Positions 1-64,000 of a stretch of 64,000 nucleotides of DNA are shown here, piece by piece. Both the position numbers and the translations under genes were made by a program. This DNA comes from Sulfuriferula sp. (lineage in GTDB: Bacteria > Pseudomonadota > Gammaproteobacteria > Burkholderiales > Sulfuriferulaceae). The notes under the pieces are model-generated. The model made no database searches, was not told the DNA's origin, and was given only the letters and a program-made list of their open reading frames with translations. Where the stretch lies: NCBI GenBank assembly GCA_041651255.1, contig JBAZJP010000005.1:24405-88404 (forward strand), written 5' to 3'. Position 1 is the first letter of the stretch; each line of letters starts with the position of its first letter.

Positions 1-495
1 GTGGCCGCTGACAAACACAATTGCGTCCTCTACATCATAGACCTCGGCAATAGCCTGTTCCAGTTCGCGATGTATCGGGCGTTCGCCTGACACTGGGCGG
101 CTGGCAGAAACGGATGTGCCATACTGGTCTATCGCCCGTTTGGCCGCATCGGCTACGCGGGCGTCACCTGATAAACCAAGGTAGTTATAACTGGCATAGT
201 TGATATAGTCACGACCGCCAATCTTGGTTGTCGCACCCGCAATACCCTCGTGCAATTTGAAAAATGGATTGTCTATACCCATGCGCGCCGCACCATCATT
301 GATGATGCGCAGTTGTTGATAGCCCGGATGGAGGTGAAAGCGGTAGTGTTGCTCAGGAATATTGTCAGCCTGGGTTGATTTGGTTAACGGCGTATCTGCC
401 TGTTGCTCGACCTGACGCAGCTTGCGCTCGAGTGCCTGCTGTATCAGTTTATCCTTGATCTGTGCGGTGAGTCCGGTGATCCCTTTGCTTGCCAT
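1..495 (-). CDS. wcbT: WcbT/RkpG-like alpha-oxoamine synthase (8-amino-7-oxononanoate synthase / serine palmitoyltransferase family, PLP class II), truncated by window edge
   Basis: Not in the ORF track. Manual translation from ATG at 495, which overlaps the PKS stop (TGATG), gives MASKGITGLTAQIKDKLIQQALERKL...GRDYINYASYNYLGLSGD...IDQYGTSVSASRPVSGERPIHRELEQAIAEVYDVEDAIVFVSGH, open to base 1. The NYLGL and SASR motifs are typical of the family. Confidence 0.9.
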   Translation of the reverse strand, partial: MASKGITGLTAQIKDKLIQQALERKLRQVEQQADTPLTKSTQADNIPEQHYRFHLHPGYQQLRIINDGAARMGIDNPFFKLHEGIAGATTKIGGRDYINYASYNYLGLSGDARVADAAKRAIDQYGTSVSASRPVSGERPIHRELEQAIAEVYDVEDAIVFVSGH

Positions 496-3400
496 CAGCT
501 TATCATCCGTTTGTTGGCAGCGGTTCTATTGGACTGGACATCGTTCATCAGGTTGATAACAGATTCTGCGGTCATTTCCGTGCCATGTTGTGCTGCAACT
601 TGCTCAACCTGCTGTTGTACCGCACTGGTTTCTGCTTTATCGCTGCCTTTTAATTGTGTAATCAGACGTTCAGCTAATTTGGCTATGGTTGGGCTGGTGC
701 TCAACGCCATCACCGACAGGCGAATGCCAAAGCGTGATTCCAGCGCAACGACCAGCTCCACACCCATCAACGAATCCAGACCCATGTCGTAGATAGAACG
801 GTTGGCATCAATCTTATCGGGCGCAACGCGCAGGATCTCGCCAACTTCCTGTTTGAGCATGGCTATGATGGCGATCTGCAATTCATCATCGGTTAGCTCG
901 GCCAGTAAACGCTGCATATCTGCGCCGTTATCTGCATCTGCAGCGCTATCCTGATCTTGTTGTGCCATCTCGCAGAATTTGGCCGAGTTGGCACTAGGCA
1001 AGAAACGCGCAAGGGCTTTCCAGTCCAGTTCCAGTACACCCAGTCCAGAGCGGTTAGCAAGCAACATGCTTTCCAGCGCATCCAGCGCAACCGCGGAGTT
1101 GAGCGCACCGCCACCCATACGACCTTGCAGTGCATCCTTGATATTTTCATTACGTGCGAGGAAGCCTACGTCGTCAATTGCACCCCAACGTACACAGGTT
1201 GCGGCTAATCCAGCAGCTCTGCGGTTTCGGGCGAGCGCTTCCAGCGTGGCATTGGCGGCGACATAGTTGCCTTGCCCAGGATTGCCAAATAACGTGGTTG
1301 CTGACGAGAACAGGATGAAATAATCCAGTGCTAACTCTTTGGTCAACTGATGTAAGTGGAGTGCACCCAGTACCTTGGGTGCGAGTACGCGCTGGATCTG
1401 TGCGGCATCCATATTGCGTATCAGACCATCCGCTATCACCATTGCCGCGTGGACGATGCCTTTAAGCGGTGGCATGGTACTGGCAATGTGTTGTAACAGA
1501 GTGGTCAGCGCATTGATATCTGTGACGTCACAAGCAGTAGCGTAGACTTGCACACCTTGCTTCTTCAGTTGCGTGATACTGCTCAGTGCTTCGGCCGATT
1601 GAGGACCGCTACGACTAATCAATACCAAATGTCGCGCACCTTTGGCAGCCAGCCATTCTGCGGTTTTCAGGCCAAACCCACTGACTCCGCCGGTGACCAG
1701 ATAGGTTGCGGCAGCGTCGAGCTTAAGCTGTGGCTTGATAGGCTTGGCAGTGCAATGTCGTTGATGTACTGGCTGGTGATAAGTGACGACTATCTTGCCG
1801 ATTTGTTTGGCTTGCTGCATGTAACGGAAAGCATCAACGATGTCATTTGCTTCAAATACGGTATAAGGCAGTGGATGCAGTATGCCCTCAGCAAACAGAT
1901 TCATCACTTCAGCAAACAGCTTACGGGTAAGGTCGGGGCGGACTTGCATGAGCTGATCGGCATCGACGCCAAAATAGCTGATATTGTTGCGGAATGGTCG
2001 CAAACCTATTTTGGTATTTTCGTAGAAATCGCGCTTACCCAATTCGATGAATCGACCAAATGGTTTTAATACGCGGAAATTGCGGTTGATGGCTTCGCCT
2101 GCGAGTGAGTTGAGCACCACATCTACGCCCGCACCATTAGTCTGTGCCAGTATCTCATCAGCAAAACCCAGTGAGCGTGAATTGTAGATATGATCAACGC
2201 CAGACAGTCGCAGGAAGTCACGTTTTTCGTCTGATCCTGCTGTGGCGTAAATTTCTGCACCTATCCATTTTGCGATCTGGATAGCTGCTATCCCCACGCC
2301 ACCAGCCGCACCGTGTATCAGTACTTTTTCGCCAGGCTGTAGCTGAGCGAGCTGGTGCAGCGCGTAGTAAACGGTTAAGAAGGTGCTTGGTATGGTAGCC
2401 GCTGCTGCAAATGAGATGCCCGCCGGGATCAGCGCAATGGCGCTGGACTGGGTAATTACCCGGTTGCTGAAGCTGGACGGGCCAAAGCCAACGACACGGT
2501 CGCCCACAGCGTAACCGCTGGTTTGTGAGCCCACATTGATCACGATACCGGCGAATTCCAGTCCCAGCGTTGGACCCGCAAAACCTTCTTCTATGGCTTC
2601 GTCAGAGAGCATGCCCAGTGCGTACATGACGTCTCTGAAATTCAGACCAGTGGCATGGACTTCGACTTCGATTTCGTGCGCAGCGGGAAGTACACGAGGA
2701 TGTGCTTCCCAGCGTAAATTACGCAGCTGTCCAGGTGTCTGGAAAGCCAGGCGCAAGGTAGGTGCGGTGAGTGGCGCTGCTGTAGCTGCAACTGGGCGTG
2801 GTTCAAGTCGCAGACGTGGCGCGTAACGTGCCCCATGAGCGCTGAGTATTACTTCCGTTTCGTTATCTGCTAGTGTGAGTTCCTTACTCAGTGCGTTGGT
2901 GACAACCTCCAGTGCATCTGGGGCATGCAGATCAATCATGCGCACCTTGTAATTAGACTCCTCATTCATCAGGGTACGGCCAAATCCCCATAGTGCTGCA
3001 TCTGGCAGCGAAGCAGTAGAGGAATCAGTATGTTCATATTCAGATAGCAAGTCTGTGCTCACATTGGCAGTCACTAGCCAGCAAGTGGTACCGATCTGGG
3101 TAGATTCACACGCCTGGATAATGGCTGCAGCACTGGCACAACGGTCAACTTGCTGATTCAACAGTGCTGCCGGTGAGTCATTTTCGGTCAGTGTGTTAAG
3201 CCCGGCTAAGTGAATGATACCGTCGAGCTGTCCCGTGGTATCAAGCAGCAAAGATGCAATGTATGCACTATCCCCGGGCTGGGCGATGCTGACATGGTCG
3301 CCATGAGCTGTCAGTTTTTCCGTCAGTAAGCTGGCTAGTCGTGCTGAATAGCCAGTCTTATCTGCCAGTACCAGCCAGTTATGCGCTAAGGCAGGTGGCG

Positions 3401-6400
3401 TGGCTGCGATTTTTTTAGCAGCAGTTTGCGCTATCAGCAAATACGGGCCAGCATGTGCATCTGGTATTAAATCCAGATGTTCGGCATTGATAAAGTCCAG
3501 TGTTTGCAACTGTTGCTGCCAGAATTGCGCAGAATGTTGTGCAGAATGCCAGGTTGTATCCGTTGTTGTAACTTTGTCTTGGCAACCAAACACAAAATCC
3601 ATCCAGCGTGATGGGTGTTGACCTATCAATAACAGGCTGCCGCCCTCGACGAGTTGCGAATTCGCGTACCTGAGCGCGCGCATGGCTTCCTCAGGTGTGC
3701 TGAAATCAAGTTGCACGATGGCCAGTTGGCAAAATGCAGGTGAGGTAGTGGCAGTACCGATCAGACTAGTATTGAAGCGGGGATAGTGCTCTTGTAATGA
3801 CGCAACCTCTTCCAGTGCTGCTTCAGACGTGCTGGCAAACGTATAATTGCTGCGGTTGAAATCAAGTTGTGCACAAATATCCGTGGCAAACAGTGGCGTA
3901 CCTGCGCTGATTTCCAGCACGCCCAGACGCTGACCCGCAGGCAATAGCTTTAAGCTGTAACTAATCCAGTCGCGTACATTGGTCGTGAGTTGCTGTTTGC
4001 CCAGCTCGCCCAGTGCCAGACGGGTTAATGCCGCAAGTGAGGATGCGTCAGAGGCCAGTTTCGCGGGACTCATGGCGCCAGTGAGTAAGGCTGGCAAGTG
4101 CAATCCTATACGCCCGACGCTGTGAATAATCTGGAAGTAATCAGGGTAATCTGCCACCAGGCTATTCCATATATCTATGGGCAATATGCTGTCAGCCTGG
4201 CTGGCTGGAATTTCCCAGCCATGTTTGTTAGCGGTGATGGCGAGGTCTTGCTCAGCCATCGTCAACAAATGAGTGAAATAGGGCGCGGCTTGCGGTGCGG
4301 ACTTTTGGTATGCTGCCACCGCTTTGGTGGTGAGCTCTCCTGACTTATTCGCCAGTTGTTGCAATGCCTGCACAGTAAAGCCGCTGCATAAGCTGTCGAG
4401 TAGTGGCTCGACTTCAAAGGCATAACGATCAAATATCTGCTGTTGTGCGCATTGTTGTACCACGCCTGTCAGCGCGGTACGTATTTCAGCAAAGCTGACG
4501 CTGGCAACGGGCGTTGTAAGCGGATGAGGTGCAGGTGTCGCGTGAAAATCAAGGAAGCGCAGATGATCTGCAGCGTGTTTGTGTAAGCGCACACTGCGGA
4601 AGCGGGCTTGCTTGATAACGGCAATGGCCATGCCGTTTTTATCAAAAACCGTGAATTCAGCTGTCAGTGAATGTGGTGAGCGGTTTAATAACGTCACTTG
4701 TGCAAAATGAGGCGCAGCACCTGTTCGACGGAAAGCGATACGTCCCATTTTAACGGGAACAAATGCAATACCGTCATACATCGCCAAATCATCTTTCAGC
4801 AGCTGAATAATCAGCTGGAAAGTACAGTCCAATATAGCGGGATGGAGGTGTGTCTGGGCTAAATCAGGTGCAGATGATGTCGGGGTGAAAAATACTGCCA
4901 ATGCAGTTGTGCCATTGACCCAACCATGATCAATACGTTGAAACTCAGCACCATAATCCAGGCCAGCTGCGCGGGTCAGTGCGTTATGGCTGGTATGATC
5001 GAAATCAGGCTGGCGGGCTGGGAGCGTCGGTGCGATCCGTGCCAGTAAAATATCGCCAGGTTCACTAAGTATCCGTGCTACGGCATGAGTCGTCCACGGC
5101 TCTGTGCCGGCCTGATCGCGCCCAGTGATACTGACACTGCCGTCTTGTGCGGCAATGCTCACGCGTACGGTTTTGGCGTGCTCACTGCTTAAGATCAGCG
5201 GTGAACGGATTTCCAGCTCTTCTATTTCAGCTAATTCGGAGGGCTTCCACGCAAGTGCTGCTGCCAGCACCAGTTCTGCAAATCCAGTGCCGGGAAACAC
5301 CGCCGCTTCACCGACTACGTGATCTGCCAAACTAGGTAGAATAAGTGTGTCGAGTTGGTTTTCCCAGGTAAGTTCATGTTGTTGCAGCGCATAACCCAAT
5401 AGCGGATGAACCTTGTGCCGTGTCAACAAGCCCATCGATGCGGCGGACACTGGATGCCAGTGCCGCTCACGTTGCCATGGGTAATTAGGTAAGCTGATGA
5501 ATTTGCCGGGTACAGGGAACAGGCTAGCCCAATCTATGCACGCACCCGCAACGATTGCCGAATTAACTGCGGCCCAGACGAGATCTGCGGCATCGTCCTG
5601 ACGGGTTAACGTGGTAATCACACATCCTTCAATATTGCCATCTTTCAGTGCGTCATTGAGGTAACCACGCATTACTGCATGTGGGCCGACTTCGATAAAA
5701 ATATTTGTTCCTGTGGCCATTATTTGCTTGCTGGCGTGTTCAAACAGCACCGGTTTGCGTATGTTGTGCCACCAGTATTCAGCATCAAGTTCGCGCCCAT
5801 CCAGCAAATCGCCCGTTACCGTTGAGTAAAAAGGTATCGTTGAGGTGGCGGGCTGAATGTTGTTCAGCGTTTGCTTAATGTTGGACTCTATCGCATCCAT
5901 GGCGGGACTGTGGAATGCATAATCCAGCGCCAGACGCTTAAAGGGGATGTGGCGAGCTGATAAAGCCGATTCGAGCTGGGTAAGTTGATCCGCATCACCT
6001 GCGACAGTGATGCCGCGAGAGCTGTTGATGCCAGCTACTGCCAACGTGCTTCCTATGGCTGCTAATAACGTTTGCGCATCAGCAATTCCGCAGCCTACCG
6101 CAGTCATCTGACCCTTGCCCTTGGTTGTGCCTTGGGCATGGCTGCGGTGATAGATAACGGCTACGGCATCAGCTAACGATAATCCGCCGCACGCCCAGGC
6201 CGCCGCCACTTCACCTACGCTGTGACCGGCCACAGCAATAGGTGTAATGCCACGCTGTGCCAGCATGCGGGTAATGCCGACCTGTATTGCGAATAAGGCG
6301 GGTTGTGCAATTTCAGTTAGTTCATAGCGGTCGTCACCGTGTTTGCCAGCTAATTCATCTTCCAGCGAAAAATCCGCATGCAGGCGGAATAGCGCGTCGA

Positions 6401-8081
6401 TTTCACGGATAGTCGTACGGAATATGGCAGACTCTTGCAGTAGTTGTTTACCCATGCCCGCCCACTGCGAACCATTGCCTGAATAGATGAAAGCTGGGCC
6501 AGCAGGTTGGGCTAATGCGCTACCGCTTTGCACTTCATTTTTGTTAGCTTCGTCATTGGCAAACGCAAGTAAAGATTTGGCAATGGCCGCGGGTGTCGTA
6601 CCCGATAAAACAACGCGATGGCTGTGAGCCTCGCGGTTAAAAATCGTGTTGTAACTGATGTCGTAAAGTGCAGTCTTGGACTGTGAATTCAGGAATACAG
6701 CAAATTCACTCGCAGCCTGTTTGAGTCCGGCATTGTCCTTTGCCGAGAGCATGATGGGCAGATCGGTAGTTTTTGATGAGGCGGGTACTATAGTTTTGGG
6801 AGCTTCGTAACTTTCCAGTATGACGTGTGCGTTAGCGCCGCCAAAGCCGAACGAGTTGATACCAACGATAATCTTGCCTGATTTTTTTAATGGGCGATTC
6901 TTAGTGACAACTTTAACATTCAAATCGTCAAAATCAATGTTGGGATTGAGCGTATTCACGCCAATTGTTGCAGGTACCATGCGATGCTGGATGCAATGCA
7001 ATGCCTTGGCTAGACCGGCAATACCAGAAGCGGCTTCCATGTGCCCAAGATTACTTTTAATTGAACCTATCAGTAGCGGATTATTCTTGGCACGCCGCTT
7101 ACCCAATGCTTCGCCTATTGCCCGTGTTTCTATTGGGTCACCGACGGCTGTGCCGGTGCCGTGTGCTTCAAGATAATCAATCGTCGTTGGGTCGATACCG
7201 GCTTTTGCATACGTGTGCGTGAGCAGCTCAGCCTGTATTTGCGCGCTGGGCACGGTCAGGCCGGATTTTCGACCATCAGTGTTGACTGCCGTGCTGGCGA
7301 CTACCGCAAGGATTCGATCGCCGTCAGCAACCGCCTGATCATAATCCTTAAGCAGGAACACCCCGCCGCCCTCAGAGCGTACATAGCCATCACCGGCTGC
7401 GTCAAATACCTGACAGCGCCCGCGCCTGGAAAGCATGGACGCTTTGGAAAACGTAATAAAACCATAGGGATGCAAATGCAGGCTCACGCCACCTGCGAGT
7501 GCCTGTGTGCTTTCGCCTGAAAGTATGGACTGACATGCCTGATGAAACGCCACCATGGACGATGAGCAGGCAGTATCTATTGCCATGCTCGGGCCACGCA
7601 GATCCAGTACATAGGAAATACGGTTGGCAGCGATGCTGCTGGTATTGCCGGTAGCCGTTGTTGAATCGACAGTATTCAGGTCGTCAGCCAGGCGATAAGC
7701 ATAATCGTTGCTGGCGATACCGATATACACGCCACACTGGCTACCGCGTATTGACGATGGTTTCACACCTGCGTTTTCCAGTGCTTCCCAGCTCATTTCC
7801 AGCAGCAGGCGTTGCTGCGGATCCATCAATGCGGCTTCGCGTGGGGAAATTCCAAAAAAACCCGCATCAAACTGTGATACGTCGCCAACCGAACCTGCAG
7901 CAAAAGTATAGCTGGTGCCAGGATGGTTTTTATCCGGGTGACGATAAGTATCCAGCGCCCAGCGCTCTGCATCGACTTCAGTCACCAAATCACGCCCAGC
8001 CAACAAATCATCCCAGTAGTGAGCGCTGTCGGTACTGGGGAAACGAAAGGCCATTCCTGTAATTGCTACTTTTTTTGCCAT
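495..8081 (-). CDS. wcbR: Type I polyketide synthase WcbR/RkpA-like (KS-AT-DH-pseudoMT-ER-KR-ACP, no thioesterase)
   Basis: KS DTACSSS, HGTGT, GSIKSNLGH; AT GHSVG and YAFH; DH HVVGEAAVFPG; degenerate MT LEISAGT; ER IHGAAGGVG; KR TGGVSGFG and GQGNYVAAN; ACP GLDSLM. Capsule-locus context. Confidence 0.92.
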   Translation of the reverse strand: MAKKVAITGMAFRFPSTDSAHYWDDLLAGRDLVTEVDAERWALDTYRHPDKNHPGTSYTFAAGSVGDVSQFDAGFFGISPREAALMDPQQRLLLEMSWEALENAGVKPSSIRGSQCGVYIGIASNDYAYRLADDLNTVDSTTATGNTSSIAANRISYVLDLRGPSMAIDTACSSSMVAFHQACQSILSGESTQALAGGVSLHLHPYGFITFSKASMLSRRGRCQVFDAAGDGYVRSEGGGVFLLKDYDQAVADGDRILAVVASTAVNTDGRKSGLTVPSAQIQAELLTHTYAKAGIDPTTIDYLEAHGTGTAVGDPIETRAIGEALGKRRAKNNPLLIGSIKSNLGHMEAASGIAGLAKALHCIQHRMVPATIGVNTLNPNIDFDDLNVKVVTKNRPLKKSGKIIVGINSFGFGGANAHVILESYEAPKTIVPASSKTTDLPIMLSAKDNAGLKQAASEFAVFLNSQSKTALYDISYNTIFNREAHSHRVVLSGTTPAAIAKSLLAFANDEANKNEVQSGSALAQPAGPAFIYSGNGSQWAGMGKQLLQESAIFRTTIREIDALFRLHADFSLEDELAGKHGDDRYELTEIAQPALFAIQVGITRMLAQRGITPIAVAGHSVGEVAAAWACGGLSLADAVAVIYHRSHAQGTTKGKGQMTAVGCGIADAQTLLAAIGSTLAVAGINSSRGITVAGDADQLTQLESALSARHIPFKRLALDYAFHSPAMDAIESNIKQTLNNIQPATSTIPFYSTVTGDLLDGRELDAEYWWHNIRKPVLFEHASKQIMATGTNIFIEVGPHAVMRGYLNDALKDGNIEGCVITTLTRQDDAADLVWAAVNSAIVAGACIDWASLFPVPGKFISLPNYPWQRERHWHPVSAASMGLLTRHKVHPLLGYALQQHELTWENQLDTLILPSLADHVVGEAAVFPGTGFAELVLAAALAWKPSELAEIEELEIRSPLILSSEHAKTVRVSIAAQDGSVSITGRDQAGTEPWTTHAVARILSEPGDILLARIAPTLPARQPDFDHTSHNALTRAAGLDYGAEFQRIDHGWVNGTTALAVFFTPTSSAPDLAQTHLHPAILDCTFQLIIQLLKDDLAMYDGIAFVPVKMGRIAFRRTGAAPHFAQVTLLNRSPHSLTAEFTVFDKNGMAIAVIKQARFRSVRLHKHAADHLRFLDFHATPAPHPLTTPVASVSFAEIRTALTGVVQQCAQQQIFDRYAFEVEPLLDSLCSGFTVQALQQLANKSGELTTKAVAAYQKSAPQAAPYFTHLLTMAEQDLAITANKHGWEIPASQADSILPIDIWNSLVADYPDYFQIIHSVGRIGLHLPALLTGAMSPAKLASDASSLAALTRLALGELGKQQLTTNVRDWISYSLKLLPAGQRLGVLEISAGTPLFATDICAQLDFNRSNYTFASTSEAALEEVASLQEHYPRFNTSLIGTATTSPAFCQLAIVQLDFSTPEEAMRALRYANSQLVEGGSLLLIGQHPSRWMDFVFGCQDKVTTTDTTWHSAQHSAQFWQQQLQTLDFINAEHLDLIPDAHAGPYLLIAQTAAKKIAATPPALAHNWLVLADKTGYSARLASLLTEKLTAHGDHVSIAQPGDSAYIASLLLDTTGQLDGIIHLAGLNTLTENDSPAALLNQQVDRCASAAAIIQACESTQIGTTCWLVTANVSTDLLSEYEHTDSSTASLPDAALWGFGRTLMNEESNYKVRMIDLHAPDALEVVTNALSKELTLADNETEVILSAHGARYAPRLRLEPRPVAATAAPLTAPTLRLAFQTPGQLRNLRWEAHPRVLPAAHEIEVEVHATGLNFRDVMYALGMLSDEAIEEGFAGPTLGLEFAGIVINVGSQTSGYAVGDRVVGFGPSSFSNRVITQSSAIALIPAGISFAAAATIPSTFLTVYYALHQLAQLQPGEKVLIHGAAGGVGIAAIQIAKWIGAEIYATAGSDEKRDFLRLSGVDHIYNSRSLGFADEILAQTNGAGVDVVLNSLAGEAINRNFRVLKPFGRFIELGKRDFYENTKIGLRPFRNNISYFGVDADQLMQVRPDLTRKLFAEVMNLFAEGILHPLPYTVFEANDIVDAFRYMQQAKQIGKIVVTYHQPVHQRHCTAKPIKPQLKLDAAATYLVTGGVSGFGLKTAEWLAAKGARHLVLISRSGPQSAEALSSITQLKKQGVQVYATACDVTDINALTTLLQHIASTMPPLKGIVHAAMVIADGLIRNMDAAQIQRVLAPKVLGALHLHQLTKELALDYFILFSSATTLFGNPGQGNYVAANATLEALARNRRAAGLAATCVRWGAIDDVGFLARNENIKDALQGRMGGGALNSAVALDALESMLLANRSGLGVLELDWKALARFLPSANSAKFCEMAQQDQDSAADADNGADMQRLLAELTDDELQIAIIAMLKQEVGEILRVAPDKIDANRSIYDMGLDSLMGVELVVALESRFGIRLSVMALSTSPTIAKLAERLITQLKGSDKAETSAVQQQVEQVAAQHGTEMTAESVINLMNDVQSNRTAANKRMIS

Positions 8082-8509
8082 GTTGGTTTTTACTTGGTTG
8101 AGTGTATCCGGATGTTATTCGCGTTATATGTAAGCATAGTTGAAACGTTCCTTAGTATAGCATTTCCGCATACATTTACAGAAGCCTAAGGCGGGTTAAC
8201 TTGGCCTGTGCGCACGCACTGAATAGGCAATAACAGGATATTCGGCCGTTTTCTTAAGTGGTGTACAATTAGTCTGTTCCTCAATTGTATTTCTACCCAA
8301 GCCACCATGATGCAAATTCAGCGTGCCATGACAAATGATGCTATGCCTCATCGGTATTCTTATCTTTTGTACAATCTCTTGCTTAAACTGCGTGCCGATT
8401 TGCATTGGCGCTATTTGCACGCTGTAATTATGGCAAGTCAGAGGCTTGCCTTGTTCAGTTATATAAGTAGTGTTGAAGAAACTACGCATATCGTTAATGG
8501 GGTGGCGCT

Positions 8510-9232
8510 ATGCGAATAGCGGGTATGCAACCTTATTTTTTGCCTTATCTTGGCTATTGGCAATTAATCCATTCAGTTGACTTGTTTATTCTGGGGGATG
8601 ATTTTCAGTATATGAATGACGGATGGATTAATCGTAACCGTTTTTTGAAGCAGGATGGGGGTTGGTTCTATTTAACGCTACCGGTGCAGAAGCATAGTAT
8701 GCGTGAGCAAATAAGGAATATTCAGCTACCTCCTCAGGTTAGTTTGTATAAATTGCTTAATAACGCATTAATACAATATCGTTGTCGCGGACGTGCCCCT
8801 TATTTTGATGAGATTTATGCGTTGCTGCTAGATACTGTAAAGCAGATTGAAACCAAGCAAATCAGTCGTATTAATGAGGTCCTTATCAGAGCAATTTGTA
8901 CATATCTTGAGATCAATACTGAAATCAAAGTCATGTCAGAGTCTGGTTTGAAATTTCGAGAAGAGCAATCACCCGATGATCGAACCCGGGAATTATGTAG
9001 TTTTTTTCATGGTACGGAATATACCAATCCAATTGCTGGGGTGCATTTATATGACCCAGCTACATTTAGGTCAAGTGGCCTTAAATTAAAAGCATTACAA
9101 AGTCATGAGATAATTTATGCTCAACGTGATGGTTTTGAGCCTTCTCTGTCGATAGTGGATGTATTGATGTATAACGGACGAAGTGGCACACAAGCTTTAT
9201 TGGAGGCATGTACGGTTACTGAAATTATTTGA
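8510..9232 (+). CDS. WbqC-like family protein (proposed glycyltransferase)
   Basis: N-terminal MQPYFLPYLGYWQLIHSVDLFILGDDFQY...WINRN and C-terminal LSIVDVLMYNG are characteristic of the WbqC-like family. Confidence 0.85.
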   Translation: MRIAGMQPYFLPYLGYWQLIHSVDLFILGDDFQYMNDGWINRNRFLKQDGGWFYLTLPVQKHSMREQIRNIQLPPQVSLYKLLNNALIQYRCRGRAPYFDEIYALLLDTVKQIETKQISRINEVLIRAICTYLEINTEIKVMSESGLKFREEQSPDDRTRELCSFFHGTEYTNPIAGVHLYDPATFRSSGLKLKALQSHEIIYAQRDGFEPSLSIVDVLMYNGRSGTQALLEACTVTEII

Positions 9233-9276
9233 GTGTTTGCTGAAAGCTGGGCTGTGAGAGTCGTGTGAGGACTGAG

Positions 9277-10365
9277 TTAGTGATGAAGCGTACGTACAAT
9301 GATGTCGCTAATCATGCTGATTTCCTCAACTGATAACGCAGCATGTAATGGCAGGCAGAGCACGCGTGTTGCGATATCCTCAGACACTGGGCAGGCTCGT
9401 TTAAGTTCTGGTTTTAAAAAAGGCAGCGTATTTAATGATGGGTAAAAATATCGTCTAGGGTTGATGTCTTGGCTCATGAGCGCTTGTCTGGCTGACATCA
9501 TAGCCTGATGTGTTTCAAAAACCACAGGATAGTAAGCATAGTTATAAGTAAAATCAGCTTGGGGAGCAGGACGTTGCAAGCCACACTGACTTAACATTTC
9601 ATCATAATGATTAACGCACGCTTTACGTAACTTTATTTGCTCTGCGACCTTAGGCAAAACACAAAGCCCCATTGCCGCGTGCAACTCAGACATTTTTGCG
9701 TTGATGCCAATATCGAAATATTTATCTTCACCAAGATGCCCAAACATCTTGAGCTGGTAAATGCGCTCGGCAATGCGAGGATCCTTGCAGACCACAGCCC
9801 CACCTTCTGCGGTGTGAAATAGTTTGGTCGCATGAAAACTCAATATGGTCGCATCACCATGGGATAACAGAGACTGCTCATTCAGATCAACTGCAAAAGC
9901 ATGGGCAGCATCATAAATCACTTTTAAATTGTATTTGTCCGCAATTTCCTGAATCTTGGCTGTGTCGCACGGGTAACCATATACATGTGTGGCGATAATG
10001 GCAGTAGTTTTATTCGTAATTGCGGCTTCAATCAAGTCTGGATTGATACAAAATGTCTTCGCCTCAATATCCACAAACACCGGTTCGCAACCCTCCCACA
10101 AAATCGCATTGGTTGTGGCGACATAGCTGTAAGGCGTGGTGATAATCTCACCGTGTAAATCAAGCGCTTTGATAGCTAATTGTAGTGCCAGTGTTCCATT
10201 TGATACGAGTTGCAAATGTTGAATCTGTAGATAAGTTAGCAACGCTGTTTCCAGTGCCTGTTCGGTTGCGCCATTATTAGTAATTAAACCGCTGTCCCAT
10301 ATTTTTTGGAGTTGGTCAGTATATTCTTCCAGGGGAGGGAGATAGGTTTTGGTTACATTAATCAT
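9277..10365 (-). CDS. vioA: DegT/DnrJ/EryC1/StrS sugar aminotransferase, VioA-like (dTDP-4-amino-4,6-dideoxyglucose transaminase)
   Basis: MINVTKTYLPPLEEY N-terminus, IYDAAHAF, SFHATKLFHTAEGG (PLP Lys), NAKMSELHAAMG, RRYFYPSL. Confidence 0.75.
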   Translation of the reverse strand: MINVTKTYLPPLEEYTDQLQKIWDSGLITNNGATEQALETALLTYLQIQHLQLVSNGTLALQLAIKALDLHGEIITTPYSYVATTNAILWEGCEPVFVDIEAKTFCINPDLIEAAITNKTTAIIATHVYGYPCDTAKIQEIADKYNLKVIYDAAHAFAVDLNEQSLLSHGDATILSFHATKLFHTAEGGAVVCKDPRIAERIYQLKMFGHLGEDKYFDIGINAKMSELHAAMGLCVLPKVAEQIKLRKACVNHYDEMLSQCGLQRPAPQADFTYNYAYYPVVFETHQAMMSARQALMSQDINPRRYFYPSLNTLPFLKPELKRACPVSEDIATRVLCLPLHAALSVEEISMISDIIVRTLHH

Positions 10366-10417
10366 GTTGTGTTGTTAACCTAATCTGATGGCAGATCCCA
10401 AACGCATTGACATTGGT

Positions 10418-11215
10418 TCAAGCGGATGTGAAAGCCCATGAATTTATAGGCAGATTTTTTATTCTCGCTAAAAAATCCACAAATGGTAATCCTAAATTAG
10501 TTTCTAATTCTTGCGCACGTTCGGCAAAATTTCGGTGTTCAGGTTGTTCTCTAAAGGCAAATACGAGGTAATTGCCTGGCTTTCTGACGGGTAGGCAAAG
10601 TATGCGTTGATTAAAGATAGATGACAGGCGACTTAAATAGATTTCGAAGTCTGGATGTTCACTCCATAAATTGACGCACAAGACACCTGATGGTGCTAAT
10701 GCATCGGCGCATTGTTGATAAAACGCCAGGCTCGCTAATATTTCAATCTGAAAAGTAGTATCGAAAGCGTCCAATATAATGCAGTCTACATTTGTTTGTT
10801 GCGGAATATACTCGGCAGCATCTGCTTGCACTATGTTCAAGCGCTGGATGTTTTCTGGCAAGAAAAAATAATGTTGTGCGACATCAATAATCACAGGATT
10901 GATTTCAATCACGGTAGTGACTGTGGCTGGGAAGTGCTGGTATAAAAATTTAACCAGAGAACCACCCCCTAGCCCTGCCACTAAGCAATGTTTGGGGGCG
11001 TCATGGAATAGTAGAAAAGCGAACATGGCTTGGGAATAGGGCAGTGCTAATTCATTGGGCGCAGCCATATTCATCGCTGATTGCACATAGTCATTATCTA
11101 AATGTAAACAGCGTATATGCCCGATATCATTTTGCTCGCTTACCTTCACTAGACCAAATTCAGAATTTGCTTCGTAGATAATTTTGCGGCTGGGAAAAAG
11201 AGATAAGTCTGGCAT
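10418..11215 (-). CDS. Spermidine synthase-like class I SAM-binding protein
   Basis: QSAMN, GLGGGSL SAM motif, VIEINP, IILDAFD. Confidence 0.75.
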   Translation of the reverse strand: MPDLSLFPSRKIIYEANSEFGLVKVSEQNDIGHIRCLHLDNDYVQSAMNMAAPNELALPYSQAMFAFLLFHDAPKHCLVAGLGGGSLVKFLYQHFPATVTTVIEINPVIIDVAQHYFFLPENIQRLNIVQADAAEYIPQQTNVDCIILDAFDTTFQIEILASLAFYQQCADALAPSGVLCVNLWSEHPDFEIYLSRLSSIFNQRILCLPVRKPGNYLVFAFREQPEHRNFAERAQELETNLGLPFVDFLARIKNLPINSWAFTSA

Positions 11216-11359
11216 TTTCAGTATTCGTTAAATTTAAATTGGAAGTTGTGCTATGAATAGAGTTAATGTTGAATTACTCGGCAAAGTTATAGGGATATTA
11301 CTAATAATCTGCCTTCCTCGTGTGCGCGAGAATGGCAGGTTATCAGTCATACACAAATA

Positions 11360-12550
11360 TCAGAATTTAATCGTACCCACATTCACAATCGGATAAACCA
11401 CTGAAACCACAATATTCAGGAATTTCTGCAAGTCAGCACTTGGTGCGTTGGATACATACAGCACATCTTTATTATCAATCGGGAAACTTTGCGCAATAAA
11501 GAAGCTGGCAGGGTCTTTGAGATTTAGCTGATAAACCACAGGGACTTTGCCATCAGGTGTGGTTTTAGGTGTGGTTTTCCAGTTTAGCGCGTTGCTATCT
11601 TCCAAACGGAAAATAAACACTGCGCGTGCATCTGAGCGAGTATCTTGTAACCCCCCGGCTCGCGCCAATGCCTGAGCCAGCGAGATACCTTGTGCTTCAA
11701 AATTGATTTCTTCGTTTTTACCCGTCGCGCCTAACACCGTAAAACTTAATGGTTGGAACAGTGCCGTCACTACATCACCAGGTTGTAAAACAATATTTTG
11801 TTTTGGGTCGCGAATAATGGTATCCAGAGGTAAGGCTTGGACTTTATAACCGCGTGTGACTTGTAACGTCATTTTATTTACTGATTGGCGCACCCCACCA
11901 GCAGCAGCCAGCGCATCGAGCAAACGCTCACCACGGGCAGTGAGCGGCATGCGTGTGCTCGAACCTACTTCACCTACCACGGTGACATTGGCTGTGTTAT
12001 TGCGGATTATGCGTACCAGAACTTGTGGTTGATTTGCCTTGCTTTTTAGTCGTTGCGCAATTTCAGCTTCAATTTGTTGTGGGGTTTTATTTGCAGATGC
12101 AATCTGTCCCGCAAAGGGGATGTTAATTGTGCCCTGGCTGCTCACCATTTGCTCAGGGAAAGTTGTTACTCGCGTCGTTGCAGGTCCCATGCGCGGGTCT
12201 ATGGTTGTGCCACCGAAGAGTAATGCAGGTGGCGCCTCCCAAATAGACACCTCGATCACATCGCCTGCACCAATCACATAACCTTGTTTTGCTGAACTAG
12301 AAAATGCTTCTGAAAATAGCGCCTTTTTTTGATCAGTGAGCAATTTTCGGGCAACTGTGTCATCTATATCAACGACTTGTATACCCTCAATGCGCTGACT
12401 GTCGCCGCTTTCTAAAACTTGTTGGCGGCTAGGGCCTGACGAAGCCAACCAGTCAGGATAAGTAGCACAGCCGCTTAGGGCAGAGCTGATGAGCAGTGAG
12501 GTGAATAATGTTCGAGCGTAGGGGAAGCTAAATGCGGGAGTCGGTTTCAA
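11360..12550 (-). CDS. wcbC: Outer-membrane polysaccharide export lipoprotein (WcbC/Wza/BexD family)
   Basis: Lipobox LSGC, YVIGAGDVIEVSIWEAPP, IPFAGQI, SLBB repeats (LLDALAAAGG, LAQALARAGGL), D-LYVSNAP C-terminus. TTG start. Confidence 0.9.
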   Translation of the reverse strand: MKPTPAFSFPYARTLFTSLLISSALSGCATYPDWLASSGPSRQQVLESGDSQRIEGIQVVDIDDTVARKLLTDQKKALFSEAFSSSAKQGYVIGAGDVIEVSIWEAPPALLFGGTTIDPRMGPATTRVTTFPEQMVSSQGTINIPFAGQIASANKTPQQIEAEIAQRLKSKANQPQVLVRIIRNNTANVTVVGEVGSSTRMPLTARGERLLDALAAAGGVRQSVNKMTLQVTRGYKVQALPLDTIIRDPKQNIVLQPGDVVTALFQPLSFTVLGATGKNEEINFEAQGISLAQALARAGGLQDTRSDARAVFIFRLEDSNALNWKTTPKTTPDGKVPVVYQLNLKDPASFFIAQSFPIDNKDVLYVSNAPSADLQKFLNIVVSVVYPIVNVGTIKF

Positions 12551-12644
12551 TGGCGTCAGTCCAAGTCAGGGGTCGCTAAGTAATGATAAAAGTATAGTTG
12601 CGTAATGTTTCAAAAGTGCACAGTCCTATTTGCTAATTATAGCC

Positions 12645-14537
12645 TTATTTAATCTCCAAACAGTGCGCATCATCATGGTTCCATTGTCGATACCAATGGT
12701 CGTCCAGTATTACATCTAGTAGATTTTGCGTGCTTTGTTTCCATGTGAGCCAAGGCATGGCATTTGATTGAGGTGCTTTACCAGCTTTATCAAGTGCAAG
12801 CCAGTTCTGGATGGCGTCGGCCAACTCGGTAGCCTCCAGACCCGAAAAGTAGTATCCATGCGTACCTGCAACTTCACGGAACACGGGAATGTCACGGGCA
12901 ATAATAGGCAGTTTATGTTGTGCTGCTTCGATCAGCGGCAAGCCAAATCCCTCACCTTCTGAAGCGGCGATCAGGCAAGTGGAAGCTGCATAAATTTTTT
13001 CAAGGTATTCGTCACTTATACCTTCCAGCCAGAATAATCGATGATTACGTTCTGCATGGTTGCGTAGCCGTTTTACCAACAAATCAACATCCCAACCATG
13101 ATTACCCACAATCACTAGATTAATATCAATCCCTTTGCTCCACAGATGCTCAAAAGCATTGAGAGTTTGCATCTGTCCTTTGCGTGGCTCAACCGTACCC
13201 ACTGACAAGAATGTAGGTCGCGCAGCAAGTGAGTTCATCACTTGTTCTGCATCGGCGGGTAGACCCTTTGTTGGTTTAGAAGATGTAATATCAGCACCTA
13301 AATGGAACCAACCAAGTTTGAATTGCTCCAGACTTTTTGGAGTATATGCTTTTAGCCAATTCTCCATTTCCTCAGCCACTGCTCGCGAAATACATATAGC
13401 GCCATCTGTTTGCACGAGAACTTCTAACCATTTAGCATGTAAATCTGTTATTTCATCTTCAAATGCCTGCGGACGTAAAACAGGCAATAAGTCATAGATT
13501 GCAAAGTACACATGTGCACCAACCTGCTTAAGGTGATTATAAAAAGCAACCTGGCTTAAGACTACTTGTGGTTGTAAATCGAGTCCAAAAAATATGTCTC
13601 CAGGAGATACTGCTATAAGGTCATCGCTAAGTGAGTTATCTGGACATCCTAAAAATCGTAAAGTGAATTGCCGCGCATAGCGATATCCTGGCCTATCTGG
13701 TAAGGCATATACTGGCTCAACATGAAATCCATCGGGTGGGTTAGTTAAAAGTTCTTGTAAAATGCTACGTACTACACGTTGAATACCACTTTTTGAATCG
13801 TGTTGAACAAGCTTAGAAATGTCTACTAGCAGCTGTTTTGTGTGTGTCGTTGCATCGTTAACTTTATATGCTGATGGCAGCGTAATGGAAGTAATATTAT
13901 CAACCAACCATGCCGTAATAGGGTGATCATGCAGGGTATAGTGTTGTTCAAAGGTGGTGATTGCAATCGTTGCCCGGACATCCCATAGCAGTGTACTGGC
14001 TTGCGCCAAATCTGGATTGCTGTGTAATTGATCTTTGTTAGCACCAGTCTTCGATATACACACTACCCGCTCGGCAGGCACATTGAGCTGATTAATGACT
14101 GCTTGTCGTCCTGGTTCTGTAACGGCAAAAAATAAATCAGATTGCTGTAACGAGTTATTATTTAAGCCCTGGTGATGAATTGGAGTATCCCTAAAATCAT
14201 CTGGAAAACTTGTCATAAGTACGATATCTGGGCGCAAGCTTGCTAAAAAATTTTCGCGTATCAGTTTGGCTGCACGGCTGAGCCAGACATTATCAGTGTT
14301 GAATGGAGTAACCAAATCGCTGGTGTTCCAGACGCGGATATTTTCTTGGGGTAATAATCGCTTCAGAGCAGCACGAACCGGCTCGACAGTGTCAGAGAGT
14401 ATGTTATTAACGGCAATAATCACCTCATGCTTGCCGCAATTGCGTAGCATGGCCTGTGCGAATGCAAGGCTGGCTGGCTCTATCCCGTGCGTGCTATTCG
14501 TACCCTGTACTCTTGGTAAATCAATCACAATACGCAT
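12645..14537 (-). CDS. GT4 glycosyltransferase, WbdA-like: internally deleted N-terminal GT4 remnant plus intact C-terminal GT4 domain
   Basis: C-half has SGIQRVV, VGTVEPRKG, EGFGLPLIEA. N-half aligns by eye to 15793..17262 but lacks its EGFGLP lobe. Confidence 0.8.
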   Translation of the reverse strand: MRIVIDLPRVQGTNSTHGIEPASLAFAQAMLRNCGKHEVIIAVNNILSDTVEPVRAALKRLLPQENIRVWNTSDLVTPFNTDNVWLSRAAKLIRENFLASLRPDIVLMTSFPDDFRDTPIHHQGLNNNSLQQSDLFFAVTEPGRQAVINQLNVPAERVVCISKTGANKDQLHSNPDLAQASTLLWDVRATIAITTFEQHYTLHDHPITAWLVDNITSITLPSAYKVNDATTHTKQLLVDISKLVQHDSKSGIQRVVRSILQELLTNPPDGFHVEPVYALPDRPGYRYARQFTLRFLGCPDNSLSDDLIAVSPGDIFFGLDLQPQVVLSQVAFYNHLKQVGAHVYFAIYDLLPVLRPQAFEDEITDLHAKWLEVLVQTDGAICISRAVAEEMENWLKAYTPKSLEQFKLGWFHLGADITSSKPTKGLPADAEQVMNSLAARPTFLSVGTVEPRKGQMQTLNAFEHLWSKGIDINLVIVGNHGWDVDLLVKRLRNHAERNHRLFWLEGISDEYLEKIYAASTCLIAASEGEGFGLPLIEAAQHKLPIIARDIPVFREVAGTHGYYFSGLEATELADAIQNWLALDKAGKAPQSNAMPWLTWKQSTQNLLDVILDDHWYRQWNHDDAHCLEIK

Positions 14538-14838
14538 TACACTATTATCCCCGTGGCCTGATTACTGCATTTTAAGTTGAATGTGAAGTTGAATATAAAA
14601 ATCTGCAATTGGGCGGTAATCCCAGTGCAGCAACATTGTTAGCTAATAAAAAGATAAGCGGCCAATGTTGGATTCCCGGTGTGATAGCAATATTTATATG
14701 AGGCCTTTACACGATGTGGCGAGCGCTGTTCAAGTGAGGCGAAAAACAGTGAAAAAGCGGAATGTACAAATAGTACATGAGCATTTTGAGTTGATTTTCA
14801 ACGAAATATTAACAAGCACGAAGACTTACCTGATAGCC

Positions 14839-15366
14839 TTACTTTGTAATATCAGAAAATTCAGATGAAAAATCATCACTGATTGGTTTTATATGGAGTT
14901 GTTCATCACAATGTAAATTAAAAGCATGTGCAACGCCATACAGTACGCCGATTAGCTCATGCAAACTATTGAAGTGGTCTGCTATTTCCATATAATCAAT
15001 TTCATAATCATGCGCTGCTAAATTACTGGCTGTTCTAAGCAATTGCCAAGAATCTATCGAATCGACTACCGCATGCTTCTCATAGTAAGCAAGTACTTTC
15101 AAGAAAGAGTCTGCTGGTTCTCCTAATAAAAGTAGTGCGTGCCGCATAGCGGAAGCTAGCGTATCCTGCAGCTTGGAGAAACGTTCATTGAAAGCAGATA
15201 AAGCTTCAAATAAAGTTTCGTCTTTTTTGCGTTGCTGCAAGACATCCCCATCCAATGGCCATGGTAATTTACGTGAAGCAGCATCCAGAAAATATACACA
15301 ACGCTGTACTGCTTCAAGTAAATTAGCTAAATGTGTTTTTTCAGCCAGTAGTAAATCTGTTTTCAT
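14839..15366 (-). CDS. HEPN-domain protein (HepT-like toxin / nucleotidyltransferase substrate-binding family)
   Basis: RFSKLQD, YEK, and W-x2-LR-x2-SN-x3-HDY at the RxxxxH position. Overlaps the upstream MNT gene by ATGA. Confidence 0.75.
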   Translation of the reverse strand: MKTDLLLAEKTHLANLLEAVQRCVYFLDAASRKLPWPLDGDVLQQRKKDETLFEALSAFNERFSKLQDTLASAMRHALLLLGEPADSFLKVLAYYEKHAVVDSIDSWQLLRTASNLAAHDYEIDYMEIADHFNSLHELIGVLYGVAHAFNLHCDEQLHIKPISDDFSSEFSDITK

Positions 15367-15653
15367 AGCAAGACGCCTCGCATATATGCAATTTCCTGGA
15401 ATGGGGTGCGGGGTGAGGTTAGCGCGGTCGAGATAATGTCTACAGGTATCCCGAGATGCTTCTCCAGCGACAGTTTGATACGAGCTCGCTGCAATAATGA
15501 AAGTTTCGTTTTGCTTTCAATGAGTAAATCTAGATCGCCTCCTCGAGCTGCATCTTGAAGACGTGACCCATAGACATAAACACGCACGGTTCCATCAGTC
15601 TCTGCTGCGACCGTTTCGCGTATCAAAATTTGTTGTTTTAGGCTTAAACGCAT
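15363..15653 (-). CDS. Minimal nucleotidyltransferase (MntA-like antitoxin)
   Basis: 96 aa; YGSR-x6-GGDLDL (GS...DxD) and PVDI motifs. Confidence 0.85.
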   Translation of the reverse strand: MRLSLKQQILIRETVAAETDGTVRVYVYGSRLQDAARGGDLDLLIESKTKLSLLQRARIKLSLEKHLGIPVDIISTALTSPRTPFQEIAYMRGVLL

Positions 15654-15792
15654 AAAACGAATTTAATATAGCAAGGATTGATGCTGACAGAGTAGGTGAT
15701 GTCAGTAAGTAAATGCATGCGAGATGCTCCAGAACGAACCCGTTATAGAATTATATGATTTTACTGCAATGTAGCTGAATCTGTTACATAAA

Positions 15793-17262
15793 TTACCAGC
15801 GCTTGATGTAACCAGAAATGCTATCAAACGCATTTGATAACATACTGAATTTCACTGATTTTCTTAACTTATTCAAAATGTCTTGTTGTGAGTCTGCATC
15901 GGGGAAGTTGTTGTGAATGGCGAGAGCCAAATCGCTTAGTGCTTTGCTGTTGAGTGGTTTGATTGGCAGTGCAGCTATGGCGGCAATAATTGATTTGATG
16001 AGTGCTGATTGTGTTGTTTCTGACTGTGTGACTGAGCCTTTGTGTTCTTCGTGTAACTGTTCTAGCGCCGCGATGGCTTTATTGGCCGTAGCATGCCAGG
16101 AAAATGTTTTGCAGTGCGTTTCCCCGTGCACAATCAGGCGTTGTCTGTACGCCTGGTCTGTTAATGCCTGCTCTAGTTTCGCAGTGATGGCTGTCGTATC
16201 TAATGGATCAAACAGTGCTTCGGGATTGCCAATGACCTCAGGGACGCTGGATGCATTCGATCCAATTACAACTGCGCCACACGCCATGGCCTCTAATGCA
16301 GGCAGGCCAAAACCTTCATGCCAGCTGGGGAAAATAAAACATTGACACAGGTTGTAAAGATTTACCATGGTTTCATCATCGATGTGCCCAATAATAAGCA
16401 TTTCGTTGGCCGCCAGGCCCACGGCTTGAGCATGCTTTTTAAAGGTCTCAATATGATCTGGCGGCATCATGCCAGCAATGATGAGTTGATGGGTATTTCG
16501 AATATTGATAGGGAGATTCGCATATGCATCAATTAGGCGAATGTGGTTTTTTCGTGGATCAGATGCGCCGCTATAAAATACAAATGGTCGAGTGATATGC
16601 CAGCGCTCATGGAGTGTATTTCTTACATCTACTGGAATAGTTCTCTTATAAAATACCTCATCACAAGCTGCCGATATATTGACAATCCGCTCTGCTGGAA
16701 ATTGCAGGTGGTTGATCGCTTCTTGTCTGGAAGACTCTGAAATGGCAAGGCACATATCTGTTTTAGACAGGTAGGTTAGCTTCTCGTCGTACCATTGTTG
16801 AAGCACGGTATTTGCCAGGTAGTCTGCCTGATTTAAAAAAGGAATTAAGTCGTAGAGTATGACTGCAGTGGGGGGGGTGTCAGTGAATTTGTCAATGCTG
16901 GTAACAACATCATCACCAGCGCCCTCAAACAGGCTGCTGATTAACACGACATCAGGATTTAAGTTGAGTAGAAATGCCTCTCTTAATATTTCGGCAGCCT
17001 GTCTGCGCCAGTCGTTTTTCTTATTGCAATGGCTGACTGATTTCGGAGATGCCCAAATGCGAATATTTTCTTTTGGCAATAAACCTTCAAACATCGAATA
17101 TATCGGGGCGATGCTGTCAGGAAACGCGCCGTTAAGGGCAATAATTATTTCGTGATTAGCGTTGTTTTGGAGGATGCTTTTGGTTAACGCGGCTGTGTAG
17201 CGGCCTATCCCTCTGAACCGGCTGCTATTCTGCGCACCTTGAAGGTCGATTACTATGCGCAT
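15793..17262 (-). CDS. GT4 glycosyltransferase resembling the N-terminal domain of WbdA/MtfA-type polymerases
   Basis: MRIVIDLQGAQNSSRFRGIGRY, YDLIP, DPRKN, HEGFGLPALEAMACG, FSW. Ends shortly after a linker-like helical segment. Confidence 0.85.
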   Translation of the reverse strand: MRIVIDLQGAQNSSRFRGIGRYTAALTKSILQNNANHEIIIALNGAFPDSIAPIYSMFEGLLPKENIRIWASPKSVSHCNKKNDWRRQAAEILREAFLLNLNPDVVLISSLFEGAGDDVVTSIDKFTDTPPTAVILYDLIPFLNQADYLANTVLQQWYDEKLTYLSKTDMCLAISESSRQEAINHLQFPAERIVNISAACDEVFYKRTIPVDVRNTLHERWHITRPFVFYSGASDPRKNHIRLIDAYANLPINIRNTHQLIIAGMMPPDHIETFKKHAQAVGLAANEMLIIGHIDDETMVNLYNLCQCFIFPSWHEGFGLPALEAMACGAVVIGSNASSVPEVIGNPEALFDPLDTTAITAKLEQALTDQAYRQRLIVHGETHCKTFSWHATANKAIAALEQLHEEHKGSVTQSETTQSALIKSIIAAIAALPIKPLNSKALSDLALAIHNNFPDADSQQDILNKLRKSVKFSMLSNAFDSISGYIKRW

Positions 17263-17349
17263 GGATTAGCATAGGTGCAAATCAAGATAGTTGTCATCCG
17301 AGTTGTGCAACTTAACAGCATTTGTGCGCACCAACTAACAAAATCAACT

Positions 17350-18255
17350 TCAAGTCGTGCTCTCCAGCATCCATTGCAACGTATCTCTTAATGGGATGTT
17401 CGGCACATTACCAATAGCTCCATCCAGTTTTCCACGAGAACCAATGAGCCGGTGTACTTCATTGGATCGGACAAAAGCAGGATTCACCCGGATTTCTGGA
17501 TCGTGGTTAGTGAGTTCACGCATTATTGCCAATACCTCAAGCAATGAATACCCATGACCTGAGCACACATTGTAAGCTTCACCCGAAGGCGTAGCCTCCA
17601 GTAACAAACGGTAACTTCTGGCGACTGAACGCACATCGGAAAAATCCCTCACCACATTGAGATTACCCAGTTCCAGTACGGGCAGTCGGCGGTTAAAGTG
17701 ATCAACAATTTTAGGAAGTAAAAAGTCTAACGACTGTCCGGCACCCGTGTAATTGAATGGGCGTGTCAGCGTAATAGGTAAACGATCCAGCCACAAGCGC
17801 GCCATATACTCCATCGCCAGCTTACTTACGGCATAGTCATTGGCGGGTGCGGCGGGAGTGTCTTCCGTGATAGGTTCCACAGTTGCATTGCCATAGATAT
17901 TGGCGCTACTGGCTAATAGTATTGAACTCGGCTTGTGTGTGCTCTTGCTTAGCGCCTCAAGTAAATTGCGCGTGCCGACCAGATTGGTGCGATATATGGT
18001 ATCTACATCCCCGTGCGCGACAAAGGCAATGCCAGCGAGGTGTATGACGTAATTTGCCTGAGATTCCTCCACTATACGTGTTAAACCTGTTTGATCGCTT
18101 AGGTTACAAACTAATGTGGCTGTTATATAAGGGGATGGTTTGGCCGGTGCGCGATGCGTTAGTCCGAATACTTCATAACCCGCATCATGCATTTCTGCTG
18201 CCATATAGTGACCAGTGAAGCCATTGGAACCTGTAATCAAAACGCGTTTTTTCAT
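17350..18255 (-). CDS. rmd: GDP-4-keto-6-deoxy-D-mannose reductase (Rmd-like extended SDR)
   Basis: TGSNGFTG, HLAGIAFV, YAVSK (YxxxK), RPFNYTG, GNL-x-VVRDFSDV. Located next to gmd. Confidence 0.7.
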   Translation of the reverse strand: MKKRVLITGSNGFTGHYMAAEMHDAGYEVFGLTHRAPAKPSPYITATLVCNLSDQTGLTRIVEESQANYVIHLAGIAFVAHGDVDTIYRTNLVGTRNLLEALSKSTHKPSSILLASSANIYGNATVEPITEDTPAAPANDYAVSKLAMEYMARLWLDRLPITLTRPFNYTGAGQSLDFLLPKIVDHFNRRLPVLELGNLNVVRDFSDVRSVARSYRLLLEATPSGEAYNVCSGHGYSLLEVLAIMRELTNHDPEIRVNPAFVRSNEVHRLIGSRGKLDGAIGNVPNIPLRDTLQWMLESTT

Positions 18256-18282
18256 TGGGATATTGTCATTATATTAAACGGG

Positions 18283-19815
18283 TCATGAGATGCGAGGTCG
18301 AATGCAGACAGAATGTACGCTCACATCGACTTCGGCAGTCACCCATATTCGCACAGCTAAATCATTGACGTCTTCAGTAAGATCAAAAGGTAGCGTTATT
18401 GATAACACAGTATTGGTGTCATCAGTTTTAATTTCGCGCCAAGGAATAAATTGACTATCATTAGCCCAAGCAACATCCATTGTTACACCACCATCACAAC
18501 CTATTTCTTGGAAACCATTAACCTTGACCTCATACTGTCCAGCCGTTAATGGGGAATAAGGGCCGAGCAGCAAAAAACCTTCTCGCCCTGTACTCACTAT
18601 TTCGCCATCTCGCCAGCATCCTACTCCTGTTCTAAAGCGTACATCAGCCCCTGTATAACATTGCGCAGCTGATTGATCTGTTATGTCCAATTCTATTATA
18701 TAAGGTGTGAAACCAATTTTATCAAACCAAATGCTATTTCCCTGCACAGGAAGTAACATTAACTGGTACTGCCCCGGCGTATCCGGCGTCACAATACGCA
18801 TTTGTAAGTGAAGTGTGTGTAAATGTGGAATTGTACCAATTGGCAGCGGGGTGCGCTCACCATCAAAGACTACTGGTTCACCTGCTTGATCTAACCAGTG
18901 ATAGGAAAGTTCGATTGGAAGATGAGCATGACTTATCCAAGGTTCTGGAGAAGAGTTGTGAAGTTGTATTGGCAGCATGAATTCAACATTTAAACCCATA
19001 GTATTCAGTATTGCATCTGTCCACAGCGTACCCGCTGCGACTACAACGGCATCTCGGTCATAAGGTACCCATACGGCTACCTCCGGAGTGGCTACGGTCG
19101 GTTTCTGAATCTGCTGTTGTTGCCAGCGTTCGCGCAGGATGCGGTAAAACTCAATATCCAGTGCGTTCAGTTCTTCCAGACGCTGACGTAACAATGGTGA
19201 TAGTTCGTCCACGGCTTGCCGAGCGTGAGTGACGTTGACGGGTTGAAGCCGTTTTGGAGGGGCCAGCCCAATTAACTTAGCAATGTCTGCCAGAAAGACC
19301 GGCATTTCTTCAAACAGGCCCCAGACGTCATATGCTTCAATAGCGCGTAATGCATCGTTTAGCTTTTCTGCATTGTCACGCGGTTTAGAGCTGAATATAC
19401 TGGAAAAGTGTTCTACATACGGATTGTTAATGTGTCCAATTAAATTCGGGACTGACGTCTCTCCATTGGTAATGATGAACTGTTCTGTTTGCACCCATAA
19501 ATCTTGGAGCTCTTGTGCTGTGTGATTGTTTAGTACAAAATAAAGCCATGATACCGCTCGGTCTATTGGTTCACGCAAACAGGTTATGTATTGGTAGCGA
19601 GGATCTAGTCCTTTGCCATTAAAACCGATATGTGCAGAAATTACCGAATACTCACCACCATAACGACTGATCAGATCCTGATGATTTCCAATCAAATTTT
19701 CAGTGACACAACTGCCGCCCAAGGCATTGGTCAGCCAGGCATTAACTGCCTGGCCAGCAGTTTTCGCTAAATGGTCGAAGATGATGCGCCCGTTAAAGGC
19801 GTGTCTCTTAGGCAT
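18283..19815 (-). CDS. Sulfotransferase-fold protein with two C-terminal beta-sandwich modules
   Basis: 5'-PSB-like DHLAKTAG, 3'-PB-like TCLREPIDRAVSW, N-x-LD-x-EFY. C-terminal modules WLD..GERTPLP..PGQY..VQ..WFD and GFLLLGPY..L-x-AGQY. Confidence 0.7.
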   Translation of the reverse strand: MPKRHAFNGRIIFDHLAKTAGQAVNAWLTNALGGSCVTENLIGNHQDLISRYGGEYSVISAHIGFNGKGLDPRYQYITCLREPIDRAVSWLYFVLNNHTAQELQDLWVQTEQFIITNGETSVPNLIGHINNPYVEHFSSIFSSKPRDNAEKLNDALRAIEAYDVWGLFEEMPVFLADIAKLIGLAPPKRLQPVNVTHARQAVDELSPLLRQRLEELNALDIEFYRILRERWQQQQIQKPTVATPEVAVWVPYDRDAVVVAAGTLWTDAILNTMGLNVEFMLPIQLHNSSPEPWISHAHLPIELSYHWLDQAGEPVVFDGERTPLPIGTIPHLHTLHLQMRIVTPDTPGQYQLMLLPVQGNSIWFDKIGFTPYIIELDITDQSAAQCYTGADVRFRTGVGCWRDGEIVSTGREGFLLLGPYSPLTAGQYEVKVNGFQEIGCDGGVTMDVAWANDSQFIPWREIKTDDTNTVLSITLPFDLTEDVNDLAVRIWVTAEVDVSVHSVCIRPRIS

Positions 19816-20852
19816 TAAAACGACAGTCCCGTTTCGTTACGACGTATGTCTGCTTCTACCATCATCTGACAAAGTTGTTCCAGCGTGGTTTTAGGCTCCC
19901 AGCCTAGTTCGAGCTTGGCTTTTTCTGGATTACCGATGAGTAACTCAACCTCAGCAGGGCGGTAAAATTTTGGATTGACGCGTACCAGTGTTTTGCCTGT
20001 ATTTCGGTCTATGCCAATTTCATTTTCAGCGGTGCCTTGCCATACTAAATCAAATCCAACTGCCTTACCTGCCATGGTCACAAAATCACGCACCGTTTCA
20101 GTACGATTGGTAGCTAATATATAAGTTTCAGGTTTCTCGACTTGCAGCATTAGCCACATGCCTTCCACGTATTCTTTCGCAAAGCCCCAGTCACGTTTAG
20201 CATCCATGTTGCCAAGCTCAAGTACATCCTGCTTGCCCATCTTGATTTTTGCCATACTGTCGGTGATTTTACGGGTCACAAATTCCAGTCCACGTAATGG
20301 TGATTCATGGTTAAACAGAATGCCGCTGGTTGCGAAAATATTGTAACTTTCGCGGTAATTGATCGTCATCCAGTGGGCGTAGAGCTTAGCTACACCATAA
20401 GGGCTGCGTGGATGGAAAGGGGTAGTTTCTATTTGGGGTATAGCCTGTACTTTGCCGAACATTTCTGACGTGCTTGCCTGGTAATAACGAATCGCAGGAT
20501 TCACAATCCGAATCGCTTCCAGTAAATTCAATGGACCCAAGCCCGTGATTTCAGCAGTAGTGCGAGGTTGGTCAAACGACACCGCGACAAAGCTTTGTGC
20601 CGCAAGGTTGTAGACTTCAGTTGCACCAGTGGTCTGTAATAAACGGATGCTGGAACCTAAATCAGTTAAGTCGTATTCCACTAAGTGCATGTTCGGGTGA
20701 TTATTAACGCCCAACTCTTCCATGCGCCAGAAATTAACCGAGCTGGTGCGACGATATGTGCCATAAACTGTGTAACCTTTTTCCAAAAGCAATTCGGCTA
20801 GATAAGCGCCATCTTGACCCGTGATACCAGTGATTACTGCTGTTTTAGTCAT
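19815..20852 (-). CDS. gmd: GDP-mannose 4,6-dehydratase
   Basis: [54 protein letters not shown]. Confidence 0.97.
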
Positions 20853-20982
20853 GTTGTAAAATTCCTCGTGATTAATGGTGTAAAGCGTAAATATTTAAAA
20901 TTATAAATGTATTTTTAAAAATGCCAATTTTTGTTCTTGTAAATGGAGGTGTGGCGAGAATTTTAATCTAAAAATCATGTGG

Positions 20983-22431
20983 TTAATCTTTGATAAGACT
21001 CACTTCCTGAGCTATTCTTGCCAGTACCATTTGGGTCATGAGTTCTGCTGATTCGGGCGTCGCTGCTTCACAATAACAGCGTAACTCGGGCGCATTGCCT
21101 GATGGACGCAGGTGAATAATATCCTGACTGTCTAATGTCATACGTAAGCCATCGGTTAAATCCACTTGGCTAATTTTATATCCCTGGTTCATCATCTCAC
21201 AAAATAGCGCAGGCTGCGCTGCCCATGTATCCAGCAAATGCTTGCTGGTGCTAGTGGGAATATTCTGCAAACGGTCGCTTGCGGTATAACGGGCAGGTAA
21301 GGCCTTAACTAAAGTTGAAACGGCAATGCCAGCTTCGCGCGCTGCTGCCAGCACGGCTAGCGCAGGTAATATTGCATCCCGTGTGGGCAATGGAAGTAGT
21401 GCTTTGCCCTCATGCATAATGGGTGAGCCAAGCAAAAAGCCCCCATTAGCCTCAAAGCCTGCAATTGCAGAGCTATTGTCTTCAAAATTTTGCATGGCAG
21501 CAATCACGTAAGGCGAACCGATTCTAGTACGTATCACTGACTCAAAAAATCCGCATTGCTCAATCGCTGTATTGCAACTTACAGGTACGGCTAGATGTTT
21601 CACCTCAAGGTAACGCGCGCACAAAAGACCCACAATATCACCGCGTAACCAGTTGCCATGCTCATCACTCATCAATGGGCGATCGCCATCGCCGTCGGTG
21701 GAAATGAGGGCATCAAAGCCGTATTCAGCTGACCAGGCACGACCACGAGCGGCATCTTCAGCGGAAACTGCTTCAGTGTCGATCGGCACAAACACATCGG
21801 TACGCCCTAAACTTACCACCTCCGCACCGAGTTTTTCAAGTATCCGTCGCAGCGGGTCGCGTGCAACGCTGGAATGTTCATATACACCTAGTCGTAAGCC
21901 AGTCAGGATGCCAGCAGGGAAAAAATCAACATAGCGTTGTTCATAAGCAGTCATAGCCCGAGTGTCAATAGCGGGCAATGCATCTGGGGTAACCTGGCTA
22001 GCCAGTTGAACATCTGATGCTGCAATCGCTAATTCATCCGTCTTGCTGATTTCACCATCAGGGCGGTAAAACTTGATGCCATTGCGATCAAACGGAATAT
22101 GGCTACCGGTGACCATGACTGCAGGGATGCCCTGTTGCAAAGCATGTAAGGCTAAAGCCGGAGTAGGTAATGCGCCACAAAAGTCGACTTGCAACCCGGC
22201 GTCATGGATAGCTTGAGCACAAGCAGCGGCAATGGCCGGACTGCTTGGACGCAAGTCCATCCCCAGCGCTATCCGTTTGAACTGAAATGAACGTAACATG
22301 ACCGCCAGGAAAGCAGTCACATAAGCTGCGCATACATCATCCGTCATGTCTGCCACCAGGCCGCGTGTGCCGCTGGTACCAAAGGCAACGCCGCTTGTGT
22401 CCATAAGTTGCTGTATTTTGACTTTTTCCAT
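20983..22431 (-). CDS. manB: Phosphomannomutase
   Basis: FGTSGTRG, TGSHIP (phospho-Ser), DGDGDRP, GFEANGG, RPSGNAPELR. Confidence 0.92.
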   Translation of the reverse strand: MEKVKIQQLMDTSGVAFGTSGTRGLVADMTDDVCAAYVTAFLAVMLRSFQFKRIALGMDLRPSSPAIAAACAQAIHDAGLQVDFCGALPTPALALHALQQGIPAVMVTGSHIPFDRNGIKFYRPDGEISKTDELAIAASDVQLASQVTPDALPAIDTRAMTAYEQRYVDFFPAGILTGLRLGVYEHSSVARDPLRRILEKLGAEVVSLGRTDVFVPIDTEAVSAEDAARGRAWSAEYGFDALISTDGDGDRPLMSDEHGNWLRGDIVGLLCARYLEVKHLAVPVSCNTAIEQCGFFESVIRTRIGSPYVIAAMQNFEDNSSAIAGFEANGGFLLGSPIMHEGKALLPLPTRDAILPALAVLAAAREAGIAVSTLVKALPARYTASDRLQNIPTSTSKHLLDTWAAQPALFCEMMNQGYKISQVDLTDGLRMTLDSQDIIHLRPSGNAPELRCYCEAATPESAELMTQMVLARIAQEVSLIKD

Positions 22432-22690
22432 ATGTAAGCTTATCTTAATATCTTTGTGGGATTGATTGCGGTGTTCGTATTGCCAATTTTGATGTTGGCA
22501 AGTAAATTATATTATTCGACTAACTTAATCCCCTACAACTAACCTATAATTTGCTGGGTACTGTGAAGGTTAAATAAAAGATCAACTCGCGCCGTGATAC
22601 TTCGAATCATATTAAACAAAAAATTATCAGCATGTGTAAACTGGCACAACTCTAGCCTTCAATAACAAGTAAATATGTATTGGTCTTCAT

Positions 22691-23506
22691 TTAGTTCTTT
22701 CGTAACACAAGTCCAAAAGAGGTAATTGCATATTTCTCAATCATCAGCTTGAGATGAATTTCTTGTTTATATGGCGGTAGATCAATGTATTTATCTTCTG
22801 GCAGATCGCCACTGTAGAAATTCATTGGGAGGATCGAGCAGTCAAGATCAATGAGGCGATTCTGTAAATCTAATAAGTCCCGTCGCCGATAAAGAGATAG
22901 GCCTGGTGATTCAAGAGTTTCGTCATCACTAGACATATTTAATTCGGTGGTGTGAATGGCTATTCCCCCTGGTTTCAGACATTTTGTTGAATTTACTATG
23001 AAGTCCATCCCTGCTTTAAGTGATCCCAGGTGTTCAAGAGCGCAGCAAGACCAAACAAAATCATGTAAGTTTAAATCATTTGGGATTTCGTTCATATTCA
23101 CAGCGCGGAATGATACATGTTTCATGTATTGTTCTTCCGAACATATACCACCATAATAAAGGTCCATCGCGGCTCTACTCCCCCAATGGGAGTCTGAAGT
23201 GTCGAATGGTGGGATATCAGTAACTGTGACATTTAGTCCGAATTTTGCCATCACAACAGCTAATGGTTCCTTGCCACAACCGAACCCCAAACCCGTAATA
23301 TTTGGGTGCAGCAAATTGAATTGCTCAAGCGCACGCAGGATATAAATATATTCCCACTGCTTTCTATGAAACCGAGGTTTCTGTTGGATTAATTGAGCAA
23401 GACGGACATAATGATCTTCTTGGAACTGTGATGCTGTACATGTTTGTGATGAAATCTGGTCAAGAGTGGGGTGGCTTGCGAATAAAACTTGGCTTTTATT
23501 TAACAT
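22691..23506 (-). CDS. Class I SAM-dependent methyltransferase
   Basis: RKQWEY, GLGFGCGKEP SAM motif, DFVWSCCALEHLG, LKPGG-x3-HTTE. Confidence 0.8.
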   Translation of the reverse strand: MLNKSQVLFASHPTLDQISSQTCTASQFQEDHYVRLAQLIQQKPRFHRKQWEYIYILRALEQFNLLHPNITGLGFGCGKEPLAVVMAKFGLNVTVTDIPPFDTSDSHWGSRAAMDLYYGGICSEEQYMKHVSFRAVNMNEIPNDLNLHDFVWSCCALEHLGSLKAGMDFIVNSTKCLKPGGIAIHTTELNMSSDDETLESPGLSLYRRRDLLDLQNRLIDLDCSILPMNFYSGDLPEDKYIDLPPYKQEIHLKLMIEKYAITSFGLVLRKN

Positions 23507-26500
23507 TAAATGGCTCTCTAGATAATAAATGTTTATTGTTGTTTAGCAACTCAGAGTAAAGCTTGACAGCTCGTATTGCTGAATTTCGGGAGCTAAAGTA
23601 TTGGATTTGTGTTTTTGCTCCATCGGATAACTGCTTGCGAAGCTCTGGTTCCTCTAACAAACGCGTAACACAGTCTGCGAGCGATTTTGCATTTTCAGGT
23701 TCAAAGAGTAATCCACATTTTTCATCATAGACAACTTCGGGTATGGCGCCTGCACGTGATGCAATGACTGGGACGCCATGCACAAAAGCTTCCAGTGGAA
23801 CCAGGCCAAAAGATTCATATCGCGAAGGAAATACAACACAATAGGCAATATTAAATAACTTATCGCGTGTAGCATCATCTACTTCACCAAGAAAATGCAC
23901 GCGGTTTGCTAGTTCAGTTGAGATAATAGTTTTCGCTTTTGATATCCAATCTTCAATATCACGTCCAGCAAGTAATAAATGCGCTCGTGAATCACTCTTA
24001 AGAAACTCATTCGCTGCAGCTATAAGTATGTCTACACCCTTACGACTTTCGAGTCGCCCTACAAAAAGAATGAGTTTCGCATTGTTTGGGAAAGTAAGGG
24101 GCTTCCCGTTAATCTCCCCCAAATCTGCATATCCAAGACGGAAGTCAAAAAATGGCCAGTATGCGATACCGCAGAAGGATTTTGACCATCTAGCATCGCG
24201 ACAGATGCCATATTCGACTTCTAGTGTGTTTGCTATTGATTCACTGATTGGTACTACAGCATTTGCATTCGCAATTAGCGTTTGTTCAGAAGTTTTGAAC
24301 AGTTCACCTTCATAATCGGGAACAGACCAACCATTAAGACGGGCTGCTACTGGAAATGGTGTTACGAGTCGGACTACCAGTGGTGGTCGATCATTGGTGG
24401 GTATTAACGATAGCGCGAGTGCCTCACTGTCCCAAAGAGCTGATTCAACTATGTCTATCGGATGATTGGTGTGAATAGTTGCGATTGCTTGGAACGCGCT
24501 AATTGACCAGTTTATGTTGTTAATAAAGCCAGGCGTGTTCATGGTGTCTGAGCAGACCATTTTGAGCTTGGTATATTTGATGGCAAACCGCCCACGTCGA
24601 TGAATCGGTTCAAGATCACCTGGCGCGACAACCGTGACGAAGTGTCCCATCAATAGTAACTCACTCGCCAAGTGATAGTAGAGAGTGCCGATGCCGCCAC
24701 TTGGCACAAATGGGGGGAACTCCTTGGTAATAATACAGATGTGTAACCGTTTGATATCACGCTCAACAAGTGGATAGGGGGCTGCTGTTGTGAATACTTG
24801 AAATGTATTTGGAGATGGATTTAATCTGCGTGTTCGGGGGAATGCAGATGAATCAATCAGCCCCTGTTTCGTCCCTGAATGTATGGCATTAACATACGAT
24901 TTGTATTCTGCCTTGGAAATCTCGCTTGCGTTAAGTCCAGCTTTTAATGGTCGGATTCGTTCGTCATACATCCGCTGTTCAATGTAATTGGAAAGCTCTT
25001 CACCTTTTAAGCCTGAGTATGCCGCTATATAATAAGCCGTGTTTTTACAGATCGTAAACCAATTAAATTTGTATTTCCCTGTGCGATTATGACTTTGTGC
25101 GAATTCATGTCGTAAAAAAAGGTCAGGACAGTATCCGACAAGGTGTTTTTTAGACTGCAATCTGAAACATAGTTCAGATTCGTCTAAAAAATAGTCGAAT
25201 TGCTCGTCAAATCCACAAACTTTTCGAATAATGTCGGCACGGAAGCAAGTATTTGTACCTATCAACGAACGTTCCCAGCCGTTTGTTCCAATCTCTGAAG
25301 AGTCGATATTTACTTTTGCTTCAGCGAATTTGTTGATGCCGATATCCTGACATTGAAATTCTAATGATCCGGCAAGGTATGCTGGCCCCCCAAGCGCTGC
25401 TAAGGTTAATGGTCTACGGCTAAACTCTCGAATGAGCGTGTCAACCCAGTCGTCGAAAGGTAAAGCATCATCATCAATGAAAGCAATAATGTCACCATCA
25501 GATAACTCAATTCCCATATTCCGTGAGATTGACAAATTACGTTCTTGATTGTCAGCAGTTTTTATTCTGTGCTTATATTTTTTCAGGACTTCATCAGTGT
25601 TGTCCGTTGAAGGGCCATTAATAACAACTATTTCGAAGTTTTGATTAGTTTGATACTGCAAATAGTCTAAGCAACGTTCAAGTAAATCGCTTCTGTTATA
25701 TGTGCAAATTACAATTGAAACTGTTGTGAAGTGATAAGGATTTGGTAGGATTTTTTGCAGTGCGTCGATAAGGAGTTTATTTACCGACTCACGAGAAAAA
25801 CGCATTGCATTACGTTTTTGTGCTTGAATTGTTTGTTTATAACGTATTGGATTTGTCAACAACTCTCTGATGAGGGGTGGCATCTCATCTATGAAGTGGG
25901 CAAGGAAATTTCCCTCACCCATAGTTTCCCCAATTGCACTATTACGCAATGCTACTACTGGAAGAGAATGATGCGCAGCTTCTATTAGTGGCACCCCGAA
26001 TCCTTCATGTTCACTCAAGGATATGTATACAGAAGCACGCGCCAAGTAGCGCTCCACTTCAGCGTCTGAAACTTTGCCCGTTAGAATGATATGCTCAGCG
26101 AGACCAGACTTTTCAATCTGCTGACATACCTCTTGATAATAGGGATCAGCTTGGTTGTGGTTTCCAACGATGTACAGTTTGCTCGCGCAACTGGGTGCAT
26201 CAGCATGTACTTTGATGAATAGTTTTATAAGATTGACCTGTCCCTTATTCGGGGCGACCCGCCCTAAAAATAACCATGATCCTAATTCCCGAGGTATTTC
26301 ATTTTCAGTCGTGGTATTCGTTGTTTGCTTGCCAACGATGATAGGTACAAGAGAGCAGTTCTGTGGATCTGCACCAAGCTCAACGAGTTCTTGTAGGTTG
26401 TAATTGCTATCACCCCAAAAATAATGAAAATCTCGGATGATTTCGGCCAGTTGCTGCCGCCCTTTTAGACAAAAACTATAGAGATCAGTATCCGACCGAA

Positions 26501-26816
26501 AGAAAGTATGTGGCGTGATATTGTGATAAATGCATACTTTAGTACAACGTAATTTCTGTATTAAAGGAAGTGCGTATTCTGAGTAACCTGCATAGTGCAA
26601 TATAACTATGTCTTCATCAGTCGGTTTGAGCTCAGTCAGGTCCAATCGCAGGTTTGCTACATCGTCATGACGCCACTGAGAATGTATAGAGGTTGTAAAT
26701 CCCATATCTTTCAGCAAAGTATCCAGAGAGACGACCTGATTTGACACTGCGTCACCATAATCTAGCGCTTCTATGACTTGGAAGATACGTCCCGTAAAAT
26801 TAGTATTGAGTAACAT
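23496..26816 (-). CDS. Three-domain glycosyltransferase GT4-GT2-GT4
   Basis: GT4 (YHNITP, GRVAPNK, HEGFGVPLIEA); GT2 (SIVICTYNR, FIDDDA, FDYFLDESE); GT4 (GGIGT, GRLESRKG, YESFGLVPLEA). Confidence 0.9.
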   Translation of the reverse strand: MLLNTNFTGRIFQVIEALDYGDAVSNQVVSLDTLLKDMGFTTSIHSQWRHDDVANLRLDLTELKPTDEDIVILHYAGYSEYALPLIQKLRCTKVCIYHNITPHTFFRSDTDLYSFCLKGRQQLAEIIRDFHYFWGDSNYNLQELVELGADPQNCSLVPIIVGKQTTNTTTENEIPRELGSWLFLGRVAPNKGQVNLIKLFIKVHADAPSCASKLYIVGNHNQADPYYQEVCQQIEKSGLAEHIILTGKVSDAEVERYLARASVYISLSEHEGFGVPLIEAAHHSLPVVALRNSAIGETMGEGNFLAHFIDEMPPLIRELLTNPIRYKQTIQAQKRNAMRFSRESVNKLLIDALQKILPNPYHFTTVSIVICTYNRSDLLERCLDYLQYQTNQNFEIVVINGPSTDNTDEVLKKYKHRIKTADNQERNLSISRNMGIELSDGDIIAFIDDDALPFDDWVDTLIREFSRRPLTLAALGGPAYLAGSLEFQCQDIGINKFAEAKVNIDSSEIGTNGWERSLIGTNTCFRADIIRKVCGFDEQFDYFLDESELCFRLQSKKHLVGYCPDLFLRHEFAQSHNRTGKYKFNWFTICKNTAYYIAAYSGLKGEELSNYIEQRMYDERIRPLKAGLNASEISKAEYKSYVNAIHSGTKQGLIDSSAFPRTRRLNPSPNTFQVFTTAAPYPLVERDIKRLHICIITKEFPPFVPSGGIGTLYYHLASELLLMGHFVTVVAPGDLEPIHRRGRFAIKYTKLKMVCSDTMNTPGFINNINWSISAFQAIATIHTNHPIDIVESALWDSEALALSLIPTNDRPPLVVRLVTPFPVAARLNGWSVPDYEGELFKTSEQTLIANANAVVPISESIANTLEVEYGICRDARWSKSFCGIAYWPFFDFRLGYADLGEINGKPLTFPNNAKLILFVGRLESRKGVDILIAAANEFLKSDSRAHLLLAGRDIEDWISKAKTIISTELANRVHFLGEVDDATRDKLFNIAYCVVFPSRYESFGLVPLEAFVHGVPVIASRAGAIPEVVYDEKCGLLFEPENAKSLADCVTRLLEEPELRKQLSDGAKTQIQYFSSRNSAIRAVKLYSELLNNNKHLLSREPFNVK

Positions 26817-27476
26817 TTAGGCATGCTCTTTATGTTTAAGGTGGAGTAGCAGTTGTTGAGCCTCTTGAGACTTAGTAAGCAGCTCAGCAAGTTGATCAAT
26901 CACTTCATTTGCAGCCCCTTCTTTGAGGTCGATAGTTTGCGACAAAATTGATTGTGATTTTGTAATTACATGGGGTGCAATGAGTTCTTCAGATGCGGCA
27001 TGTCTTGGGCTAAACGCTGTCGTGGTTCTGTCATGTCGCATAAATTGTAGCAAACTGGCATGTATATGTTGAGCATGTGTATCAATCGCAGTTGGCAGTG
27101 CTTGTATGGCTGTTTTCAGTTCTATTGTGCCGTCTATAACGCGACTGAGTTCCGCAGTATGTTTATGTATCAGCCGTTCACTACGCTGTTGGCGTGTAAA
27201 AATTCCCCAAAACCAATGGTTGGCTCGCTTTTCATCCTTGATTAAATTGGATAGACCATTGATTTTTTTTCGTGGGTTGGCTTCGGCTGAGGTCGCTAGT
27301 TGCACGATGATTGCGGCCTTGCCATGACCCATGTGGAGTCTCCCCAAATAATAGTTCATACCAGCTGGGTCGGGATCCCGTTCCAGTAGCAGGCGGTATG
27401 CGGCGGTGATGAATTCCCGTTCGTCGTATATGAAAAGTTCTGCGATATGTTGTATGTAAGGCATGGTGATTATCAC
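26817..27476 (-). CDS. DUF4214-like module plus helical tail, no catalytic domain
   Basis: FITAAYRLLLERDPDPAGMNYYLGRL...IIVQLATSAE matches the module in 38236..41103 and 48192..51155. Confidence 0.7.
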   Translation of the reverse strand: MIITMPYIQHIAELFIYDEREFITAAYRLLLERDPDPAGMNYYLGRLHMGHGKAAIIVQLATSAEANPRKKINGLSNLIKDEKRANHWFWGIFTRQQRSERLIHKHTAELSRVIDGTIELKTAIQALPTAIDTHAQHIHASLLQFMRHDRTTTAFSPRHAASEELIAPHVITKSQSILSQTIDLKEGAANEVIDQLAELLTKSQEAQQLLLHLKHKEHA

Positions 27477-28735
27477 TATAAATTAGGAATTTTTTGGGGG
27501 GCTACACCCACTGATGGGGATGGATAACATAATGCTTGTGTTAATGCCAAGCAAGATACTTGCCATGTGAGCTCGGTTGGTTGTTGTATGTATTTATTTT
27601 CGCTTTTGAATCGCTTTAGCCATTGAGGGAGGAGAGTGGTTAGGTCATGATCGGATGCCGAGTGGAAAAAACTAACGTTTTTACTGGCAATTTCACGGAA
27701 CACAGATAGGTCACGAGCCAGGACAGGCTTGCGGAAATAAGCGGCTTCTATCAATGGTAAGCCGTAACCTTCGCCTTTGGAGGTGATGAGCACGCCCAGG
27801 CATTGCCGGTAGAGGGCGCTCAGCAGATTATCCTCCACATCATTTAACCAAATCAACCGTTTGCCTGTTTCTGCATGGGTTCGCAGGCGGTGGCTGAGTT
27901 CTTCTATGTCCCATCCTTGCTTGCCAACGATGATTAGGCGGGTTGAATCGCCTGTTGCCCAGAGTGATTCGAACGCATCAAGTGCATCATCATAGCCTTT
28001 GCGTGGCTCGATGGTGCCGACCATAAGAATAAAGTCGTGCTCTGCTAAGTGTCGCGGTAATGGTGTAATGGACGCGTTGTTATCCAGCTCTGCACCTAAA
28101 GGAATTGTGGCGCAGGGTATTTCAGTTGTGGATAGCTGATAGTGCTTTTGCATCCAGTCGTGAAAATCGGCCTGTACAGTGCGTGAGATCGCAATGGTGT
28201 TATCGGCGAGTAGGGCAATGGCACGCAACCAGCGATGGAAATTCCGGCTGGCTCTGGGGGTGAACCATTCCGGATGCAATACGGGCAAAAGGTCATAGAT
28301 CACAATGCTGATACGTGTACCTTGCAGCTTCCAGTTCCATAGCTGTTCAAGGTGATGTGGAATCAGGTGCGCAGAAAGATCCAGCCCTAAAAAAATATCA
28401 CCTGCATTAACCTGAATCGGTAAGGTCGGGGCTGTCGCTGGTTGTTGTAAAAAATCAGTGGGCAGATAGCGGTAAGGCTGGGTACGCGAGGCCGCAACAG
28501 GACAGATGCGGTAACCCGCTGGCGGAGCTGCGAGTAATGCCTTGTACAGGTTGCGTACTACACGTTGGATACCGGTTTTTGCGTCGATTTTTGCAATGGC
28601 AGAAACGTCGATTAATAATTGTTTTTCTGCAGTGTCATGCGAGGTGTCGTGGGTTACGTGTGTTAGTCTTTTGCGCCAGAATGACACTGGTAAATACGTG
28701 AGTGCAATATGGTGGAGTAATCGTAGTGCGCGCAT
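27476..28735 (-). CDS. GT4 glycosyltransferase (WbpX/WbdA C-domain-like)
   Basis: LLIDVS..DAKTGIQRVV, YDLLP, VGTIEPRKG, EGYGLPLIEA. Confidence 0.88.
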   Translation of the reverse strand: MRALRLLHHIALTYLPVSFWRKRLTHVTHDTSHDTAEKQLLIDVSAIAKIDAKTGIQRVVRNLYKALLAAPPAGYRICPVAASRTQPYRYLPTDFLQQPATAPTLPIQVNAGDIFLGLDLSAHLIPHHLEQLWNWKLQGTRISIVIYDLLPVLHPEWFTPRASRNFHRWLRAIALLADNTIAISRTVQADFHDWMQKHYQLSTTEIPCATIPLGAELDNNASITPLPRHLAEHDFILMVGTIEPRKGYDDALDAFESLWATGDSTRLIIVGKQGWDIEELSHRLRTHAETGKRLIWLNDVEDNLLSALYRQCLGVLITSKGEGYGLPLIEAAYFRKPVLARDLSVFREIASKNVSFFHSASDHDLTTLLPQWLKRFKSENKYIQQPTELTWQVSCLALTQALCYPSPSVGVAPQKIPNL

Positions 28736-29397
28736 TATCCAATCTCAGCGGCGTGCTCGTTGTAATACACGAATGCTTCATCAAGATCATCAAACGCAGT
28801 CATTTTTCCTTTAACTAAGACTGCTGCGCGCTGGCAGTGTTGGCGGATGTAGTTTGGGTCGTGGGATACGATGATCATGGCACGATCGTTGCGTTTTTCG
28901 AATAGCTCAACACGGCATTTTTCGTGGAAACGATGATCGCCCACGGCAATGATTTCATCGATTAAAAAGCAATCAAATTCCACCACCATGGAGATAGCGA
29001 ACGCCAGTCGTGCTCGCATCCCTGATGAGTACGTTTTAACGGGTTCTCTAAGATATTTTCCTAGTTCAGAGAACTCTTGTACGAAAGGGATCTTGTCTTC
29101 GGTCGAGGTGTCGTAAATGCGGCAAATGAAGCGTAAATTATCCAGACCAGTCAGGCTGCCTTGAAATGCACCACCAAACGCCAACGGCCAGGATACACTC
29201 ATTCCTCGGGTGATACTGCCGCTAGTTGGGCGCTCAGCCCCGCTGATGAGGCGGATGAGCGTGGATTTGCCCGAGCCATTGCGCCCGAGTATACCAACTT
29301 TCTCACCTGGGGCTATTTGCAGGTTGATATTATCCAGTACAGTGCTGACACCGCTGCGAGTATGGTAGCGTTTGACGAGGTTGCTAATTTGTATCAT
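28735..29397 (-). CDS. wzt: Capsule ABC transporter ATPase KpsT/Wzt, short form without C-terminal carbohydrate-binding domain
   Basis: GRNGSGKST Walker A, YSSGM signature, FLIDE Walker B, VSH. Preferred start ATG 29397 (MIQISNLV), in ATGA overlap with the wzm stop; the ORF track starts at 29457. Confidence 0.93.
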
Positions 29398-30185
29398 TCG
29401 GGTATGACCGTTCTGGATATGATACGAACTTGCGAAAGCCCCAGCAAGGTAAGGCATAAATTGATAATCGCCATGTAACTCATGTCGTAATGCGCGTGGA
29501 CCATAGACCCGAAATAGCCTTCGCGCAGTATCTCGACACCATGCACCATAGGCAACAATAGGACGAATTTTTGCCCTGTGGTGGGTAGCCAGTCAACCAT
29601 GAATGCGGCACCAGATAGTGGAAATAAGAGATATGAGGCAGGGTGCCAGAGTTTCTCAATAATTTCGCTGCGCTCACTTAAAGCGCCTATCCACAATGCA
29701 AGTGCCGAGCCAAACCAGGCTAGCATGAACCAGCCAAACATGATTTTGAGTATATCTTCGGGTGGTTTAATCCAGCCTATCGAGGTGAAGACTATCCCTA
29801 ACATAATAAATGAAGCGGTAGTGCCAGCAATTTCAAGGATTAGTCGAGAAGCAAAAATGTCGATCACTTTGACATGACGGTGATACATCAAGGCCAGGTT
29901 AGGTTCAATGGCCTTGCTGCAGCGGTTAGGCATGTTGCGCCATAGTAAAACAGATGAGTAACCGGTGAGCGCAAATGCGGCAATAGGGATGTTGGTAAAG
30001 TGATGTCCGCCAGCCATAGTCCACAGCACGGTGACACCCAAGGTAAAGAGCATGGGTTCAACGAATAGCCATAAAAAACCAATATTATGACGACCATAGC
30101 GGGTGATGACTTCGCGCATCAATAGCGCGCCAATGACGCGGAATTGTATTTGTAAGGATCGGCGCAAGCTGGGTGTTGTATTCAT
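29394..30185 (-). CDS. wzm: Capsule ABC transporter permease KpsM/Wzm
   Basis: [26 protein letters not shown], multiple TM segments, P-x-VHG-x-E-x2-R. Confidence 0.93.
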
Positions 30186-30197
30186 CGATGGATCTCT

Positions 30198-31349
30198 TTA
30201 ATCCTGATGTTCGCGTATACCTGCGAATAACATGGTCAGCACACCCCAGACTATCATGCCAAGTATGAAAGTGGCGATGATGCTGCGTATGCGTCGTGGT
30301 TCCATTGCTTTATCTGGTTTGCTTGGTTGCACAATACGCTCCAGGTAAAACTGTTTGCGCTGAGCCTCGTTGCGTGCCTGTTCGAGCGACGCAAAAGCAG
30401 TAGCGAGTTGTTTATCTGCGAACATGCTTTCCAACTTGAGACGCTCATAGTCAGCAGCTTTGTTGGACAGGGAGTTGCCCGCGCCTGCGACTTTGGCAGT
30501 CTCGGTAGCAATGTCGGCTTCCAATGAGGCTACATGGCGTCTCAAAGCTGGTATTTGCGGGTTGTCGCGGGTGAGGCTTATTATCTGGCTGAGTTGATTT
30601 TTGGTGGAAATCAAATCGTCTTGCAGCTTGGAAATGAGTTGTAGTTGTAATGCGGATTGGCCAGTAGGGTCGAATATGCTTTTCTGATCACGGTAACGCG
30701 ATACGGCCAGAGCGGCGGCTTTGGCTTTTTGTTCGGCGGTAGCAACCTCTGCAGCAGCAAAGCGTATCATGTCCTGGCGACCACGTTCATTAAGTTGGTT
30801 GACAAGCTTTTCGCTCATTTCCAGCAGGCTTGCATTGATATGGTAAGCATCTTCGCTGGTAAACGCTTTAACGGTGAGCGTGGAGATGGATGACGCAGTA
30901 TCTGCATCGACGGTTACGTGTTTTTCATAATAACGCAACAGTGCTTCAAAGCTGGTGTCCCAGCCTAACCCACCGAAGCGGCTAAATATATCAATTTTGT
31001 TGCTGCTGTAAGCTTGACCGAGTTTGTATTGGTTCTCTAGCTGTTGCAGTGCGTCACGTGAAAGGATGAAGTCATGTACAGCAAAGCTGTCATCTTGTGC
31101 ACGTGAGAACCCCGCACCTTGCAGCAATGCACCCAAGCCCGAAGCGCTTTGTTTATCAGGGCTACGCACCACAAAACGTGATTCAGAGATATAAACGTCG
31201 GAAGCGATAAGGCCGAAATAGAGGATGGATAACAGCGTGGGAATGGCGACAGTAAACAGAAATAAGCGATTTATGCCCTTAATGCGCTGGATTAAATTGG
31301 GCTTGGTGTGCTGGATGTCGTTTGCTGCTGTGATTGTTGCGTTATCCAA
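30198..31349 (-). CDS. wcbD: Capsule export inner-membrane adaptor KpsE/WcbD/BexC
   Basis: N- and C-terminal TM helices, YISESRFVVRS, LSRDAL, EQARNEAQRKQFYL, P-x-KPD-x3-EP-x-R. TTG start with AGGAA RBS. Confidence 0.92.
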   Translation of the reverse strand: MDNATITAANDIQHTKPNLIQRIKGINRLFLFTVAIPTLLSILYFGLIASDVYISESRFVVRSPDKQSASGLGALLQGAGFSRAQDDSFAVHDFILSRDALQQLENQYKLGQAYSSNKIDIFSRFGGLGWDTSFEALLRYYEKHVTVDADTASSISTLTVKAFTSEDAYHINASLLEMSEKLVNQLNERGRQDMIRFAAAEVATAEQKAKAAALAVSRYRDQKSIFDPTGQSALQLQLISKLQDDLISTKNQLSQIISLTRDNPQIPALRRHVASLEADIATETAKVAGAGNSLSNKAADYERLKLESMFADKQLATAFASLEQARNEAQRKQFYLERIVQPSKPDKAMEPRRIRSIIATFILGMIVWGVLTMLFAGIREHQD

Positions 31350-31466
31350 AGTAATTCCTAGTGTATTAAGTATGCGTTGTTGCGCAAGAATGTTCGTTAG
31401 TATAACGCAGGATTGTTACAATTTGCTGAGTTAGGTAAGGTGGTATATACATGTTAATCGTGTTTA

Positions 31467-33089
31467 TCAGTCTGGCTCAGAGGATGTCTGGGCTCCTGCA
31501 TTGTTGGGTTCGACAATAATATGGATAACTGTAGGTTTAAAGTCGTTACTCATGACGTCAAACCAGCCGATTGTTTCTTGAACTAGTGTTAAAGTCAGAG
31601 CGTAATGACCCGGCAAGGCGGGTGCGTTAATAAGCATCGATGTGGTGGCTGTCTGACCAGCGCGGATGCCGCCATGTGGCAGGGCAGAGCGTTCTCCTTC
31701 TAATATGGTATTGCCATTTTGAGCCCAGCGAAAAGCTATGTTGACTGGGCGGTAAACATCGCCTACCCAATGCTGTTTACCACAGTTCGCAATCACCACT
31801 TCTACAGTCATGGTCTGGTTGCATTGCATTGCTGGGATTGAATCGGTTGTAAAGATGCTGCCTTGAGGAGCTGCGATAATGCGGGCATCATCAGCATCAT
31901 GTGTGGGTAGCAAAGACAGTTCAGTTGGCAAATAAGCGTATCCGGCAAATTGTTGTTCAATAAGGCGGCGCACATGGAATTCACAGGCAACATCGCTCCA
32001 GGCCAATTCATTGATGCCTTCGGCTAAGCGCTCCGTGAAAGAAAACCCGGCGGTATATCGACCTGTTGGTAAATCCGCAATCAGGTAATAGCGTGCAGAG
32101 TATGAACCTGTTTCCACATTTTCATGGATTTGTTTAAGTAATATATTGTTTGTGCCGAATGCCCAGCGTTTCTCGTCATCGAAGATATGTATCCCCATCC
32201 CAAGTCCGGTTATATCTCGGCTCAGGAAGAAATCCACGGTAAATGTCATGACCTGGCCGTATTCAATAACAGCTCCATCTTGCAGTTCTGCCTTACTGAT
32301 GATCAGGTCAGGGGTGGTAAGCAGGCGGTTTCCACTCTGGCGTTCATATTTTTGCCATTGCGGCAAAGTCAGTTGTGGTGGGATAACGACCCGTTGCCAA
32401 GACGCCACTGTCTTATACAGTTGTAAATCAAGCTGATTGAGTTCGATGAGCCGCTTTTTCAATCCTTTTTTGATTTTTGACAGGCTTGGGCGTGCCGGTG
32501 TGACCCTGTGCCTGGCGACTTCGCTGGTTGGTGGGCTGCCAATTAGCTTGCCAAACTCATAGATGAAAGCAAGCATGTCTTCCTGCAACCCTATCAGGTC
32601 GTATTGGGCAAGTACTTTCAGGCAATGTGCTACGGAGAGCCGATTTTCCGTATTGTCTGTTGCCCCAATGCGAGAAAAGTGATTGACATAAAGGTTGGAA
32701 ATATTTGGTATCAGATCGTTATCCAGTTCCTGCCCATCGCTTTCCAGTAGTCGGGAAACTGACTGATATAACTTGGTATCCTGTTGGTTTTTGTATTCAT
32801 CCAGTACATAATAAAGCCAGGAAACGGCGCGATCTATAGGGTCACGCAGGCAGGTGACATAGGTGTAGCGAGGATCCAGCATATCACCCATATCGAAATC
32901 CATATGAGCACTGATGACGGAATATGTGCCACCGTATTGGGAAATAAGCTTGCGATGCAACCCATTGACTTGAGGCGAGACGCAGCCAGTTCCCAGCACG
33001 CTTGTCAGCCACGTAGCAGTTGCTGTACCCGCAGTTTTAGGCAGGTGGTCAAATAGTATTCGTCCTGGAAATGCCAGTGTTTTGTTCAT
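31467..33089 (-). CDS. Sulfotransferase-fold protein fused to a Wzt C-terminal-like domain and a second beta-sandwich
   Basis: DHLPKTAGT, TCLRDPIDRAVSW. Middle domain VIEYGQVMTFTVDF..GIHIFDD..AFGTNN..LPTGRY..EFHV. Last module FRW..GERSALP..PGHY..VQE..WFD. Confidence 0.75.
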   Translation of the reverse strand: MNKTLAFPGRILFDHLPKTAGTATATWLTSVLGTGCVSPQVNGLHRKLISQYGGTYSVISAHMDFDMGDMLDPRYTYVTCLRDPIDRAVSWLYYVLDEYKNQQDTKLYQSVSRLLESDGQELDNDLIPNISNLYVNHFSRIGATDNTENRLSVAHCLKVLAQYDLIGLQEDMLAFIYEFGKLIGSPPTSEVARHRVTPARPSLSKIKKGLKKRLIELNQLDLQLYKTVASWQRVVIPPQLTLPQWQKYERQSGNRLLTTPDLIISKAELQDGAVIEYGQVMTFTVDFFLSRDITGLGMGIHIFDDEKRWAFGTNNILLKQIHENVETGSYSARYYLIADLPTGRYTAGFSFTERLAEGINELAWSDVACEFHVRRLIEQQFAGYAYLPTELSLLPTHDADDARIIAAPQGSIFTTDSIPAMQCNQTMTVEVVIANCGKQHWVGDVYRPVNIAFRWAQNGNTILEGERSALPHGGIRAGQTATTSMLINAPALPGHYALTLTLVQETIGWFDVMSNDFKPTVIHIIVEPNNAGAQTSSEPD

Positions 33090-33134
33090 ATTTTAAGTTT
33101 AATATCGTCGATATTTTCTGAGTGAATTTAGATA

Positions 33135-34430
33135 TTAACTAATCAGCCCGAGTGGTGCAGTAATGGCTTCCATGACAGCTGGATCGCCACGCGCTCCCCA
33201 GCGTTTTAGTGTGCTGGAGAATACGCTGGCAGCAGTACCTACGACATTCGATCGATCTATTCTATGCTTCATGTTCATAATGCGTGTTGCATAATCATCA
33301 GCCCGGAACGTTTTTAGTGCATAGTTGCGAGCTAAATTGCCAATTGTGTGCCGTTCATCCGGTAATGCGGTCAGTCTTTCCAGTGCGGTTCGCAAATCGG
33401 TCAGTTCTGTTTCTGGGGATACTTTTAATACACAATCATCAGGCAGGTCGAGGTAGAAACCCGTGTTCGTAACTACGGTAGGTTTACTATACAGCATGGC
33501 TTCAATGGTCGATGCAGATGCCGCTTCCAGAGCTGGCCAGCGCAAGCAGCACATGAGATCGGCGCGGTGAATTTCTTCAGCCAGGCATTCATCGTTCACT
33601 GCACCGGTGATTGTTATGTCGACTTGCAGCTGGTCGGCAAGTGATTGCAGTTCTTCTGCCATGGCGGGTTCGATGGCGCCAACTATGCGATAAGTTAAAT
33701 CCGAGCATAGCTCAGGACTCGATCCGATCGCTTTTATTACACTTGTATAACGCTTGTTGTGGTTAACATGTCCAATCGTTAGTGCTACGGTTCGTTCATG
33801 ACTCACTGACTGATTCTTCATGTCGGTGTGTTCAGCAAAGGGTGCGTCGTAGGGGAGCGCAACAACCTCAACCGGTCCGGGACAGGCATGAGCGATTCGA
33901 TCCATTGCCCAGCTTGAATGCACAATCACAGCGCTGGACATCGCCGCTATCCATTCAGTCATCGGCGCAGCCGTGCTGGCATATTCGATAAATGATGAAG
34001 AATCCGAATGATTAAAAAAACGCTCGGACACTTCAGTGCCGTATAGCGCTGCAAGCACTTCTAATGCATGCGGTCGTCCGACGGTTTCAGACCAGGCCCA
34101 AAATAAATGGCCTAGAAAATTATCATGCAACGAAACTAATCCGGGGAGTTGGGGCAGCCATTCCAAGCAGCCACGATGATAAGCGTAGTAGTTACCTATC
34201 TGATACACAATCAGATCAGATTGCTCTGCTTGCAGGCGAACCTGTTCGGTGTTATTCCAGTGCTCTATCTGGCATGAGAACGGATGGGTCGGGCTGTCGA
34301 AGCACGAGGGTTCTTCTGCGCGTACGATGACAACTTCGTGTCCTCGCTGCTGCAACTCGTAAACGATGAGTTTGGATACCCTGCCGATTGCAGAAGTGAG
34401 TACTATTGGGGTAAAAAACAGTATTTTCAT
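33135..34430 (-). CDS. GT4-like glycosyltransferase
   Basis: SAIGR, YQIGN-x3-H, IGHVNHNKR, LRWPALEAASASTIEAM. Confidence 0.75.
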   Translation of the reverse strand: MKILFFTPIVLTSAIGRVSKLIVYELQQRGHEVVIVRAEEPSCFDSPTHPFSCQIEHWNNTEQVRLQAEQSDLIVYQIGNYYAYHRGCLEWLPQLPGLVSLHDNFLGHLFWAWSETVGRPHALEVLAALYGTEVSERFFNHSDSSSFIEYASTAAPMTEWIAAMSSAVIVHSSWAMDRIAHACPGPVEVVALPYDAPFAEHTDMKNQSVSHERTVALTIGHVNHNKRYTSVIKAIGSSPELCSDLTYRIVGAIEPAMAEELQSLADQLQVDITITGAVNDECLAEEIHRADLMCCLRWPALEAASASTIEAMLYSKPTVVTNTGFYLDLPDDCVLKVSPETELTDLRTALERLTALPDERHTIGNLARNYALKTFRADDYATRIMNMKHRIDRSNVVGTAASVFSSTLKRWGARGDPAVMEAITAPLGLIS

Positions 34431-35464
34431 GTGAGCAATCTTTCAATGGTGGCGGGCCATGAGATTTCCATATCGTTCCATAATTTGTACGCGGCACGTC
34501 CCATGGCTCGCACCTCGGCAGTATCACGACAAGCCTGATTTAATGCGGTTGCCAATGAATCCGGGTTAGGTTCGGCAACCCAGCCGGTTTCTCCGTGTTT
34601 CACTAATCCCAGGACCCCGCCGCTATCAGATGAGGAAATAATCGGCTTGCTGGCTGTGGCTGCTTCCATTGCGACATAGCCGAGTGAGTCCTCGTCAAAT
34701 GGCAAATAAGCACAGGCATTAGCTTCATTGGCATAGCGTGCCAGTTCTTCTCTGCTCAGAAATCTAAGATCGAGTTTAACTTTATCCTGCAAGCCATGCT
34801 GCTCAACCAGGCGCTGGAGCCGTAAAGCATCCTCTGGTTTTTCTGGCGGGCCGGCCACAATCAGGCGCACATGTGAGGCGGTTTGTGCCATCGCTTCAAT
34901 CAGCAGGTGCTGACGTTTCATACCGTTGACGCGCCCGCCAGCAAATACATAGCCTTGCGATGTTCCGCCGGTGAATAGCTCGGGATCATTCAAAGGCGGT
35001 AGTAGTACTTCGGCCTCAAAGCCATTGTATTTGGCCAGTCGCGATTTTGTGACGTCGGAATTGGTAAAGATACGACGTGTTTCGCCAAAGGCTTCATTAT
35101 CCGCATTGCGAATAATGGTTCGCACTTCATCACCGGCGGCACCGGCTGGAATGTTGGACTGTCCCGCATCGAACAGATCGTAGGCCTGACGATACTGGTG
35201 TAGTAACCATAGGGTTTTGTGCGGGTGGCGAATCAAATAGGCGGGAAATTTCAGGGCAATGACGCGATCCACGTTGCGTACTTCCATTGCTCGAGCCATC
35301 AGCATCTGGGCAGGAATGCCCTTCGCTGGCTCCCATTGAAAGGGGATGCGTAGTATTTCGGCTTCATGGCCAGCAATGATGAGATTTTTTTCTAGATGCA
35401 CCGCTAATTCTTCGGCGCCGCCCCAGATAAAAGGTGCCATGTTGTTAACAATGAGTATCTTCAT
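34427..35464 (-). CDS. GT4 glycosyltransferase
   Basis: GGAE, GRVNGMKRQHL, EDSLGYVAMEA. Paralog of 35461..36498. Confidence 0.85.
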   Translation of the reverse strand: MKILIVNNMAPFIWGGAEELAVHLEKNLIIAGHEAEILRIPFQWEPAKGIPAQMLMARAMEVRNVDRVIALKFPAYLIRHPHKTLWLLHQYRQAYDLFDAGQSNIPAGAAGDEVRTIIRNADNEAFGETRRIFTNSDVTKSRLAKYNGFEAEVLLPPLNDPELFTGGTSQGYVFAGGRVNGMKRQHLLIEAMAQTASHVRLIVAGPPEKPEDALRLQRLVEQHGLQDKVKLDLRFLSREELARYANEANACAYLPFDEDSLGYVAMEAATASKPIISSSDSGGVLGLVKHGETGWVAEPNPDSLATALNQACRDTAEVRAMGRAAYKLWNDMEISWPATIERLLT

Positions 35465-36498
35465 GCAAGTAACTGTTCTAATACATGCGGCCAGGAAATG
35501 TTCAATTCGATGATGCGTTGCGCAGCATTGAGCCCCATCTGCTGGGTATTGGCGCGATTGAGAAAAAGTTGATCCATCGCCTCAGCCAGTGCTTCAGGTT
35601 TGGGAGCGGCAATTAATCCGTTATAGCCATGTTTTACCAATTCGGTCACACCACCCGCGTCGGTAGTGGTAAGGATAGGCTTGGATGAATGACTGGCTTC
35701 CAGGGATGGGTATCCATAGGAATCTTCGTCGAGCGGCAGATAGGCCGCAGCCAGGCATTCTGACAGAATTTGTATTTTTTCCTCCTCGGGTATCCATTTG
35801 CTCTCGAAGTGAACACGATCTTCGAGTTTGGATGCCGCAATCAACTCCTGGAGTTCTTGAGTATAGGCGTCGCTATCACTTTTACCGCAAATACGCAGCT
35901 TAACGTTTGTGCGAGTATGGCGCAGCGCTTCAATCAATAAATGCTGGCGTTTATGATGGACGATTCTGCATATGTAAACGATTTCATCATTAAAGTGCTG
36001 GTTGTGGAAACGTTCCGGTTGAATGACAGGCGGATACAGTACCTTACTGCCGACATTGTTAAAACGTTGTAATCTGTCTGAAACTACGTGTGAATTGGTG
36101 AAAACTTGTTTCGCTTCGCCTAAAGCGGCCGTGTCGGCACGATGCAGTACATCACGAAGATTTTGATGTTTTTCATCATCGTTGAAGCATCTGTATGGAG
36201 TATCCCACAGATCGTAAAAGACTCGAATATGATGAATGAACCACAGTATTTTATGTGGATGAGGAATGACGTGAGCCGGGGGGCGAAAGCATATTATCCT
36301 GTCTGCAGATGCAGTTAGGTCGACCCATCGATAGGCCGCCATTTGCGATAACAGTAAATCGGGCTCGTCAGAATGCGGTAAATAGATGCGCTCTACCTGG
36401 TGCCCGGCTTTGAGTAGTTCGATTTGTAGCCAGTCTACGATATTGCGGTATCCTCCATTAATGAAGGGTACAGCTGAAGAACAAAGGGCGATCTTCAT
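35461..36498 (-). CDS. GT4 glycosyltransferase
   Basis: CRIVHHKRQHL, EDSYGYPSLEA. Paralog of 34427..35464 with the same length (345 aa). Confidence 0.85.
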   Translation of the reverse strand: MKIALCSSAVPFINGGYRNIVDWLQIELLKAGHQVERIYLPHSDEPDLLLSQMAAYRWVDLTASADRIICFRPPAHVIPHPHKILWFIHHIRVFYDLWDTPYRCFNDDEKHQNLRDVLHRADTAALGEAKQVFTNSHVVSDRLQRFNNVGSKVLYPPVIQPERFHNQHFNDEIVYICRIVHHKRQHLLIEALRHTRTNVKLRICGKSDSDAYTQELQELIAASKLEDRVHFESKWIPEEEKIQILSECLAAAYLPLDEDSYGYPSLEASHSSKPILTTTDAGGVTELVKHGYNGLIAAPKPEALAEAMDQLFLNRANTQQMGLNAAQRIIELNISWPHVLEQLLA

Positions 36499-37610
36499 GG
36501 CAGGGAAGTTGCCTTATCGAGGGCGTGCGCAATGTGTAAAACATCGTCTCGCGTTAGCATTTGATGTGTGGGAAGATTAATGCCACGCTGCGCCCATAAG
36601 TCGGCTATTGGGAAAGTGCTTGGTTGTGCGTAAGGGGGCAGGATATGCATGGGATAGAACACCGGCCTGGTCTCAATGCCAACTTCATCGAGCTCTCGCA
36701 TCACTGCATCACGTCGTACTTCGTCACCCTCGCGCAGAAAAATATTGTACATCCAGTAAGTTTGCTTGGCCCATTGGGCCTGAGTGGGTAACTGAATACG
36801 GTCAGCCAGTGGAGCCAAAGCTTCGTCGTACCAACCGGCCAGGCGTTCGCGATCAGAAAGCGCCTGGTCAATATTTTCCAGCTGAGCCAGACCAATGGCG
36901 GCCTGAATGTTGGTCATGCGGTAATTGTAGCCAACGACAGGAAACCAGTAACGGCGATCCGGATCCATGCCCTGCCCACGATACAAACGTAGTTTGGCGG
37001 CCAGTTCGTCGTCATTGGTTGTGACCATGCCGCCTTCACCCGTGGTGATAATCTTGTTACCAAAGAAGCTGAAAATGGCGCATTGTCCGAGCGTACCTAC
37101 TTTCTGTCCAAGGTATTCGGCACCATGCGCCTCTGCTGCATCCTCCAGTACGAATAATCCGTGAGATCTGGCGAATTCAAGAATAGGTTTCATTTCAGCC
37201 GGATGTCCATAGAGGTGGACCGGGATGATTCCTTTGGTTTTGGGCGTAAGGTGTCTTGCCATATCCACCGGGTCGATATTCATGGTGCCCGGACATACAT
37301 CGACCAATACGGGTGTGGCACCGCAGTAACGCACTGCATTGGCGGTGGCAATGTACGTTACGGTCGGGATGAGAACCTCATCGCCTGGCTGCAGCCCCAT
37401 AGCCACCAGTGCCAAGTGCAATGCGGTAGTGCCATTGTTTGTGGCGATGGCGTGTTTGACACCACAAAACTGGGCGAAAGATTCCTCGAAAGCGGTGATG
37501 TATTTGCCTTTAGAGGAGATCCAGGTGCTGTCGATACAGTCCAGGACGTACTCTCGTTCCTTGCCTGATAGTTTGGGTTCTGCTACTGAAATTCGTGGTG
37601 TACTCATCAT
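36495..37610 (-). CDS. per: GDP-perosamine synthase (Per/RfbE-like aminotransferase)
   Basis: P-x-LSGKEREYVLDCIDSTWISSKG, EDAAEAHG, FSFFGNKIITTGEGG, GYNYRMTN-x-QAAIG. gmd present in the window. Confidence 0.82.
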   Translation of the reverse strand: MMSTPRISVAEPKLSGKEREYVLDCIDSTWISSKGKYITAFEESFAQFCGVKHAIATNNGTTALHLALVAMGLQPGDEVLIPTVTYIATANAVRYCGATPVLVDVCPGTMNIDPVDMARHLTPKTKGIIPVHLYGHPAEMKPILEFARSHGLFVLEDAAEAHGAEYLGQKVGTLGQCAIFSFFGNKIITTGEGGMVTTNDDELAAKLRLYRGQGMDPDRRYWFPVVGYNYRMTNIQAAIGLAQLENIDQALSDRERLAGWYDEALAPLADRIQLPTQAQWAKQTYWMYNIFLREGDEVRRDAVMRELDEVGIETRPVFYPMHILPPYAQPSTFPIADLWAQRGINLPTHQMLTRDDVLHIAHALDKATSLP

Positions 37611-38239
37611 TGCTCTTTACGGAAAATTCTGGCCGGATGGCCGAGTGCTGTAGTTGAAGAAGGGATGTCGGAAATCACGACCCCGCCGGCGCCTATCATT
37701 GTGTTGTCACCAATCGTTATATCCGGAATCACAGTGGTGCTGATACCGAGAAATGCTCTCTGACCCACGGTTACATTGCCGGCAAGTGCGCACTGCGGTG
37801 CTATGTGAGCACAGAACCCAATGCGGCAATCGTGGTCGACAGTAGCACCTGTGTTGATGATCGCCAGGTCTTCGATATGGCTTTCAGCGTTGATTATTGC
37901 GCCACTCATGATTGCTATGCCTTTGCCTAGCACGACGGACGGGGAAATGATTGCAAATGGGCTGATGGCATTGACAAGTTCGAATCCGAGGGTTACAGCG
38001 TGGGCAGTTGCGCGCTCGCGGATGCGGTTTGACCCGATGGCAGGAAAGAGCAGGCTATTTCCGGCTTCACGCAGCTTAATTAGCTGTTCATCTCCCTGTA
38101 GAACGGGTACGTCCAGACATGTAGCAGGGCTGTCTTCGCCACCGACACAGTAGTTAACCTGATAACCCGCTGCGCGTAGTATCTCAATGACGACTTTGGC
38201 ATGACCGCCCCCACCTAAAACGACCACGGAATTTTTCAT
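37607..38239 (-). CDS. Sugar N-acetyltransferase, PerB/PglD/NeuD family (left-handed beta-helix)
   Basis: LGGGGHAKV, AIG-x-N-x2-R, hexapeptide repeats, VDHDC, G-x-PAR. Preferred start ATG 38239 with AGGAGG RBS and ATGA overlap. Confidence 0.88.
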   Translation of the reverse strand: MKNSVVVLGGGGHAKVVIEILRAAGYQVNYCVGGEDSPATCLDVPVLQGDEQLIKLREAGNSLLFPAIGSNRIRERATAHAVTLGFELVNAISPFAIISPSVVLGKGIAIMSGAIINAESHIEDLAIINTGATVDHDCRIGFCAHIAPQCALAGNVTVGQRAFLGISTTVIPDITIGDNTMIGAGGVVISDIPSSTTALGHPARIFRKEQ

Positions 38240-41103
38240 TGCGAACCTCCTGCTTTTGTCCAAACTGGCGATTGCCGCCGCGCAAAAAACAGATTTATTG
38301 ATTCGATGGCGTCCAGCTCATCAATGGAAATGTTGCGTAATGCGCCGCTATCAGGGTGAATTGCTTGGTATTCAAGACCGAGTTGGCTAAATCGCTCCAG
38401 CCAGTCTTGCGATGTGATATTGGTCCGTTTCAAGTGGGAGTTGCCAAATTCTGCAATGATAGCGATGTCTTTATTCTGCTTTATCAGTGATTCAGCCCCA
38501 GCCAATACTTCAAGCTCGGCACCTTCTGCATCAATTTTAATGAGGTGCGCAAATGGCGCGTTTGCCATGATTTGATCTATTGTTGTGGTGCGCACGGTAA
38601 CTGGTTCGATGTCTATTCTGGATGCTTCGTCGAGCGGGAAGAGAGAATGGTGGCCGCTGGTTGCACCTAGATACAAGGTGCGTTCACGCTGTTCGTCAGA
38701 TGCGGCAATGCAGTGTATTTCAACCATATTTTTAAAACCATTCATCCAGATGGTTTTTTCCAGTAGGCGTGCTGTCGGAGGGTAAGGTTCGAATGCAATC
38801 ACACGTCCTTGTCCACGCATGCTCTTCGCAGCCGCAAGGGTGTGCATCCCAACATTTGCACCCACATCAATAAAGATGTCGCCTGGGCTGAGAATATGCT
38901 GAATCAAATGTCGTGTGCCTGGTTCCAGTTCGCCGCTTTCGATGAGTGCTGCAATCAGGGCATGATCTTCACTAGCGCATAAAACATAGCCGACACTGGT
39001 TCTTACCATGAGGGCATCCGTTCCGAAAGGAACGGCTACACGGCGAGCAGCAGTCAGCCCATAAAGCTCAATGCGACCAAGCTGAGGATTCAGTTGATCT
39101 AATTGTAGGTGCAGCTGTTCCTGAGCAGTTATGGACTCAGCCAGTTGAGCCAGGATGGTGGTGTTATCTTCTTTCAGTGTTTGCGGTAGCGAAACATTCA
39201 AGTATTCAGCGACTTGCTGTACACGGTAGGTCATGTCAGCCTGGATGTTGGATAGTGTCGCTAACATCTCGCTTGTATGCTTATGCACGTCGTTGGATAC
39301 GGTTGAGCTTTCTTTGCTGATTAAGGCTGCAGTGTTAACTGCATGTTGGCCTAGTTGCAGGCGCAACTGTTCCTGAGCAGTTATGGACTCAGCCAGTTGA
39401 GCCAGGATGGTGGTGTTATCTTCCTTCAGTGTTTGCGGAAGCGAAACATTCAAGTATTCAGCGACCTGTTGTACACGGTTGGTCATGTCAGCCTGGATGT
39501 TGGATAGTGTCGCTAACATCTCGTTTGTAAGCTTATGCACGTCGTTGGATACGGTAGAACTTTCTTTACTGATTAAAGCTGCAGTGTTAACTGCATGTTG
39601 ACTTAGTTGTAGGCGTAGCTGTTCCTGAGCTTGATCTCCCAATATAAGCCGTGCCAGGATTGTCGTTTTGATCTCGTCAATGGATTGTGGTAAAGATGTA
39701 TTTAGTTGCTCAGCAGCTTCCTGTGCCTGGCGGGTTAGGTCTGCTTGCGTCTTAATTAGCGCAGTTTGTACGCTATGAGAAAAGTTGTTTATTTCGTGCA
39801 ACAAGGTTGTATGCTCTTGGCCAATCAAGGATGCTGTCTCATAGGCGAGCTTGTCTAGTTGTTGATGAAGCCGCTTTTGTGCTGTTTCAGCTTTCAAGAG
39901 AGACGCTAATATTGTTGCTTTGATATCCTCAGCTGTTTGTGGCAACGATGCACTTAATTGCGAAGTCGCTTCTTGCACCAGGCGGGCAAGGTTCATTTGA
40001 GTTTTAGTTAGCGCTGTTTGCGCATCGTTTGCAACTTTGCTAATTCTGTAAGATAAGGCTGCGTGCTCTTGATCAATCAAAGTCGTTGTTTCTTTGCTGA
40101 GCTTGTCGACTTGTTGCGCCAGAGTCAATGTTGCGGTTTGCCCATCTTTGAGTTCTGCTCTGATTGTCGCGACATCGGATTGTTGTTGTGAATTAATTCG
40201 TTGTATTGATAGCTCTATGCCTTGCAAGCGTTGACGGCTATCTGCGACTGCTGAGGGTAGTGTAAGTGTATCGATTGCCCATTTGATAAAGGGCATATTT
40301 CTTAGTTTGTGTAGCCAGGATGCCGCTGTTAACCCCGCCACTCGATTCGAGATAACTCTATCCCTGTTGGATGTTTTGATCTCGGAGAGGATGGAGAGTT
40401 TGCTGCGGCCATTTCTTAGTTGTGTCAAATAATGTTCGAAGTTCTGTTGGTCTGGCAAGCGACCGAGAACCGATTGAAATGCATGATTAATAAACTGGAC
40501 ATCATCATAAACAAGTAATTCGTTTAGATGGACGCGTGAAATTGCGCAGATTAATTCAATTAACCACCCAAGAACAGGCACGCGTCGATATTTTAGTAGC
40601 AGGTATGTCCAGCGCAGTTTTTTATACCACTTTTTGGCAATTTCAGTTTCTCCAGAGGCCGCTAGCTGTCCCAGAATTTGGATGCGAGAGATGCCGTCAT
40701 TTAATCGTTGATTAAAATAATGCAATCCAGTCGGGTCTGGTGTTCTATCTAGTATTTCTAAGTAAGCAGCGTTGATAAATTTTTCACCGTCTAATGACAA
40801 TAGGCGCGGTAGTCTGATGTGTATTTGCGAAGTGGGGTCAAACAATGGGCTGGTTGATGTCTGCTCGTGACTCAAGTCATGAGTTGTAATTTTTTCGGGT
40901 TGTGATTGGGGTTCGCAAGGGGAGGCGTTTTCTTTAACTTGAGGATTGTGCGGGCAACTAAGTGCGTTGATGGCTGGGCTGCGCATCTGATGATTGAGAA
41001 TATCTCCCATGCTTGGATCATGTATCGTCATCTTTTTTGGTCGGGATGTGCGATTGTGAATGCTGTCGTTATTCATTTTGTCAAGGGTTGAGGGATGTTT
41101 CAC
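38236..41103 (-). CDS. FkbM-family methyltransferase with two N-terminal DUF4214-like modules and a 4x84-aa helical repeat stalk
   Basis: C-terminal IDVGANVG, AFEP, IKIDAEGAELEVL-x-G. Two F-x3-(Y/F)-x3-L-x-R-x-PD modules. Start codon uncertain. Confidence 0.85.
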   Translation of the reverse strand: MKHPSTLDKMNNDSIHNRTSRPKKMTIHDPSMGDILNHQMRSPAINALSCPHNPQVKENASPCEPQSQPEKITTHDLSHEQTSTSPLFDPTSQIHIRLPRLLSLDGEKFINAAYLEILDRTPDPTGLHYFNQRLNDGISRIQILGQLAASGETEIAKKWYKKLRWTYLLLKYRRVPVLGWLIELICAISRVHLNELLVYDDVQFINHAFQSVLGRLPDQQNFEHYLTQLRNGRSKLSILSEIKTSNRDRVISNRVAGLTAASWLHKLRNMPFIKWAIDTLTLPSAVADSRQRLQGIELSIQRINSQQQSDVATIRAELKDGQTATLTLAQQVDKLSKETTTLIDQEHAALSYRISKVANDAQTALTKTQMNLARLVQEATSQLSASLPQTAEDIKATILASLLKAETAQKRLHQQLDKLAYETASLIGQEHTTLLHEINNFSHSVQTALIKTQADLTRQAQEAAEQLNTSLPQSIDEIKTTILARLILGDQAQEQLRLQLSQHAVNTAALISKESSTVSNDVHKLTNEMLATLSNIQADMTNRVQQVAEYLNVSLPQTLKEDNTTILAQLAESITAQEQLRLQLGQHAVNTAALISKESSTVSNDVHKHTSEMLATLSNIQADMTYRVQQVAEYLNVSLPQTLKEDNTTILAQLAESITAQEQLHLQLDQLNPQLGRIELYGLTAARRVAVPFGTDALMVRTSVGYVLCASEDHALIAALIESGELEPGTRHLIQHILSPGDIFIDVGANVGMHTLAAAKSMRGQGRVIAFEPYPPTARLLEKTIWMNGFKNMVEIHCIAASDEQRERTLYLGATSGHHSLFPLDEASRIDIEPVTVRTTTIDQIMANAPFAHLIKIDAEGAELEVLAGAESLIKQNKDIAIIAEFGNSHLKRTNITSQDWLERFSQLGLEYQAIHPDSGALRNISIDELDAIESINLFFARRQSPVWTKAGGSQ
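39121..40128. repeat. Intragenic tandem repeat, 4 x 252 bp (84 aa)
   Basis: ctgagcagttatggactcagccag occurs at 39121 and 39373 (252 bp apart). Two near-identical units are preceded in the protein by two diverged units of exactly 84 aa, each containing SLPQ and ending AQ. Confidence 0.92.
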
Positions 41104-41467
41104 ATAGTGGAGCCATAATTATGTTTTCAAATAATGTCGTGTGTTTTTTCGAGCTTGATAACATCAGTGGCGTATTGCTATCCCTAGTGATTATGTTTTT
41201 GATTACCTAATGAGCAATATAATTTTTTATTGCTGGTTGTAAATATTGAATGATTATATTACAAACAAATGGCTTGGTGTTTCTTTGTAACCTATCTGCT
41301 AGGTTGATAATTGGGTTATGCAGCTTAGTCCAATATGCAATATGGTGATTGTGAAATAAGTTGTTTTTAACTGTTGCGTTTGAAGTTTTATGTAGGACGC
41401 TATTACCTGTTGAGGGTGCTGTCAGGTAATCTACATTGTTCAAATGCTGGTCTCATCCTGATAAATG

Positions 41468-41505
41468 AAAACGCTGAATTTCAATCTCGAAATTCAGCGT
41501 TTTTT
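41468..41505. terminator. Intrinsic (rho-independent) terminator, potentially bidirectional
   Basis: AAAACGCTGAATTTC-aatctc-GAAATTCAGCGTTTTTT: perfect inverted repeat, 21 bp past the stop of 41527..41871. Confidence 0.85.
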
Positions 41506-41526
41506 GCCGCTTATACACTTTAGTTA

Positions 41527-41871
41527 TTAAGCTTGGGTGCTAACACTATCAGTGGTGAGGCTTTGGCTTGCTAGTTGAGAAAGCGTTTGCAAGTAATCAG
41601 CAGCTGTTGCATAGGTGTTGCCTTGTAGGCTTTGCGATAGTTGCATTATATCCGCTCCAGCCTGCTGAGATTGAGCGATGCTCTGTACGGATGCTTTAGC
41701 TTGTTGGCGATTTTGGACAGCATCTGTACTAGTTACGTTAGATAACGTTTGTGCGAAAGATGCGCCACCAGATTGAGTAGTGCTTTGAGTTGATGTTTTA
41801 CGATCTTGCATTAAGCATGCAGCGCCAGTTTTGTAGGCACCAGTCCCTATATATCCAGGATTAACAGGCAT
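41527..41871 (-). CDS. Small Q/S/T/A-rich hypothetical protein
   Basis: AAGGAG RBS 6 nt before the ATG; own terminator downstream. Confidence 0.7.
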   Translation of the reverse strand: MPVNPGYIGTGAYKTGAACLMQDRKTSTQSTTQSGGASFAQTLSNVTSTDAVQNRQQAKASVQSIAQSQQAGADIMQLSQSLQGNTYATAADYLQTLSQLASQSLTTDSVSTQA

Positions 41872-42253
41872 TTTATTCTCCTTAAATTAAACTAAAAAAG
41901 TTGAAGTGGTTGAGTGAAGCGCTTTCAGTTTAGAATAATTTGTAATTAATTTAAGGGTGGAATAAGGGGGGGAATCCCATTCTGTTCATGGAAATAAAAT
42001 GTAACGCTGAGCTATGATTTCATGGATTAATTCTGCCAGGTTAAGTTGGCGTTTTTCTGATAGGTAAGATGCATTGGTAATTTTTAAATTTATCTTTAAA
42101 TATTTAAAAAACAGTGTTTGTTAATTTGTATGTGTCGGAAGTCTTGCGTGAATGATTTCGCGGCCCTGTAGAAGGTGGCTGGCCATATTTTATGTTTAGG
42201 CTGCTTTAATCTAGCTTGACCCACTATCTGGCGAATGTTAGTTTCTGTCCATT

Positions 42254-43405
42254 ATGAAAATCTTAATAGATGTTACTCGTTTGGTGAGTCGTTTTATGGA
42301 CGGGCGTTTGCCAACTGGGGTAGATAGAGTCGGGCTGGCGTATGTGCGGCATTATGGTGTGCGAGCGCAGGCAGTGGTGCGTTGGGCGGGGCGGCTGTGG
42401 GTGTTGCCACGTGTGCAATCAGCGGCGTTGTTTGCCTGGTTGGCGAATCCTGTTGACTCACGTGGTGCGGTGTGGATTATTACGCGTGGCATTATGGCGG
42501 GTGGCTGGCTACAGGATGTGGCAGGGAGTATTTTGCTGAATACCGGGCACACGGGTTTGCATGAGAGTGCGTATGTGACCATGCTGTGTAAATTGGGTGT
42601 GCACCCTGTGTTTTTGGTGCATGATCTGATCCCGATTACTCACCCGGAATATTGCCGCGCGGGTGAGGATGAGAAGCATCGGCGGCGTATGCAGCATGTG
42701 CTGACCTTGGGGTGCGGTGTGGTGGCGATTTCGCAAGCTACATTGAATGATTTGAGTCAGTTTGCCGCGCAGTTACAGTTACCTATGCCGCCTGCAGTGG
42801 TCGGGTTGTTAGCACCTGGTCCTGCTCATTGTGTGGCAAGTACGCGCCCAGTGGCCGAACCATATTTTGTAGTATTGAGCACCATAGAACCACGTAAAAA
42901 TCATGTGCTGTTATTACAGGTGTGGCGGCGTCTGGTTGAGCAATATGGCGAACACGCGCCGCGCTTGGTGGTGATAGGGCAGCGTGGTTGGGAGTGTGAG
43001 AATGTGGTGGATTTGCTGGAGCGCTGTGCTGTGCTTAAGGGGGTTGTGATTGAGCTGGCAGATTGCTCGGATGCAGTATTGGTGAATTATTTGCATCATG
43101 CTCAGGCCCTGTTGTTTCCTTCTTTTGTTGAGGGTTATGGTATGCCGCTGGTTGAGGCGTTGGCGTTGGGTCTGCCGGTGATTGCCAGTGATTTGGAAGT
43201 GTTTCATGAGATTGCTGCGGATATTCCTGAATATATTGATCCGCTGGATGGGCTGCGCTGGGCGGAACGGGTGATGGATTACGCACAGCCGAATAGCGAA
43301 TCACGCGCAGCGCAGTTGCAGCGTATATCGCATTTCAAGACGCCAGCTTGGGCGGATCATTTTGCCAAGGTTGATGCTCTGTTAGAGGTTGTCGGAAATG
43401 CCTAA
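42254..43405 (+). CDS. wcbB: GT4 glycosyltransferase, WcbB-like
   Basis: IDVTRL..PTGVDRV, HDLIP-x-THPEY, TIEPRKNH, EGYGMPLVEA. Directly upstream of the kpsC-like gene, as in wcb loci. Confidence 0.8.
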   Translation: MKILIDVTRLVSRFMDGRLPTGVDRVGLAYVRHYGVRAQAVVRWAGRLWVLPRVQSAALFAWLANPVDSRGAVWIITRGIMAGGWLQDVAGSILLNTGHTGLHESAYVTMLCKLGVHPVFLVHDLIPITHPEYCRAGEDEKHRRRMQHVLTLGCGVVAISQATLNDLSQFAAQLQLPMPPAVVGLLAPGPAHCVASTRPVAEPYFVVLSTIEPRKNHVLLLQVWRRLVEQYGEHAPRLVVIGQRGWECENVVDLLERCAVLKGVVIELADCSDAVLVNYLHHAQALLFPSFVEGYGMPLVEALALGLPVIASDLEVFHEIAADIPEYIDPLDGLRWAERVMDYAQPNSESRAAQLQRISHFKTPAWADHFAKVDALLEVVGNA

Positions 43406-44459
43406 GCAAAAAGATTTAACTATGCAGCATATTATTAATGCTGAAGTGCTGGGAATTTATCAGTTTCCCTACTGGAAACATCCTGTGGTGAAGCAGTGTT
43501 TCCCTGCATTTCGGGTGGTATTTATTGAATCCATAGATAAATTGCCGGTGGGTGCGATCCTGGTGTTGTGGGGGATGCGTCCTGTACCAGAGGGCGTGAC
43601 TAAAGATGTGCAGGTTTGGCGAATGGAAGATGGCTTTCTGCGCTCCGTAGGTTTGGGTGCGGATTTGATACGCCCGATGTCGTGGATAGTCGATCAGCAA
43701 GGTATTTACTATGATGCGACGCGGGTATCGGATTTGGAACAGCTATTGGCGCAGACACAGTTTGATGAGGCTCTGCTAGCCAGAGCTGCTGATTTGCGCG
43801 CACGCGTAGTAGCGACTGGGCTGACAAAATATAATGTAGGTGCAGGAAAATGGCAGCGACTTGCGAATGCGGCACGAGTGATCCTGGTGCCCGGGCAGGT
43901 GGAGAGTGACGCATCGTTGGCGTTTGGCGCGCCTGGTGAGCGCACCAATATAGGATTGTTGCAGGCAGTACGGTCTGCGCATCCCGATGCGTATGTGGTG
44001 TATAAGCCACACCCCGATGTTTATGCGCGATTGCGTGCTGAGGGTCAGAATGAGCAGAGTGCCTATCGCTGGTGCGATGAGGTGGTGACCGATGTGGCTA
44101 TGGGGGATTTGCTCACCATGGTTGATGAAGTGCATGTGATTACGTCTTTGGCAGGCTTTGAGGCGCTGTTGCGTGGTAAACCCGTGACTTGCTACGGCCA
44201 GCCATTCTATGCTGGCTGGGGTTTGACGCAGGATGTGATGCCGATAGCTCGGCGTAGTCGACGTTTGAGTTTAGACGAGTTAGTGGCGGCAGTGTTGATT
44301 TTGTATCCGCTGTATTTGAGCCGTGATGGTAAGCATTTGATTACGCCAGAACAGGCATTAAATGAGCTATCTGTTTGGCTGGCACATACCGGTGGTCGTG
44401 TAACCATATGGCGTAAGTTTATCAGGATGTTTCTGCGGCAGATTATTGGCGTGCGTTAA
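43398..44459 (+). CDS. kpsC: KpsC/WcbA-family beta-Kdo transferase, single-domain (about half length)
   Basis: EDGFLRSVGLGA, GIYYDAT, PGQVESDAS, YKPHPDV, SLAGFEALLRG, PFYAGWGLT-x-D. Start ATG 43398 with AGAGG RBS. Confidence 0.85.
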   Translation: MPKQKDLTMQHIINAEVLGIYQFPYWKHPVVKQCFPAFRVVFIESIDKLPVGAILVLWGMRPVPEGVTKDVQVWRMEDGFLRSVGLGADLIRPMSWIVDQQGIYYDATRVSDLEQLLAQTQFDEALLARAADLRARVVATGLTKYNVGAGKWQRLANAARVILVPGQVESDASLAFGAPGERTNIGLLQAVRSAHPDAYVVYKPHPDVYARLRAEGQNEQSAYRWCDEVVTDVAMGDLLTMVDEVHVITSLAGFEALLRGKPVTCYGQPFYAGWGLTQDVMPIARRSRRLSLDELVAAVLILYPLYLSRDGKHLITPEQALNELSVWLAHTGGRVTIWRKFIRMFLRQIIGVR

Positions 44460-44627
44460 TACGGAATTTATACTGTATTTCTGATTATTTCATTTTGTTA
44501 CAGTTTGTAACCATGTAATATCCCGACTTCATGTAAGTAACTTGTAATGTAATAGGGCGTTACTTACCTTAATAATTCGTAGATATTGCTCCTAATCGGT
44601 TGGGCAAAACTTATTGGAATGTGGTTC

Positions 44628-47600
44628 ATGGTCAGAATATCAGTACTCCTCACCTCATATAATCATGCCAAATACTTGCGAGAAGCTATCGACAGTGTTT
44701 TGGCGCAGACATTTGCGGATTTTGAATTATTGATTGTGGATGATGGCTCAACCGATGAATCTTGGGAGATTATTGGTAGTTATGCTGACCCTAGGGTACG
44801 TGGGTTTAGAACTGGTGAGCAAAACATTACTACAGCGGTAAACCAATTAATCGCGCAACAGGCTGTAGGTGAATTTATCGCTATTTTTCATTCAGATGAC
44901 GTTTGGCGAACAGATAAGTTGGCTCAGCAAGTTACTTATCTGGACCAGCACACTGAATGTGGCGCGGTGTTTACACAAACAATTGCCTTAGATGAGGGTG
45001 GTCAGCCACTGTCTGATGGTGCCGCTGGGATTGCTAGCATCTTTGCACAGCCTAATCGTTCTCGTCAGCAATGGCTTAGATATTTTTTCTACCAAATGAA
45101 TGCGTTATGTCATCCCAGTGTGTTGATACGCAAACAGTGTTATCTCGACATAGGTTTTTATCGCGAAACCATGTGGGCGCTGGATGATTTTGATTTGTGG
45201 GTCAGGTTGTGTTTGCGTTACGAAATTCACGTGCTTGAAGATGCGCTGACTTGCTTCCGCGTACGTGCGGATCATGGAAATGTCAGCGGCAATAAAATTG
45301 GAACGCATGTACGTACTGCGACGGAATTCTTTTTCGTGCTGCGCCACTATTTGACCATAGATAGTTTTGAAGAGCTGGTACATATCTTCCCCGAGGCACA
45401 GGTTTATTATCGTGCCGAGGGTTGCGAGCCGCATTTTGTGCTGGCGATGATGGCGTTAGCACAACAGGCTTTCCCGCAAACGCAATTATTCGGTCTGTCT
45501 CTGTTGTTCGATTTGCTGGAGGATGCGGAATCTGCCCGTCGTATTGATGTGCTCTATGGGTTTAAACCTGCTGACTTTCACGCGCTGAAAGTACAGCATG
45601 ATGTGTTTCGTGTTAAGCAATTGCATGAGGCAGAGCAGAAGATTGCGATGTTGGAAACTGCTTCACCTGCCGCACCAGCCATACATTCAGTGGCGTCGTT
45701 AAATGATGTTGTGCGCTTGTGGGGTGATGATCCACGGCTTTTCAGCCAAGTCGGTGTGCGCACGATCTGGGGGGATTTGGAAACAACAGGTCAAGCTGGT
45801 TATCTGATGTATGGGCCGTATTTACCTTTTGCTAAAGGGCATTATCAGGTTGTCGTGCGTGGTTCGGTAGGGCGAGCTGGGGCGCGATTTGATGTGACAG
45901 CCGTTCATGGTAGTCAAACTATAGTCGCGATGGACATAGTGGAAGCTGATGAGACGGGATGCCTGGTTCGCATACTCATAGAATTGACAGACGATTGTAC
46001 TGATCTGGAATGCCGTATTAGCGTTAGTGCAGAATGCAATTTGAGAGTGGCTATGCTGGAAATCACACCATTGCAGTTTGCTGATACGGCAATGACAGGT
46101 ACTCGACCCACACAATTACCCGTTGATATATCAGTATGCCGCCCGTTGCGAATTATGCTGATGGGTAATTGTCAGTCATTAGTTTTGGCCACTTTGATAG
46201 GTATGATGGCAAGTGAGGTAGTTGAAGCAAAAGGTTGGAAGTGGACGCAGGAATTTCGCCAGCGACTGTTAAATAGCGATGCTGAATTGATGGATTGGCT
46301 ATTAAATAGTGACCTGATTTTATTGCACAAAGAAGGTGGTTTTTATCAATGGTTTGAACAGCACTATCCCAATTTGCGATTTAAGGTTCGTTATATACCA
46401 AGTATTTCTTTTGGTGCGTGGCATCCTGATTTGGATCTTATTTCTATTGGGCAAGAGGAGGCTTGTGGGTATGTTGAAGGGTCGATGGGCGCTTGTCAGT
46501 CTACGCTAGCTTTTTATGGTTGGAAACAGGGATGGGATGTCGAACAGACCTTGAATTTGTTTGCGACTGATATTTATGAGCTGATGGGTTATTTTGATGC
46601 TTATGCTGGTTGGAAAGAATTTTTGGTAGAAGAAGGGGTGAGAGGCAACCTTCCTTTGGGGCATCTGATCGATGAGTGGTCGCGCAGGGGGTGCTGGATG
46701 CACTCCATCTACCATCCTAAGTTATTTGTGTTGGTCGATGTGGCGCGTGAATTAATGCTACGTGAACAGATAATGATTAATACGTCGGTTCAGCCAGAAA
46801 CTCTTATAGAGGATGATTTCCTGAATAGTCCAATTTGGCCCATTTATCCCGAAATTGCCGAGCATTATGGTTTGACGGGTGATTATGTGTTTCGCTCAAA
46901 TGAGCGTGAACAAACATTGCGCGAGTTTGTGGTAGATTCTTTTGCCCGCTTTGATCAGTATGGTGGCGCAACGCTGGGTAGCGATATGTATGCTGCAGAG
47001 CAGCTCAAGGTTTTGCATGAGCGTTTGACATTATACCTTGCCCATCGTAAGCCTGTGGATGAGCGCATCATGCCAAAGGCATTGCCTGTGGCAGCCTTAT
47101 CCAACCCCTATCGCAACTTGCCGGATTATCATTTTTGGCGGCGTGCAGTTGAGCAGGTGCCGGTGCAACAACTTGATCCAGTGGTGCGTGCGCGCGTGCA
47201 TTTGCGGGCTGACAGCAAAGTGGCGACTGCGGGCAGTTGTTTCGCACAGCATATTTCCCGCGCTTTGCGGCAACATGGATACAATAATTACATCACTGAA
47301 ACTGGTATAGGACTGAGTGCAGCTGAAGCTGAACAACGCAACTATGGTGTATATTCAGCGCGCTACGGCAATGTTTACACTGCGCGTCAACTGGTACAGT
47401 TGTTTGATCGTGCCTATGGCGACTACGCACCGAGTGAACAAGCTTGGCTGCGTGAAGATGGTCGATTTGTGGACCCCTTCCGGCCACAAATCGAACCTGA
47501 TGGATTTGCACAGATTGAAGCGCTGGAACAATCGCGTGCAGAACAATTTTCTGCCGTACGCGAACTGTTTGAAAATCTTGATGTGTTTGTATTTACACTA

Positions 47601-48164
47601 GGGCTAACAGAAGCCTGGCGTAACCGCAGCGATGGCGCCGTTTTTCCACTTGCGCCCGGCGTTGTTGCTGGTGCAATGAATCCGCGCGAGCATGAGTTTA
47701 TCAACTTCAATACGCAGGATGTGATTGGCGATTTACAGGCCTTTATCAACCGTTTATTACGGATCAATCCAGCTGCAAAAATGATACTGACCGTGTCACC
47801 CGTGCCACTGATTGCGACGTATGAAGATCAGCATGTGTTGGTGTCGAATACTTACAGCAAATCGGTATTGCGTGCGGCGGCCGAAGAAATCTGCCGTCGT
47901 AACGCCATGTGCGAATACTTCCCCGCCTACGAGATGATTACAGGGCATTATAATCATGGCGCATGGTTTGAAGGTGACTTGCGTTCAGTGCGAGCTGAAG
48001 GGATTGAACATGTCATGCGTACATTCTTTAAGCATTATGCGGCAGATGAGGCAGGTATGGCTGATGGAGAAGGTAAGGCAAGTGCAGCTCGAGTTGTATT
48101 GAATTATGCTGCTGTAGCAGGTGTCGTGTGCGAAGAAGCTGCGTTGGATCAGCCGTCAGTCTAG
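44628..48164 (+). CDS. Multidomain fusion: GT2 + beta-sandwich + WcbI-like domain + GSCFA (SGNH-like) domain
   Basis: GT2: SVLLTSYNH, VDDGSTD, DFDLW. Module GYLMYGPY. WcbI-like: GNCQ, IPSI-x-F-x-AWHPD, HS-x-YHP. GSCFA: TAGSCFAQ, FTLGLTEAW, LTVSPVP, YFPAYE. Preferred start ATG 44628; ORF track uses 44586. Confidence 0.78.
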   Translation: MVRISVLLTSYNHAKYLREAIDSVLAQTFADFELLIVDDGSTDESWEIIGSYADPRVRGFRTGEQNITTAVNQLIAQQAVGEFIAIFHSDDVWRTDKLAQQVTYLDQHTECGAVFTQTIALDEGGQPLSDGAAGIASIFAQPNRSRQQWLRYFFYQMNALCHPSVLIRKQCYLDIGFYRETMWALDDFDLWVRLCLRYEIHVLEDALTCFRVRADHGNVSGNKIGTHVRTATEFFFVLRHYLTIDSFEELVHIFPEAQVYYRAEGCEPHFVLAMMALAQQAFPQTQLFGLSLLFDLLEDAESARRIDVLYGFKPADFHALKVQHDVFRVKQLHEAEQKIAMLETASPAAPAIHSVASLNDVVRLWGDDPRLFSQVGVRTIWGDLETTGQAGYLMYGPYLPFAKGHYQVVVRGSVGRAGARFDVTAVHGSQTIVAMDIVEADETGCLVRILIELTDDCTDLECRISVSAECNLRVAMLEITPLQFADTAMTGTRPTQLPVDISVCRPLRIMLMGNCQSLVLATLIGMMASEVVEAKGWKWTQEFRQRLLNSDAELMDWLLNSDLILLHKEGGFYQWFEQHYPNLRFKVRYIPSISFGAWHPDLDLISIGQEEACGYVEGSMGACQSTLAFYGWKQGWDVEQTLNLFATDIYELMGYFDAYAGWKEFLVEEGVRGNLPLGHLIDEWSRRGCWMHSIYHPKLFVLVDVARELMLREQIMINTSVQPETLIEDDFLNSPIWPIYPEIAEHYGLTGDYVFRSNEREQTLREFVVDSFARFDQYGGATLGSDMYAAEQLKVLHERLTLYLAHRKPVDERIMPKALPVAALSNPYRNLPDYHFWRRAVEQVPVQQLDPVVRARVHLRADSKVATAGSCFAQHISRALRQHGYNNYITETGIGLSAAEAEQRNYGVYSARYGNVYTARQLVQLFDRAYGDYAPSEQAWLREDGRFVDPFRPQIEPDGFAQIEALEQSRAEQFSAVRELFENLDVFVFTLGLTEAWRNRSDGAVFPLAPGVVAGAMNPREHEFINFNTQDVIGDLQAFINRLLRINPAAKMILTVSPVPLIATYEDQHVLVSNTYSKSVLRAAAEEICRRNAMCEYFPAYEMITGHYNHGAWFEGDLRSVRAEGIEHVMRTFFKHYAADEAGMADGEGKASAARVVLNYAAVAGVVCEEAALDQPSV

Positions 48165-48191
48165 ATGATGTGGAAGAGTATTTGAGGTGGT

Positions 48192-51155
48192 ATGAAAAAT
48201 GAGAGTGGTTCAATGAATCAAATAACGATCCCAACACTGGAGAATGCCGCTGGTTTGCTGTCAGTTGCAGAGCTGCTGTCATATCATGATGAGTTTTTTA
48301 TACGTTTGGCATTTTTGGTTTTGCTGGGACGAGCGGCTGATCCTGATGGTTTGAACCATTATTTAGGCCGCTTGCGTAATGGTATCGATAAAGCACAGAT
48401 ACTGGCAGAGATTAAATTTTCACCAGAGGGGGAGGGCTATGCGACAGCGCTTGCTGGACTGGATGCAGTGCTTAAGCCGTATGCTTGGTTGAAATCACCT
48501 ATTTTAAATAAGCTGACCCGCATACAAAAGCGGTTGGGTGGCAACGATGCGATTTTGTGCCACTTACGTGCCTTGGATAATCAACTGTTGCGACAGCAAG
48601 ATGATTTTGGTTATGAGTTACGGCAAGTGGATGAGCGCTTGGCCCAGCAATTGGCAGCACAACAGGCAGCCTCAACGAATTTGGAGGGACAGCTTTCCAG
48701 TCGGTTGGATGCTTTAGCGCAGCAGTTGAGTGAGCAGCAGGTGGCGCTGGCCCAGCAATTGGCAGCACAACAGGCAGCCTCAACGAATTTGGAGGGACAG
48801 CTTTCCAGTCGGTTGGATGCTTTAGCGCAGCAGTTGAGTGAGCAGCAGGTGGCGCTGGCCCAGCAATTGGCAGTACAACAGAGTGCCTCGACGAATTTGG
48901 AGGGGCAGCTTTCCAGTCGGCTGGATGCTTTAGCGCAGCAGTTGAGTGAGCAGCAGGTGGCGCTGGCCCAGCAATTGGCAGCACAACAGGCTGCCTCGAC
49001 GAATTTGGAGGGGCAGCTTTCCAGTCGGTTGGATGCTTTAGCGCAGCAGTTGAGTGAGCCGCAAATGGCGCTGGTGCAGCAAATGACAGTGCAACAGGCT
49101 GCCACAGCGAATTTTGAGGGTTGGGTTTCCAGTCGGCTGGAAGTTTTGATGCAGCGCATGGGCGAGCAGCAGTCAACTTTGGGGCAATTACACTCGTTGA
49201 ATGAGGTCAAGCTGGATGAACTTAAGGAATATAGGGTTGCAGTTCGCCCATGGGTTGGTGAATTGCCCGCTTTGGCTGTGGCACCCAAAGTGTCAGTTGT
49301 CATCGTGCAGTACCAGCACTCGGTTGTGACTAGCCGCTGTATTCGTTCCTTATTCCGTTACACCGATATGTATGATGTTGAAATTGTGGTGGTAGATAAT
49401 GGCAGTTCACCAGAACATGTTGAGGCATTGGTGCAAGAATTTGGTTCGTCTATCAGGATGCTGCAATTGGGAGTCAATCGCTATTTCGGCGAAGGTAACA
49501 ATATAGGGGTTGAAGCGACGCGTGGCGAATTTGTCGTGTTGATCAATAATGACGTGGCAGTTACGCAGGGCTGGTTGAGTGCGTTGTTGCCTCATTTGCA
49601 TGGCAATATTGGCGTTGTGGCGCCGACGTTCCTCTACCCGGATGGTCGCGTGCAGGAATGCGGCGCGACGATAAATGAGCAGGGACGATCTATTCAGAAA
49701 CTGCAGTTTGGTAATCAAAGTGAGTTACCGCTGCTTCCATTTGAGTGTGATTATGTTTCTGCTGCCCTGATAGTTATGCGTAAACGGGATTATCTCGCTG
49801 TGGGCGGTTTTTCACCGGAATATGAACCAGCATATTACGAAGACGTGGATTTGTGTTTCAAGCTGGCTGCGCGGGGGTTGCGTACGGTCTGCGTACCTAA
49901 AGTACGTGTGTATCATGTGGGAAATGCAACTTCAAGTGGCTTTGAATTTGGAATGGAACTTCCGATGCTGATCGATTCTGCCAAGAATGTTCTGCTGTCG
50001 CGCTGGCAGCCGTTTTTGAGTAGTAGAAATGTAGATGGTTTGCGATCAGGGGCACGTGACAGCATGCATTTGCCCGATAGTGCGGCGACTATAACGATGG
50101 CGTCTCCTGCTGCCTTATTCTATTTGCCGGCCGTTGAGTTTGATGCTAACACCCGATACGCTTTAAACATTGCCCGTGCGATGGCGACGACGCATCAGCT
50201 GGTTTTCGCTTGCCCTGCAGCCACTAGTCGTTTGCGTTTATTGCAGATTGCGCGTCACTGGGGGCTGGGACTAGCGAATTTGCAATGCGTGGTCTGGGGT
50301 GATGCTGTCACTGATCAGGTATGGGATAAATGTTTTGTGTTCGGTAATACGGTGTTTCCACCTATCGCTGCACCTGTTGCGCATAGCATATATGCGTGTG
50401 CATTCCCGGTTGATGCTCACCATCCTGATATAACTAATCAGTCGTTAATGGATGGATATCAATATTGGTGCCAAAGTGTATGGGTCAAAAATAATCTTTG
50501 TGATGCGGGTTGGGTAGCGCCTGAACGGGTGACTGTCTTGCCAGAAGCAGTAAGTCAATTTGCGGCTCAAGCAAACAAGGAGCATGTCATTGTATCAGTG
50601 GCGAAATTCACGCTTAATGGCCAGCAGCTTCTGATAATTGAGGCGTTCAAACGTTTGGTTGCTTCAGGTGGTTTTGACGGCTGGCGCTTGATATTGGTTG
50701 GCACGCGTTCTCCACAACCTGATGATCTGGCTTACTTGAGCCACTGTATGGCACAAGCGGAAGGCTGGGCTATTGAGTTTGTGTTCGATGATGCAATAGA
50801 TATATTGCGTGATGTTTATGCGCGTGCAGCAGTGTATTGGCACGGGGCAGGGTTGGGTGTGGATGTGGTCAGCACTCCGGCGCTGGCTGATAATGCCGGG
50901 GTGGAAGCCTTAGAGGCAGCCAGCGCTGGTTGCCATGTTTTTATACCTAATGCTGGATCGGTGTTTGAATGGTTGCGCGGTGCACCAACTGGTGTGTATG
51001 CGTGTGCTAGTGTTGATGAGCTGGTAAATCTTATGCTCGATGTTAATCAGGATTTGGGTTGGGAGGTCGCTGCGGAACATGATGCAGCGTGGTTGCAAGA
51101 TCGGTCTTTGCAAAAATTTACCGAGTCAGTTCAGAATAAGCTTCAGTTGCTGTGA
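48192..51155 (+). CDS. DUF4214-like module + 36-aa repeat stalk + GT2 + GT4-like glycosyltransferase
   Basis: LLGRAADPDGLNHYLGRL; repeats; GT2 VVDNGS, GNN-x-G, NND, YYEDVDLC; C-terminal GT4-like domain with GVEALEAASAG. Confidence 0.85.
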   Translation: MKNESGSMNQITIPTLENAAGLLSVAELLSYHDEFFIRLAFLVLLGRAADPDGLNHYLGRLRNGIDKAQILAEIKFSPEGEGYATALAGLDAVLKPYAWLKSPILNKLTRIQKRLGGNDAILCHLRALDNQLLRQQDDFGYELRQVDERLAQQLAAQQAASTNLEGQLSSRLDALAQQLSEQQVALAQQLAAQQAASTNLEGQLSSRLDALAQQLSEQQVALAQQLAVQQSASTNLEGQLSSRLDALAQQLSEQQVALAQQLAAQQAASTNLEGQLSSRLDALAQQLSEPQMALVQQMTVQQAATANFEGWVSSRLEVLMQRMGEQQSTLGQLHSLNEVKLDELKEYRVAVRPWVGELPALAVAPKVSVVIVQYQHSVVTSRCIRSLFRYTDMYDVEIVVVDNGSSPEHVEALVQEFGSSIRMLQLGVNRYFGEGNNIGVEATRGEFVVLINNDVAVTQGWLSALLPHLHGNIGVVAPTFLYPDGRVQECGATINEQGRSIQKLQFGNQSELPLLPFECDYVSAALIVMRKRDYLAVGGFSPEYEPAYYEDVDLCFKLAARGLRTVCVPKVRVYHVGNATSSGFEFGMELPMLIDSAKNVLLSRWQPFLSSRNVDGLRSGARDSMHLPDSAATITMASPAALFYLPAVEFDANTRYALNIARAMATTHQLVFACPAATSRLRLLQIARHWGLGLANLQCVVWGDAVTDQVWDKCFVFGNTVFPPIAAPVAHSIYACAFPVDAHHPDITNQSLMDGYQYWCQSVWVKNNLCDAGWVAPERVTVLPEAVSQFAAQANKEHVIVSVAKFTLNGQQLLIIEAFKRLVASGGFDGWRLILVGTRSPQPDDLAYLSHCMAQAEGWAIEFVFDDAIDILRDVYARAAVYWHGAGLGVDVVSTPALADNAGVEALEAASAGCHVFIPNAGSVFEWLRGAPTGVYACASVDELVNLMLDVNQDLGWEVAAEHDAAWLQDRSLQKFTESVQNKLQLL
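48639..49178. repeat. Intragenic tandem repeat, 4 near-identical + 1 diverged 108-bp (36-aa) units
   Basis: Unit LAQQLAAQQAASTNLEGQLSSRLDALAQQLSEQQVA; ggcccagcaattggcag at 48641 and 48749. Units are contiguous, with no spacers. Confidence 0.95.
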
Positions 51156-51158
51156 GGA

Positions 51159-52280
51159 TTATTCCTTAAAAATAGACTTGTTGTTAATCTCGGGTGTTTG
51201 ATTTAGTAACGGATAGAAAAAACCAACAAACGGATTGACCAGGCGTGACGGCGCTTTCAGCGCCAATTTTAACGGTGACATATAAGCCCCCAGATCTTTT
51301 TTGATGGGGTAAGTGGTCAGCCCGAGTTCTAGCCGAGTGGCTCCCAGGTTAATGGCGGTCTCGACAACCTTGTGTGCGACGTAGATGTAGAGGCTGTCGT
51401 TCACTGCATCCGTGCGTCCGAAATACAACCAGCGTAGCAGTGTGCCATCCATTAACAATAATGCATGGCCGATGAGTTCGTCCTGGCGGTAGAACAGGAT
51501 GACTTTGGAGCGCGCACCGAGTTCGGCTGAAAATCCTCGATAGAATTCAGGAGTGAGGACTTCGCGTTGATATTCGCTGGCGTGGTTGTGTACCACTAGC
51601 CATTGGTTACATAGTGTGTCCGCGAGATGATCGAAATCGTCGTGCAGTTCATGGCGTATGCCTTGTTTTTCGTTGATGCGTAAGTGCTTGAGTAATTTGC
51701 TGCGGTAGTAGCTTTTCATCGCCGCAAGGTAAGCAGCAGGTGTTTTCCAGACTATTTCCATGTAGGTAGTCGGCAGGCTATCCACTACATGGTAGCCCAG
51801 CTGTGTGAATAGTGGCTGTACGGTTGCGGTTTCTGCTTCAAAGTCACGGACAACGATGAGGAAATGGTTTTGTTGTTTGGCGAGACTCATCAACATATCG
51901 TTGAGCGCAGTGACCATGTCAATATCGCTGATGTGGTTGCCGGCAACAAATGGCTTGTTTAAGGTAATTGGCGTGCCGCATTCCAGCATTTTGAGCTGGA
52001 AAAATCCGGGGAAGAATTTGCGGATTTTGGCGATAGTGGTTTTGAGTCCACCTGTTGCGAAAATAGCAATGTCTGTGGTGATAGTGTAAAAACTGGTGAA
52101 TGCGAGCGGTATGCCGTTATCATCATAGAATATGGCATAGCGATAGCGGAAATCATTGAGCTTTGCGCGTTCGAGGATAGCCCAGAATTCATAAGCGTAC
52201 GTCGATGAATGACCCTTTTGCAGTGAGTCCCAGTGATCTTTCGGCACTTCGTCTATATTGTTGTATATTATTGTTTTCAT
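51159..52280 (-). CDS. Double-GNAT (FemAB-like) N-acyltransferase family protein
   Basis: 373 aa; Y-x2-AMKS-x-YR-x2-L, LRWLYFG, LY-x-Y-x6-VE-x-AI, LELGLTTY-x2-K-x2-LGA pattern typical of FemAB-like/GNAT folds. Confidence 0.65.
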   Translation of the reverse strand: MKTIIYNNIDEVPKDHWDSLQKGHSSTYAYEFWAILERAKLNDFRYRYAIFYDDNGIPLAFTSFYTITTDIAIFATGGLKTTIAKIRKFFPGFFQLKMLECGTPITLNKPFVAGNHISDIDMVTALNDMLMSLAKQQNHFLIVVRDFEAETATVQPLFTQLGYHVVDSLPTTYMEIVWKTPAAYLAAMKSYYRSKLLKHLRINEKQGIRHELHDDFDHLADTLCNQWLVVHNHASEYQREVLTPEFYRGFSAELGARSKVILFYRQDELIGHALLLMDGTLLRWLYFGRTDAVNDSLYIYVAHKVVETAINLGATRLELGLTTYPIKKDLGAYMSPLKLALKAPSRLVNPFVGFFYPLLNQTPEINNKSIFKE

Positions 52281-52377
52281 ATTTGCGTGTGCATTGGTCT
52301 CGGGTTGCGCGCAGTATTGTCGAGCCTGGGTAGTTAGGTTAATTTTTCAAGTCGATTTTCGGTCATTAAAGGCATAG

Positions 52378-53391
52378 ATGCAAGTCACCACGAATAATTT
52401 AGTGCTGGTCACTGGAGCGACAGGATTTATCGGTAGCCGATTAGCGCAGCGTCTGCTCGATGATGGCTATGCGGTGAGAGTGTTGGTGCGCGATCCGCAG
52501 AGATTGTCTGCATTGCTGCGTGAACAATGTGAAGTCGTCGTTGGCGATGTGCTTGACGAGGCAGTAATGGCGAGTGCGGTCAGGCAAGTGCAACTGATAT
52601 TCCATTGTGCGGCAAACGTGAAAACATGGGATACGTATGCGGCTTATTTCGCGGTGAATGTTCAGGGTGTGCAGAATCTGATGCAGGCGATAGCGCAGGT
52701 AAATCCGGATCTGTCGCGTTTGGTACACATCTCTACGGTTGACGTGTATGGCTTCCCCGATGCGCCGTGTGACGAGACTTGTGTTGCCACGGGTGGTGAG
52801 TTCGATTATGGCAAAACCAAGCTGATGGGTGAGAATCTGGTGCGCTCACTGGGCGATGCGGCAAATATTTCTTACACGATTATCCGGCCCTGCAATGTCA
52901 TCGGGCCGGGCAGTCAGTTCATAGAACGCATAGGTGCAGAGTTAAAGTCTGGGGTTATGTTGACCATAGCCGGCGGACACACTCATGCCGGGCTGGTTTA
53001 TATTGATAATCTGGTTGATGATGTGGTGTGGGCTGCAACTGCGCCTAATGCACACCGGGAATGCTACAACGTGCGTGATGATAACGAAGTCGATTGGGCT
53101 GAATTTTTGCGGGTATTTCGTCAGTGTATCGGGGGCAAGGGCTTAGTGATCAATTTGCCCTTTGCGGTTGCGGATAAATTGGCATGGGCTTTTGCAATAG
53201 TGCATAAAACATTGTTACCGCGCCATGAGCCACTGTTACACCGCTTGCTGGTGCGGTTTTTTGGTAAAACCTGTGGGCATAGCCCGGCAAAAATTCGCAC
53301 GCATCGAGCCGGTGCATCTGCCGTGCAGAGGATAGATTTTGACGAGGCAATGCGGCGGTCGTGTCAGTGGTTTAAGGGTGAAAATGACTAA
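52378..53391 (+). CDS. NAD-dependent epimerase/dehydratase (extended SDR, 3-beta-HSD-like)
   Basis: VTGATGFIG, FHCAA, HISTVDVYG, YGKTK (YxxxK), IRP-x-NV-x-GPG. Confidence 0.88.
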   Translation: MQVTTNNLVLVTGATGFIGSRLAQRLLDDGYAVRVLVRDPQRLSALLREQCEVVVGDVLDEAVMASAVRQVQLIFHCAANVKTWDTYAAYFAVNVQGVQNLMQAIAQVNPDLSRLVHISTVDVYGFPDAPCDETCVATGGEFDYGKTKLMGENLVRSLGDAANISYTIIRPCNVIGPGSQFIERIGAELKSGVMLTIAGGHTHAGLVYIDNLVDDVVWAATAPNAHRECYNVRDDNEVDWAEFLRVFRQCIGGKGLVINLPFAVADKLAWAFAIVHKTLLPRHEPLLHRLLVRFFGKTCGHSPAKIRTHRAGASAVQRIDFDEAMRRSCQWFKGEND

Positions 53392-54604
53392 TTCGCATGT
53401 GGTGTTTTTACAAGGCTTGCCATCACCGTTTTTCAGTCGTGTCGCACGTGGATTAGCTGAATCGGGTTGTCGGGTAACAGGGATTAACTTGTGTGTAGGA
53501 GACCAGTTATTCTGGCGTGGTCCGAATACGCTGAATTACCGCGGTCGCCTGGCTGATTGGCCGCAGTTTATCGCTGATTTCTACGATAAAAATGGCGTGA
53601 CTGATATTGTTCTGTTAGGCGAGCAACGCAGTTACCACCAGCATGCAATCAAGCTGGCACAAGCACGTGGCATACGCGTGACGGTGACCGATTTTGGCTA
53701 CTTGCGCCCTGACTGGATGGCGTTTGAACGGGATGGTATGGGCGGCGATTCGCATTTCCCCAAAGATCCGCAAGCCATATTGGCGCTGGCTGCCCAGGCG
53801 CCCAAGGCAGCGCTCACACAGCGCTATACAGATAGCTTCTGGACTATGGCATGGGGCGACATGCTTTATCATTTTGCCAATTTCTTTTATTTCTGGTTAT
53901 TTCCTTATTATCGTCGTCCCTACAAACGTAACCACCCGTTAGTGCATTATTTCTCTATCGGCAAGCGATTGCTGTTTGCTAAACGTGGGCATCAACATGC
54001 GACCCGCAGATTAGCCGAATTAAAAGCTGATGGTGCGCGTTATTTCATGTTCCCGTTGCAGTTGGAAAACGATTTTCAAATTGTGTCCTATTCCCCATTT
54101 GACCGTCTGGAAGATGCGATATGGCTGGTGTTACAGTCCTTTGCCAAGCATGCCAGCGCGGAGACTCGTTTGCTGGTCAAAGTGCATCCACTGGATCCCG
54201 GCTTGAAGAATTGGAAAAAAATGATTTGCCGCTGGACAAGTGAACTGGGCATAGCTGAACGTATTGATTATTTTGATGGCGGCAATTTAGATGACATTAT
54301 CAGCGCGTCACAGGGCGTGGTGACAGTTAACAGTACCGTGGGTATTCGCGCGCTACAACTGGGTAGCCCGGTCATTACGCTAGGCGATGCGATTTATGAT
54401 GTAGATGGGCTGGCTTTTCAGGACGGTATTGATCGCTTCTGGATTGAGGCTAAAAAACCAGATCCGGTATTGGTTGACGCATTTATCGATGCGGTCTGTC
54501 ATAGCATACAAATACGTGGTACTTTTTATAGTGAGCCTGGCTTGAGTGCGGCGGTTGATGCTGCCGTGATCCGGCTATCCACGGGGACGAGCGGCTTAGC
54601 CTGA
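53384..54604 (+). CDS. kpsS: KpsS/WcbO/RkpJ capsule priming beta-Kdo transferase
   Basis: FLQG-x-PSPFF, GYLRPDW, PLQLENDFQ, K-x-HP-x-D, TVNSTVG. Preferred start ATG 53384, overlapping the SDR stop. Confidence 0.88.
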   Translation: MTNSHVVFLQGLPSPFFSRVARGLAESGCRVTGINLCVGDQLFWRGPNTLNYRGRLADWPQFIADFYDKNGVTDIVLLGEQRSYHQHAIKLAQARGIRVTVTDFGYLRPDWMAFERDGMGGDSHFPKDPQAILALAAQAPKAALTQRYTDSFWTMAWGDMLYHFANFFYFWLFPYYRRPYKRNHPLVHYFSIGKRLLFAKRGHQHATRRLAELKADGARYFMFPLQLENDFQIVSYSPFDRLEDAIWLVLQSFAKHASAETRLLVKVHPLDPGLKNWKKMICRWTSELGIAERIDYFDGGNLDDIISASQGVVTVNSTVGIRALQLGSPVITLGDAIYDVDGLAFQDGIDRFWIEAKKPDPVLVDAFIDAVCHSIQIRGTFYSEPGLSAAVDAAVIRLSTGTSGLA

Positions 54605-54611
54605 TGTTTGG

Positions 54612-55106
54612 TTATTCAGCCTCGGTCAGCGGCAGCGATAGCGTTTCCTTGACTTCTTCCATTACGATATAACTTCTTGATTCCTGCGCGCCTGGCAGAG
54701 TGAGCAGGATGTCGCCCAGCAGGGTTCGATAATCGGCCATTTTGGGTATACGTGCTTTGATCAGGTAATCGAAATCCCCCGATACCAGGTGACATTCGAG
54801 CACACTCGGCAGTTTGATAATCTCTTTCTTGAATTTTTCGAAAATACCGCCTGATTTGGCGGAAAGCTTGATTTCTACGAATACCAGTAGCGACAATTCC
54901 AAAGCATGCGGGTCAAGACGGGCGTGGTAGCCGAGGATGACACGTTCCTTTTCCAGACGTTTGACCCGTTCACCGCACGGGGTGACCGACAGCCCGACTT
55001 GTTCAGCCAGGTCGGTGATGGAGATGCGGGCATCTTGCTGGAGTATGGACAAAATTTTGCGGTCGATTTTGTCCAGTTCACGGATGGCGTGGGTCCGTAT
55101 TCTCAT
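54612..55106 (-). CDS. lrp: Leucine-responsive regulatory protein (Lrp/AsnC family)
   Basis: LDKIDRKIL..LQQDARIS..VGLS-x-TPC-x-ERVKRLE, ECHLVSGDFDYL-x-KAR. Divergent from dadA. Confidence 0.92.
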   Translation of the reverse strand: MRIRTHAIRELDKIDRKILSILQQDARISITDLAEQVGLSVTPCGERVKRLEKERVILGYHARLDPHALELSLLVFVEIKLSAKSGGIFEKFKKEIIKLPSVLECHLVSGDFDYLIKARIPKMADYRTLLGDILLTLPGAQESRSYIVMEEVKETLSLPLTEAE

Positions 55107-55294
55107 GTGTTTTTGTCCTTAATTTTCCTGATCATGCCGCGATATTATTATTTTTAGATGGTTGTTAATGTTTAATCTAAAAATAGAGTAATTTATACTA
55201 CATAAATGGCTATTTAAAGGCAATTATTTGCTACCCAGAAGCTAGAATTTGATTATTCGCTGTGTTGATCAAGTTGATGTTCTGGGAGTATGAG

Positions 55295-56599
55295 ATGCGA
55301 GTCGTTGTGCTTGGAAGTGGTGTCGTTGGTATCACCAGTGCCTATTATCTGGCGCGAGCTGGTTTTGACGTGACTGTGGTGGATCGCCAGCCCGGTCCGG
55401 GGATGGAAACCAGTTTTGCCAATGCAGGTCAGGTTTCGCCTGGTTATTCTGCGCCCTGGGCTGCACCCGGAATTCCATTGAAAGCCGCAAAATGGCTGTT
55501 CCAACGTCATGCGCCGCTGTCAGTTCGCCCGGATGGCACGCTTTGGCAATTGCAATGGGTAGGTCAGATGCTACGTAATTGCACGACTGAGCGTTATGCG
55601 ATCAATAAGTCGCGTATGGTGCGTTTGGCAGAATACAGCCGAGATTGTCTGCGGCAGTTGCGTGCTGAAACTGGCATCACCTACGAACATCGCACCCAGG
55701 GCACGCTGCAGGTATTTCGTACCCAGCAGCAGCTGGATGCGGCGGGCAAGGATATTGCCGTACTTGCCGAATGTGGCGTGCCCTATGAGTTGCTTGATCG
55801 GAATGGGTGTGCAGGGGTCGAACCTGCGCTGAATCTGGTCAAGGAAAAATTGGTGGGTGGCCTGCGTTTACCGGGTGATGAGACTGGGGATTGCCAGCTG
55901 TTTACTCGTTTGCTCGCGGAAGAAGCTAAAAAACTGGGTGTGGTGTTCCACTATAATTTGCCTGTGGACCGGCTGCTCAGCGCTAACGGCCGCATTACGG
56001 GTGTTGAAGCCAGCGGGGAGCGCATCATGGGCGATCATTTCGTGGTCGCCATGGGGAGTTATTCGCGCCCCATGTTACATGCGCTGGGGCTGGATATCCC
56101 GGTGTACCCAGTCAAAGGCTATTCGCTGACAGTACCGATTACCAATGCGGCTGCGTCACCGGTTTCTACCATCATGGATGAAACTTACAAGGTGGCGATT
56201 ACCCGTTTTGATGACCGCATCCGCCTGGGGGGTATGGCCGAGCTGGCGGGCTTCGATCTGACGCTCAATCCACGTCGCCGTGCAACGCTGGAAATGGTGG
56301 CAGGGGATCTGTTCCCGCAGGGGGGCGATATCCCCGCCGCAACTTTCTGGACGGGTTTGCGTCCGATGACACCCGATGGCACGCCTATTATCGGCGCTAC
56401 CCGTTACGAAAATCTGTGGCTCAATACTGGTCATGGCACGCTGGGTTGGACCATGTCTTGTGGCTCGGCGCAGGTATTGGCTGATTTGATGGCTGGACGC
56501 GTTCCAGCGATTGCGGCAGATGATCTGGGTTTATCTCGCTACGATGGCGGACGCATAGCTCATGCCAAGGTTGCGATGGGCAGCCAGTTGGCAAGTTGA
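55295..56599 (+). CDS. dadA: D-amino acid dehydrogenase
   Basis: [21 protein letters not shown]-x-[32 protein letters not shown]. Preferred start ATG 55295. Confidence 0.95.
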
Positions 56600-56603
56600 T
56601 GTT

Positions 56604-57701
56604 ATGAGTCGCCCTGCTGTTGCTCATATTCGTCTGGATGCCTTCCGCCACAATTATCGTCTGGCAAAAAAACTTCATGGCGGGCGCGCGCTTGCCGTCA
56701 TCAAGGCCAATGCCTATGGCCATGGTGCTGTGCAATGTGCGCGTGCTATTGCCGATGAAACTGACGGTTATGCGGTGGCCGCGATTGAAGAAGCACTGAC
56801 CCTGCGCGCAGCAGGAATTACTGCGCCGATATTACTGCTGGAAGGGTTTTTTGAAGTAGCGGAACTGTTTGAGATAGTAGCGAACAATTTGTGGATCGTG
56901 GTACACCATCTCTGGCAAGTTGAAGCGTTGCTCGCTGCCCGGTTGCAGAAGCCGCTCACCATCTGGCTGAAAATGGATAGCGACATGCACAGGGTGGGTC
57001 TGGCGCCTGATGTCTATCGGCTGGTCTATGAACGACTGAAAGTACATCCCAATGTTGCGCAGATTGTATTAATGAGCCACTTCGCACGTGCGGATGAGCT
57101 GGCTTCTGCCTATACGATACGCCAAATGCATACTTTCCATGCAGCGATTACGGATATCAATGCACCCATCAGTCTGTCCAACTCGGCAGGCGTGCTGGGC
57201 TGGCCGGGTGCATATGCGGACTGGGCCAGACCTGGCATCATGCTGTATGGAGCGAATCCGTTTGCGGGGCAGGAAGGCTGCCTGGATGCACATTTGCGCC
57301 CAGTGATGCAGTTAACGTCAGCAGTGATTTCGGTACGTACCATACCCATAGGCGAATCAGTCGGTTACGGAGGTGTCTTCGTGGCTGAACGTGTTACCCG
57401 AGTCGGTGTGGTCGCCTGCGGTTATGCCGATGGTTATCCGCGTATTGCCTCGACGGGTACGCCAGTGGCGGTGGATGGCAAGCGCACGCAGTTGATCGGG
57501 CGAGTTTCCATGGATATGCTGATGGTGGATTTGACTGATCTGCCGGAGGCGGGTCTGGGTAGTCGTGTCGAATTATGGGGTGATCAGGTAGCGGTGAGTG
57601 AAATTGCTGGTCGTGCTGGTACCATTGCTTATGAATTATTGTGTAACGTCAAACGTGTCCGTTGTGTGTATACGGACACATTAACTGAGGAATCCTTATG
57701 A
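56604..57701 (+). CDS. alr: Alanine racemase (catabolic, DadX-type)
   Basis: AVIKANAYGHG (PLP Lys), LLLEG, MSHFA-x-AD, RPGIMLYG, VGYGG, GYADGYPR, GRVSMDM. Preferred start ATG 56604. Confidence 0.95.
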   Translation: MSRPAVAHIRLDAFRHNYRLAKKLHGGRALAVIKANAYGHGAVQCARAIADETDGYAVAAIEEALTLRAAGITAPILLLEGFFEVAELFEIVANNLWIVVHHLWQVEALLAARLQKPLTIWLKMDSDMHRVGLAPDVYRLVYERLKVHPNVAQIVLMSHFARADELASAYTIRQMHTFHAAITDINAPISLSNSAGVLGWPGAYADWARPGIMLYGANPFAGQEGCLDAHLRPVMQLTSAVISVRTIPIGESVGYGGVFVAERVTRVGVVACGYADGYPRIASTGTPVAVDGKRTQLIGRVSMDMLMVDLTDLPEAGLGSRVELWGDQVAVSEIAGRAGTIAYELLCNVKRVRCVYTDTLTEESL

Positions 57702-58072
57702 AACTGATACAAACCCAACACGCACCAGCAGCTATAGGTCCGTATTCACAAGCGATACAGGTCGGTTCGCTATTGTTCACTTCCGGGCAGATTCCGCTGC
57801 GTGCGGATGGCAGTCTGGTCGAGGGCGGGATTGAAGTGCAGACCCAGCAGGTGTTCGACAATCTGCGTGCCGTCATCGAAGCGGCTGGTGGTTCGCTTGC
57901 TCAGGTGGTGAAAACTACCGTGTTTCTTAAGGATTTGCAGGATTTTGCTGCAATGAATGGCGTGTACGAAGCGGCATTTGGTAGCCATCGCCCGGCGCGT
58001 TCAGCGGTGCAGGTTGCGCGGCTGCCTCGCGATGTGCTGATAGAAATTGAAGCCATTGTTTCCGTGTCTTGA
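57698..58072 (+). CDS. ridA: RidA/YjgF/UK114 family enamine/imine deaminase
   Basis: APAAIGPYSQA, SGQIP, KTTVFL, MN-x-VY, PARSAV (catalytic Arg), IEIEAI. Confidence 0.93.
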   Translation: MKLIQTQHAPAAIGPYSQAIQVGSLLFTSGQIPLRADGSLVEGGIEVQTQQVFDNLRAVIEAAGGSLAQVVKTTVFLKDLQDFAAMNGVYEAAFGSHRPARSAVQVARLPRDVLIEIEAIVSVS

Positions 58073-58119
58073 GCAGGATGGGTGTGTTTCGTCTATTTTA
58101 AAATTAACAGATTGACTGC

Positions 58120-59286
58120 ATGAAACCAGAACTCCATATCGATTGGCGCACTATCATTGCGCTGAATACCGTATCAACTTTGTCGCAAATCGGTCAATTC
58201 GGCATTGGTTTTGTGGTATTACCATTGTGGTTGGTCGGGCATGGACTCAACGCTGCTCAGATAGGGTTGTTCGCTTCCGTTGAATGGTTAGGTATGCTGA
58301 TCGGTATGGGCATAGCGCCACGTTTGAATATTCAGCTTGGACACCGTGCCGTGGTTGTGACCGGTTTGCTGGTTAGTATGCTGGCGCTTGCGGCCATTCC
58401 CTATACCCATTGGCCCATGTGGTTACCTGCCGCAGCGATGATAGGGTTGGGCATCGGCTTGCGCTGGATAGGGCTGGAACCCTGGCTGTACCGAATTGCG
58501 CCAAATGAGGCTCGTGGCCGGCTGGTGGGCTTTCATGAAACTCTGATCAGCATTGCACCTATCGTGGCGCCTGTGTTGACGCAGTGGGTGGGTATCGCAG
58601 GCGCTGCACCCTTGCTGCTGGGCGTTGGTTTTACGGGTTCGGCGTTACTGCCGTTGTTGTTCACACGACCAGAGCCAGATGGGTTGCCCGAGATCCATGT
58701 CAATGCTAATCAGGAAACTGATTTTGCGCATAAAAACATATTCGCACTGGGTATCGTTATTGCCATCATCGGTGGCGTTACTGAAGCGGCTTTTTCTGGC
58801 CTTTTCCCTTTATTCGGCATCAGTCGCGGCCTGGGCACTGATCAAATAGCGACTCTGCTTGCTGTGTTTGGTCTGGGGGGCTTGTTGCTGCAATATTTGA
58901 TCGGCTGGCTGGCCGACCATCGTGGTTTGGCTTTTGCCACGCTGGTTAACGCCGCAGGTGTTGTTCTCATTGCGGGAATTGCGGCGCTACCGCTGGGTTT
59001 CATTGGCCTCGCCATCGCGGTCTTCGTACTGGGTGGTACTATTACTGCCTATCTGACATTGGCACTTATTGCCTCCACTCAGGCTGGCGACGGTGACCTG
59101 TCTGTCAATGTCACGCGCATCTCTATGGCTTATACCGCCAGTTCTATCTTTGGCCCGCTGATCGCCGGTGTGGCAATGAAAAATTTTACCAGTGAGGCGC
59201 TTATCTGGCAGGTGGGCGTGTTGGCCGTTGTGCTATGTGCTTACTTGCTGTTCTCGATGCGCAGCTATCGCGCGCGTGCAAGCTAA
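58120..59286 (+). CDS. Major facilitator superfamily transporter
   Basis: About 12 hydrophobic segments; G-x-LADHRG motif; RGRL-x-G loop. Confidence 0.85.
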   Translation: MKPELHIDWRTIIALNTVSTLSQIGQFGIGFVVLPLWLVGHGLNAAQIGLFASVEWLGMLIGMGIAPRLNIQLGHRAVVVTGLLVSMLALAAIPYTHWPMWLPAAAMIGLGIGLRWIGLEPWLYRIAPNEARGRLVGFHETLISIAPIVAPVLTQWVGIAGAAPLLLGVGFTGSALLPLLFTRPEPDGLPEIHVNANQETDFAHKNIFALGIVIAIIGGVTEAAFSGLFPLFGISRGLGTDQIATLLAVFGLGGLLLQYLIGWLADHRGLAFATLVNAAGVVLIAGIAALPLGFIGLAIAVFVLGGTITAYLTLALIASTQAGDGDLSVNVTRISMAYTASSIFGPLIAGVAMKNFTSEALIWQVGVLAVVLCAYLLFSMRSYRARAS

Positions 59287-59294
59287 ATTCCTGG

Positions 59295-59343
59295 AAATGG
59301 CTCTGTGATTTTAAACAAAAGTGGCTCTGGTGAGCGGGCCATT
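59295..59343. promoter_or_regulatory. Candidate MocR/GabR-family operator upstream of the puuB-like gene
   Basis: TGGCTCT direct repeats at 59298 and 59322, plus inverted GGCCATT, forming TGG-N14-CCA (59322-59341). The same layout occurs at 62292-62311. Confidence 0.55.
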
Positions 59344-59431
59344 ATCTGGGTTAGTATCCTGTTCAATCGTTATCCCATAATGCAAATGCGCTCTATGAGT
59401 CGTTGCTGAGTGATTAGAATGGAAAAATCTT

Positions 59432-60739
59432 ATGCTGGCCTGTGAACAAAAGCTGATACAAAATTCCTACTATACGGACAGTGCAAACGCCAAACCCGAC
59501 TATCCTCGACTGGAGGGCGAGTTGGAGGCCGACGTATGCGTGGTTGGTGCTGGTCTGGCGGGTTTGTCGGCAGCGATAGAGCTGGCGGATCGTGGTTATT
59601 CAGTGATTGTACTGGAAGCCGAAACCGTAGGCTGGGGCGCGAGTGGTCGGAATGGCGGTCAGATCATTGCCGGTCTGGCTTGCGATCAGTCAGTGATCGA
59701 GAAAGCATTGGGTTTTGAAGCCGCGCGGCAGGCATGGGACATTACTATCTCAGCGCTTAATCTGGTGCGAGAACGGATTAAGCGTTTCGATATCAAGTGT
59801 GATTTGGTCGATGGTTTTCTCGGCGTGGCTGTAGGTGAACGCAAAGGTGCTGCATTGCGGGAGTGGTATGACAGCATGGCGCAGCGTTATCACTATGATA
59901 CCGATGCCGAGTGGATAGCGTCGCAGGACTTGCAGCAGTGGATAGACAGCCCTCGTTTTCATAGTGGCTATTATGATCGCCGCTCAGGTCACTTGCACCC
60001 GCTAAATTACACATTGGGCTTGGCGCGTGGCGCAGAAAGTCTGGGGGTGAAGATATTCGAACACTCGCCTGTGCGTGCCATGACCAAAGGTGAGCCAGCT
60101 TTGCTGCGGGCTGACCATGGCAGTGTCAAGGCGCGTTTTGTCGTGCTCGCAGGCAATATGTATCTGCCTGAAGTGGCACCTGACTTGGCACCTGAATTGG
60201 CGCGACGTATCATGCCAGTGGGTACTTACATCGTCGGGACTGAACCGCTGGATCCGGCCTTGACAGCCAGCCTGATTCCGACCAAAGCGGCTGTCTGCGA
60301 CTCCAATTTTGTGCTCGATTACTTCCGTTTCTCGGCGGATAACCGCATGCTGTTTGGCGGCCGGGTCAGCTATAGCACGATGACGCCACCTAATCTTAAA
60401 GACGATATGCATAGGCGCATGCAGCTGGTATTTCCGCAACTGGCCAGTGCCAAAGTGGAATATGCCTGGGGTGGTTTCGTCGATATCACCATGAATCGGG
60501 CGCCTGATTTTGGCCGGGTTGCGCCCAATGTCTATTATCTGCAGGGCTTTTCCGGTCATGGCGTGGCACTTACCGGCATGGCAGGCAAGCTGGTTGCCGA
60601 AGCTATCGGCGGTCAGGCAGAGCGTCTTGATCTGATGGCGCGTATTCCACATCACGATTTCCCTGGCGGCAAAATGCTGCGCACACCCGCGCTGGTGCTG
60701 GGCATGGCATGGTATCGATTGCGCGACGCACTGGGCTGA
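59432..60739 (+). CDS. puuB: FAD-dependent oxidoreductase, gamma-glutamylputrescine oxidase PuuB-like
   Basis: VVGAGLAGL, GASGRNGG, HLHPLNY, LDYFR-x-SAD-x-R-x-LFGG, QGFSGHG. puuD/puuA nearby. Confidence 0.8.
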   Translation: MLACEQKLIQNSYYTDSANAKPDYPRLEGELEADVCVVGAGLAGLSAAIELADRGYSVIVLEAETVGWGASGRNGGQIIAGLACDQSVIEKALGFEAARQAWDITISALNLVRERIKRFDIKCDLVDGFLGVAVGERKGAALREWYDSMAQRYHYDTDAEWIASQDLQQWIDSPRFHSGYYDRRSGHLHPLNYTLGLARGAESLGVKIFEHSPVRAMTKGEPALLRADHGSVKARFVVLAGNMYLPEVAPDLAPELARRIMPVGTYIVGTEPLDPALTASLIPTKAAVCDSNFVLDYFRFSADNRMLFGGRVSYSTMTPPNLKDDMHRRMQLVFPQLASAKVEYAWGGFVDITMNRAPDFGRVAPNVYYLQGFSGHGVALTGMAGKLVAEAIGGQAERLDLMARIPHHDFPGGKMLRTPALVLGMAWYRLRDALG

Positions 60740-60746
60740 GTTGTTT

Positions 60747-62243
60747 CTAGTGACTCAGCGCCGCCTGTATCACGCTTGCGAGGATGCGACCGTAAGGGGT
60801 AATACGTTCAGTAGCCGCATAAGCATAGCCCACAATTAGCCCCTTTTCGCGATGCTGGCCTACGCCGTAGCCAGACAGGGGGTAGACGCGCAGTCCCTGT
60901 TCTGCCGCCAGTTCTGCGACCCGTACATCGTCGCAATACGATGGCAGTTCCACTACCAGATGCAGTCCAGAACCCGCAGGTGGCAGGCGTGCACCCATGC
61001 TGGTAACGGGCGCTAGTGCTTTCTGTAACAGGCGGCGGCGTTCTCCATAAATTTGGCGCAGGCGTCGGATGTGGCTAGTAAAATGACCCTCTTCGATGAA
61101 CTCGGCAAGTGCTGCCTGAATTACCACCTGGCCGGGGCGCTGCAGTTCGTACAAGCCACGCTTGAAGCTTTCTGCCAGATCGGGCGGCACCACCAGGTAG
61201 CCCAGTTTGATGCCTGGGTACATGACCTTGGAAAAGGTGCCCAGATACAGCACACGACCGCTTTGATCCATACCCTGTAGTGAAGACAGCGGCCGCCCCT
61301 CGAAACGAAACTCGCTGTCATAGTCGTCTTCTAGTATCCATGCGCCCTGGCTGGCCGCGTAGTCAAGCAACAGGCGGCGGCGTCCGTAACTCATGACCAC
61401 GCCTTTAGGGTACTGGTGCGATGGCGTGGTGTAAATGAGGCGCGGCGGGCGCCGAAAATCGGCATTGCCTGGAGCCATTCCCTCATCGTCAACGGGTACG
61501 GGGTGCAGTTGCAGGCCATTTACCTCTAATACTCGACGTGCACCCCAGTAACAGGGATTCTCTACCCAGACGCGGTCGCCGTGATCGGTGAGCAGGCGGG
61601 CGCACAGATCAATCGATTGCTGAGTGCCTGAGGTAATCAGTATCTGTTCCACCGTCAGGTTGACAGCACGCGACATGCGCAGGTAGTTGGCGATGGCGCG
61701 GCGTAATGGCAGATAGCCGCCGGCATGGCCATAATCGAGGTGGGCGGGTTGCGGATCGCGCCATTGCCGGTTGAGCAGGCGCCGCCACAGCTGTGTAGGA
61801 AAAGCGGAGAAGTCATCTTCCCCTGGCGCAAAGGGTTGCACTTCATAACTGGGCTGGTCTGCCAGACCTGCTGCAGTAGCGCCTCGTGCAGACAATCCCA
61901 TTGTGGCTGCAGCGGCATCAGTGCCATTCGCTGTTATCGATATATTTTTTTCAGCAAAGTCTTCGGGTAGCGTTTTGGCGACACGAGTACCGCTGCCTGT
62001 CTGTGACACCACATAACCTTCATCGTGTAACTGTTCAAACGCAGCTAACAAGGTATTGCGCGATAACCCCAGCGCGGTTGCCAAGCCGCGTGTGGACGGC
62101 AACCGTGTACCCGGCGTGAGGTGGTGGCTGGCGATGGCGCGACGTATGGATTCATATACTCTGCGGTGCGCGGGCATTCGAGGCGGAAAACGCCCTTGTT
62201 TGAGCTCGTTGAGCAACCAGTCAGAGATGGTTAGGGATTCCAC
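60747..62243 (-). CDS. MocR/GabR-family regulator (GntR HTH + PLP aminotransferase-like domain)
   Basis: LPSTR-x-LA-x2-LGLSRNT, YTTPSHQYP-x-G, EDDYDSEFR, GTFSK-x4-G-x-KLGY. Confidence 0.92.
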   Translation of the reverse strand: MESLTISDWLLNELKQGRFPPRMPAHRRVYESIRRAIASHHLTPGTRLPSTRGLATALGLSRNTLLAAFEQLHDEGYVVSQTGSGTRVAKTLPEDFAEKNISITANGTDAAAATMGLSARGATAAGLADQPSYEVQPFAPGEDDFSAFPTQLWRRLLNRQWRDPQPAHLDYGHAGGYLPLRRAIANYLRMSRAVNLTVEQILITSGTQQSIDLCARLLTDHGDRVWVENPCYWGARRVLEVNGLQLHPVPVDDEGMAPGNADFRRPPRLIYTTPSHQYPKGVVMSYGRRRLLLDYAASQGAWILEDDYDSEFRFEGRPLSSLQGMDQSGRVLYLGTFSKVMYPGIKLGYLVVPPDLAESFKRGLYELQRPGQVVIQAALAEFIEEGHFTSHIRRLRQIYGERRRLLQKALAPVTSMGARLPPAGSGLHLVVELPSYCDDVRVAELAAEQGLRVYPLSGYGVGQHREKGLIVGYAYAATERITPYGRILASVIQAALSH

Positions 62244-62265
62244 AGCATTTTCTCCTGATGGTATA

Positions 62266-62315
62266 AAGTGGTACCAATAAAATAATCAAAATGGCTCTTG
62301 TAAGATTGCCAATTT
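62266..62315. promoter_or_regulatory. Candidate MocR/GabR-family operator in the divergent regulator/puuD promoter
   Basis: AAGTGG at 62266, AAAATGGCTCT at 62288, inverted TGCCAATTT at 62307. TGG-N14-CCA is conserved with the site upstream of puuB. Confidence 0.55.
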
Positions 62316-62502
62316 AAGCGAAGAATACACCTATTGATACTTGTTTTGCAATATATATTTCATATAAAACAATATGTTATTTGATTTGTATATTTTTATA
62401 ATTATTTTTTGTTTAATTTATTTTCGTGCGCTTTTATCCAATAAAGGTGCCAATTCATAAATAGGTAACCAGGGTGGTTATCATGATGATGAGGTTGTAT
62501 AA

Positions 62503-63273
62503 ATGATGCAGAATCGTACGCCGGTAGTGTTGCTGCCAGCAGACAGCAGACAGCTTGGAGATCATCCGTTTCATGTGGCGGGTCATAAGTATGTCAACGC
62601 TGTCGTGCAGGCGGCACACGCTTTACCGTTGATAGTCCCTGCGCTGGGTAATGACAGCGATATCGCGGCGCTGCTTGAAGTGGCTGACGGTATTTTGTTG
62701 CCAGGCGCGGTTTCCAATGTTCACCCCTCGCATTTTGATCAGGCTGTCCGCGATCCATCATTGCCACTCGATCCAGCGCGTGATGGTTTGACCTTGCGAC
62801 TGATACGCGCTGCGGTAGAGGCAGGCATTCCCGTGCTGGGCATTTGTCGCGGTTTTCAGGAAATCAATGTGGCGTTTGGTGGCAGCTTGCATCAGGCAGT
62901 GCATGAAACCGCAGGCATGGCTGATCACCGTGAACCGGATACACCCTTGCTCGAACAGCAATATGCCCAAGTGCATACCGTGCGCACCGTAGTGGGTGGG
63001 CAGCTGGCTGAAATGACAGGTTGCAGTGAATTCATGGTTAATTCTTTGCATGGTCAGGGAATTGATCGTCTGGGGGCCGAATTGGTGGCTGAGGCTTATG
63101 CACCAGATGGTCTGATCGAAGCCGTCAGTGTTGCAGGTGCGAAAACCTTTGCGCTGGCGGTGCAGTGGCATCCTGAATGGGATGTGTTGAATACGCCACC
63201 TTATCTGGCGATATTTCGTGCTTTTGGTGCGGCTTGCCAGGCGCGTGTGGTGCAGCGTCATGCTGGAAACTGA
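62503..63273 (+). CDS. puuD: Gamma-glutamyl-gamma-aminobutyrate hydrolase (peptidase C26)
   Basis: KYV-x-AV, DGILLPG-x2-SNVHP, GICRGFQE-x-NVA-x-GG, VNSLHGQG, VQWHPE. Confidence 0.92.
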   Translation: MMQNRTPVVLLPADSRQLGDHPFHVAGHKYVNAVVQAAHALPLIVPALGNDSDIAALLEVADGILLPGAVSNVHPSHFDQAVRDPSLPLDPARDGLTLRLIRAAVEAGIPVLGICRGFQEINVAFGGSLHQAVHETAGMADHREPDTPLLEQQYAQVHTVRTVVGGQLAEMTGCSEFMVNSLHGQGIDRLGAELVAEAYAPDGLIEAVSVAGAKTFALAVQWHPEWDVLNTPPYLAIFRAFGAACQARVVQRHAGN

Positions 63274-63304
63274 CAATAATATAGATATGCATAGGAGAAT
63301 ATAA

Positions 63305-64000
63305 ATGACTGATCGTAAAGATTTTTCCCATACCGACATGGAACAGTGGCTGGCTGATAATCGCGTGACTGAAATCGAATGTCTGGTTCCCGACCTTACC
63401 GGTGTAGCGCGTGGCAAGATATTGCCGCGCGAGAAATTTACTGCCGAACGTGCCATGCGTTTGCCTGAAGCTGTGCTGGGTGTGACTGTTACTGGCGAGT
63501 CGCCTGAACATCACGAAGGTTATGACAATGTGTTCGGCTTTACCGATAAAGACATGGTGCTGGTGCCGGATCCGAGTACAGTGCGCCTGGTGCCGTGGGC
63601 GGTTGATCCTACTGCCCAGGTCATCATGGACTGCTTCTTTCATGATGGCACACCAGTCGATTTTGCGCCGCGTAATGTCTTGCGCCGCGTGACCGACCTA
63701 TACAAAAACATGGGCTGGACACCGATTGTGGCGCCAGAACTGGAATTTTATCTGCTGGCCCGTAACACCGACCCTAATCAGCCGCTGGTACCGCCTATCG
63801 GCCGTAGTGGACGTGCAGAAACCAGTCGCCAGCTATACAGTATCGATGCCGTGAACGAGTTTGATCCACTGTTTGAGGATATCTATGATTACTGCGACAT
63901 CATGGGGCTGGAGCTGGATACACTGATTCATGAATTCGGCGCCGGACAGATGGAAATCAACTTCCTGCATGATGAACCGATGATACTGGCAGACAAGGTG
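63305..64000 (+). CDS. puuA: Glutamine synthetase-family gamma-glutamylputrescine synthetase (PuuA-like), truncated by window edge
   Basis: Not in the ORF track. Manual translation MTDRKDFSH...EIECLVPDLTGVARGKILP...D-x-DMVLVPD...APELEFYL...HEFGAGQMEINFLH stays open to the end. AGGAG RBS upstream. Confidence 0.85.
   Translation, partial: MTDRKDFSHTDMEQWLADNRVTEIECLVPDLTGVARGKILPREKFTAERAMRLPEAVLGVTVTGESPEHHEGYDNVFGFTDKDMVLVPDPSTVRLVPWAVDPTAQVIMDCFFHDGTPVDFAPRNVLRRVTDLYKNMGWTPIVAPELEFYLLARNTDPNQPLVPPIGRSGRAETSRQLYSIDAVNEFDPLFEDIYDYCDIMGLELDTLIHEFGAGQMEINFLHDEPMILADKV

Follow-up and report, generated by a model that had tools for sequence, protein, structure and literature searches.

A putative spacer arm built from 36-residue repeats on a GT2-GT4 enzyme in a capsule locus of Sulfuriferula sp.

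A 108-bp tandem repeat in the 64,000-nucleotide stretch of Sulfuriferula sp. DNA analysed here (the window) is predicted to code for the middle of a continuous α-helical stalk of ~230 residues, which would link a DUF4214 domain to the GT2 and GT4 modules of a 987-aa protein (Table 1). The hydrophobic seam of this stalk has a period of 3.60 residues, such that one 36-aa unit corresponds to exactly ten helical turns; adding or removing a unit would thus leave both the seam and the orientation of the enzyme head intact. On balance, the stalk is best read as a spacer arm in a ruler complex whose polymerase and terminator are split onto separate proteins, i.e., in a complex for chain extension and termination.

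Table 1 Features of the repeat-bearing protein and of its locus (positions in the window)
Feature	Position	Strand	Evidence or remark
Poly_export/SLBB, KpsD-like exporter	11360-12550		
GT4-GT2-GT4 triple glycosyltransferase, second multi-GT polymerase	23496-26816		219-aa DUF4214 protein directly upstream
Third DUF4214 protein, 219 aa (DUF4214 - basic 'HWFWGIF' helix - short stalk)	26817-27476	-	without enzyme
ABC ATPase	28735-29457		
ABC-2 permease	29394-30185		
2 x DUF4214 - stalk of 84-aa repeats - FkbM methyltransferase	38236-41103	-	
GT2-WcbI-GSCFA fusion gene	44586-48164	+	upstream
987-aa ORF (DUF4214 - helical stalk - GT2 - GT4-like GT-B)	48192-51155	+	profile matches, AF2
DUF4214 domain, aa 31-79	48282-48428	+	Pfam PF13946
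Basic Trp/Tyr-containing segment, aa 91-120	48462-48551	+	KPYAWLKSPILNKLTRIQKRLGG, net charge +4
Helical stalk, aa 121-350	48552-49241	+	AF2 helices, periodicity test
Units 1-4, 108-bp / 36-aa repeat	48636-49067	+	consensus ALAQQLAAQQAASTNLEGQLSSRLDALAQQLSEQQV
Diverged unit 5	49068-49175	+	ALVQQMTVQQAATANFEGWVSSRLEVLMQRMGEQQS; 70-74 % nt identity to units 1-4
Junction motif 'KEYRVAVRP', stalk/GT2	49224-49250	+	conserved
GT2 (GT-A) domain, aa 365-580	49284-49931	+	PF00535
GT4-like GT-B domain, aa ~640-987	50109-51152	+	Pfam, AF2

The array was delineated by Tandem Repeats Finder at 48635-49141 (period 108, 4.7 copies, 92 % matches, no indels, score 816). In the frame of the ORF, units 1-4 start at 48636, 48744, 48852 and 48960, and the complete array (48636-49175) lies in frame inside the 987-aa protein. 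Units 1-4 share 90-96 % DNA identity, with units 1 and 2 differing solely in their first 6 nt; unit 5 is ~72 % identical to the others at the DNA level and shares 19-20 of 36 residues with them. The description in the first-pass annotation of four almost identical units plus a diverged one, rich in Q, L and A and proline-free except at the end of unit 4, is thus confirmed: residues 149-328 consist of Q (23 %), A (18 %), L (17 %) and S (11 %), P290 at the end of unit 4 is the single proline, and lysine is absent from the repeats. Only three long in-frame tandem repeats are present in the 2.9-Mb genome, including the window array and the stalk of the neighbouring FkbM protein. Two minus-strand ORFs overlying the repeat (48499-49176 and 48611-49303) were rejected as by-products of its freedom from stop codons.

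The ORF starts 27 nt past the stop codon of the upstream GT2-WcbI-GSCFA gene and encodes a protein without signal peptide or transmembrane segment; the most hydrophobic 19-residue window (Kyte-Doolittle, 1.58) falls on the first strand of the GT2 domain. DUF4214 is a widespread domain of unknown function. Its N-terminal match (30.3 bits versus a gathering threshold of 23.2; 34.5 bits in the whole-genome scan) is set in a well-folded helical domain (aa ~12-101, AF2 pLDDT ~90), for which Foldseek places phycobilisome linker domains on top, albeit weakly (E 0.6-1, probability up to 0.87). The following basic segment (aa 91-120) is conserved in the family, has a moderate hydrophobic moment (0.46) and is packed onto the DUF4214 domain in the AF2 model; it possibly serves as peripheral membrane or partner contact.

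Directly C-terminal of the stalk, behind a junction motif with the family consensus K/R-E/A-Y-x-x-A-I/V-K/R-P, the two predicted polymerase modules carry catalytic residues that are invariant across 77 homologs. The GT2 domain (63.6 bits versus a gathering threshold of 23.3) retrieves GT-A structures as top matches in the fold search and contains N452-N453-D454 and E550-D551..D553 as invariant residues. The C-terminal domain scores below the Pfam threshold for Glycos_transf_1 (PF00534, GT4; 21-22 bits versus 26.4), reaches 40.8 bits in ortholog P0002, and is modelled with a GT-B fold (pLDDT >90); in its EX7E motif E908 is invariant, while the first Glu is replaced by Asp900 in this clade. The domain matches therefore uphold the earlier assignment as GT2-GT4 enzyme. 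Judged from these sequence features, the protein most likely represents one of the dual glycosyltransferases by which ABC-transporter-dependent glycan pathways polymerise disaccharide repeats. PDB searches by sequence and by fold returned only generic GT-A enzymes (ppGalNAc-transferases, chondroitin polymerase) and no related solved ruler.

AF2 predicts three stalk helices (121-229, 236-322 and 332-350), which together with the composition bears out the expected helical, nearly proline-free nature of the repeat region. The stalk carries a net charge of -8, and its hydrophobic stripe is narrow; ~70 % of its residues are Q, A, L or S, and charged residues are unusually few for a coiled coil. If extended, the 180 aa of the array span ~27 nm (0.15 nm per residue), as originally estimated, and the full helix (121-350) ~34 nm. 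In a phase test of Leu/Ile/Val/Met/Phe/Trp positions, the seam follows a period of 3.60 residues and not of 3.5, and none of 500 shuffles reached the observed periodicity. The Kyte-Doolittle Fourier spectrum of the exact repeats contains only harmonics of 36, so that the periodicity is deduced from the phase test, diverged orthologs included. In the window protein the signal stays coherent for more than 200 residues, and it recurs independently in P0002, P0003 and P0004; other stalks of the family have periods of 3.58-3.66. The initial interpretation of the 36-aa period as five heptads plus one residue with a regular discontinuity has consequently to be replaced: with ten turns per unit no discontinuity arises, and 3.60 (18/5), which would correspond to a heptad plus a hendecad, applies uniformly along the whole stalk. 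A membrane-lying amphipathic helix of the apolipoprotein type would also display a 3.6-3.67 period and is unlikely here, considering the net charge, the absence of lysine and the narrow stripe.

Most likely, the stalk helices associate in parallel into a homo-oligomeric bundle with almost no twist, the oligomeric state being presumed. AF2 modelling covered the monomer, in which the stalk is folded back on itself at a midpoint break (residues 230-235, pLDDT 56-81); this fold-back may have arisen in the modelling or may correspond to a true hairpin. A genuine antiparallel hairpin would halve the reach and bring DUF4214 beside GT2 as regulatory or substrate-binding lid. The modelled pairing of 121-229 with 236-322 agrees with such an arrangement, and a 3.6 periodicity is compatible with untwisted packing of helices of any kind. 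However, the break falls on the exact stalk midpoint, in one of four equivalent 'SASTNL' sites and at the lowest pLDDT, as is typical of homo-oligomeric coiled coils modelled as monomers, and gain or loss of a single unit would shift the hairpin register; the hairpin is accordingly regarded as very unlikely.

Two assemblies of the same strain disagree in their number of units. In the MEGAHIT assembly ENA ERZ27247363 (contig k141_65662) the encoded protein is the same but shorter by exactly 108 aa, i.e., it has two instead of five units. In both assemblies the gene starts at contig coordinate 72596, preceded by 2992 bp of 100 % identical sequence. The shorter form has a chimeric unit 1/unit 4 junction ('ggagggacag...(45 nt)...gagccgcaaatg') inside 45 nt that units 1 and 4 share without a difference, the position expected both for a de Bruijn collapse and for a real recombination. 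The three missing units may reflect either assembler collapse or a real deletion variant. Ongoing instability, as postulated in the first-pass annotation, would have this three-unit difference as its one indication. Conversely, the five-unit array itself could be mis-assembled, in which case the true gene would have two units (879 aa), without a long near-identical array or recent duplication. Besides the matching contig coordinate and flanks of the shorter form, its distance from DUF4214 to GT2 (177 aa) would fit that of fused relatives (~183 aa). We nevertheless consider such mis-assembly unlikely: units 3 and 4 carry unit-specific substitutions, and the inter-unit junction joining cagcaggtg to gcgctggcccag is missing from the two-unit form, so that the respective k-mers must come from reads; furthermore, the N-terminal lengths of the closest orthologs match the five-unit form. 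No exact match to the unit junction was present in the JGI metagenome contigs scanned, and a degenerate scan with the KEYRVAVRP-coding motif yielded four matches, two of which were inspected and proved to be chance matches in unrelated genes. The case shows for short-read metagenome bins that repeat copy number can vary with the assembler.

The N-terminal region comprises 364 aa in the window protein as compared to 360 and 346 aa in the two closest orthologs (55-58 % identity), both of which bear diverged 36-aa units. By this sequence comparison the 36-aa array is ancestral, with a total stalk length conserved in orthologs, and units 1-4 were therefore homogenised or re-amplified inside the old array without net expansion. 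Recent expansion, as proposed in the first-pass annotation on account of the near DNA identity, thus holds in so far as units 1-4 are homogenised or re-amplified; it does not hold for the array as such, which is old and of conserved length, and units 1-4, the pair of units 1 and 2 apart, already differ from each other by 6-10 %. Genomes of the same genus and order contain no ortholog, only generic GT2 matches (best full relative 34 % identical), which assigns the gene to a variable locus.

In the wider family, DUF4214 and GT2 are separated by ~45 to ~285 aa, which indicates that catalysis does not require a long stalk. This range, from near-absent stalks (P0005, P0016) to ~285 aa, and the many homologs that are bare GT2-GT4 modules of ~650 aa would also suit a stalk that merely dimerises or trimerises and tethers the enzyme, its length measuring nothing and its repeats reflecting neutral turnover in a low-complexity helix; in Helicobacter pylori fucosyltransferases, dimerisation and stability as such also depend on the heptad region (PMC2583950). 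Such a pure oligomerisation scaffold is nonetheless rather unlikely, in view of the near-equal stalk length of three orthologs whose units have diverged to ~55 % identity. In addition, the phase-preserving unit and the recurrent fusion to terminator-type methyltransferases fit a spacer of defined geometry. In more distant, fused relatives (P0006, P0009, P0010, P0011 and P0012), an FkbM methyltransferase and a coiled coil precede DUF4214-stalk-GT2-GT4. A further one, the 1878-aa ORF of L012, is organised as FkbM - repeat coiled coil - DUF4214x2 - stalk - GT2-GT4, with the stalk containing its own 270-bp repeat.

The gene belongs to an ABC-transporter-dependent capsule locus (Kps-like type), which includes two Capsule_synth genes; one ABC transporter only is encoded within the window. 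All four DUF4214 domains of the genome (39-44 % identity to each other) are encoded in this locus, spread over three stalk proteins: (i) the 987-aa protein, (ii) the FkbM methyltransferase protein, the stalk of which is encoded by a 252-bp repeat and has a periodicity of 3.66, and (iii) the 219-aa protein. The DUF4214 modules of the FkbM protein are 41-44 % identical to that of the 987-aa protein. The FkbM protein is a probable partner in trans and a candidate chain terminator. For the spacer-arm reading this would mean that the fused design of the relatives is split here into DUF4214x2-stalk-FkbM and DUF4214-stalk-GT2-GT4, and we infer that the DUF4214 modules and following basic helices of both proteins could form a common hub; the choice of membrane-facing end and any effect on chain length are likewise conjectural. 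The FkbM protein belongs to a divergently transcribed cassette, and the polymer it serves may be another one. On the 15.6-kb contig that carries ortholog P0002, no FkbM gene is visible; the GT2-WcbI-GSCFA gene is a near neighbour of this ortholog, too. Besides the separate cassette of the FkbM gene and the lack of a visible one near P0002, several observations stand against the spacer-arm reading: the window polypeptide itself lacks a terminator, with only DUF4214 ahead of the stalk; charged residues are few, the distance from DUF4214 to GT2 is variable in the family, the AF2 stalk folds back, and the copy number is uncertain.

The first-pass annotation had suggested that the stalk defines where a block or branch is added, an idea that may hold but is not favoured by the present data. 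A specific form of it, resembling the H. pylori FutA/FutB 'enzymatic ruler', would have the DUF4214 end with its basic helix as membrane or complex anchor and the GT2-GT4 head 27-34 nm away, acting only on chains grown to that length and starting a second block or a distal decoration. Compatible with this are the second multi-GT polymerase next to a single ABC transporter in the window, and the basic, aromatic-rich post-DUF4214 segment. Two-block hybrid O-antigens that need a coiled-coil protein are known from Escherichia coli O101/O162 (PMC13168486), and FutA/FutB fucosylate chains at a length set by heptad number (PMC2583950). Against it, DUF4214 occupies a mid-polypeptide position between methyltransferase arm and GT arm in the fused relatives and not a free end, and the amphipathicity of the basic segment is only moderate, the segment being modelled as packed on DUF4214; this form of the idea is therefore doubtful.

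Returning to the split polymerase-terminator complex, one may speculate, at low probability, about a two-armed caliper that is tunable by its repeats. The DUF4214 hub, the fold of which would be akin to that of the phycobilisome linker docking domain, would join a polymerase arm of 36-aa units to a methyl-capping arm of 84-aa units, and the geometry would set capsule length or the start of a second block. Both arms would change length in quanta of whole turns (10 and 23, respectively), and gain or loss of units, possibly exemplified by the three-unit difference between the assemblies, would generate sub-populations with different capsule lengths.

How ABC-transporter-dependent (group 2-like) capsules control chain length is far less well understood than the corresponding control in O-antigens. 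The present locus would offer a natural dissection of a WbbB/ORF6-type machine, with modules that are fused in relatives split onto separate proteins and each arm composed of tandem units that span a whole number of helical turns. Should the stalk act as a measuring device, this is a directly testable system relating unit number to chain length, and DUF4214 gains a candidate role as assembly hub; should it not, the array amounts to a common oligomerisation stalk whose repeats turn over.

Among known systems, the coiled-coil protein acts as membrane-associated scaffold and ruler, and polymerase GT modules reside on the same polypeptide in Klebsiella pneumoniae O12 and O7; in every characterised ruler the terminator occupies the distal end (PMC11231755). 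As described there, WbbB (K. pneumoniae O12/Raoultella terrigena; Williams et al. 2017 cited therein) and ORF6 of K. pneumoniae O7 combine terminator, coiled coil and polymerase GT modules in a single polypeptide, the coiled coil setting chain length by separating terminator from polymerase (PMC11231755). Like the window protein, they belong to an ABC-transporter-dependent pathway and have a long helical spacer followed by two C-terminal GT modules; their order methyltransferase - coiled coil - GTs is exactly that of P0006-P0012 and L012. In contrast, the window polypeptide has no terminator and only DUF4214 at its distal end, its GT families differ (GT2 and GT4 versus GT102/GT103 or 2 x GT2), its stalk consists of 36-aa tandem repeats with 3.6 periodicity, and its locus is of the capsule (Kps-like) and not of the O-antigen type.

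In the WbdD-WbdA system (E. coli O9a/K. pneumoniae O3, O5), as outlined in PMC11231755 (citing Hagelueken et al. 2015), separate terminator and polymerase assemble on a coiled-coil scaffold, the length of which sets chain length. The window locus resembles it in having a methyltransferase on its own repeat stalk. Going by that outline, the coiled coil is confined to WbdD and absent from the polymerase WbdA, whereas the polymerase-type enzyme of the window has a stalk of its own; DUF4214 modules, common to both window proteins, do not feature in WbdD, and the domain order of the FkbM protein is reversed relative to WbdD.

The FutA/FutB α1,3/4-fucosyltransferases of H. pylori likewise are glycosyltransferases, not terminators, on tandem-repeat helical stalks of variable length (Nilsson et al. 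2006; PMC2583950), in which changes of copy number by recombination or slippage shift the chain lengths that are modified (PMC2583950). They differ as GT10 decorating enzymes with 7-aa heptads (2-17 copies) located C-terminally beside amphipathic membrane helices, and their copy-number variation within populations is documented, whereas that of the window array is a candidate based on two assemblies. The stalk of the window protein does carry glycosyltransferases rather than a terminator, as had been pointed out initially; the principle itself is not new, given WbbB and O7 ORF6 (PMC11231755) as well as FutA/FutB (PMC2583950). Finally, E. coli O101/O162 with its hybrid PS1-PS2 O-antigen and coiled-coil methyltransferase (PMC13168486) provides a precedent for a second block at the non-reducing end of long chains that requires a coiled-coil protein encoded in the same locus; the system is described without a stalked glycosyltransferase.

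The gene of the window protein (987 aa) belongs to one large ABC-transporter-dependent capsule-type cluster that fills the window and comprises (i) an ABC-2 permease and an ATPase, (ii) a KpsD-like exporter, (iii) two Capsule_synth (KpsS/KpsC-type) genes, and (iv) GDP-sugar genes as well as many GT4s. A GT2-WcbI-GSCFA fusion gene is located 27 nt upstream and lies close to the gene for P0002, one of the two closest orthologs (P0002 and P0003), as well. The domain order agrees with the first-pass annotation in placing the repeat in a GT2-GT4 enzyme. Across 77 homologs, N452-N453-D454 and E550-D551..D553 of the GT2 domain and E908 of the GT4 domain are invariant. Neither a signal peptide nor a membrane span was found in the window protein.

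Features of the window protein, its repeat array and the further DUF4214-stalk proteins
Feature	Position	Strand	Remark
DUF4214 - 36-aa-repeat stalk - GT2-GT4 (window protein)	48192-51155	+	
DUF4214	aa 31-79		window protein
Basic Trp-containing segment	aa 91-120		window protein
Helical stalk	aa 121-350		window protein
KEYRVAVRP junction	between stalk and GT2		window protein; conserved
GT2	aa 365-580		window protein
GT4-like GT-B domain	aa ~640-987		window protein
Units 1-4 of 108-bp repeat	starts 48636, 48744, 48852, 48960	+	in frame of ORF 48192-51155
Unit 5, diverged	49068-49175	+	70-74 % identical to other units
2 x DUF4214 - stalk of 84-aa repeats - FkbM (FkbM protein)	38236-41103	-	
Enzyme-less DUF4214-stalk protein, 219 aa	26817-27476	-	precedes GT4-GT2-GT4 enzyme

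Tandem Repeats Finder detects a single array, spanning 48635-49141 (period 108, 4.7 copies, 92 % matches, 0 indels, score 816), confirming the earlier description of four near-identical 108-bp units followed by a diverged one: units 1-4 share 90-96 % DNA identity, units 1 and 2 differing only within their first six bases and the remaining pairs by 6-11 bases. The array is indeed rich in Q, L and A (Q 23 %, A 18 %, L 17 %, S 11 %) and its sole proline (P290) is found at the end of unit 4. A score this high is reached by just three long in-frame tandem repeats in the 2.9-Mb genome; two are helical stalks of the present locus and the third is an NHL propeller. In the latter (genome contig C24:2354-3814 (+); period 159 bp, 5.4 copies) the repeat forms the NHL-type propeller blades of a protein whose N-terminus resembles that of a type IV prepilin (GFTIVELLIVVTIIGILA). 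Two minus-strand ORFs of 225-230 aa lying wholly over the repeat (48499-49176 and 48611-49303) are not genes, but by-products of the repeat with periodic Pro/Ala- or Cys-rich translations.

The 90 %-identity cluster of the window protein contains three sequences of 987 aa (window), 980 aa (later start) and 879 aa (ENA), the last lacking exactly 108 residues (three units) of the window protein but otherwise equal to it. It originates from MEGAHIT contig k141_65662 of ERZ27247363 (214,102 bp; the window's contig 214,412 bp). Both contigs have the gene start at 72,596 and share identical sequence over the 2,992 bp preceding it; they therefore represent the same strain, almost certainly assembled from the same reads. 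The size gap of 310 bp would fit one internal difference of 324 bp combined with a k-mer-dependent end overhang (324 - 14); the contig end concerned falls in tuf. One unit of the ENA form is a hybrid that begins as unit 1 (5' part) and finishes as unit 4 (3' 'SEPQM' end), with the join lying within a 45-nt stretch identical in both units. That an assembly of the same strain lacks exactly three units could point to mis-assembly of the five-unit array. However, the latter carries unit-specific substitutions and a unit-to-unit junction absent from the two-unit form, which no assembler could invent, so that the long array is present in at least some genomes; moreover, the N-terminal lengths of the orthologs are consistent with five units. 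Mis-assembly is regarded as unlikely, and the short form reflects either de Bruijn collapse or a sub-population with a genuine deletion. The 324-bp difference illustrates how repeat copy number in metagenome bins can vary with the assembler.

The closest homologs by identity of the catalytic part, P0002 (58 %) and P0003 (55 %), share the architecture of the window protein; their N-terminal regions measure 360 and 346 aa, respectively (window protein 364 aa). Their stalks have the motif LExQLxxRLDxLxQQxxEQQxxLAQQLxAQQAAS in common, in strongly diverged units mostly 36 aa apart; a DNA-level tandem repeat was not detectable in P0002. Units 1-4 of the window protein are as similar to P0002 units (20/36) as to their own unit 5 (19-20/36), which together with the similar N-terminal lengths indicates an ancestral array of roughly constant total length. 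The recent expansion proposed in the first-pass annotation therefore does not apply to the array as such, whose 36-aa units and length recur in the orthologs; the recent event is a homogenisation or re-amplification of units 1-4. The duplication behind units 1 and 2 is very recent (102 identical bases), other units being 6-10 % apart.

AlphaFold2 modelling of the window protein (77 sequences, mean pLDDT 83) predicts stalk helices at residues 121-229, 236-322 and 332-350, unbroken through the Gly and S-T-N of each unit. At a lone helix break at the stalk midpoint the modelled monomer folds back (stalk pLDDT only 56-81), which, taken literally, would imply a real helical hairpin; this is considered improbable, and we take the fold-back for a typical by-product of predicting an oligomeric coiled coil from a single chain. 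Leu/Ile/Val/Met/Phe/Trp positions recur coherently every 3.60 residues along the entire stalk (resultant length R = 0.55 vs 0.11 at 3.5; observed value reached by 0 of 500 shuffles). This period persists when the analysis is reduced to a single unit plus unit 5 and the flanks, and was independently obtained for diverged orthologs (P0002 and P0003, 3.60; P0004, 3.58). The seam positions of each unit (2, 6, 9/10, 13, 16, 20, 24, 27, 31, 34/35) divide it into two sub-repeats of 18 residues (heptad plus hendecad in each) rather than into five heptads plus one residue with a skip; the regular discontinuity suggested previously is incompatible with this uniform period. The stalk should accordingly form a uniform, almost untwisted 18/5 bundle, 36 residues representing exactly ten turns. 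At 0.15 nm per residue, the repeats would extend to ~27 nm and the whole helix to ~34 nm. Similar periods were found for the stalks of the FkbM protein (3.66; 84-aa unit, ~23 turns) and the 219-aa protein (3.58), as well as for both stalks of a fused 1,878-aa relative encoded at locus L012 (3.58-3.60; 90-aa unit, 25 turns). Tandem duplications are tolerated in these stalks because whole-turn units keep the seam in phase and the head unrotated.

The GT2-GT4 module is widespread (412 matches among 8,000 candidates scored, frequently named 'O-antigen biosynthesis protein') and occurs bare (~650 aa) or after varied N-terminal modules. Five homologs of 1,600-1,700 aa (P0006, P0009, P0010, P0011, P0012), the most informative about function, are organized as FkbM methyltransferase - ~400-480 aa - DUF4214 - ~183 aa - GT2-GT4. 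The L012 ORF encodes, in this order, an FkbM methyltransferase, a long coiled coil with its own 270-bp repeats, an 'SLIWRLTAPLR' motif, two DUF4214, a basic 'HWFWGMF' helix, a ~140-aa stalk, 'KEYEDAIKP' and GT2-GT4. In WbbB (K. pneumoniae O12) and ORF6 (O7), terminator and polymerase GT modules reside at opposite ends of a coiled-coil ruler, and the complex has this coiled-coil protein as its membrane-associated scaffold (PMC11231755). The fused relatives represent this published design, and their parts are divided among separate proteins in the window. The genome encodes four DUF4214 domains, all of them within the three proteins listed in the table (mutual identity 39-44 %).

DUF4214, a basic 'HWFWGIF' helix and the short stalk make up the entire 219-aa protein, whose gene ends one base ahead of the start of the triple glycosyltransferase (23496-26816, -). 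The protein resembles a stand-alone scaffold serving a WbdA-like polymerase. The motif 'S-L-x-W-R-x-T-A-P-L-R' directly follows coiled-coil segments in many multi-domain methyltransferase/GT2-GT4 proteins (L012:7727-13360 of MAG Burkholderiales GFS_5650, JAYTVA010000144.1; P0006, P0009, P0012, P0013, P0027, P0039, P0060) and could serve these scaffolds as a conserved element for binding membranes or partners; a weaker form follows DUF4214 in the window protein (YAWLKSPILNKL). Six further homologs (P0087, P0110, P0031, P0018, P0093, P0096) carry in their N-terminal 150-200 aa, in place of the helical stalk, 3-5 tandem ~38-aa Pro/Gly-rich repeats ('NPLxHYxxxGxxEGRxPxPxFdxxxYxxxYPD'), a different, uncharacterised module. 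Many relatives (P0005, P0006, P0008, P0016, L012) possess after GT4 an extra C-terminal domain of 140-200 aa ('WSxxExxxRWS...IEF...SF..A'), which could be a carbohydrate-binding module and is absent from the window protein and its closest orthologs.

The N-terminal domain of the window protein is modelled at a pLDDT of about 90, and its best fold matches are phycobilisome linker domains throughout, at weak scores (E 0.6-1, probability up to 0.87). Such domains are protein-docking modules. For a secreted P. putida protein, the DUF4214 part was instead proposed to help bind O-antigen (2026 preprint, bioRxiv 10.64898/2026.09.02.748959). Docking and O-antigen binding would each fit a DUF4214 that forms the hub or sensor end of the stalk.

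We propose that the stalk acts as a rigid, probably homo-oligomeric spacer setting the distance from the polymerase head to a DUF4214 hub. The terminator arm, encoded by another gene, would join at this hub, perhaps along with the 219-aa protein, to form a split WbbB/ORF6-type polymerase-ruler-terminator machine; unequal recombination between units would shift stalk length in ten-turn steps. Taken as a whole, this proposal is considered probable, if only just; it builds on what the analysis shows, namely domain architecture, helicity, periodicity, fused relatives and conserved length, while oligomerisation, hub formation, membrane orientation and any effect on chain length are what we infer in it. 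A stalk serving as scaffold only, without a measuring role, is conceivable though rather unlikely. A role as in FutA/FutB, placing a second block or a decoration, is a still more doubtful reading, although hybrid two-block O-antigens of E. coli O101/O162 depend on a coiled-coil protein (PMC13168486).

The window protein is not a member of the WbdD or WbbB families, since its polypeptide carries no terminator, belongs to other GT families and has another domain set. Three features were not found described in the cited ruler and stalk literature: two stalks on separate proteins that have DUF4214 modules in common, the location in a capsule cluster, and 18/5 whole-turn repeat units. The protein would work most like the polymerase half of WbbB/ORF6, and FutA/FutB of H. 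pylori (PMC2583950) are the nearest analogue for a glycosyltransferase on a variable repeat stalk. The earlier idea that the stalk defines where a block is added is kept alive by the two-block O-antigens of E. coli O101/O162.

Follow-up and report, generated by a model that had tools for sequence, protein, structure and literature searches.

A FemAB-like tandem GNAT and an extended SDR beside KpsS are supported as members of the lipid-primer part of a Sulfuriferula capsule locus

What do a tandem GNAT transferase and an extended SDR do beside the KpsS gene of a Sulfuriferula capsule locus? Since the 1990s, genetic work has linked lipid genes of the rkp-1/wcb type to capsule production, and it has long been proposed that gene sets of the rkp-1/wcb/sga type make a special capsule lipid. 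The original prediction, made on a window of 64,000 nucleotides (the whole stretch of DNA analysed here), placed the two genes in a ceramide-like anchor pathway together with a PKS and an oxoamine synthase. The GNAT and the oxoamine synthase are separate genes approximately 50 kb apart, at opposite ends of one capsule locus.

The predicted gene layout of the block at 51159–54604 was confirmed. An ORF of 373 aa on the minus strand (51159–52280; P0001) encodes a FemAB-like tandem (dupli-)GNAT transferase, assigned from PF04339, PF13480 and an AlphaFold2 model, and diverges from a plus-strand gene for an extended SDR of 337 aa (52378–53391; P0002). The 97-bp divergent intergenic region between the GNAT gene and the SDR-kpsS operon (52281–52377) was scanned with the sigma-70 consensus, and no score rose above chance. 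P0002 matched Epimerase PF01370 (134.8 bits) and 3Beta_HSD (79 bits), and its motifs are intact, i.e., GATGFIG at residue 13 (GxxGxxG), S119/T120 and Y144xxxK148. The third gene (53384–54604, plus strand) encodes a KpsS-family beta-Kdo transferase of 406 aa. Its mechanical ORF begins at TTG 53339; homologues align from residue 1 of the form starting at ATG 53384. This ATG lies within ATGACTAA, a stretch that overlaps the SDR stop (53389–53391), as had been predicted. From this overlap, kpsS is taken to be translationally coupled to the SDR. KpsS matched Capsule_synth PF05159 with 249 bits, covering 2–310 of 310, and NF050054 with 236 bits, under the 600-bit equivalog cut-off; judged by these scores, it is a family member and not an E. 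coli-type equivalog. A minus-strand Lrp-family regulator (54612–55106; NF008370, 208 bits), followed by dadA and dadX, forms the right border of the locus.

The other end of the window carries, as anticipated, a PKS and an oxoamine synthase within positions 1–8081. The PKS (495–8081, minus strand, 2528 aa) is of the WcbR/RkpA/SgaA-type iterative type I, with Pfam domains in the order KS-AT-DH-ER-KR-ACP, and showed 40–64% identity to the PKSs that accompany the same AONS in 12 further genomes. The 5' part (first 165 residues) of a WcbT/RkpG/SgaB-type alpha-oxoamine synthase (AONS) of the BioF/Kbl/SPT family lies at 1–495 on the minus strand; the full gene extends beyond the window (G000:C5:23556-24899, 447 aa), and its PLP lysine lies in TLSK297. 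It is followed by a gene for a 281-aa E2/CAT-like acyltransferase (C5:22708-23553) with an HDIIDG motif. Between the two ends, the minus strand carries a KpsD-type outer-membrane polysaccharide export protein (11360–12550; Poly_export and SLBB domains), and the ABC capsule exporter, made up of kpsT (28735–29457) and kpsM (29394–30185), identified by ABC_tran and ABC2_membrane, and a KpsE-like gene (30198–31349), assigned by orthology to KpsM/T-adjacent genes in L003, L034 and L037. On the plus strand, a conserved GT4 glycosyltransferase (42254–43405; Pfam) is paired with a single-domain KpsC-like (Capsule_synth) protein of 356 aa (43389–44459; PF05159, 134 bits).

We compared the locus with Sinorhizobium rkp-1 (rkpA, G, H, I, J), wcbO-T of the Burkholderia pseudomallei group and sgaABC of Pseudomonas fluorescens MYb115. 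All of them, like the present locus, have an oxoamine synthase directly adjoining a fully reducing iterative type I PKS, and in each case the pair is placed inside an ABC-transporter (Kps) locus that also contains a reductase and a KpsS homologue. The genes beside KpsS differ. In the classical loci (G294, G361, G305, G199 and G359), the gene after KpsS encodes an adh_short SDR of approximately 255 aa, and an LtaS-like sulfatase-family protein is present in G294, G361, G305, G331, G075 and G359. Neither a WcbP/SgaC-type classical SDR nor a WcbQ/RkpI-type LtaS-like transferase was found in the window, in any GNAT-type locus or in the genome of the locus; in their place, the present locus carries the extended SDR, the FemAB-like tandem GNAT and the E2/CAT-like acyltransferase, the last of which accompanies the extended SDR and dupli-GNAT in some loci. 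P0002 occupies the place, coupled to KpsS, that a classical KDSR-like SDR takes in other PKS-capsule loci, and the two tailoring sets are mutually exclusive. KpsS itself showed 55–77% identity within the GNAT variant and 34–39% between the GNAT and classical variants. Since other PKS loci carry the classical SDR and LtaS-like protein beside KpsS, the locus is a second, uncharacterised variant of the rkp-1/wcb/sga module.

Conservation of the gene order was assessed across related loci. The KpsS-SDR<->GNAT order was kept in 10 of the 12 informative GNAT loci (the window, L001, L003, L004, L005, L006, L009/L010, L029, L050 and L051), and this recurrence on unrelated contigs means that the arrangement is not due to chance. 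In an Undibacterium genome (G398), one contig carries both the AONS and the GNAT, approximately 36 kb apart, a layout like that of the window. The original prediction had also called for phylogenetic profiling, and the outcome agreed with it: when 251 genomes of the order were profiled, orthologues of the GNAT and of the SDR turned up in the same two, both belonging to the 13 that carry a WcbT-type AONS. With the genome of the locus and G241 added, five of seven GNAT-bearing genomes have a WcbT-type AONS; the remaining two are MAGs, one of only 1.6 Mb, and these counts are small and phylogenetically non-independent, as the two added genomes represent one genus. Comparison with GNAT domains fused to oxoamine synthases, likewise suggested beforehand, was similarly favourable: among the 150 closest representatives of the GNAT family, 12 are fused to an AONS domain, in both orders (AONS-GNAT and GNAT-AONS). 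Canonical Spt is absent from the genome of the locus and only one other AONS paralogue is found there; therefore, no other amino-lipid pathway is available for the GNAT and SDR.

It could be argued that the two enzymes act on the capsule glycan or on a nucleotide sugar, by 4-keto reduction and amino-sugar N-acylation for instance, and have nothing to do with the lipid. The SDR, a member of the NAD-dependent epimerase/dehydratase superfamily, also scores against the LegB, GalE and RmlB models, and the window abounds in sugar-modifying genes (DegT, PglD-like, Gmd). In addition, the KpsC-like protein adjoins the GNAT in L002, L003, L007, L029, L049 and L050, and GT4 orthologues adjoin the GNAT/KpsC-half in L002, L003, L007, L029 and L050 and are fused to the KpsC-half in L051. 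The GNAT of L007 and L049 has remained beside the KpsC-half and not beside SDR-KpsS, an arrangement that fits a role on a glycan linker equally well and counts against our main reading. However, the pair is kept beside KpsS where the glycan genes differ completely, and the GNAT directly abuts E2-like-AONS-PKS in two MAGs (L004 and L006), whereas elsewhere it abuts the KpsC-half, GT4 or KpsD. The fusions to oxoamine synthases also speak against a sugar substrate, as does the fact that the best curated neighbours of the SDR are lipid keto-reductases and not sugar enzymes: the closest NCBIfam models of P0002 are HpnA (108.6 bits) and OleD (100.3 bits), which are also the top two for Spt-adjacent CerR proteins. 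We therefore consider a sugar-modifying role very improbable. Synteny, co-inheritance, the GNAT-oxoamine synthase fusions and the SDR in the position of the KDSR-type reductase together support the view that both genes belong to the conserved lipid-primer part of the locus, with KpsS and the PKS/oxoamine synthase, and are not among the serotype-specific sugar genes. This part of the predicted ceramide-like pathway is supported, whereas homology to the Caulobacter ceramide enzymes is not.

The Caulobacter pathway comprises Spt, bCerS (CC_1154/YghO family) and CerR (CC_1164), and YghO has been named as the CC_1154 orthologue (PMC9386255). The GNAT had been likened to bCerS. We aligned the P0001 family (A1) and the Spt-linked GNATs with their homologues (A2, the bCerS family); A2 recovered E. 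coli K-12 YghO with a probability of 100% (E 3.8e-95), whereas hhalign gave 0.1% for A1 against A2 and 0.5% for YghO against A1, and BLASTP found no significant pair. No relationship of P0001 to bCerS was thus detectable. The supposed kinship of the SDR with CerR gained no clear support. P0002 showed 26–31% identity to CerR (28% to G012 CerR, E 4e-23), the deep nodes of the ML tree were unsupported, and reciprocal best hits were obtained only with G012 and G044, by narrow margins (69 vs 44 and 46.6 vs 45.9 bits), suggesting a distant neighbour of CerR at best. What the two systems share is an oxoamine synthase, a transferase of the tandem GNAT fold and an extended SDR of the HpnA/OleD neighbourhood; they differ in that the acyl chain here would come from the PKS, not from an AcpR/AasR system, and in that the genome of the locus has no Spt. 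N-acylation before reduction has been proposed for Caulobacter (PMC11087976), and the clustering or fusion of transferase and synthase would fit such an order.

The donor of the tandem GNAT was considered from its structure. P0001 passed the Pfam gathering thresholds for FemAB_like PF04339 (35.4 bits; cut-off 27) and Acetyltransf_6 PF13480 (27.9 bits; cut-off 22), and it is a divergent PF04339 member, as the canonical paralogue in the same genome scores 515.8 bits; its orthologues share 54–97% identity and 84 invariant residues. The AlphaFold2 model (pLDDT 90.5) shows two GNAT domains in tandem, and Foldseek ranked FemX first among PDB entries (E 1e-13), with aaPGS/MprF at E 1e-10 and acyl-CoA tandem GNATs lower; the top 20 matches were all aminoacyl-tRNA-dependent dupli-GNATs (FemX, FemA, Sbb17/Sba18, aaPGS/MprF; E 1e-13 to 3e-10, TM 0.5–0.65). 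Of these, the aaPGS enzymes (the MprF C-terminal part) act on a membrane lipid. The model of the bCerS family shares the tandem fold and has different best neighbours, preferring the acyl-CoA tandem GNATs 2wpw/5kf1/7q3a (5e-15) to FemX (only 4e-9). Because the P0001 model is closest to aminoacyl-tRNA-dependent transferases, fatty N-acyl transfer is not the default reading, and the 281-aa E2/CAT-like protein with the HDIIDG motif could be an alternative N-acylating enzyme. The GNAT may thus be Fem/MprF-like and transfer an amino acid, in place of a fatty acid, onto the sphingoid amine, onto the conserved linker or onto a lipid head group while the SDR still reduces the 3-keto base, so that the anchor would be an aminoacylated single-chain sphingoid lipid and not a ceramide. 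The FemAB_like assignment agrees with such a transfer, and a relative weakly matches LPG_synthase_C. However, the donor cannot be read from the fold class, P0001 shares only 10–14% identity with Fem and aaPGS proteins, the genomic context differs, and tRNA use is not indicated for P0001; we know of no PF04339/PF13480 member with demonstrated tRNA use. The closest non-orthologous relative of P0001 is the GNAT part of BioF2-like fusions (Acetyltransf_6 + Aminotran_1_2), with a full-length identity of 25–31% and E values as low as 1e-57, in which both activities reside in one protein, in contrast to the two genes here; to our knowledge, these fusions have no established function. After one GNAT-AONS fusion (G218; 31% identity to P0001, E 1e-35) comes a fatty-acid-type AMP-binding ligase, which also argues against an aminoacyl donor. 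This aminoacyl reading is, in our judgement, unlikely.

Whether the lipid is the capsule anchor was weighed against its possible role as a free lipid. The premise that the product of wcbR/wcbT and rkpA/rkpG is unresolved is outdated, since the homologous PKS/synthase pair SgaAB was reported in 2025 to make C24–C28 sphinganines and phosphoglycerol-sphinganines (PMC12134224). These MYb115 products were found free and treated as secondary metabolites, and the capsule was unmentioned (PMC12134224). Accordingly, the SDR/GNAT-tailored PKS/AONS lipid could be a free outer-membrane sphingolipid, co-located and co-regulated with the capsule without being its anchor, while KpsS would use ordinary phosphatidylglycerol for priming, as it does in E. 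coli; that some PKS-AONS loci (G221, G315, G075 and G299) have Kps exporters and no KpsS is in keeping with this. Set against it are the overlap of the SDR stop with the kpsS start, the reductase directly before or after KpsS in both variants, and the embedding of the PKS-AONS pairs among kps export genes in nearly all loci fetched. Rhizobial rkp-1 genetics (Kiss 1997, cited in PMC3908369) reportedly also ties these genes to capsule production. A free lipid seems to us improbable.

We return to the capsule anchor. It is an evenly balanced proposition that the GNAT, the SDR and KpsS make up that end of an rkp-1/wcb/sga-type capsule lipid-primer module at which the lipid is tailored and the capsule primed. 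The identities of the genes, their conserved linkage and co-inheritance, the fusions and the exclusivity of the variants were computed; every chemical step is inferred. The iterative PKS would build a very long acyl chain on its own ACP, and the WcbT/SgaB-type oxoamine synthase would condense it with an amino acid to a 3-keto long-chain base, as the characterised pair SgaAB suggests. P0001, proposed as a candidate for N-acyl or N-aminoacyl transfer onto a long-chain amino-ketone or amino-alcohol, would then acylate the free amine from a fatty acyl-CoA/ACP or an aminoacyl-tRNA, and P0002, proposed as a candidate 3-keto reductase for a sphingoid-type base, would reduce the 3-keto group. This ceramide-like product, either as such or once a head-group step has taken place, would serve KpsS, the single-domain KpsC and GT4 as the acceptor for starting the capsule. 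Such a ceramide-like anchor is plausible and unproven. A phosphoglycerol head-group transferase was not seen in the GNAT variant, which counts against this reading. Only non-acylated sphinganines have been reported from P. fluorescens MYb115 (PMC12134224), an observation that also weighs against a ceramide-type product. A bolder version, to which we lend limited credence, holds that a very-long-chain sphingoid base, made by the PKS and N-acylated, anchors the capsule of this lineage, that the dupli-GNAT is a ceramide synthase of independent origin, the third kind besides eukaryotic CerS and YghO-type bCerS, and that the acceptor of KpsS in this variant has switched from a phosphoglycerol lipid to that ceramide or its glycoside.

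The locus type offers a comparative handle in its two mutually exclusive tailoring sets beside KpsS, and comparison of the variants predicts PG-sphinganine, a lyso-PG mimic, as the KpsS acceptor in the Burkholderia-type variant. If true, the proposed pathway would define a new capsule anchor chemistry and would provide the first function for a widespread tandem-GNAT family, BioF2-type fusions included.

Re-reading the sequence confirmed the open reading frame coordinates of the original prediction. The tandem-GNAT gene (51159-52280, minus strand) encodes a 373-aa protein, P0001, in which the Pfam models FemAB_like (35.4 bits) and Acetyltransf_6 (27.9 bits) both scored above their thresholds; its AlphaFold2 model, computed from an alignment of 37 orthologues, comprised two GNAT halves (pLDDT 90.5). 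Across a gap of 97 bp lies the divergent extended SDR gene (52378-53391, plus strand; product P0002, with GATGFIG13, S119/T120 and Y144xxxK148). Its stop is overlapped by ATGACTAA at the start of kpsS, which was placed at ATG 53384 because homologues align from there; a mechanical ORF listing had given TTG 53339. A promoter and terminator scan of 50900-55300 returned nothing exceeding the shuffled expectation. The opposite window end carries the PKS gene (495-8081, minus strand; 2528 aa, KS-AT-DH-ER-KR-ACP) and the start of the oxoamine synthase (AONS) gene (1-495, minus strand), which extends beyond the window (full gene C5:23556-24899, 447 aa). Just left of the window, the AONS gene is followed by a gene for a 281-aa E2/CAT-like acyltransferase of the 2-oxoacid-dehydrogenase E2 type (G000:C5:22708-23553) with an HDIIDG motif. 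Counterparts were seen in loci from relatives (L004:6661-7470, L006:11875-12720 and L030:8546-9343). Since this protein is also present in G294, a compared genome without the GNAT, it represents a second, independent acylation candidate.

These ends enclose a large ABC-transporter-type capsule locus containing KpsD, KpsT/M/E-like proteins, a single-domain KpsC-like protein with a partner GT4, and numerous glycosyltransferase and sugar-nucleotide genes; its right border is formed by lrp, dadA and dadX. The single-domain KpsC-like gene was always paired with a GT4 gene (window 42254-44459), and the two are fused as a single 725-aa protein in a metagenomic relative (L051:4284-6461). This suggests that the pair is a two-enzyme linker synthase, in contrast to the two-domain KpsC of E. 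coli. Three proteins of the glycan part join DUF4214 modules to glycosyltransferase or methyltransferase domains (window 26817-27476, 38236-41103 and 48192-51155). The genome itself (2.9 Mb, 49% GC) lacks a canonical serine palmitoyltransferase and has just one AONS paralogue elsewhere.

A homologue search with the GNAT gave 473 matches at E <= 0.001, the best 120 of which share 54-97% identity. Relatives occurred in Burkholderiales, Methylococcales, Thiobacillaceae and alphaproteobacterial MAGs, the nearest being from Sulfuriferula, Nitrosomonadales and Undibacterium. Of the 12 loci whose flank was informative, 10 keep the order KpsS-SDR with a divergent GNAT (the window, L001, L003-L006, L009/L010, L029, L050 and L051). 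On its opposite flank the GNAT is bordered by E2-like-AONS-PKS (L004, L006) or by the KpsC half, GT4 and KpsD. The glycan genes vary between loci, indicating that the GNAT and SDR belong to the conserved core and not to the serotype-specific part. That the pair modifies sugars, amid so many sugar-nucleotide genes, appears improbable.

The distribution of these genes was assessed in 251 genomes of the order, a small and phylogenetically clustered sample. A GNAT orthologue was present in two genomes and an SDR orthologue in exactly the same two, both of which were among the 13 genomes with a WcbT-type AONS. Five additional GNAT-bearing species genomes were compared; three carried the AONS (79-82% identity), and the two without it were MAGs, one of only 1.6 Mb. 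In the other AONS-positive genomes the PKS-AONS pair was likewise surrounded by kps genes. Downstream of KpsS, these loci encode a classical SDR of the adh_short family (~255 aa) and an LtaS-like protein of the sulfatase family (~500-580 aa), in agreement with the published wcbO-P-Q order (PMC11766843). Both genes were missing from all GNAT-type loci and from the Sulfuriferula genome. Thus, the gene contents beside KpsS show a reductase coupled to KpsS in both variants, drawn from two SDR classes, and the third gene of the module is an LtaS-like transferase or the duplicated GNAT, depending on the variant. The GNAT was ruled out as WcbQ, as KpsS-adjacent WcbQ-type genes encode LtaS-like sulfatase-family proteins. 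G341, which has PKS-AONS without the GNAT, carries beside its KpsS (55% identical to the window KpsS) a WcbP-like classical SDR fused to an LpxC-type deacetylase domain (L043:11366-13198). In G221 and G315 (L036, L038), KpsD/M/T/E directly follow PKS-AONS, and KpsS is absent genome-wide (E <= 1e-20); this arrangement is a minimal form.

The original prediction had related the GNAT to the Caulobacter ceramide synthase bCerS (CC_1154), whose E. coli orthologue is yghO (PMC9386255). Synteny with AasR-CerR-AcpR-Spt and LptF2/G2 identified Spt-linked GNATs of 378-383 aa in one Dongia-like and one sphingomonad genome. K-12 YghO matched the alignment of these proteins and their homologues with a probability of 100% (E 3.8e-95). 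However, the alignment of the window GNAT family matched it with a probability of only 0.1%, and YghO with 0.5%, so that the proposed homology was not upheld. Tandem-GNAT models were obtained for both families; the bCerS-family model was nearest to acyl-CoA-dependent tandem GNATs (2wpw, 5kf1, 7q3a, MshD), whereas the window model was nearest to the aminoacyl-tRNA-dependent FemX, FemA, Sbb17 and aaPGS/MprF. A PDB sequence search with the GNAT gave no match, and NCBIfam held no model matching either family. Canonical PF04339 proteins were dropped as the bCerS family once the CC_1154 orthologue proved to be YghO, and the PF04339 paralogue of the own genome (C9:19352-20482) was rejected both as a bCerS and as a pathway member, having no lipid-gene context and lying outside the YghO family. 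The sphingomonad G140 carries a canonical DUF482-type PF04339 gene (L025:5007-6161) at a distance of 3.5 kb from Spt. A YghO-type bCerS takes this position in the related genome G044; no YghO-type gene was seen in the 39 kb of G140 covered.

The structural neighbours of the window GNAT raise the alternative that it transfers an amino acid from tRNA, which we consider unlikely. A GNAT profile search of 1.84 billion representatives yielded 291 relatives (E <= 1e-30). Of the 150 best-scoring, 12 have an oxoamine synthase domain fused to the GNAT, in both domain orders, and others carry PilZ domains. One example is a 798-aa GNAT-AONS protein of G218, which precedes an AMP-binding ligase and is 31% identical to P0001 in its GNAT part. 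These fusions are the strongest single argument that the GNAT acts on, or together with, the oxoamine synthase product. Relatives of the GNAT with further domains include P0275, P0278, P0305 and P0266: several have a c-di-GMP-binding PilZ domain, C-terminally or as PilZ-AONS-GNAT, and in others the partner is a histidine kinase or an NTP-transferase domain.

The kinship of the SDR to the Caulobacter reductase CerR (CC_1164) proved weak. P0002 is 26-31% identical to CerR and was the reciprocal best match in two of five Spt genomes, but the margins were narrow, and the deep nodes of a maximum-likelihood tree of extended SDRs containing both were unresolved. Its best curated neighbours, HpnA and OleD, are also the top two for Spt-adjacent CerR proteins, and its best PDB sequence match was 3wj7, a putative oxidoreductase. 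P0002 is a predicted 3-keto reductase, mainly because of its position: in the other variant, the place coupled to KpsS is taken by a KDSR-like enzyme of the SgaC/WcbP type.

The premise that the product of the PKS/AONS genes was unresolved is outdated. SgaA (PKS) and the serine-specific SgaB, which has SPT activity, produce C24-C28 sphinganines and species of +154 Da read as phosphoglycerol-sphinganines; the SDR SgaC was proposed as the reductase, and homologous clusters are mostly found in Burkholderia (Peters et al. 2025, PMC12134224). From their architecture and that statement on Burkholderia homologues, we infer that the window PKS and AONS are counterparts of SgaAB/WcbRT. Capsule, KpsS and N-acylation are not mentioned in that paper, and a full-text literature search for KpsS with sphingolipid returned nothing relevant. 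The lipid could be a free outer-membrane sphingolipid, with KpsS using PG; given the conserved KpsS-SDR coupling, this seems rather doubtful. A capsule-lipid role of the rkp-1/wcb genes is an old idea already in print (PMC3908369, PMC11766843).

The most likely reading, to which we give about even weight, is that PKS, AONS, GNAT and SDR make a ceramide-like lipid as the substrate of KpsS and the KpsC half. The PKS product would pass to the AONS, be N-acylated by the GNAT and undergo 3-keto reduction by the SDR; the lipid, perhaps glycosylated by the conserved GT4, would then be extended by KpsS and the KpsC half. In Caulobacter, too, N-acylation has been proposed to precede reduction (PMC11087976), and the AONS fusions fit this order. 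Weak points are the second candidate acyltransferase and the two loci in which the GNAT stays with the KpsC half only; in addition, no head-group enzyme was visible in the GNAT variant. The pathway originally predicted keeps a conserved locus, a better-founded linkage and a plausible logic, but not its bCerS homology, and an uncharacterised enzyme family, the GNAT, stands at the centre of this locus variant.
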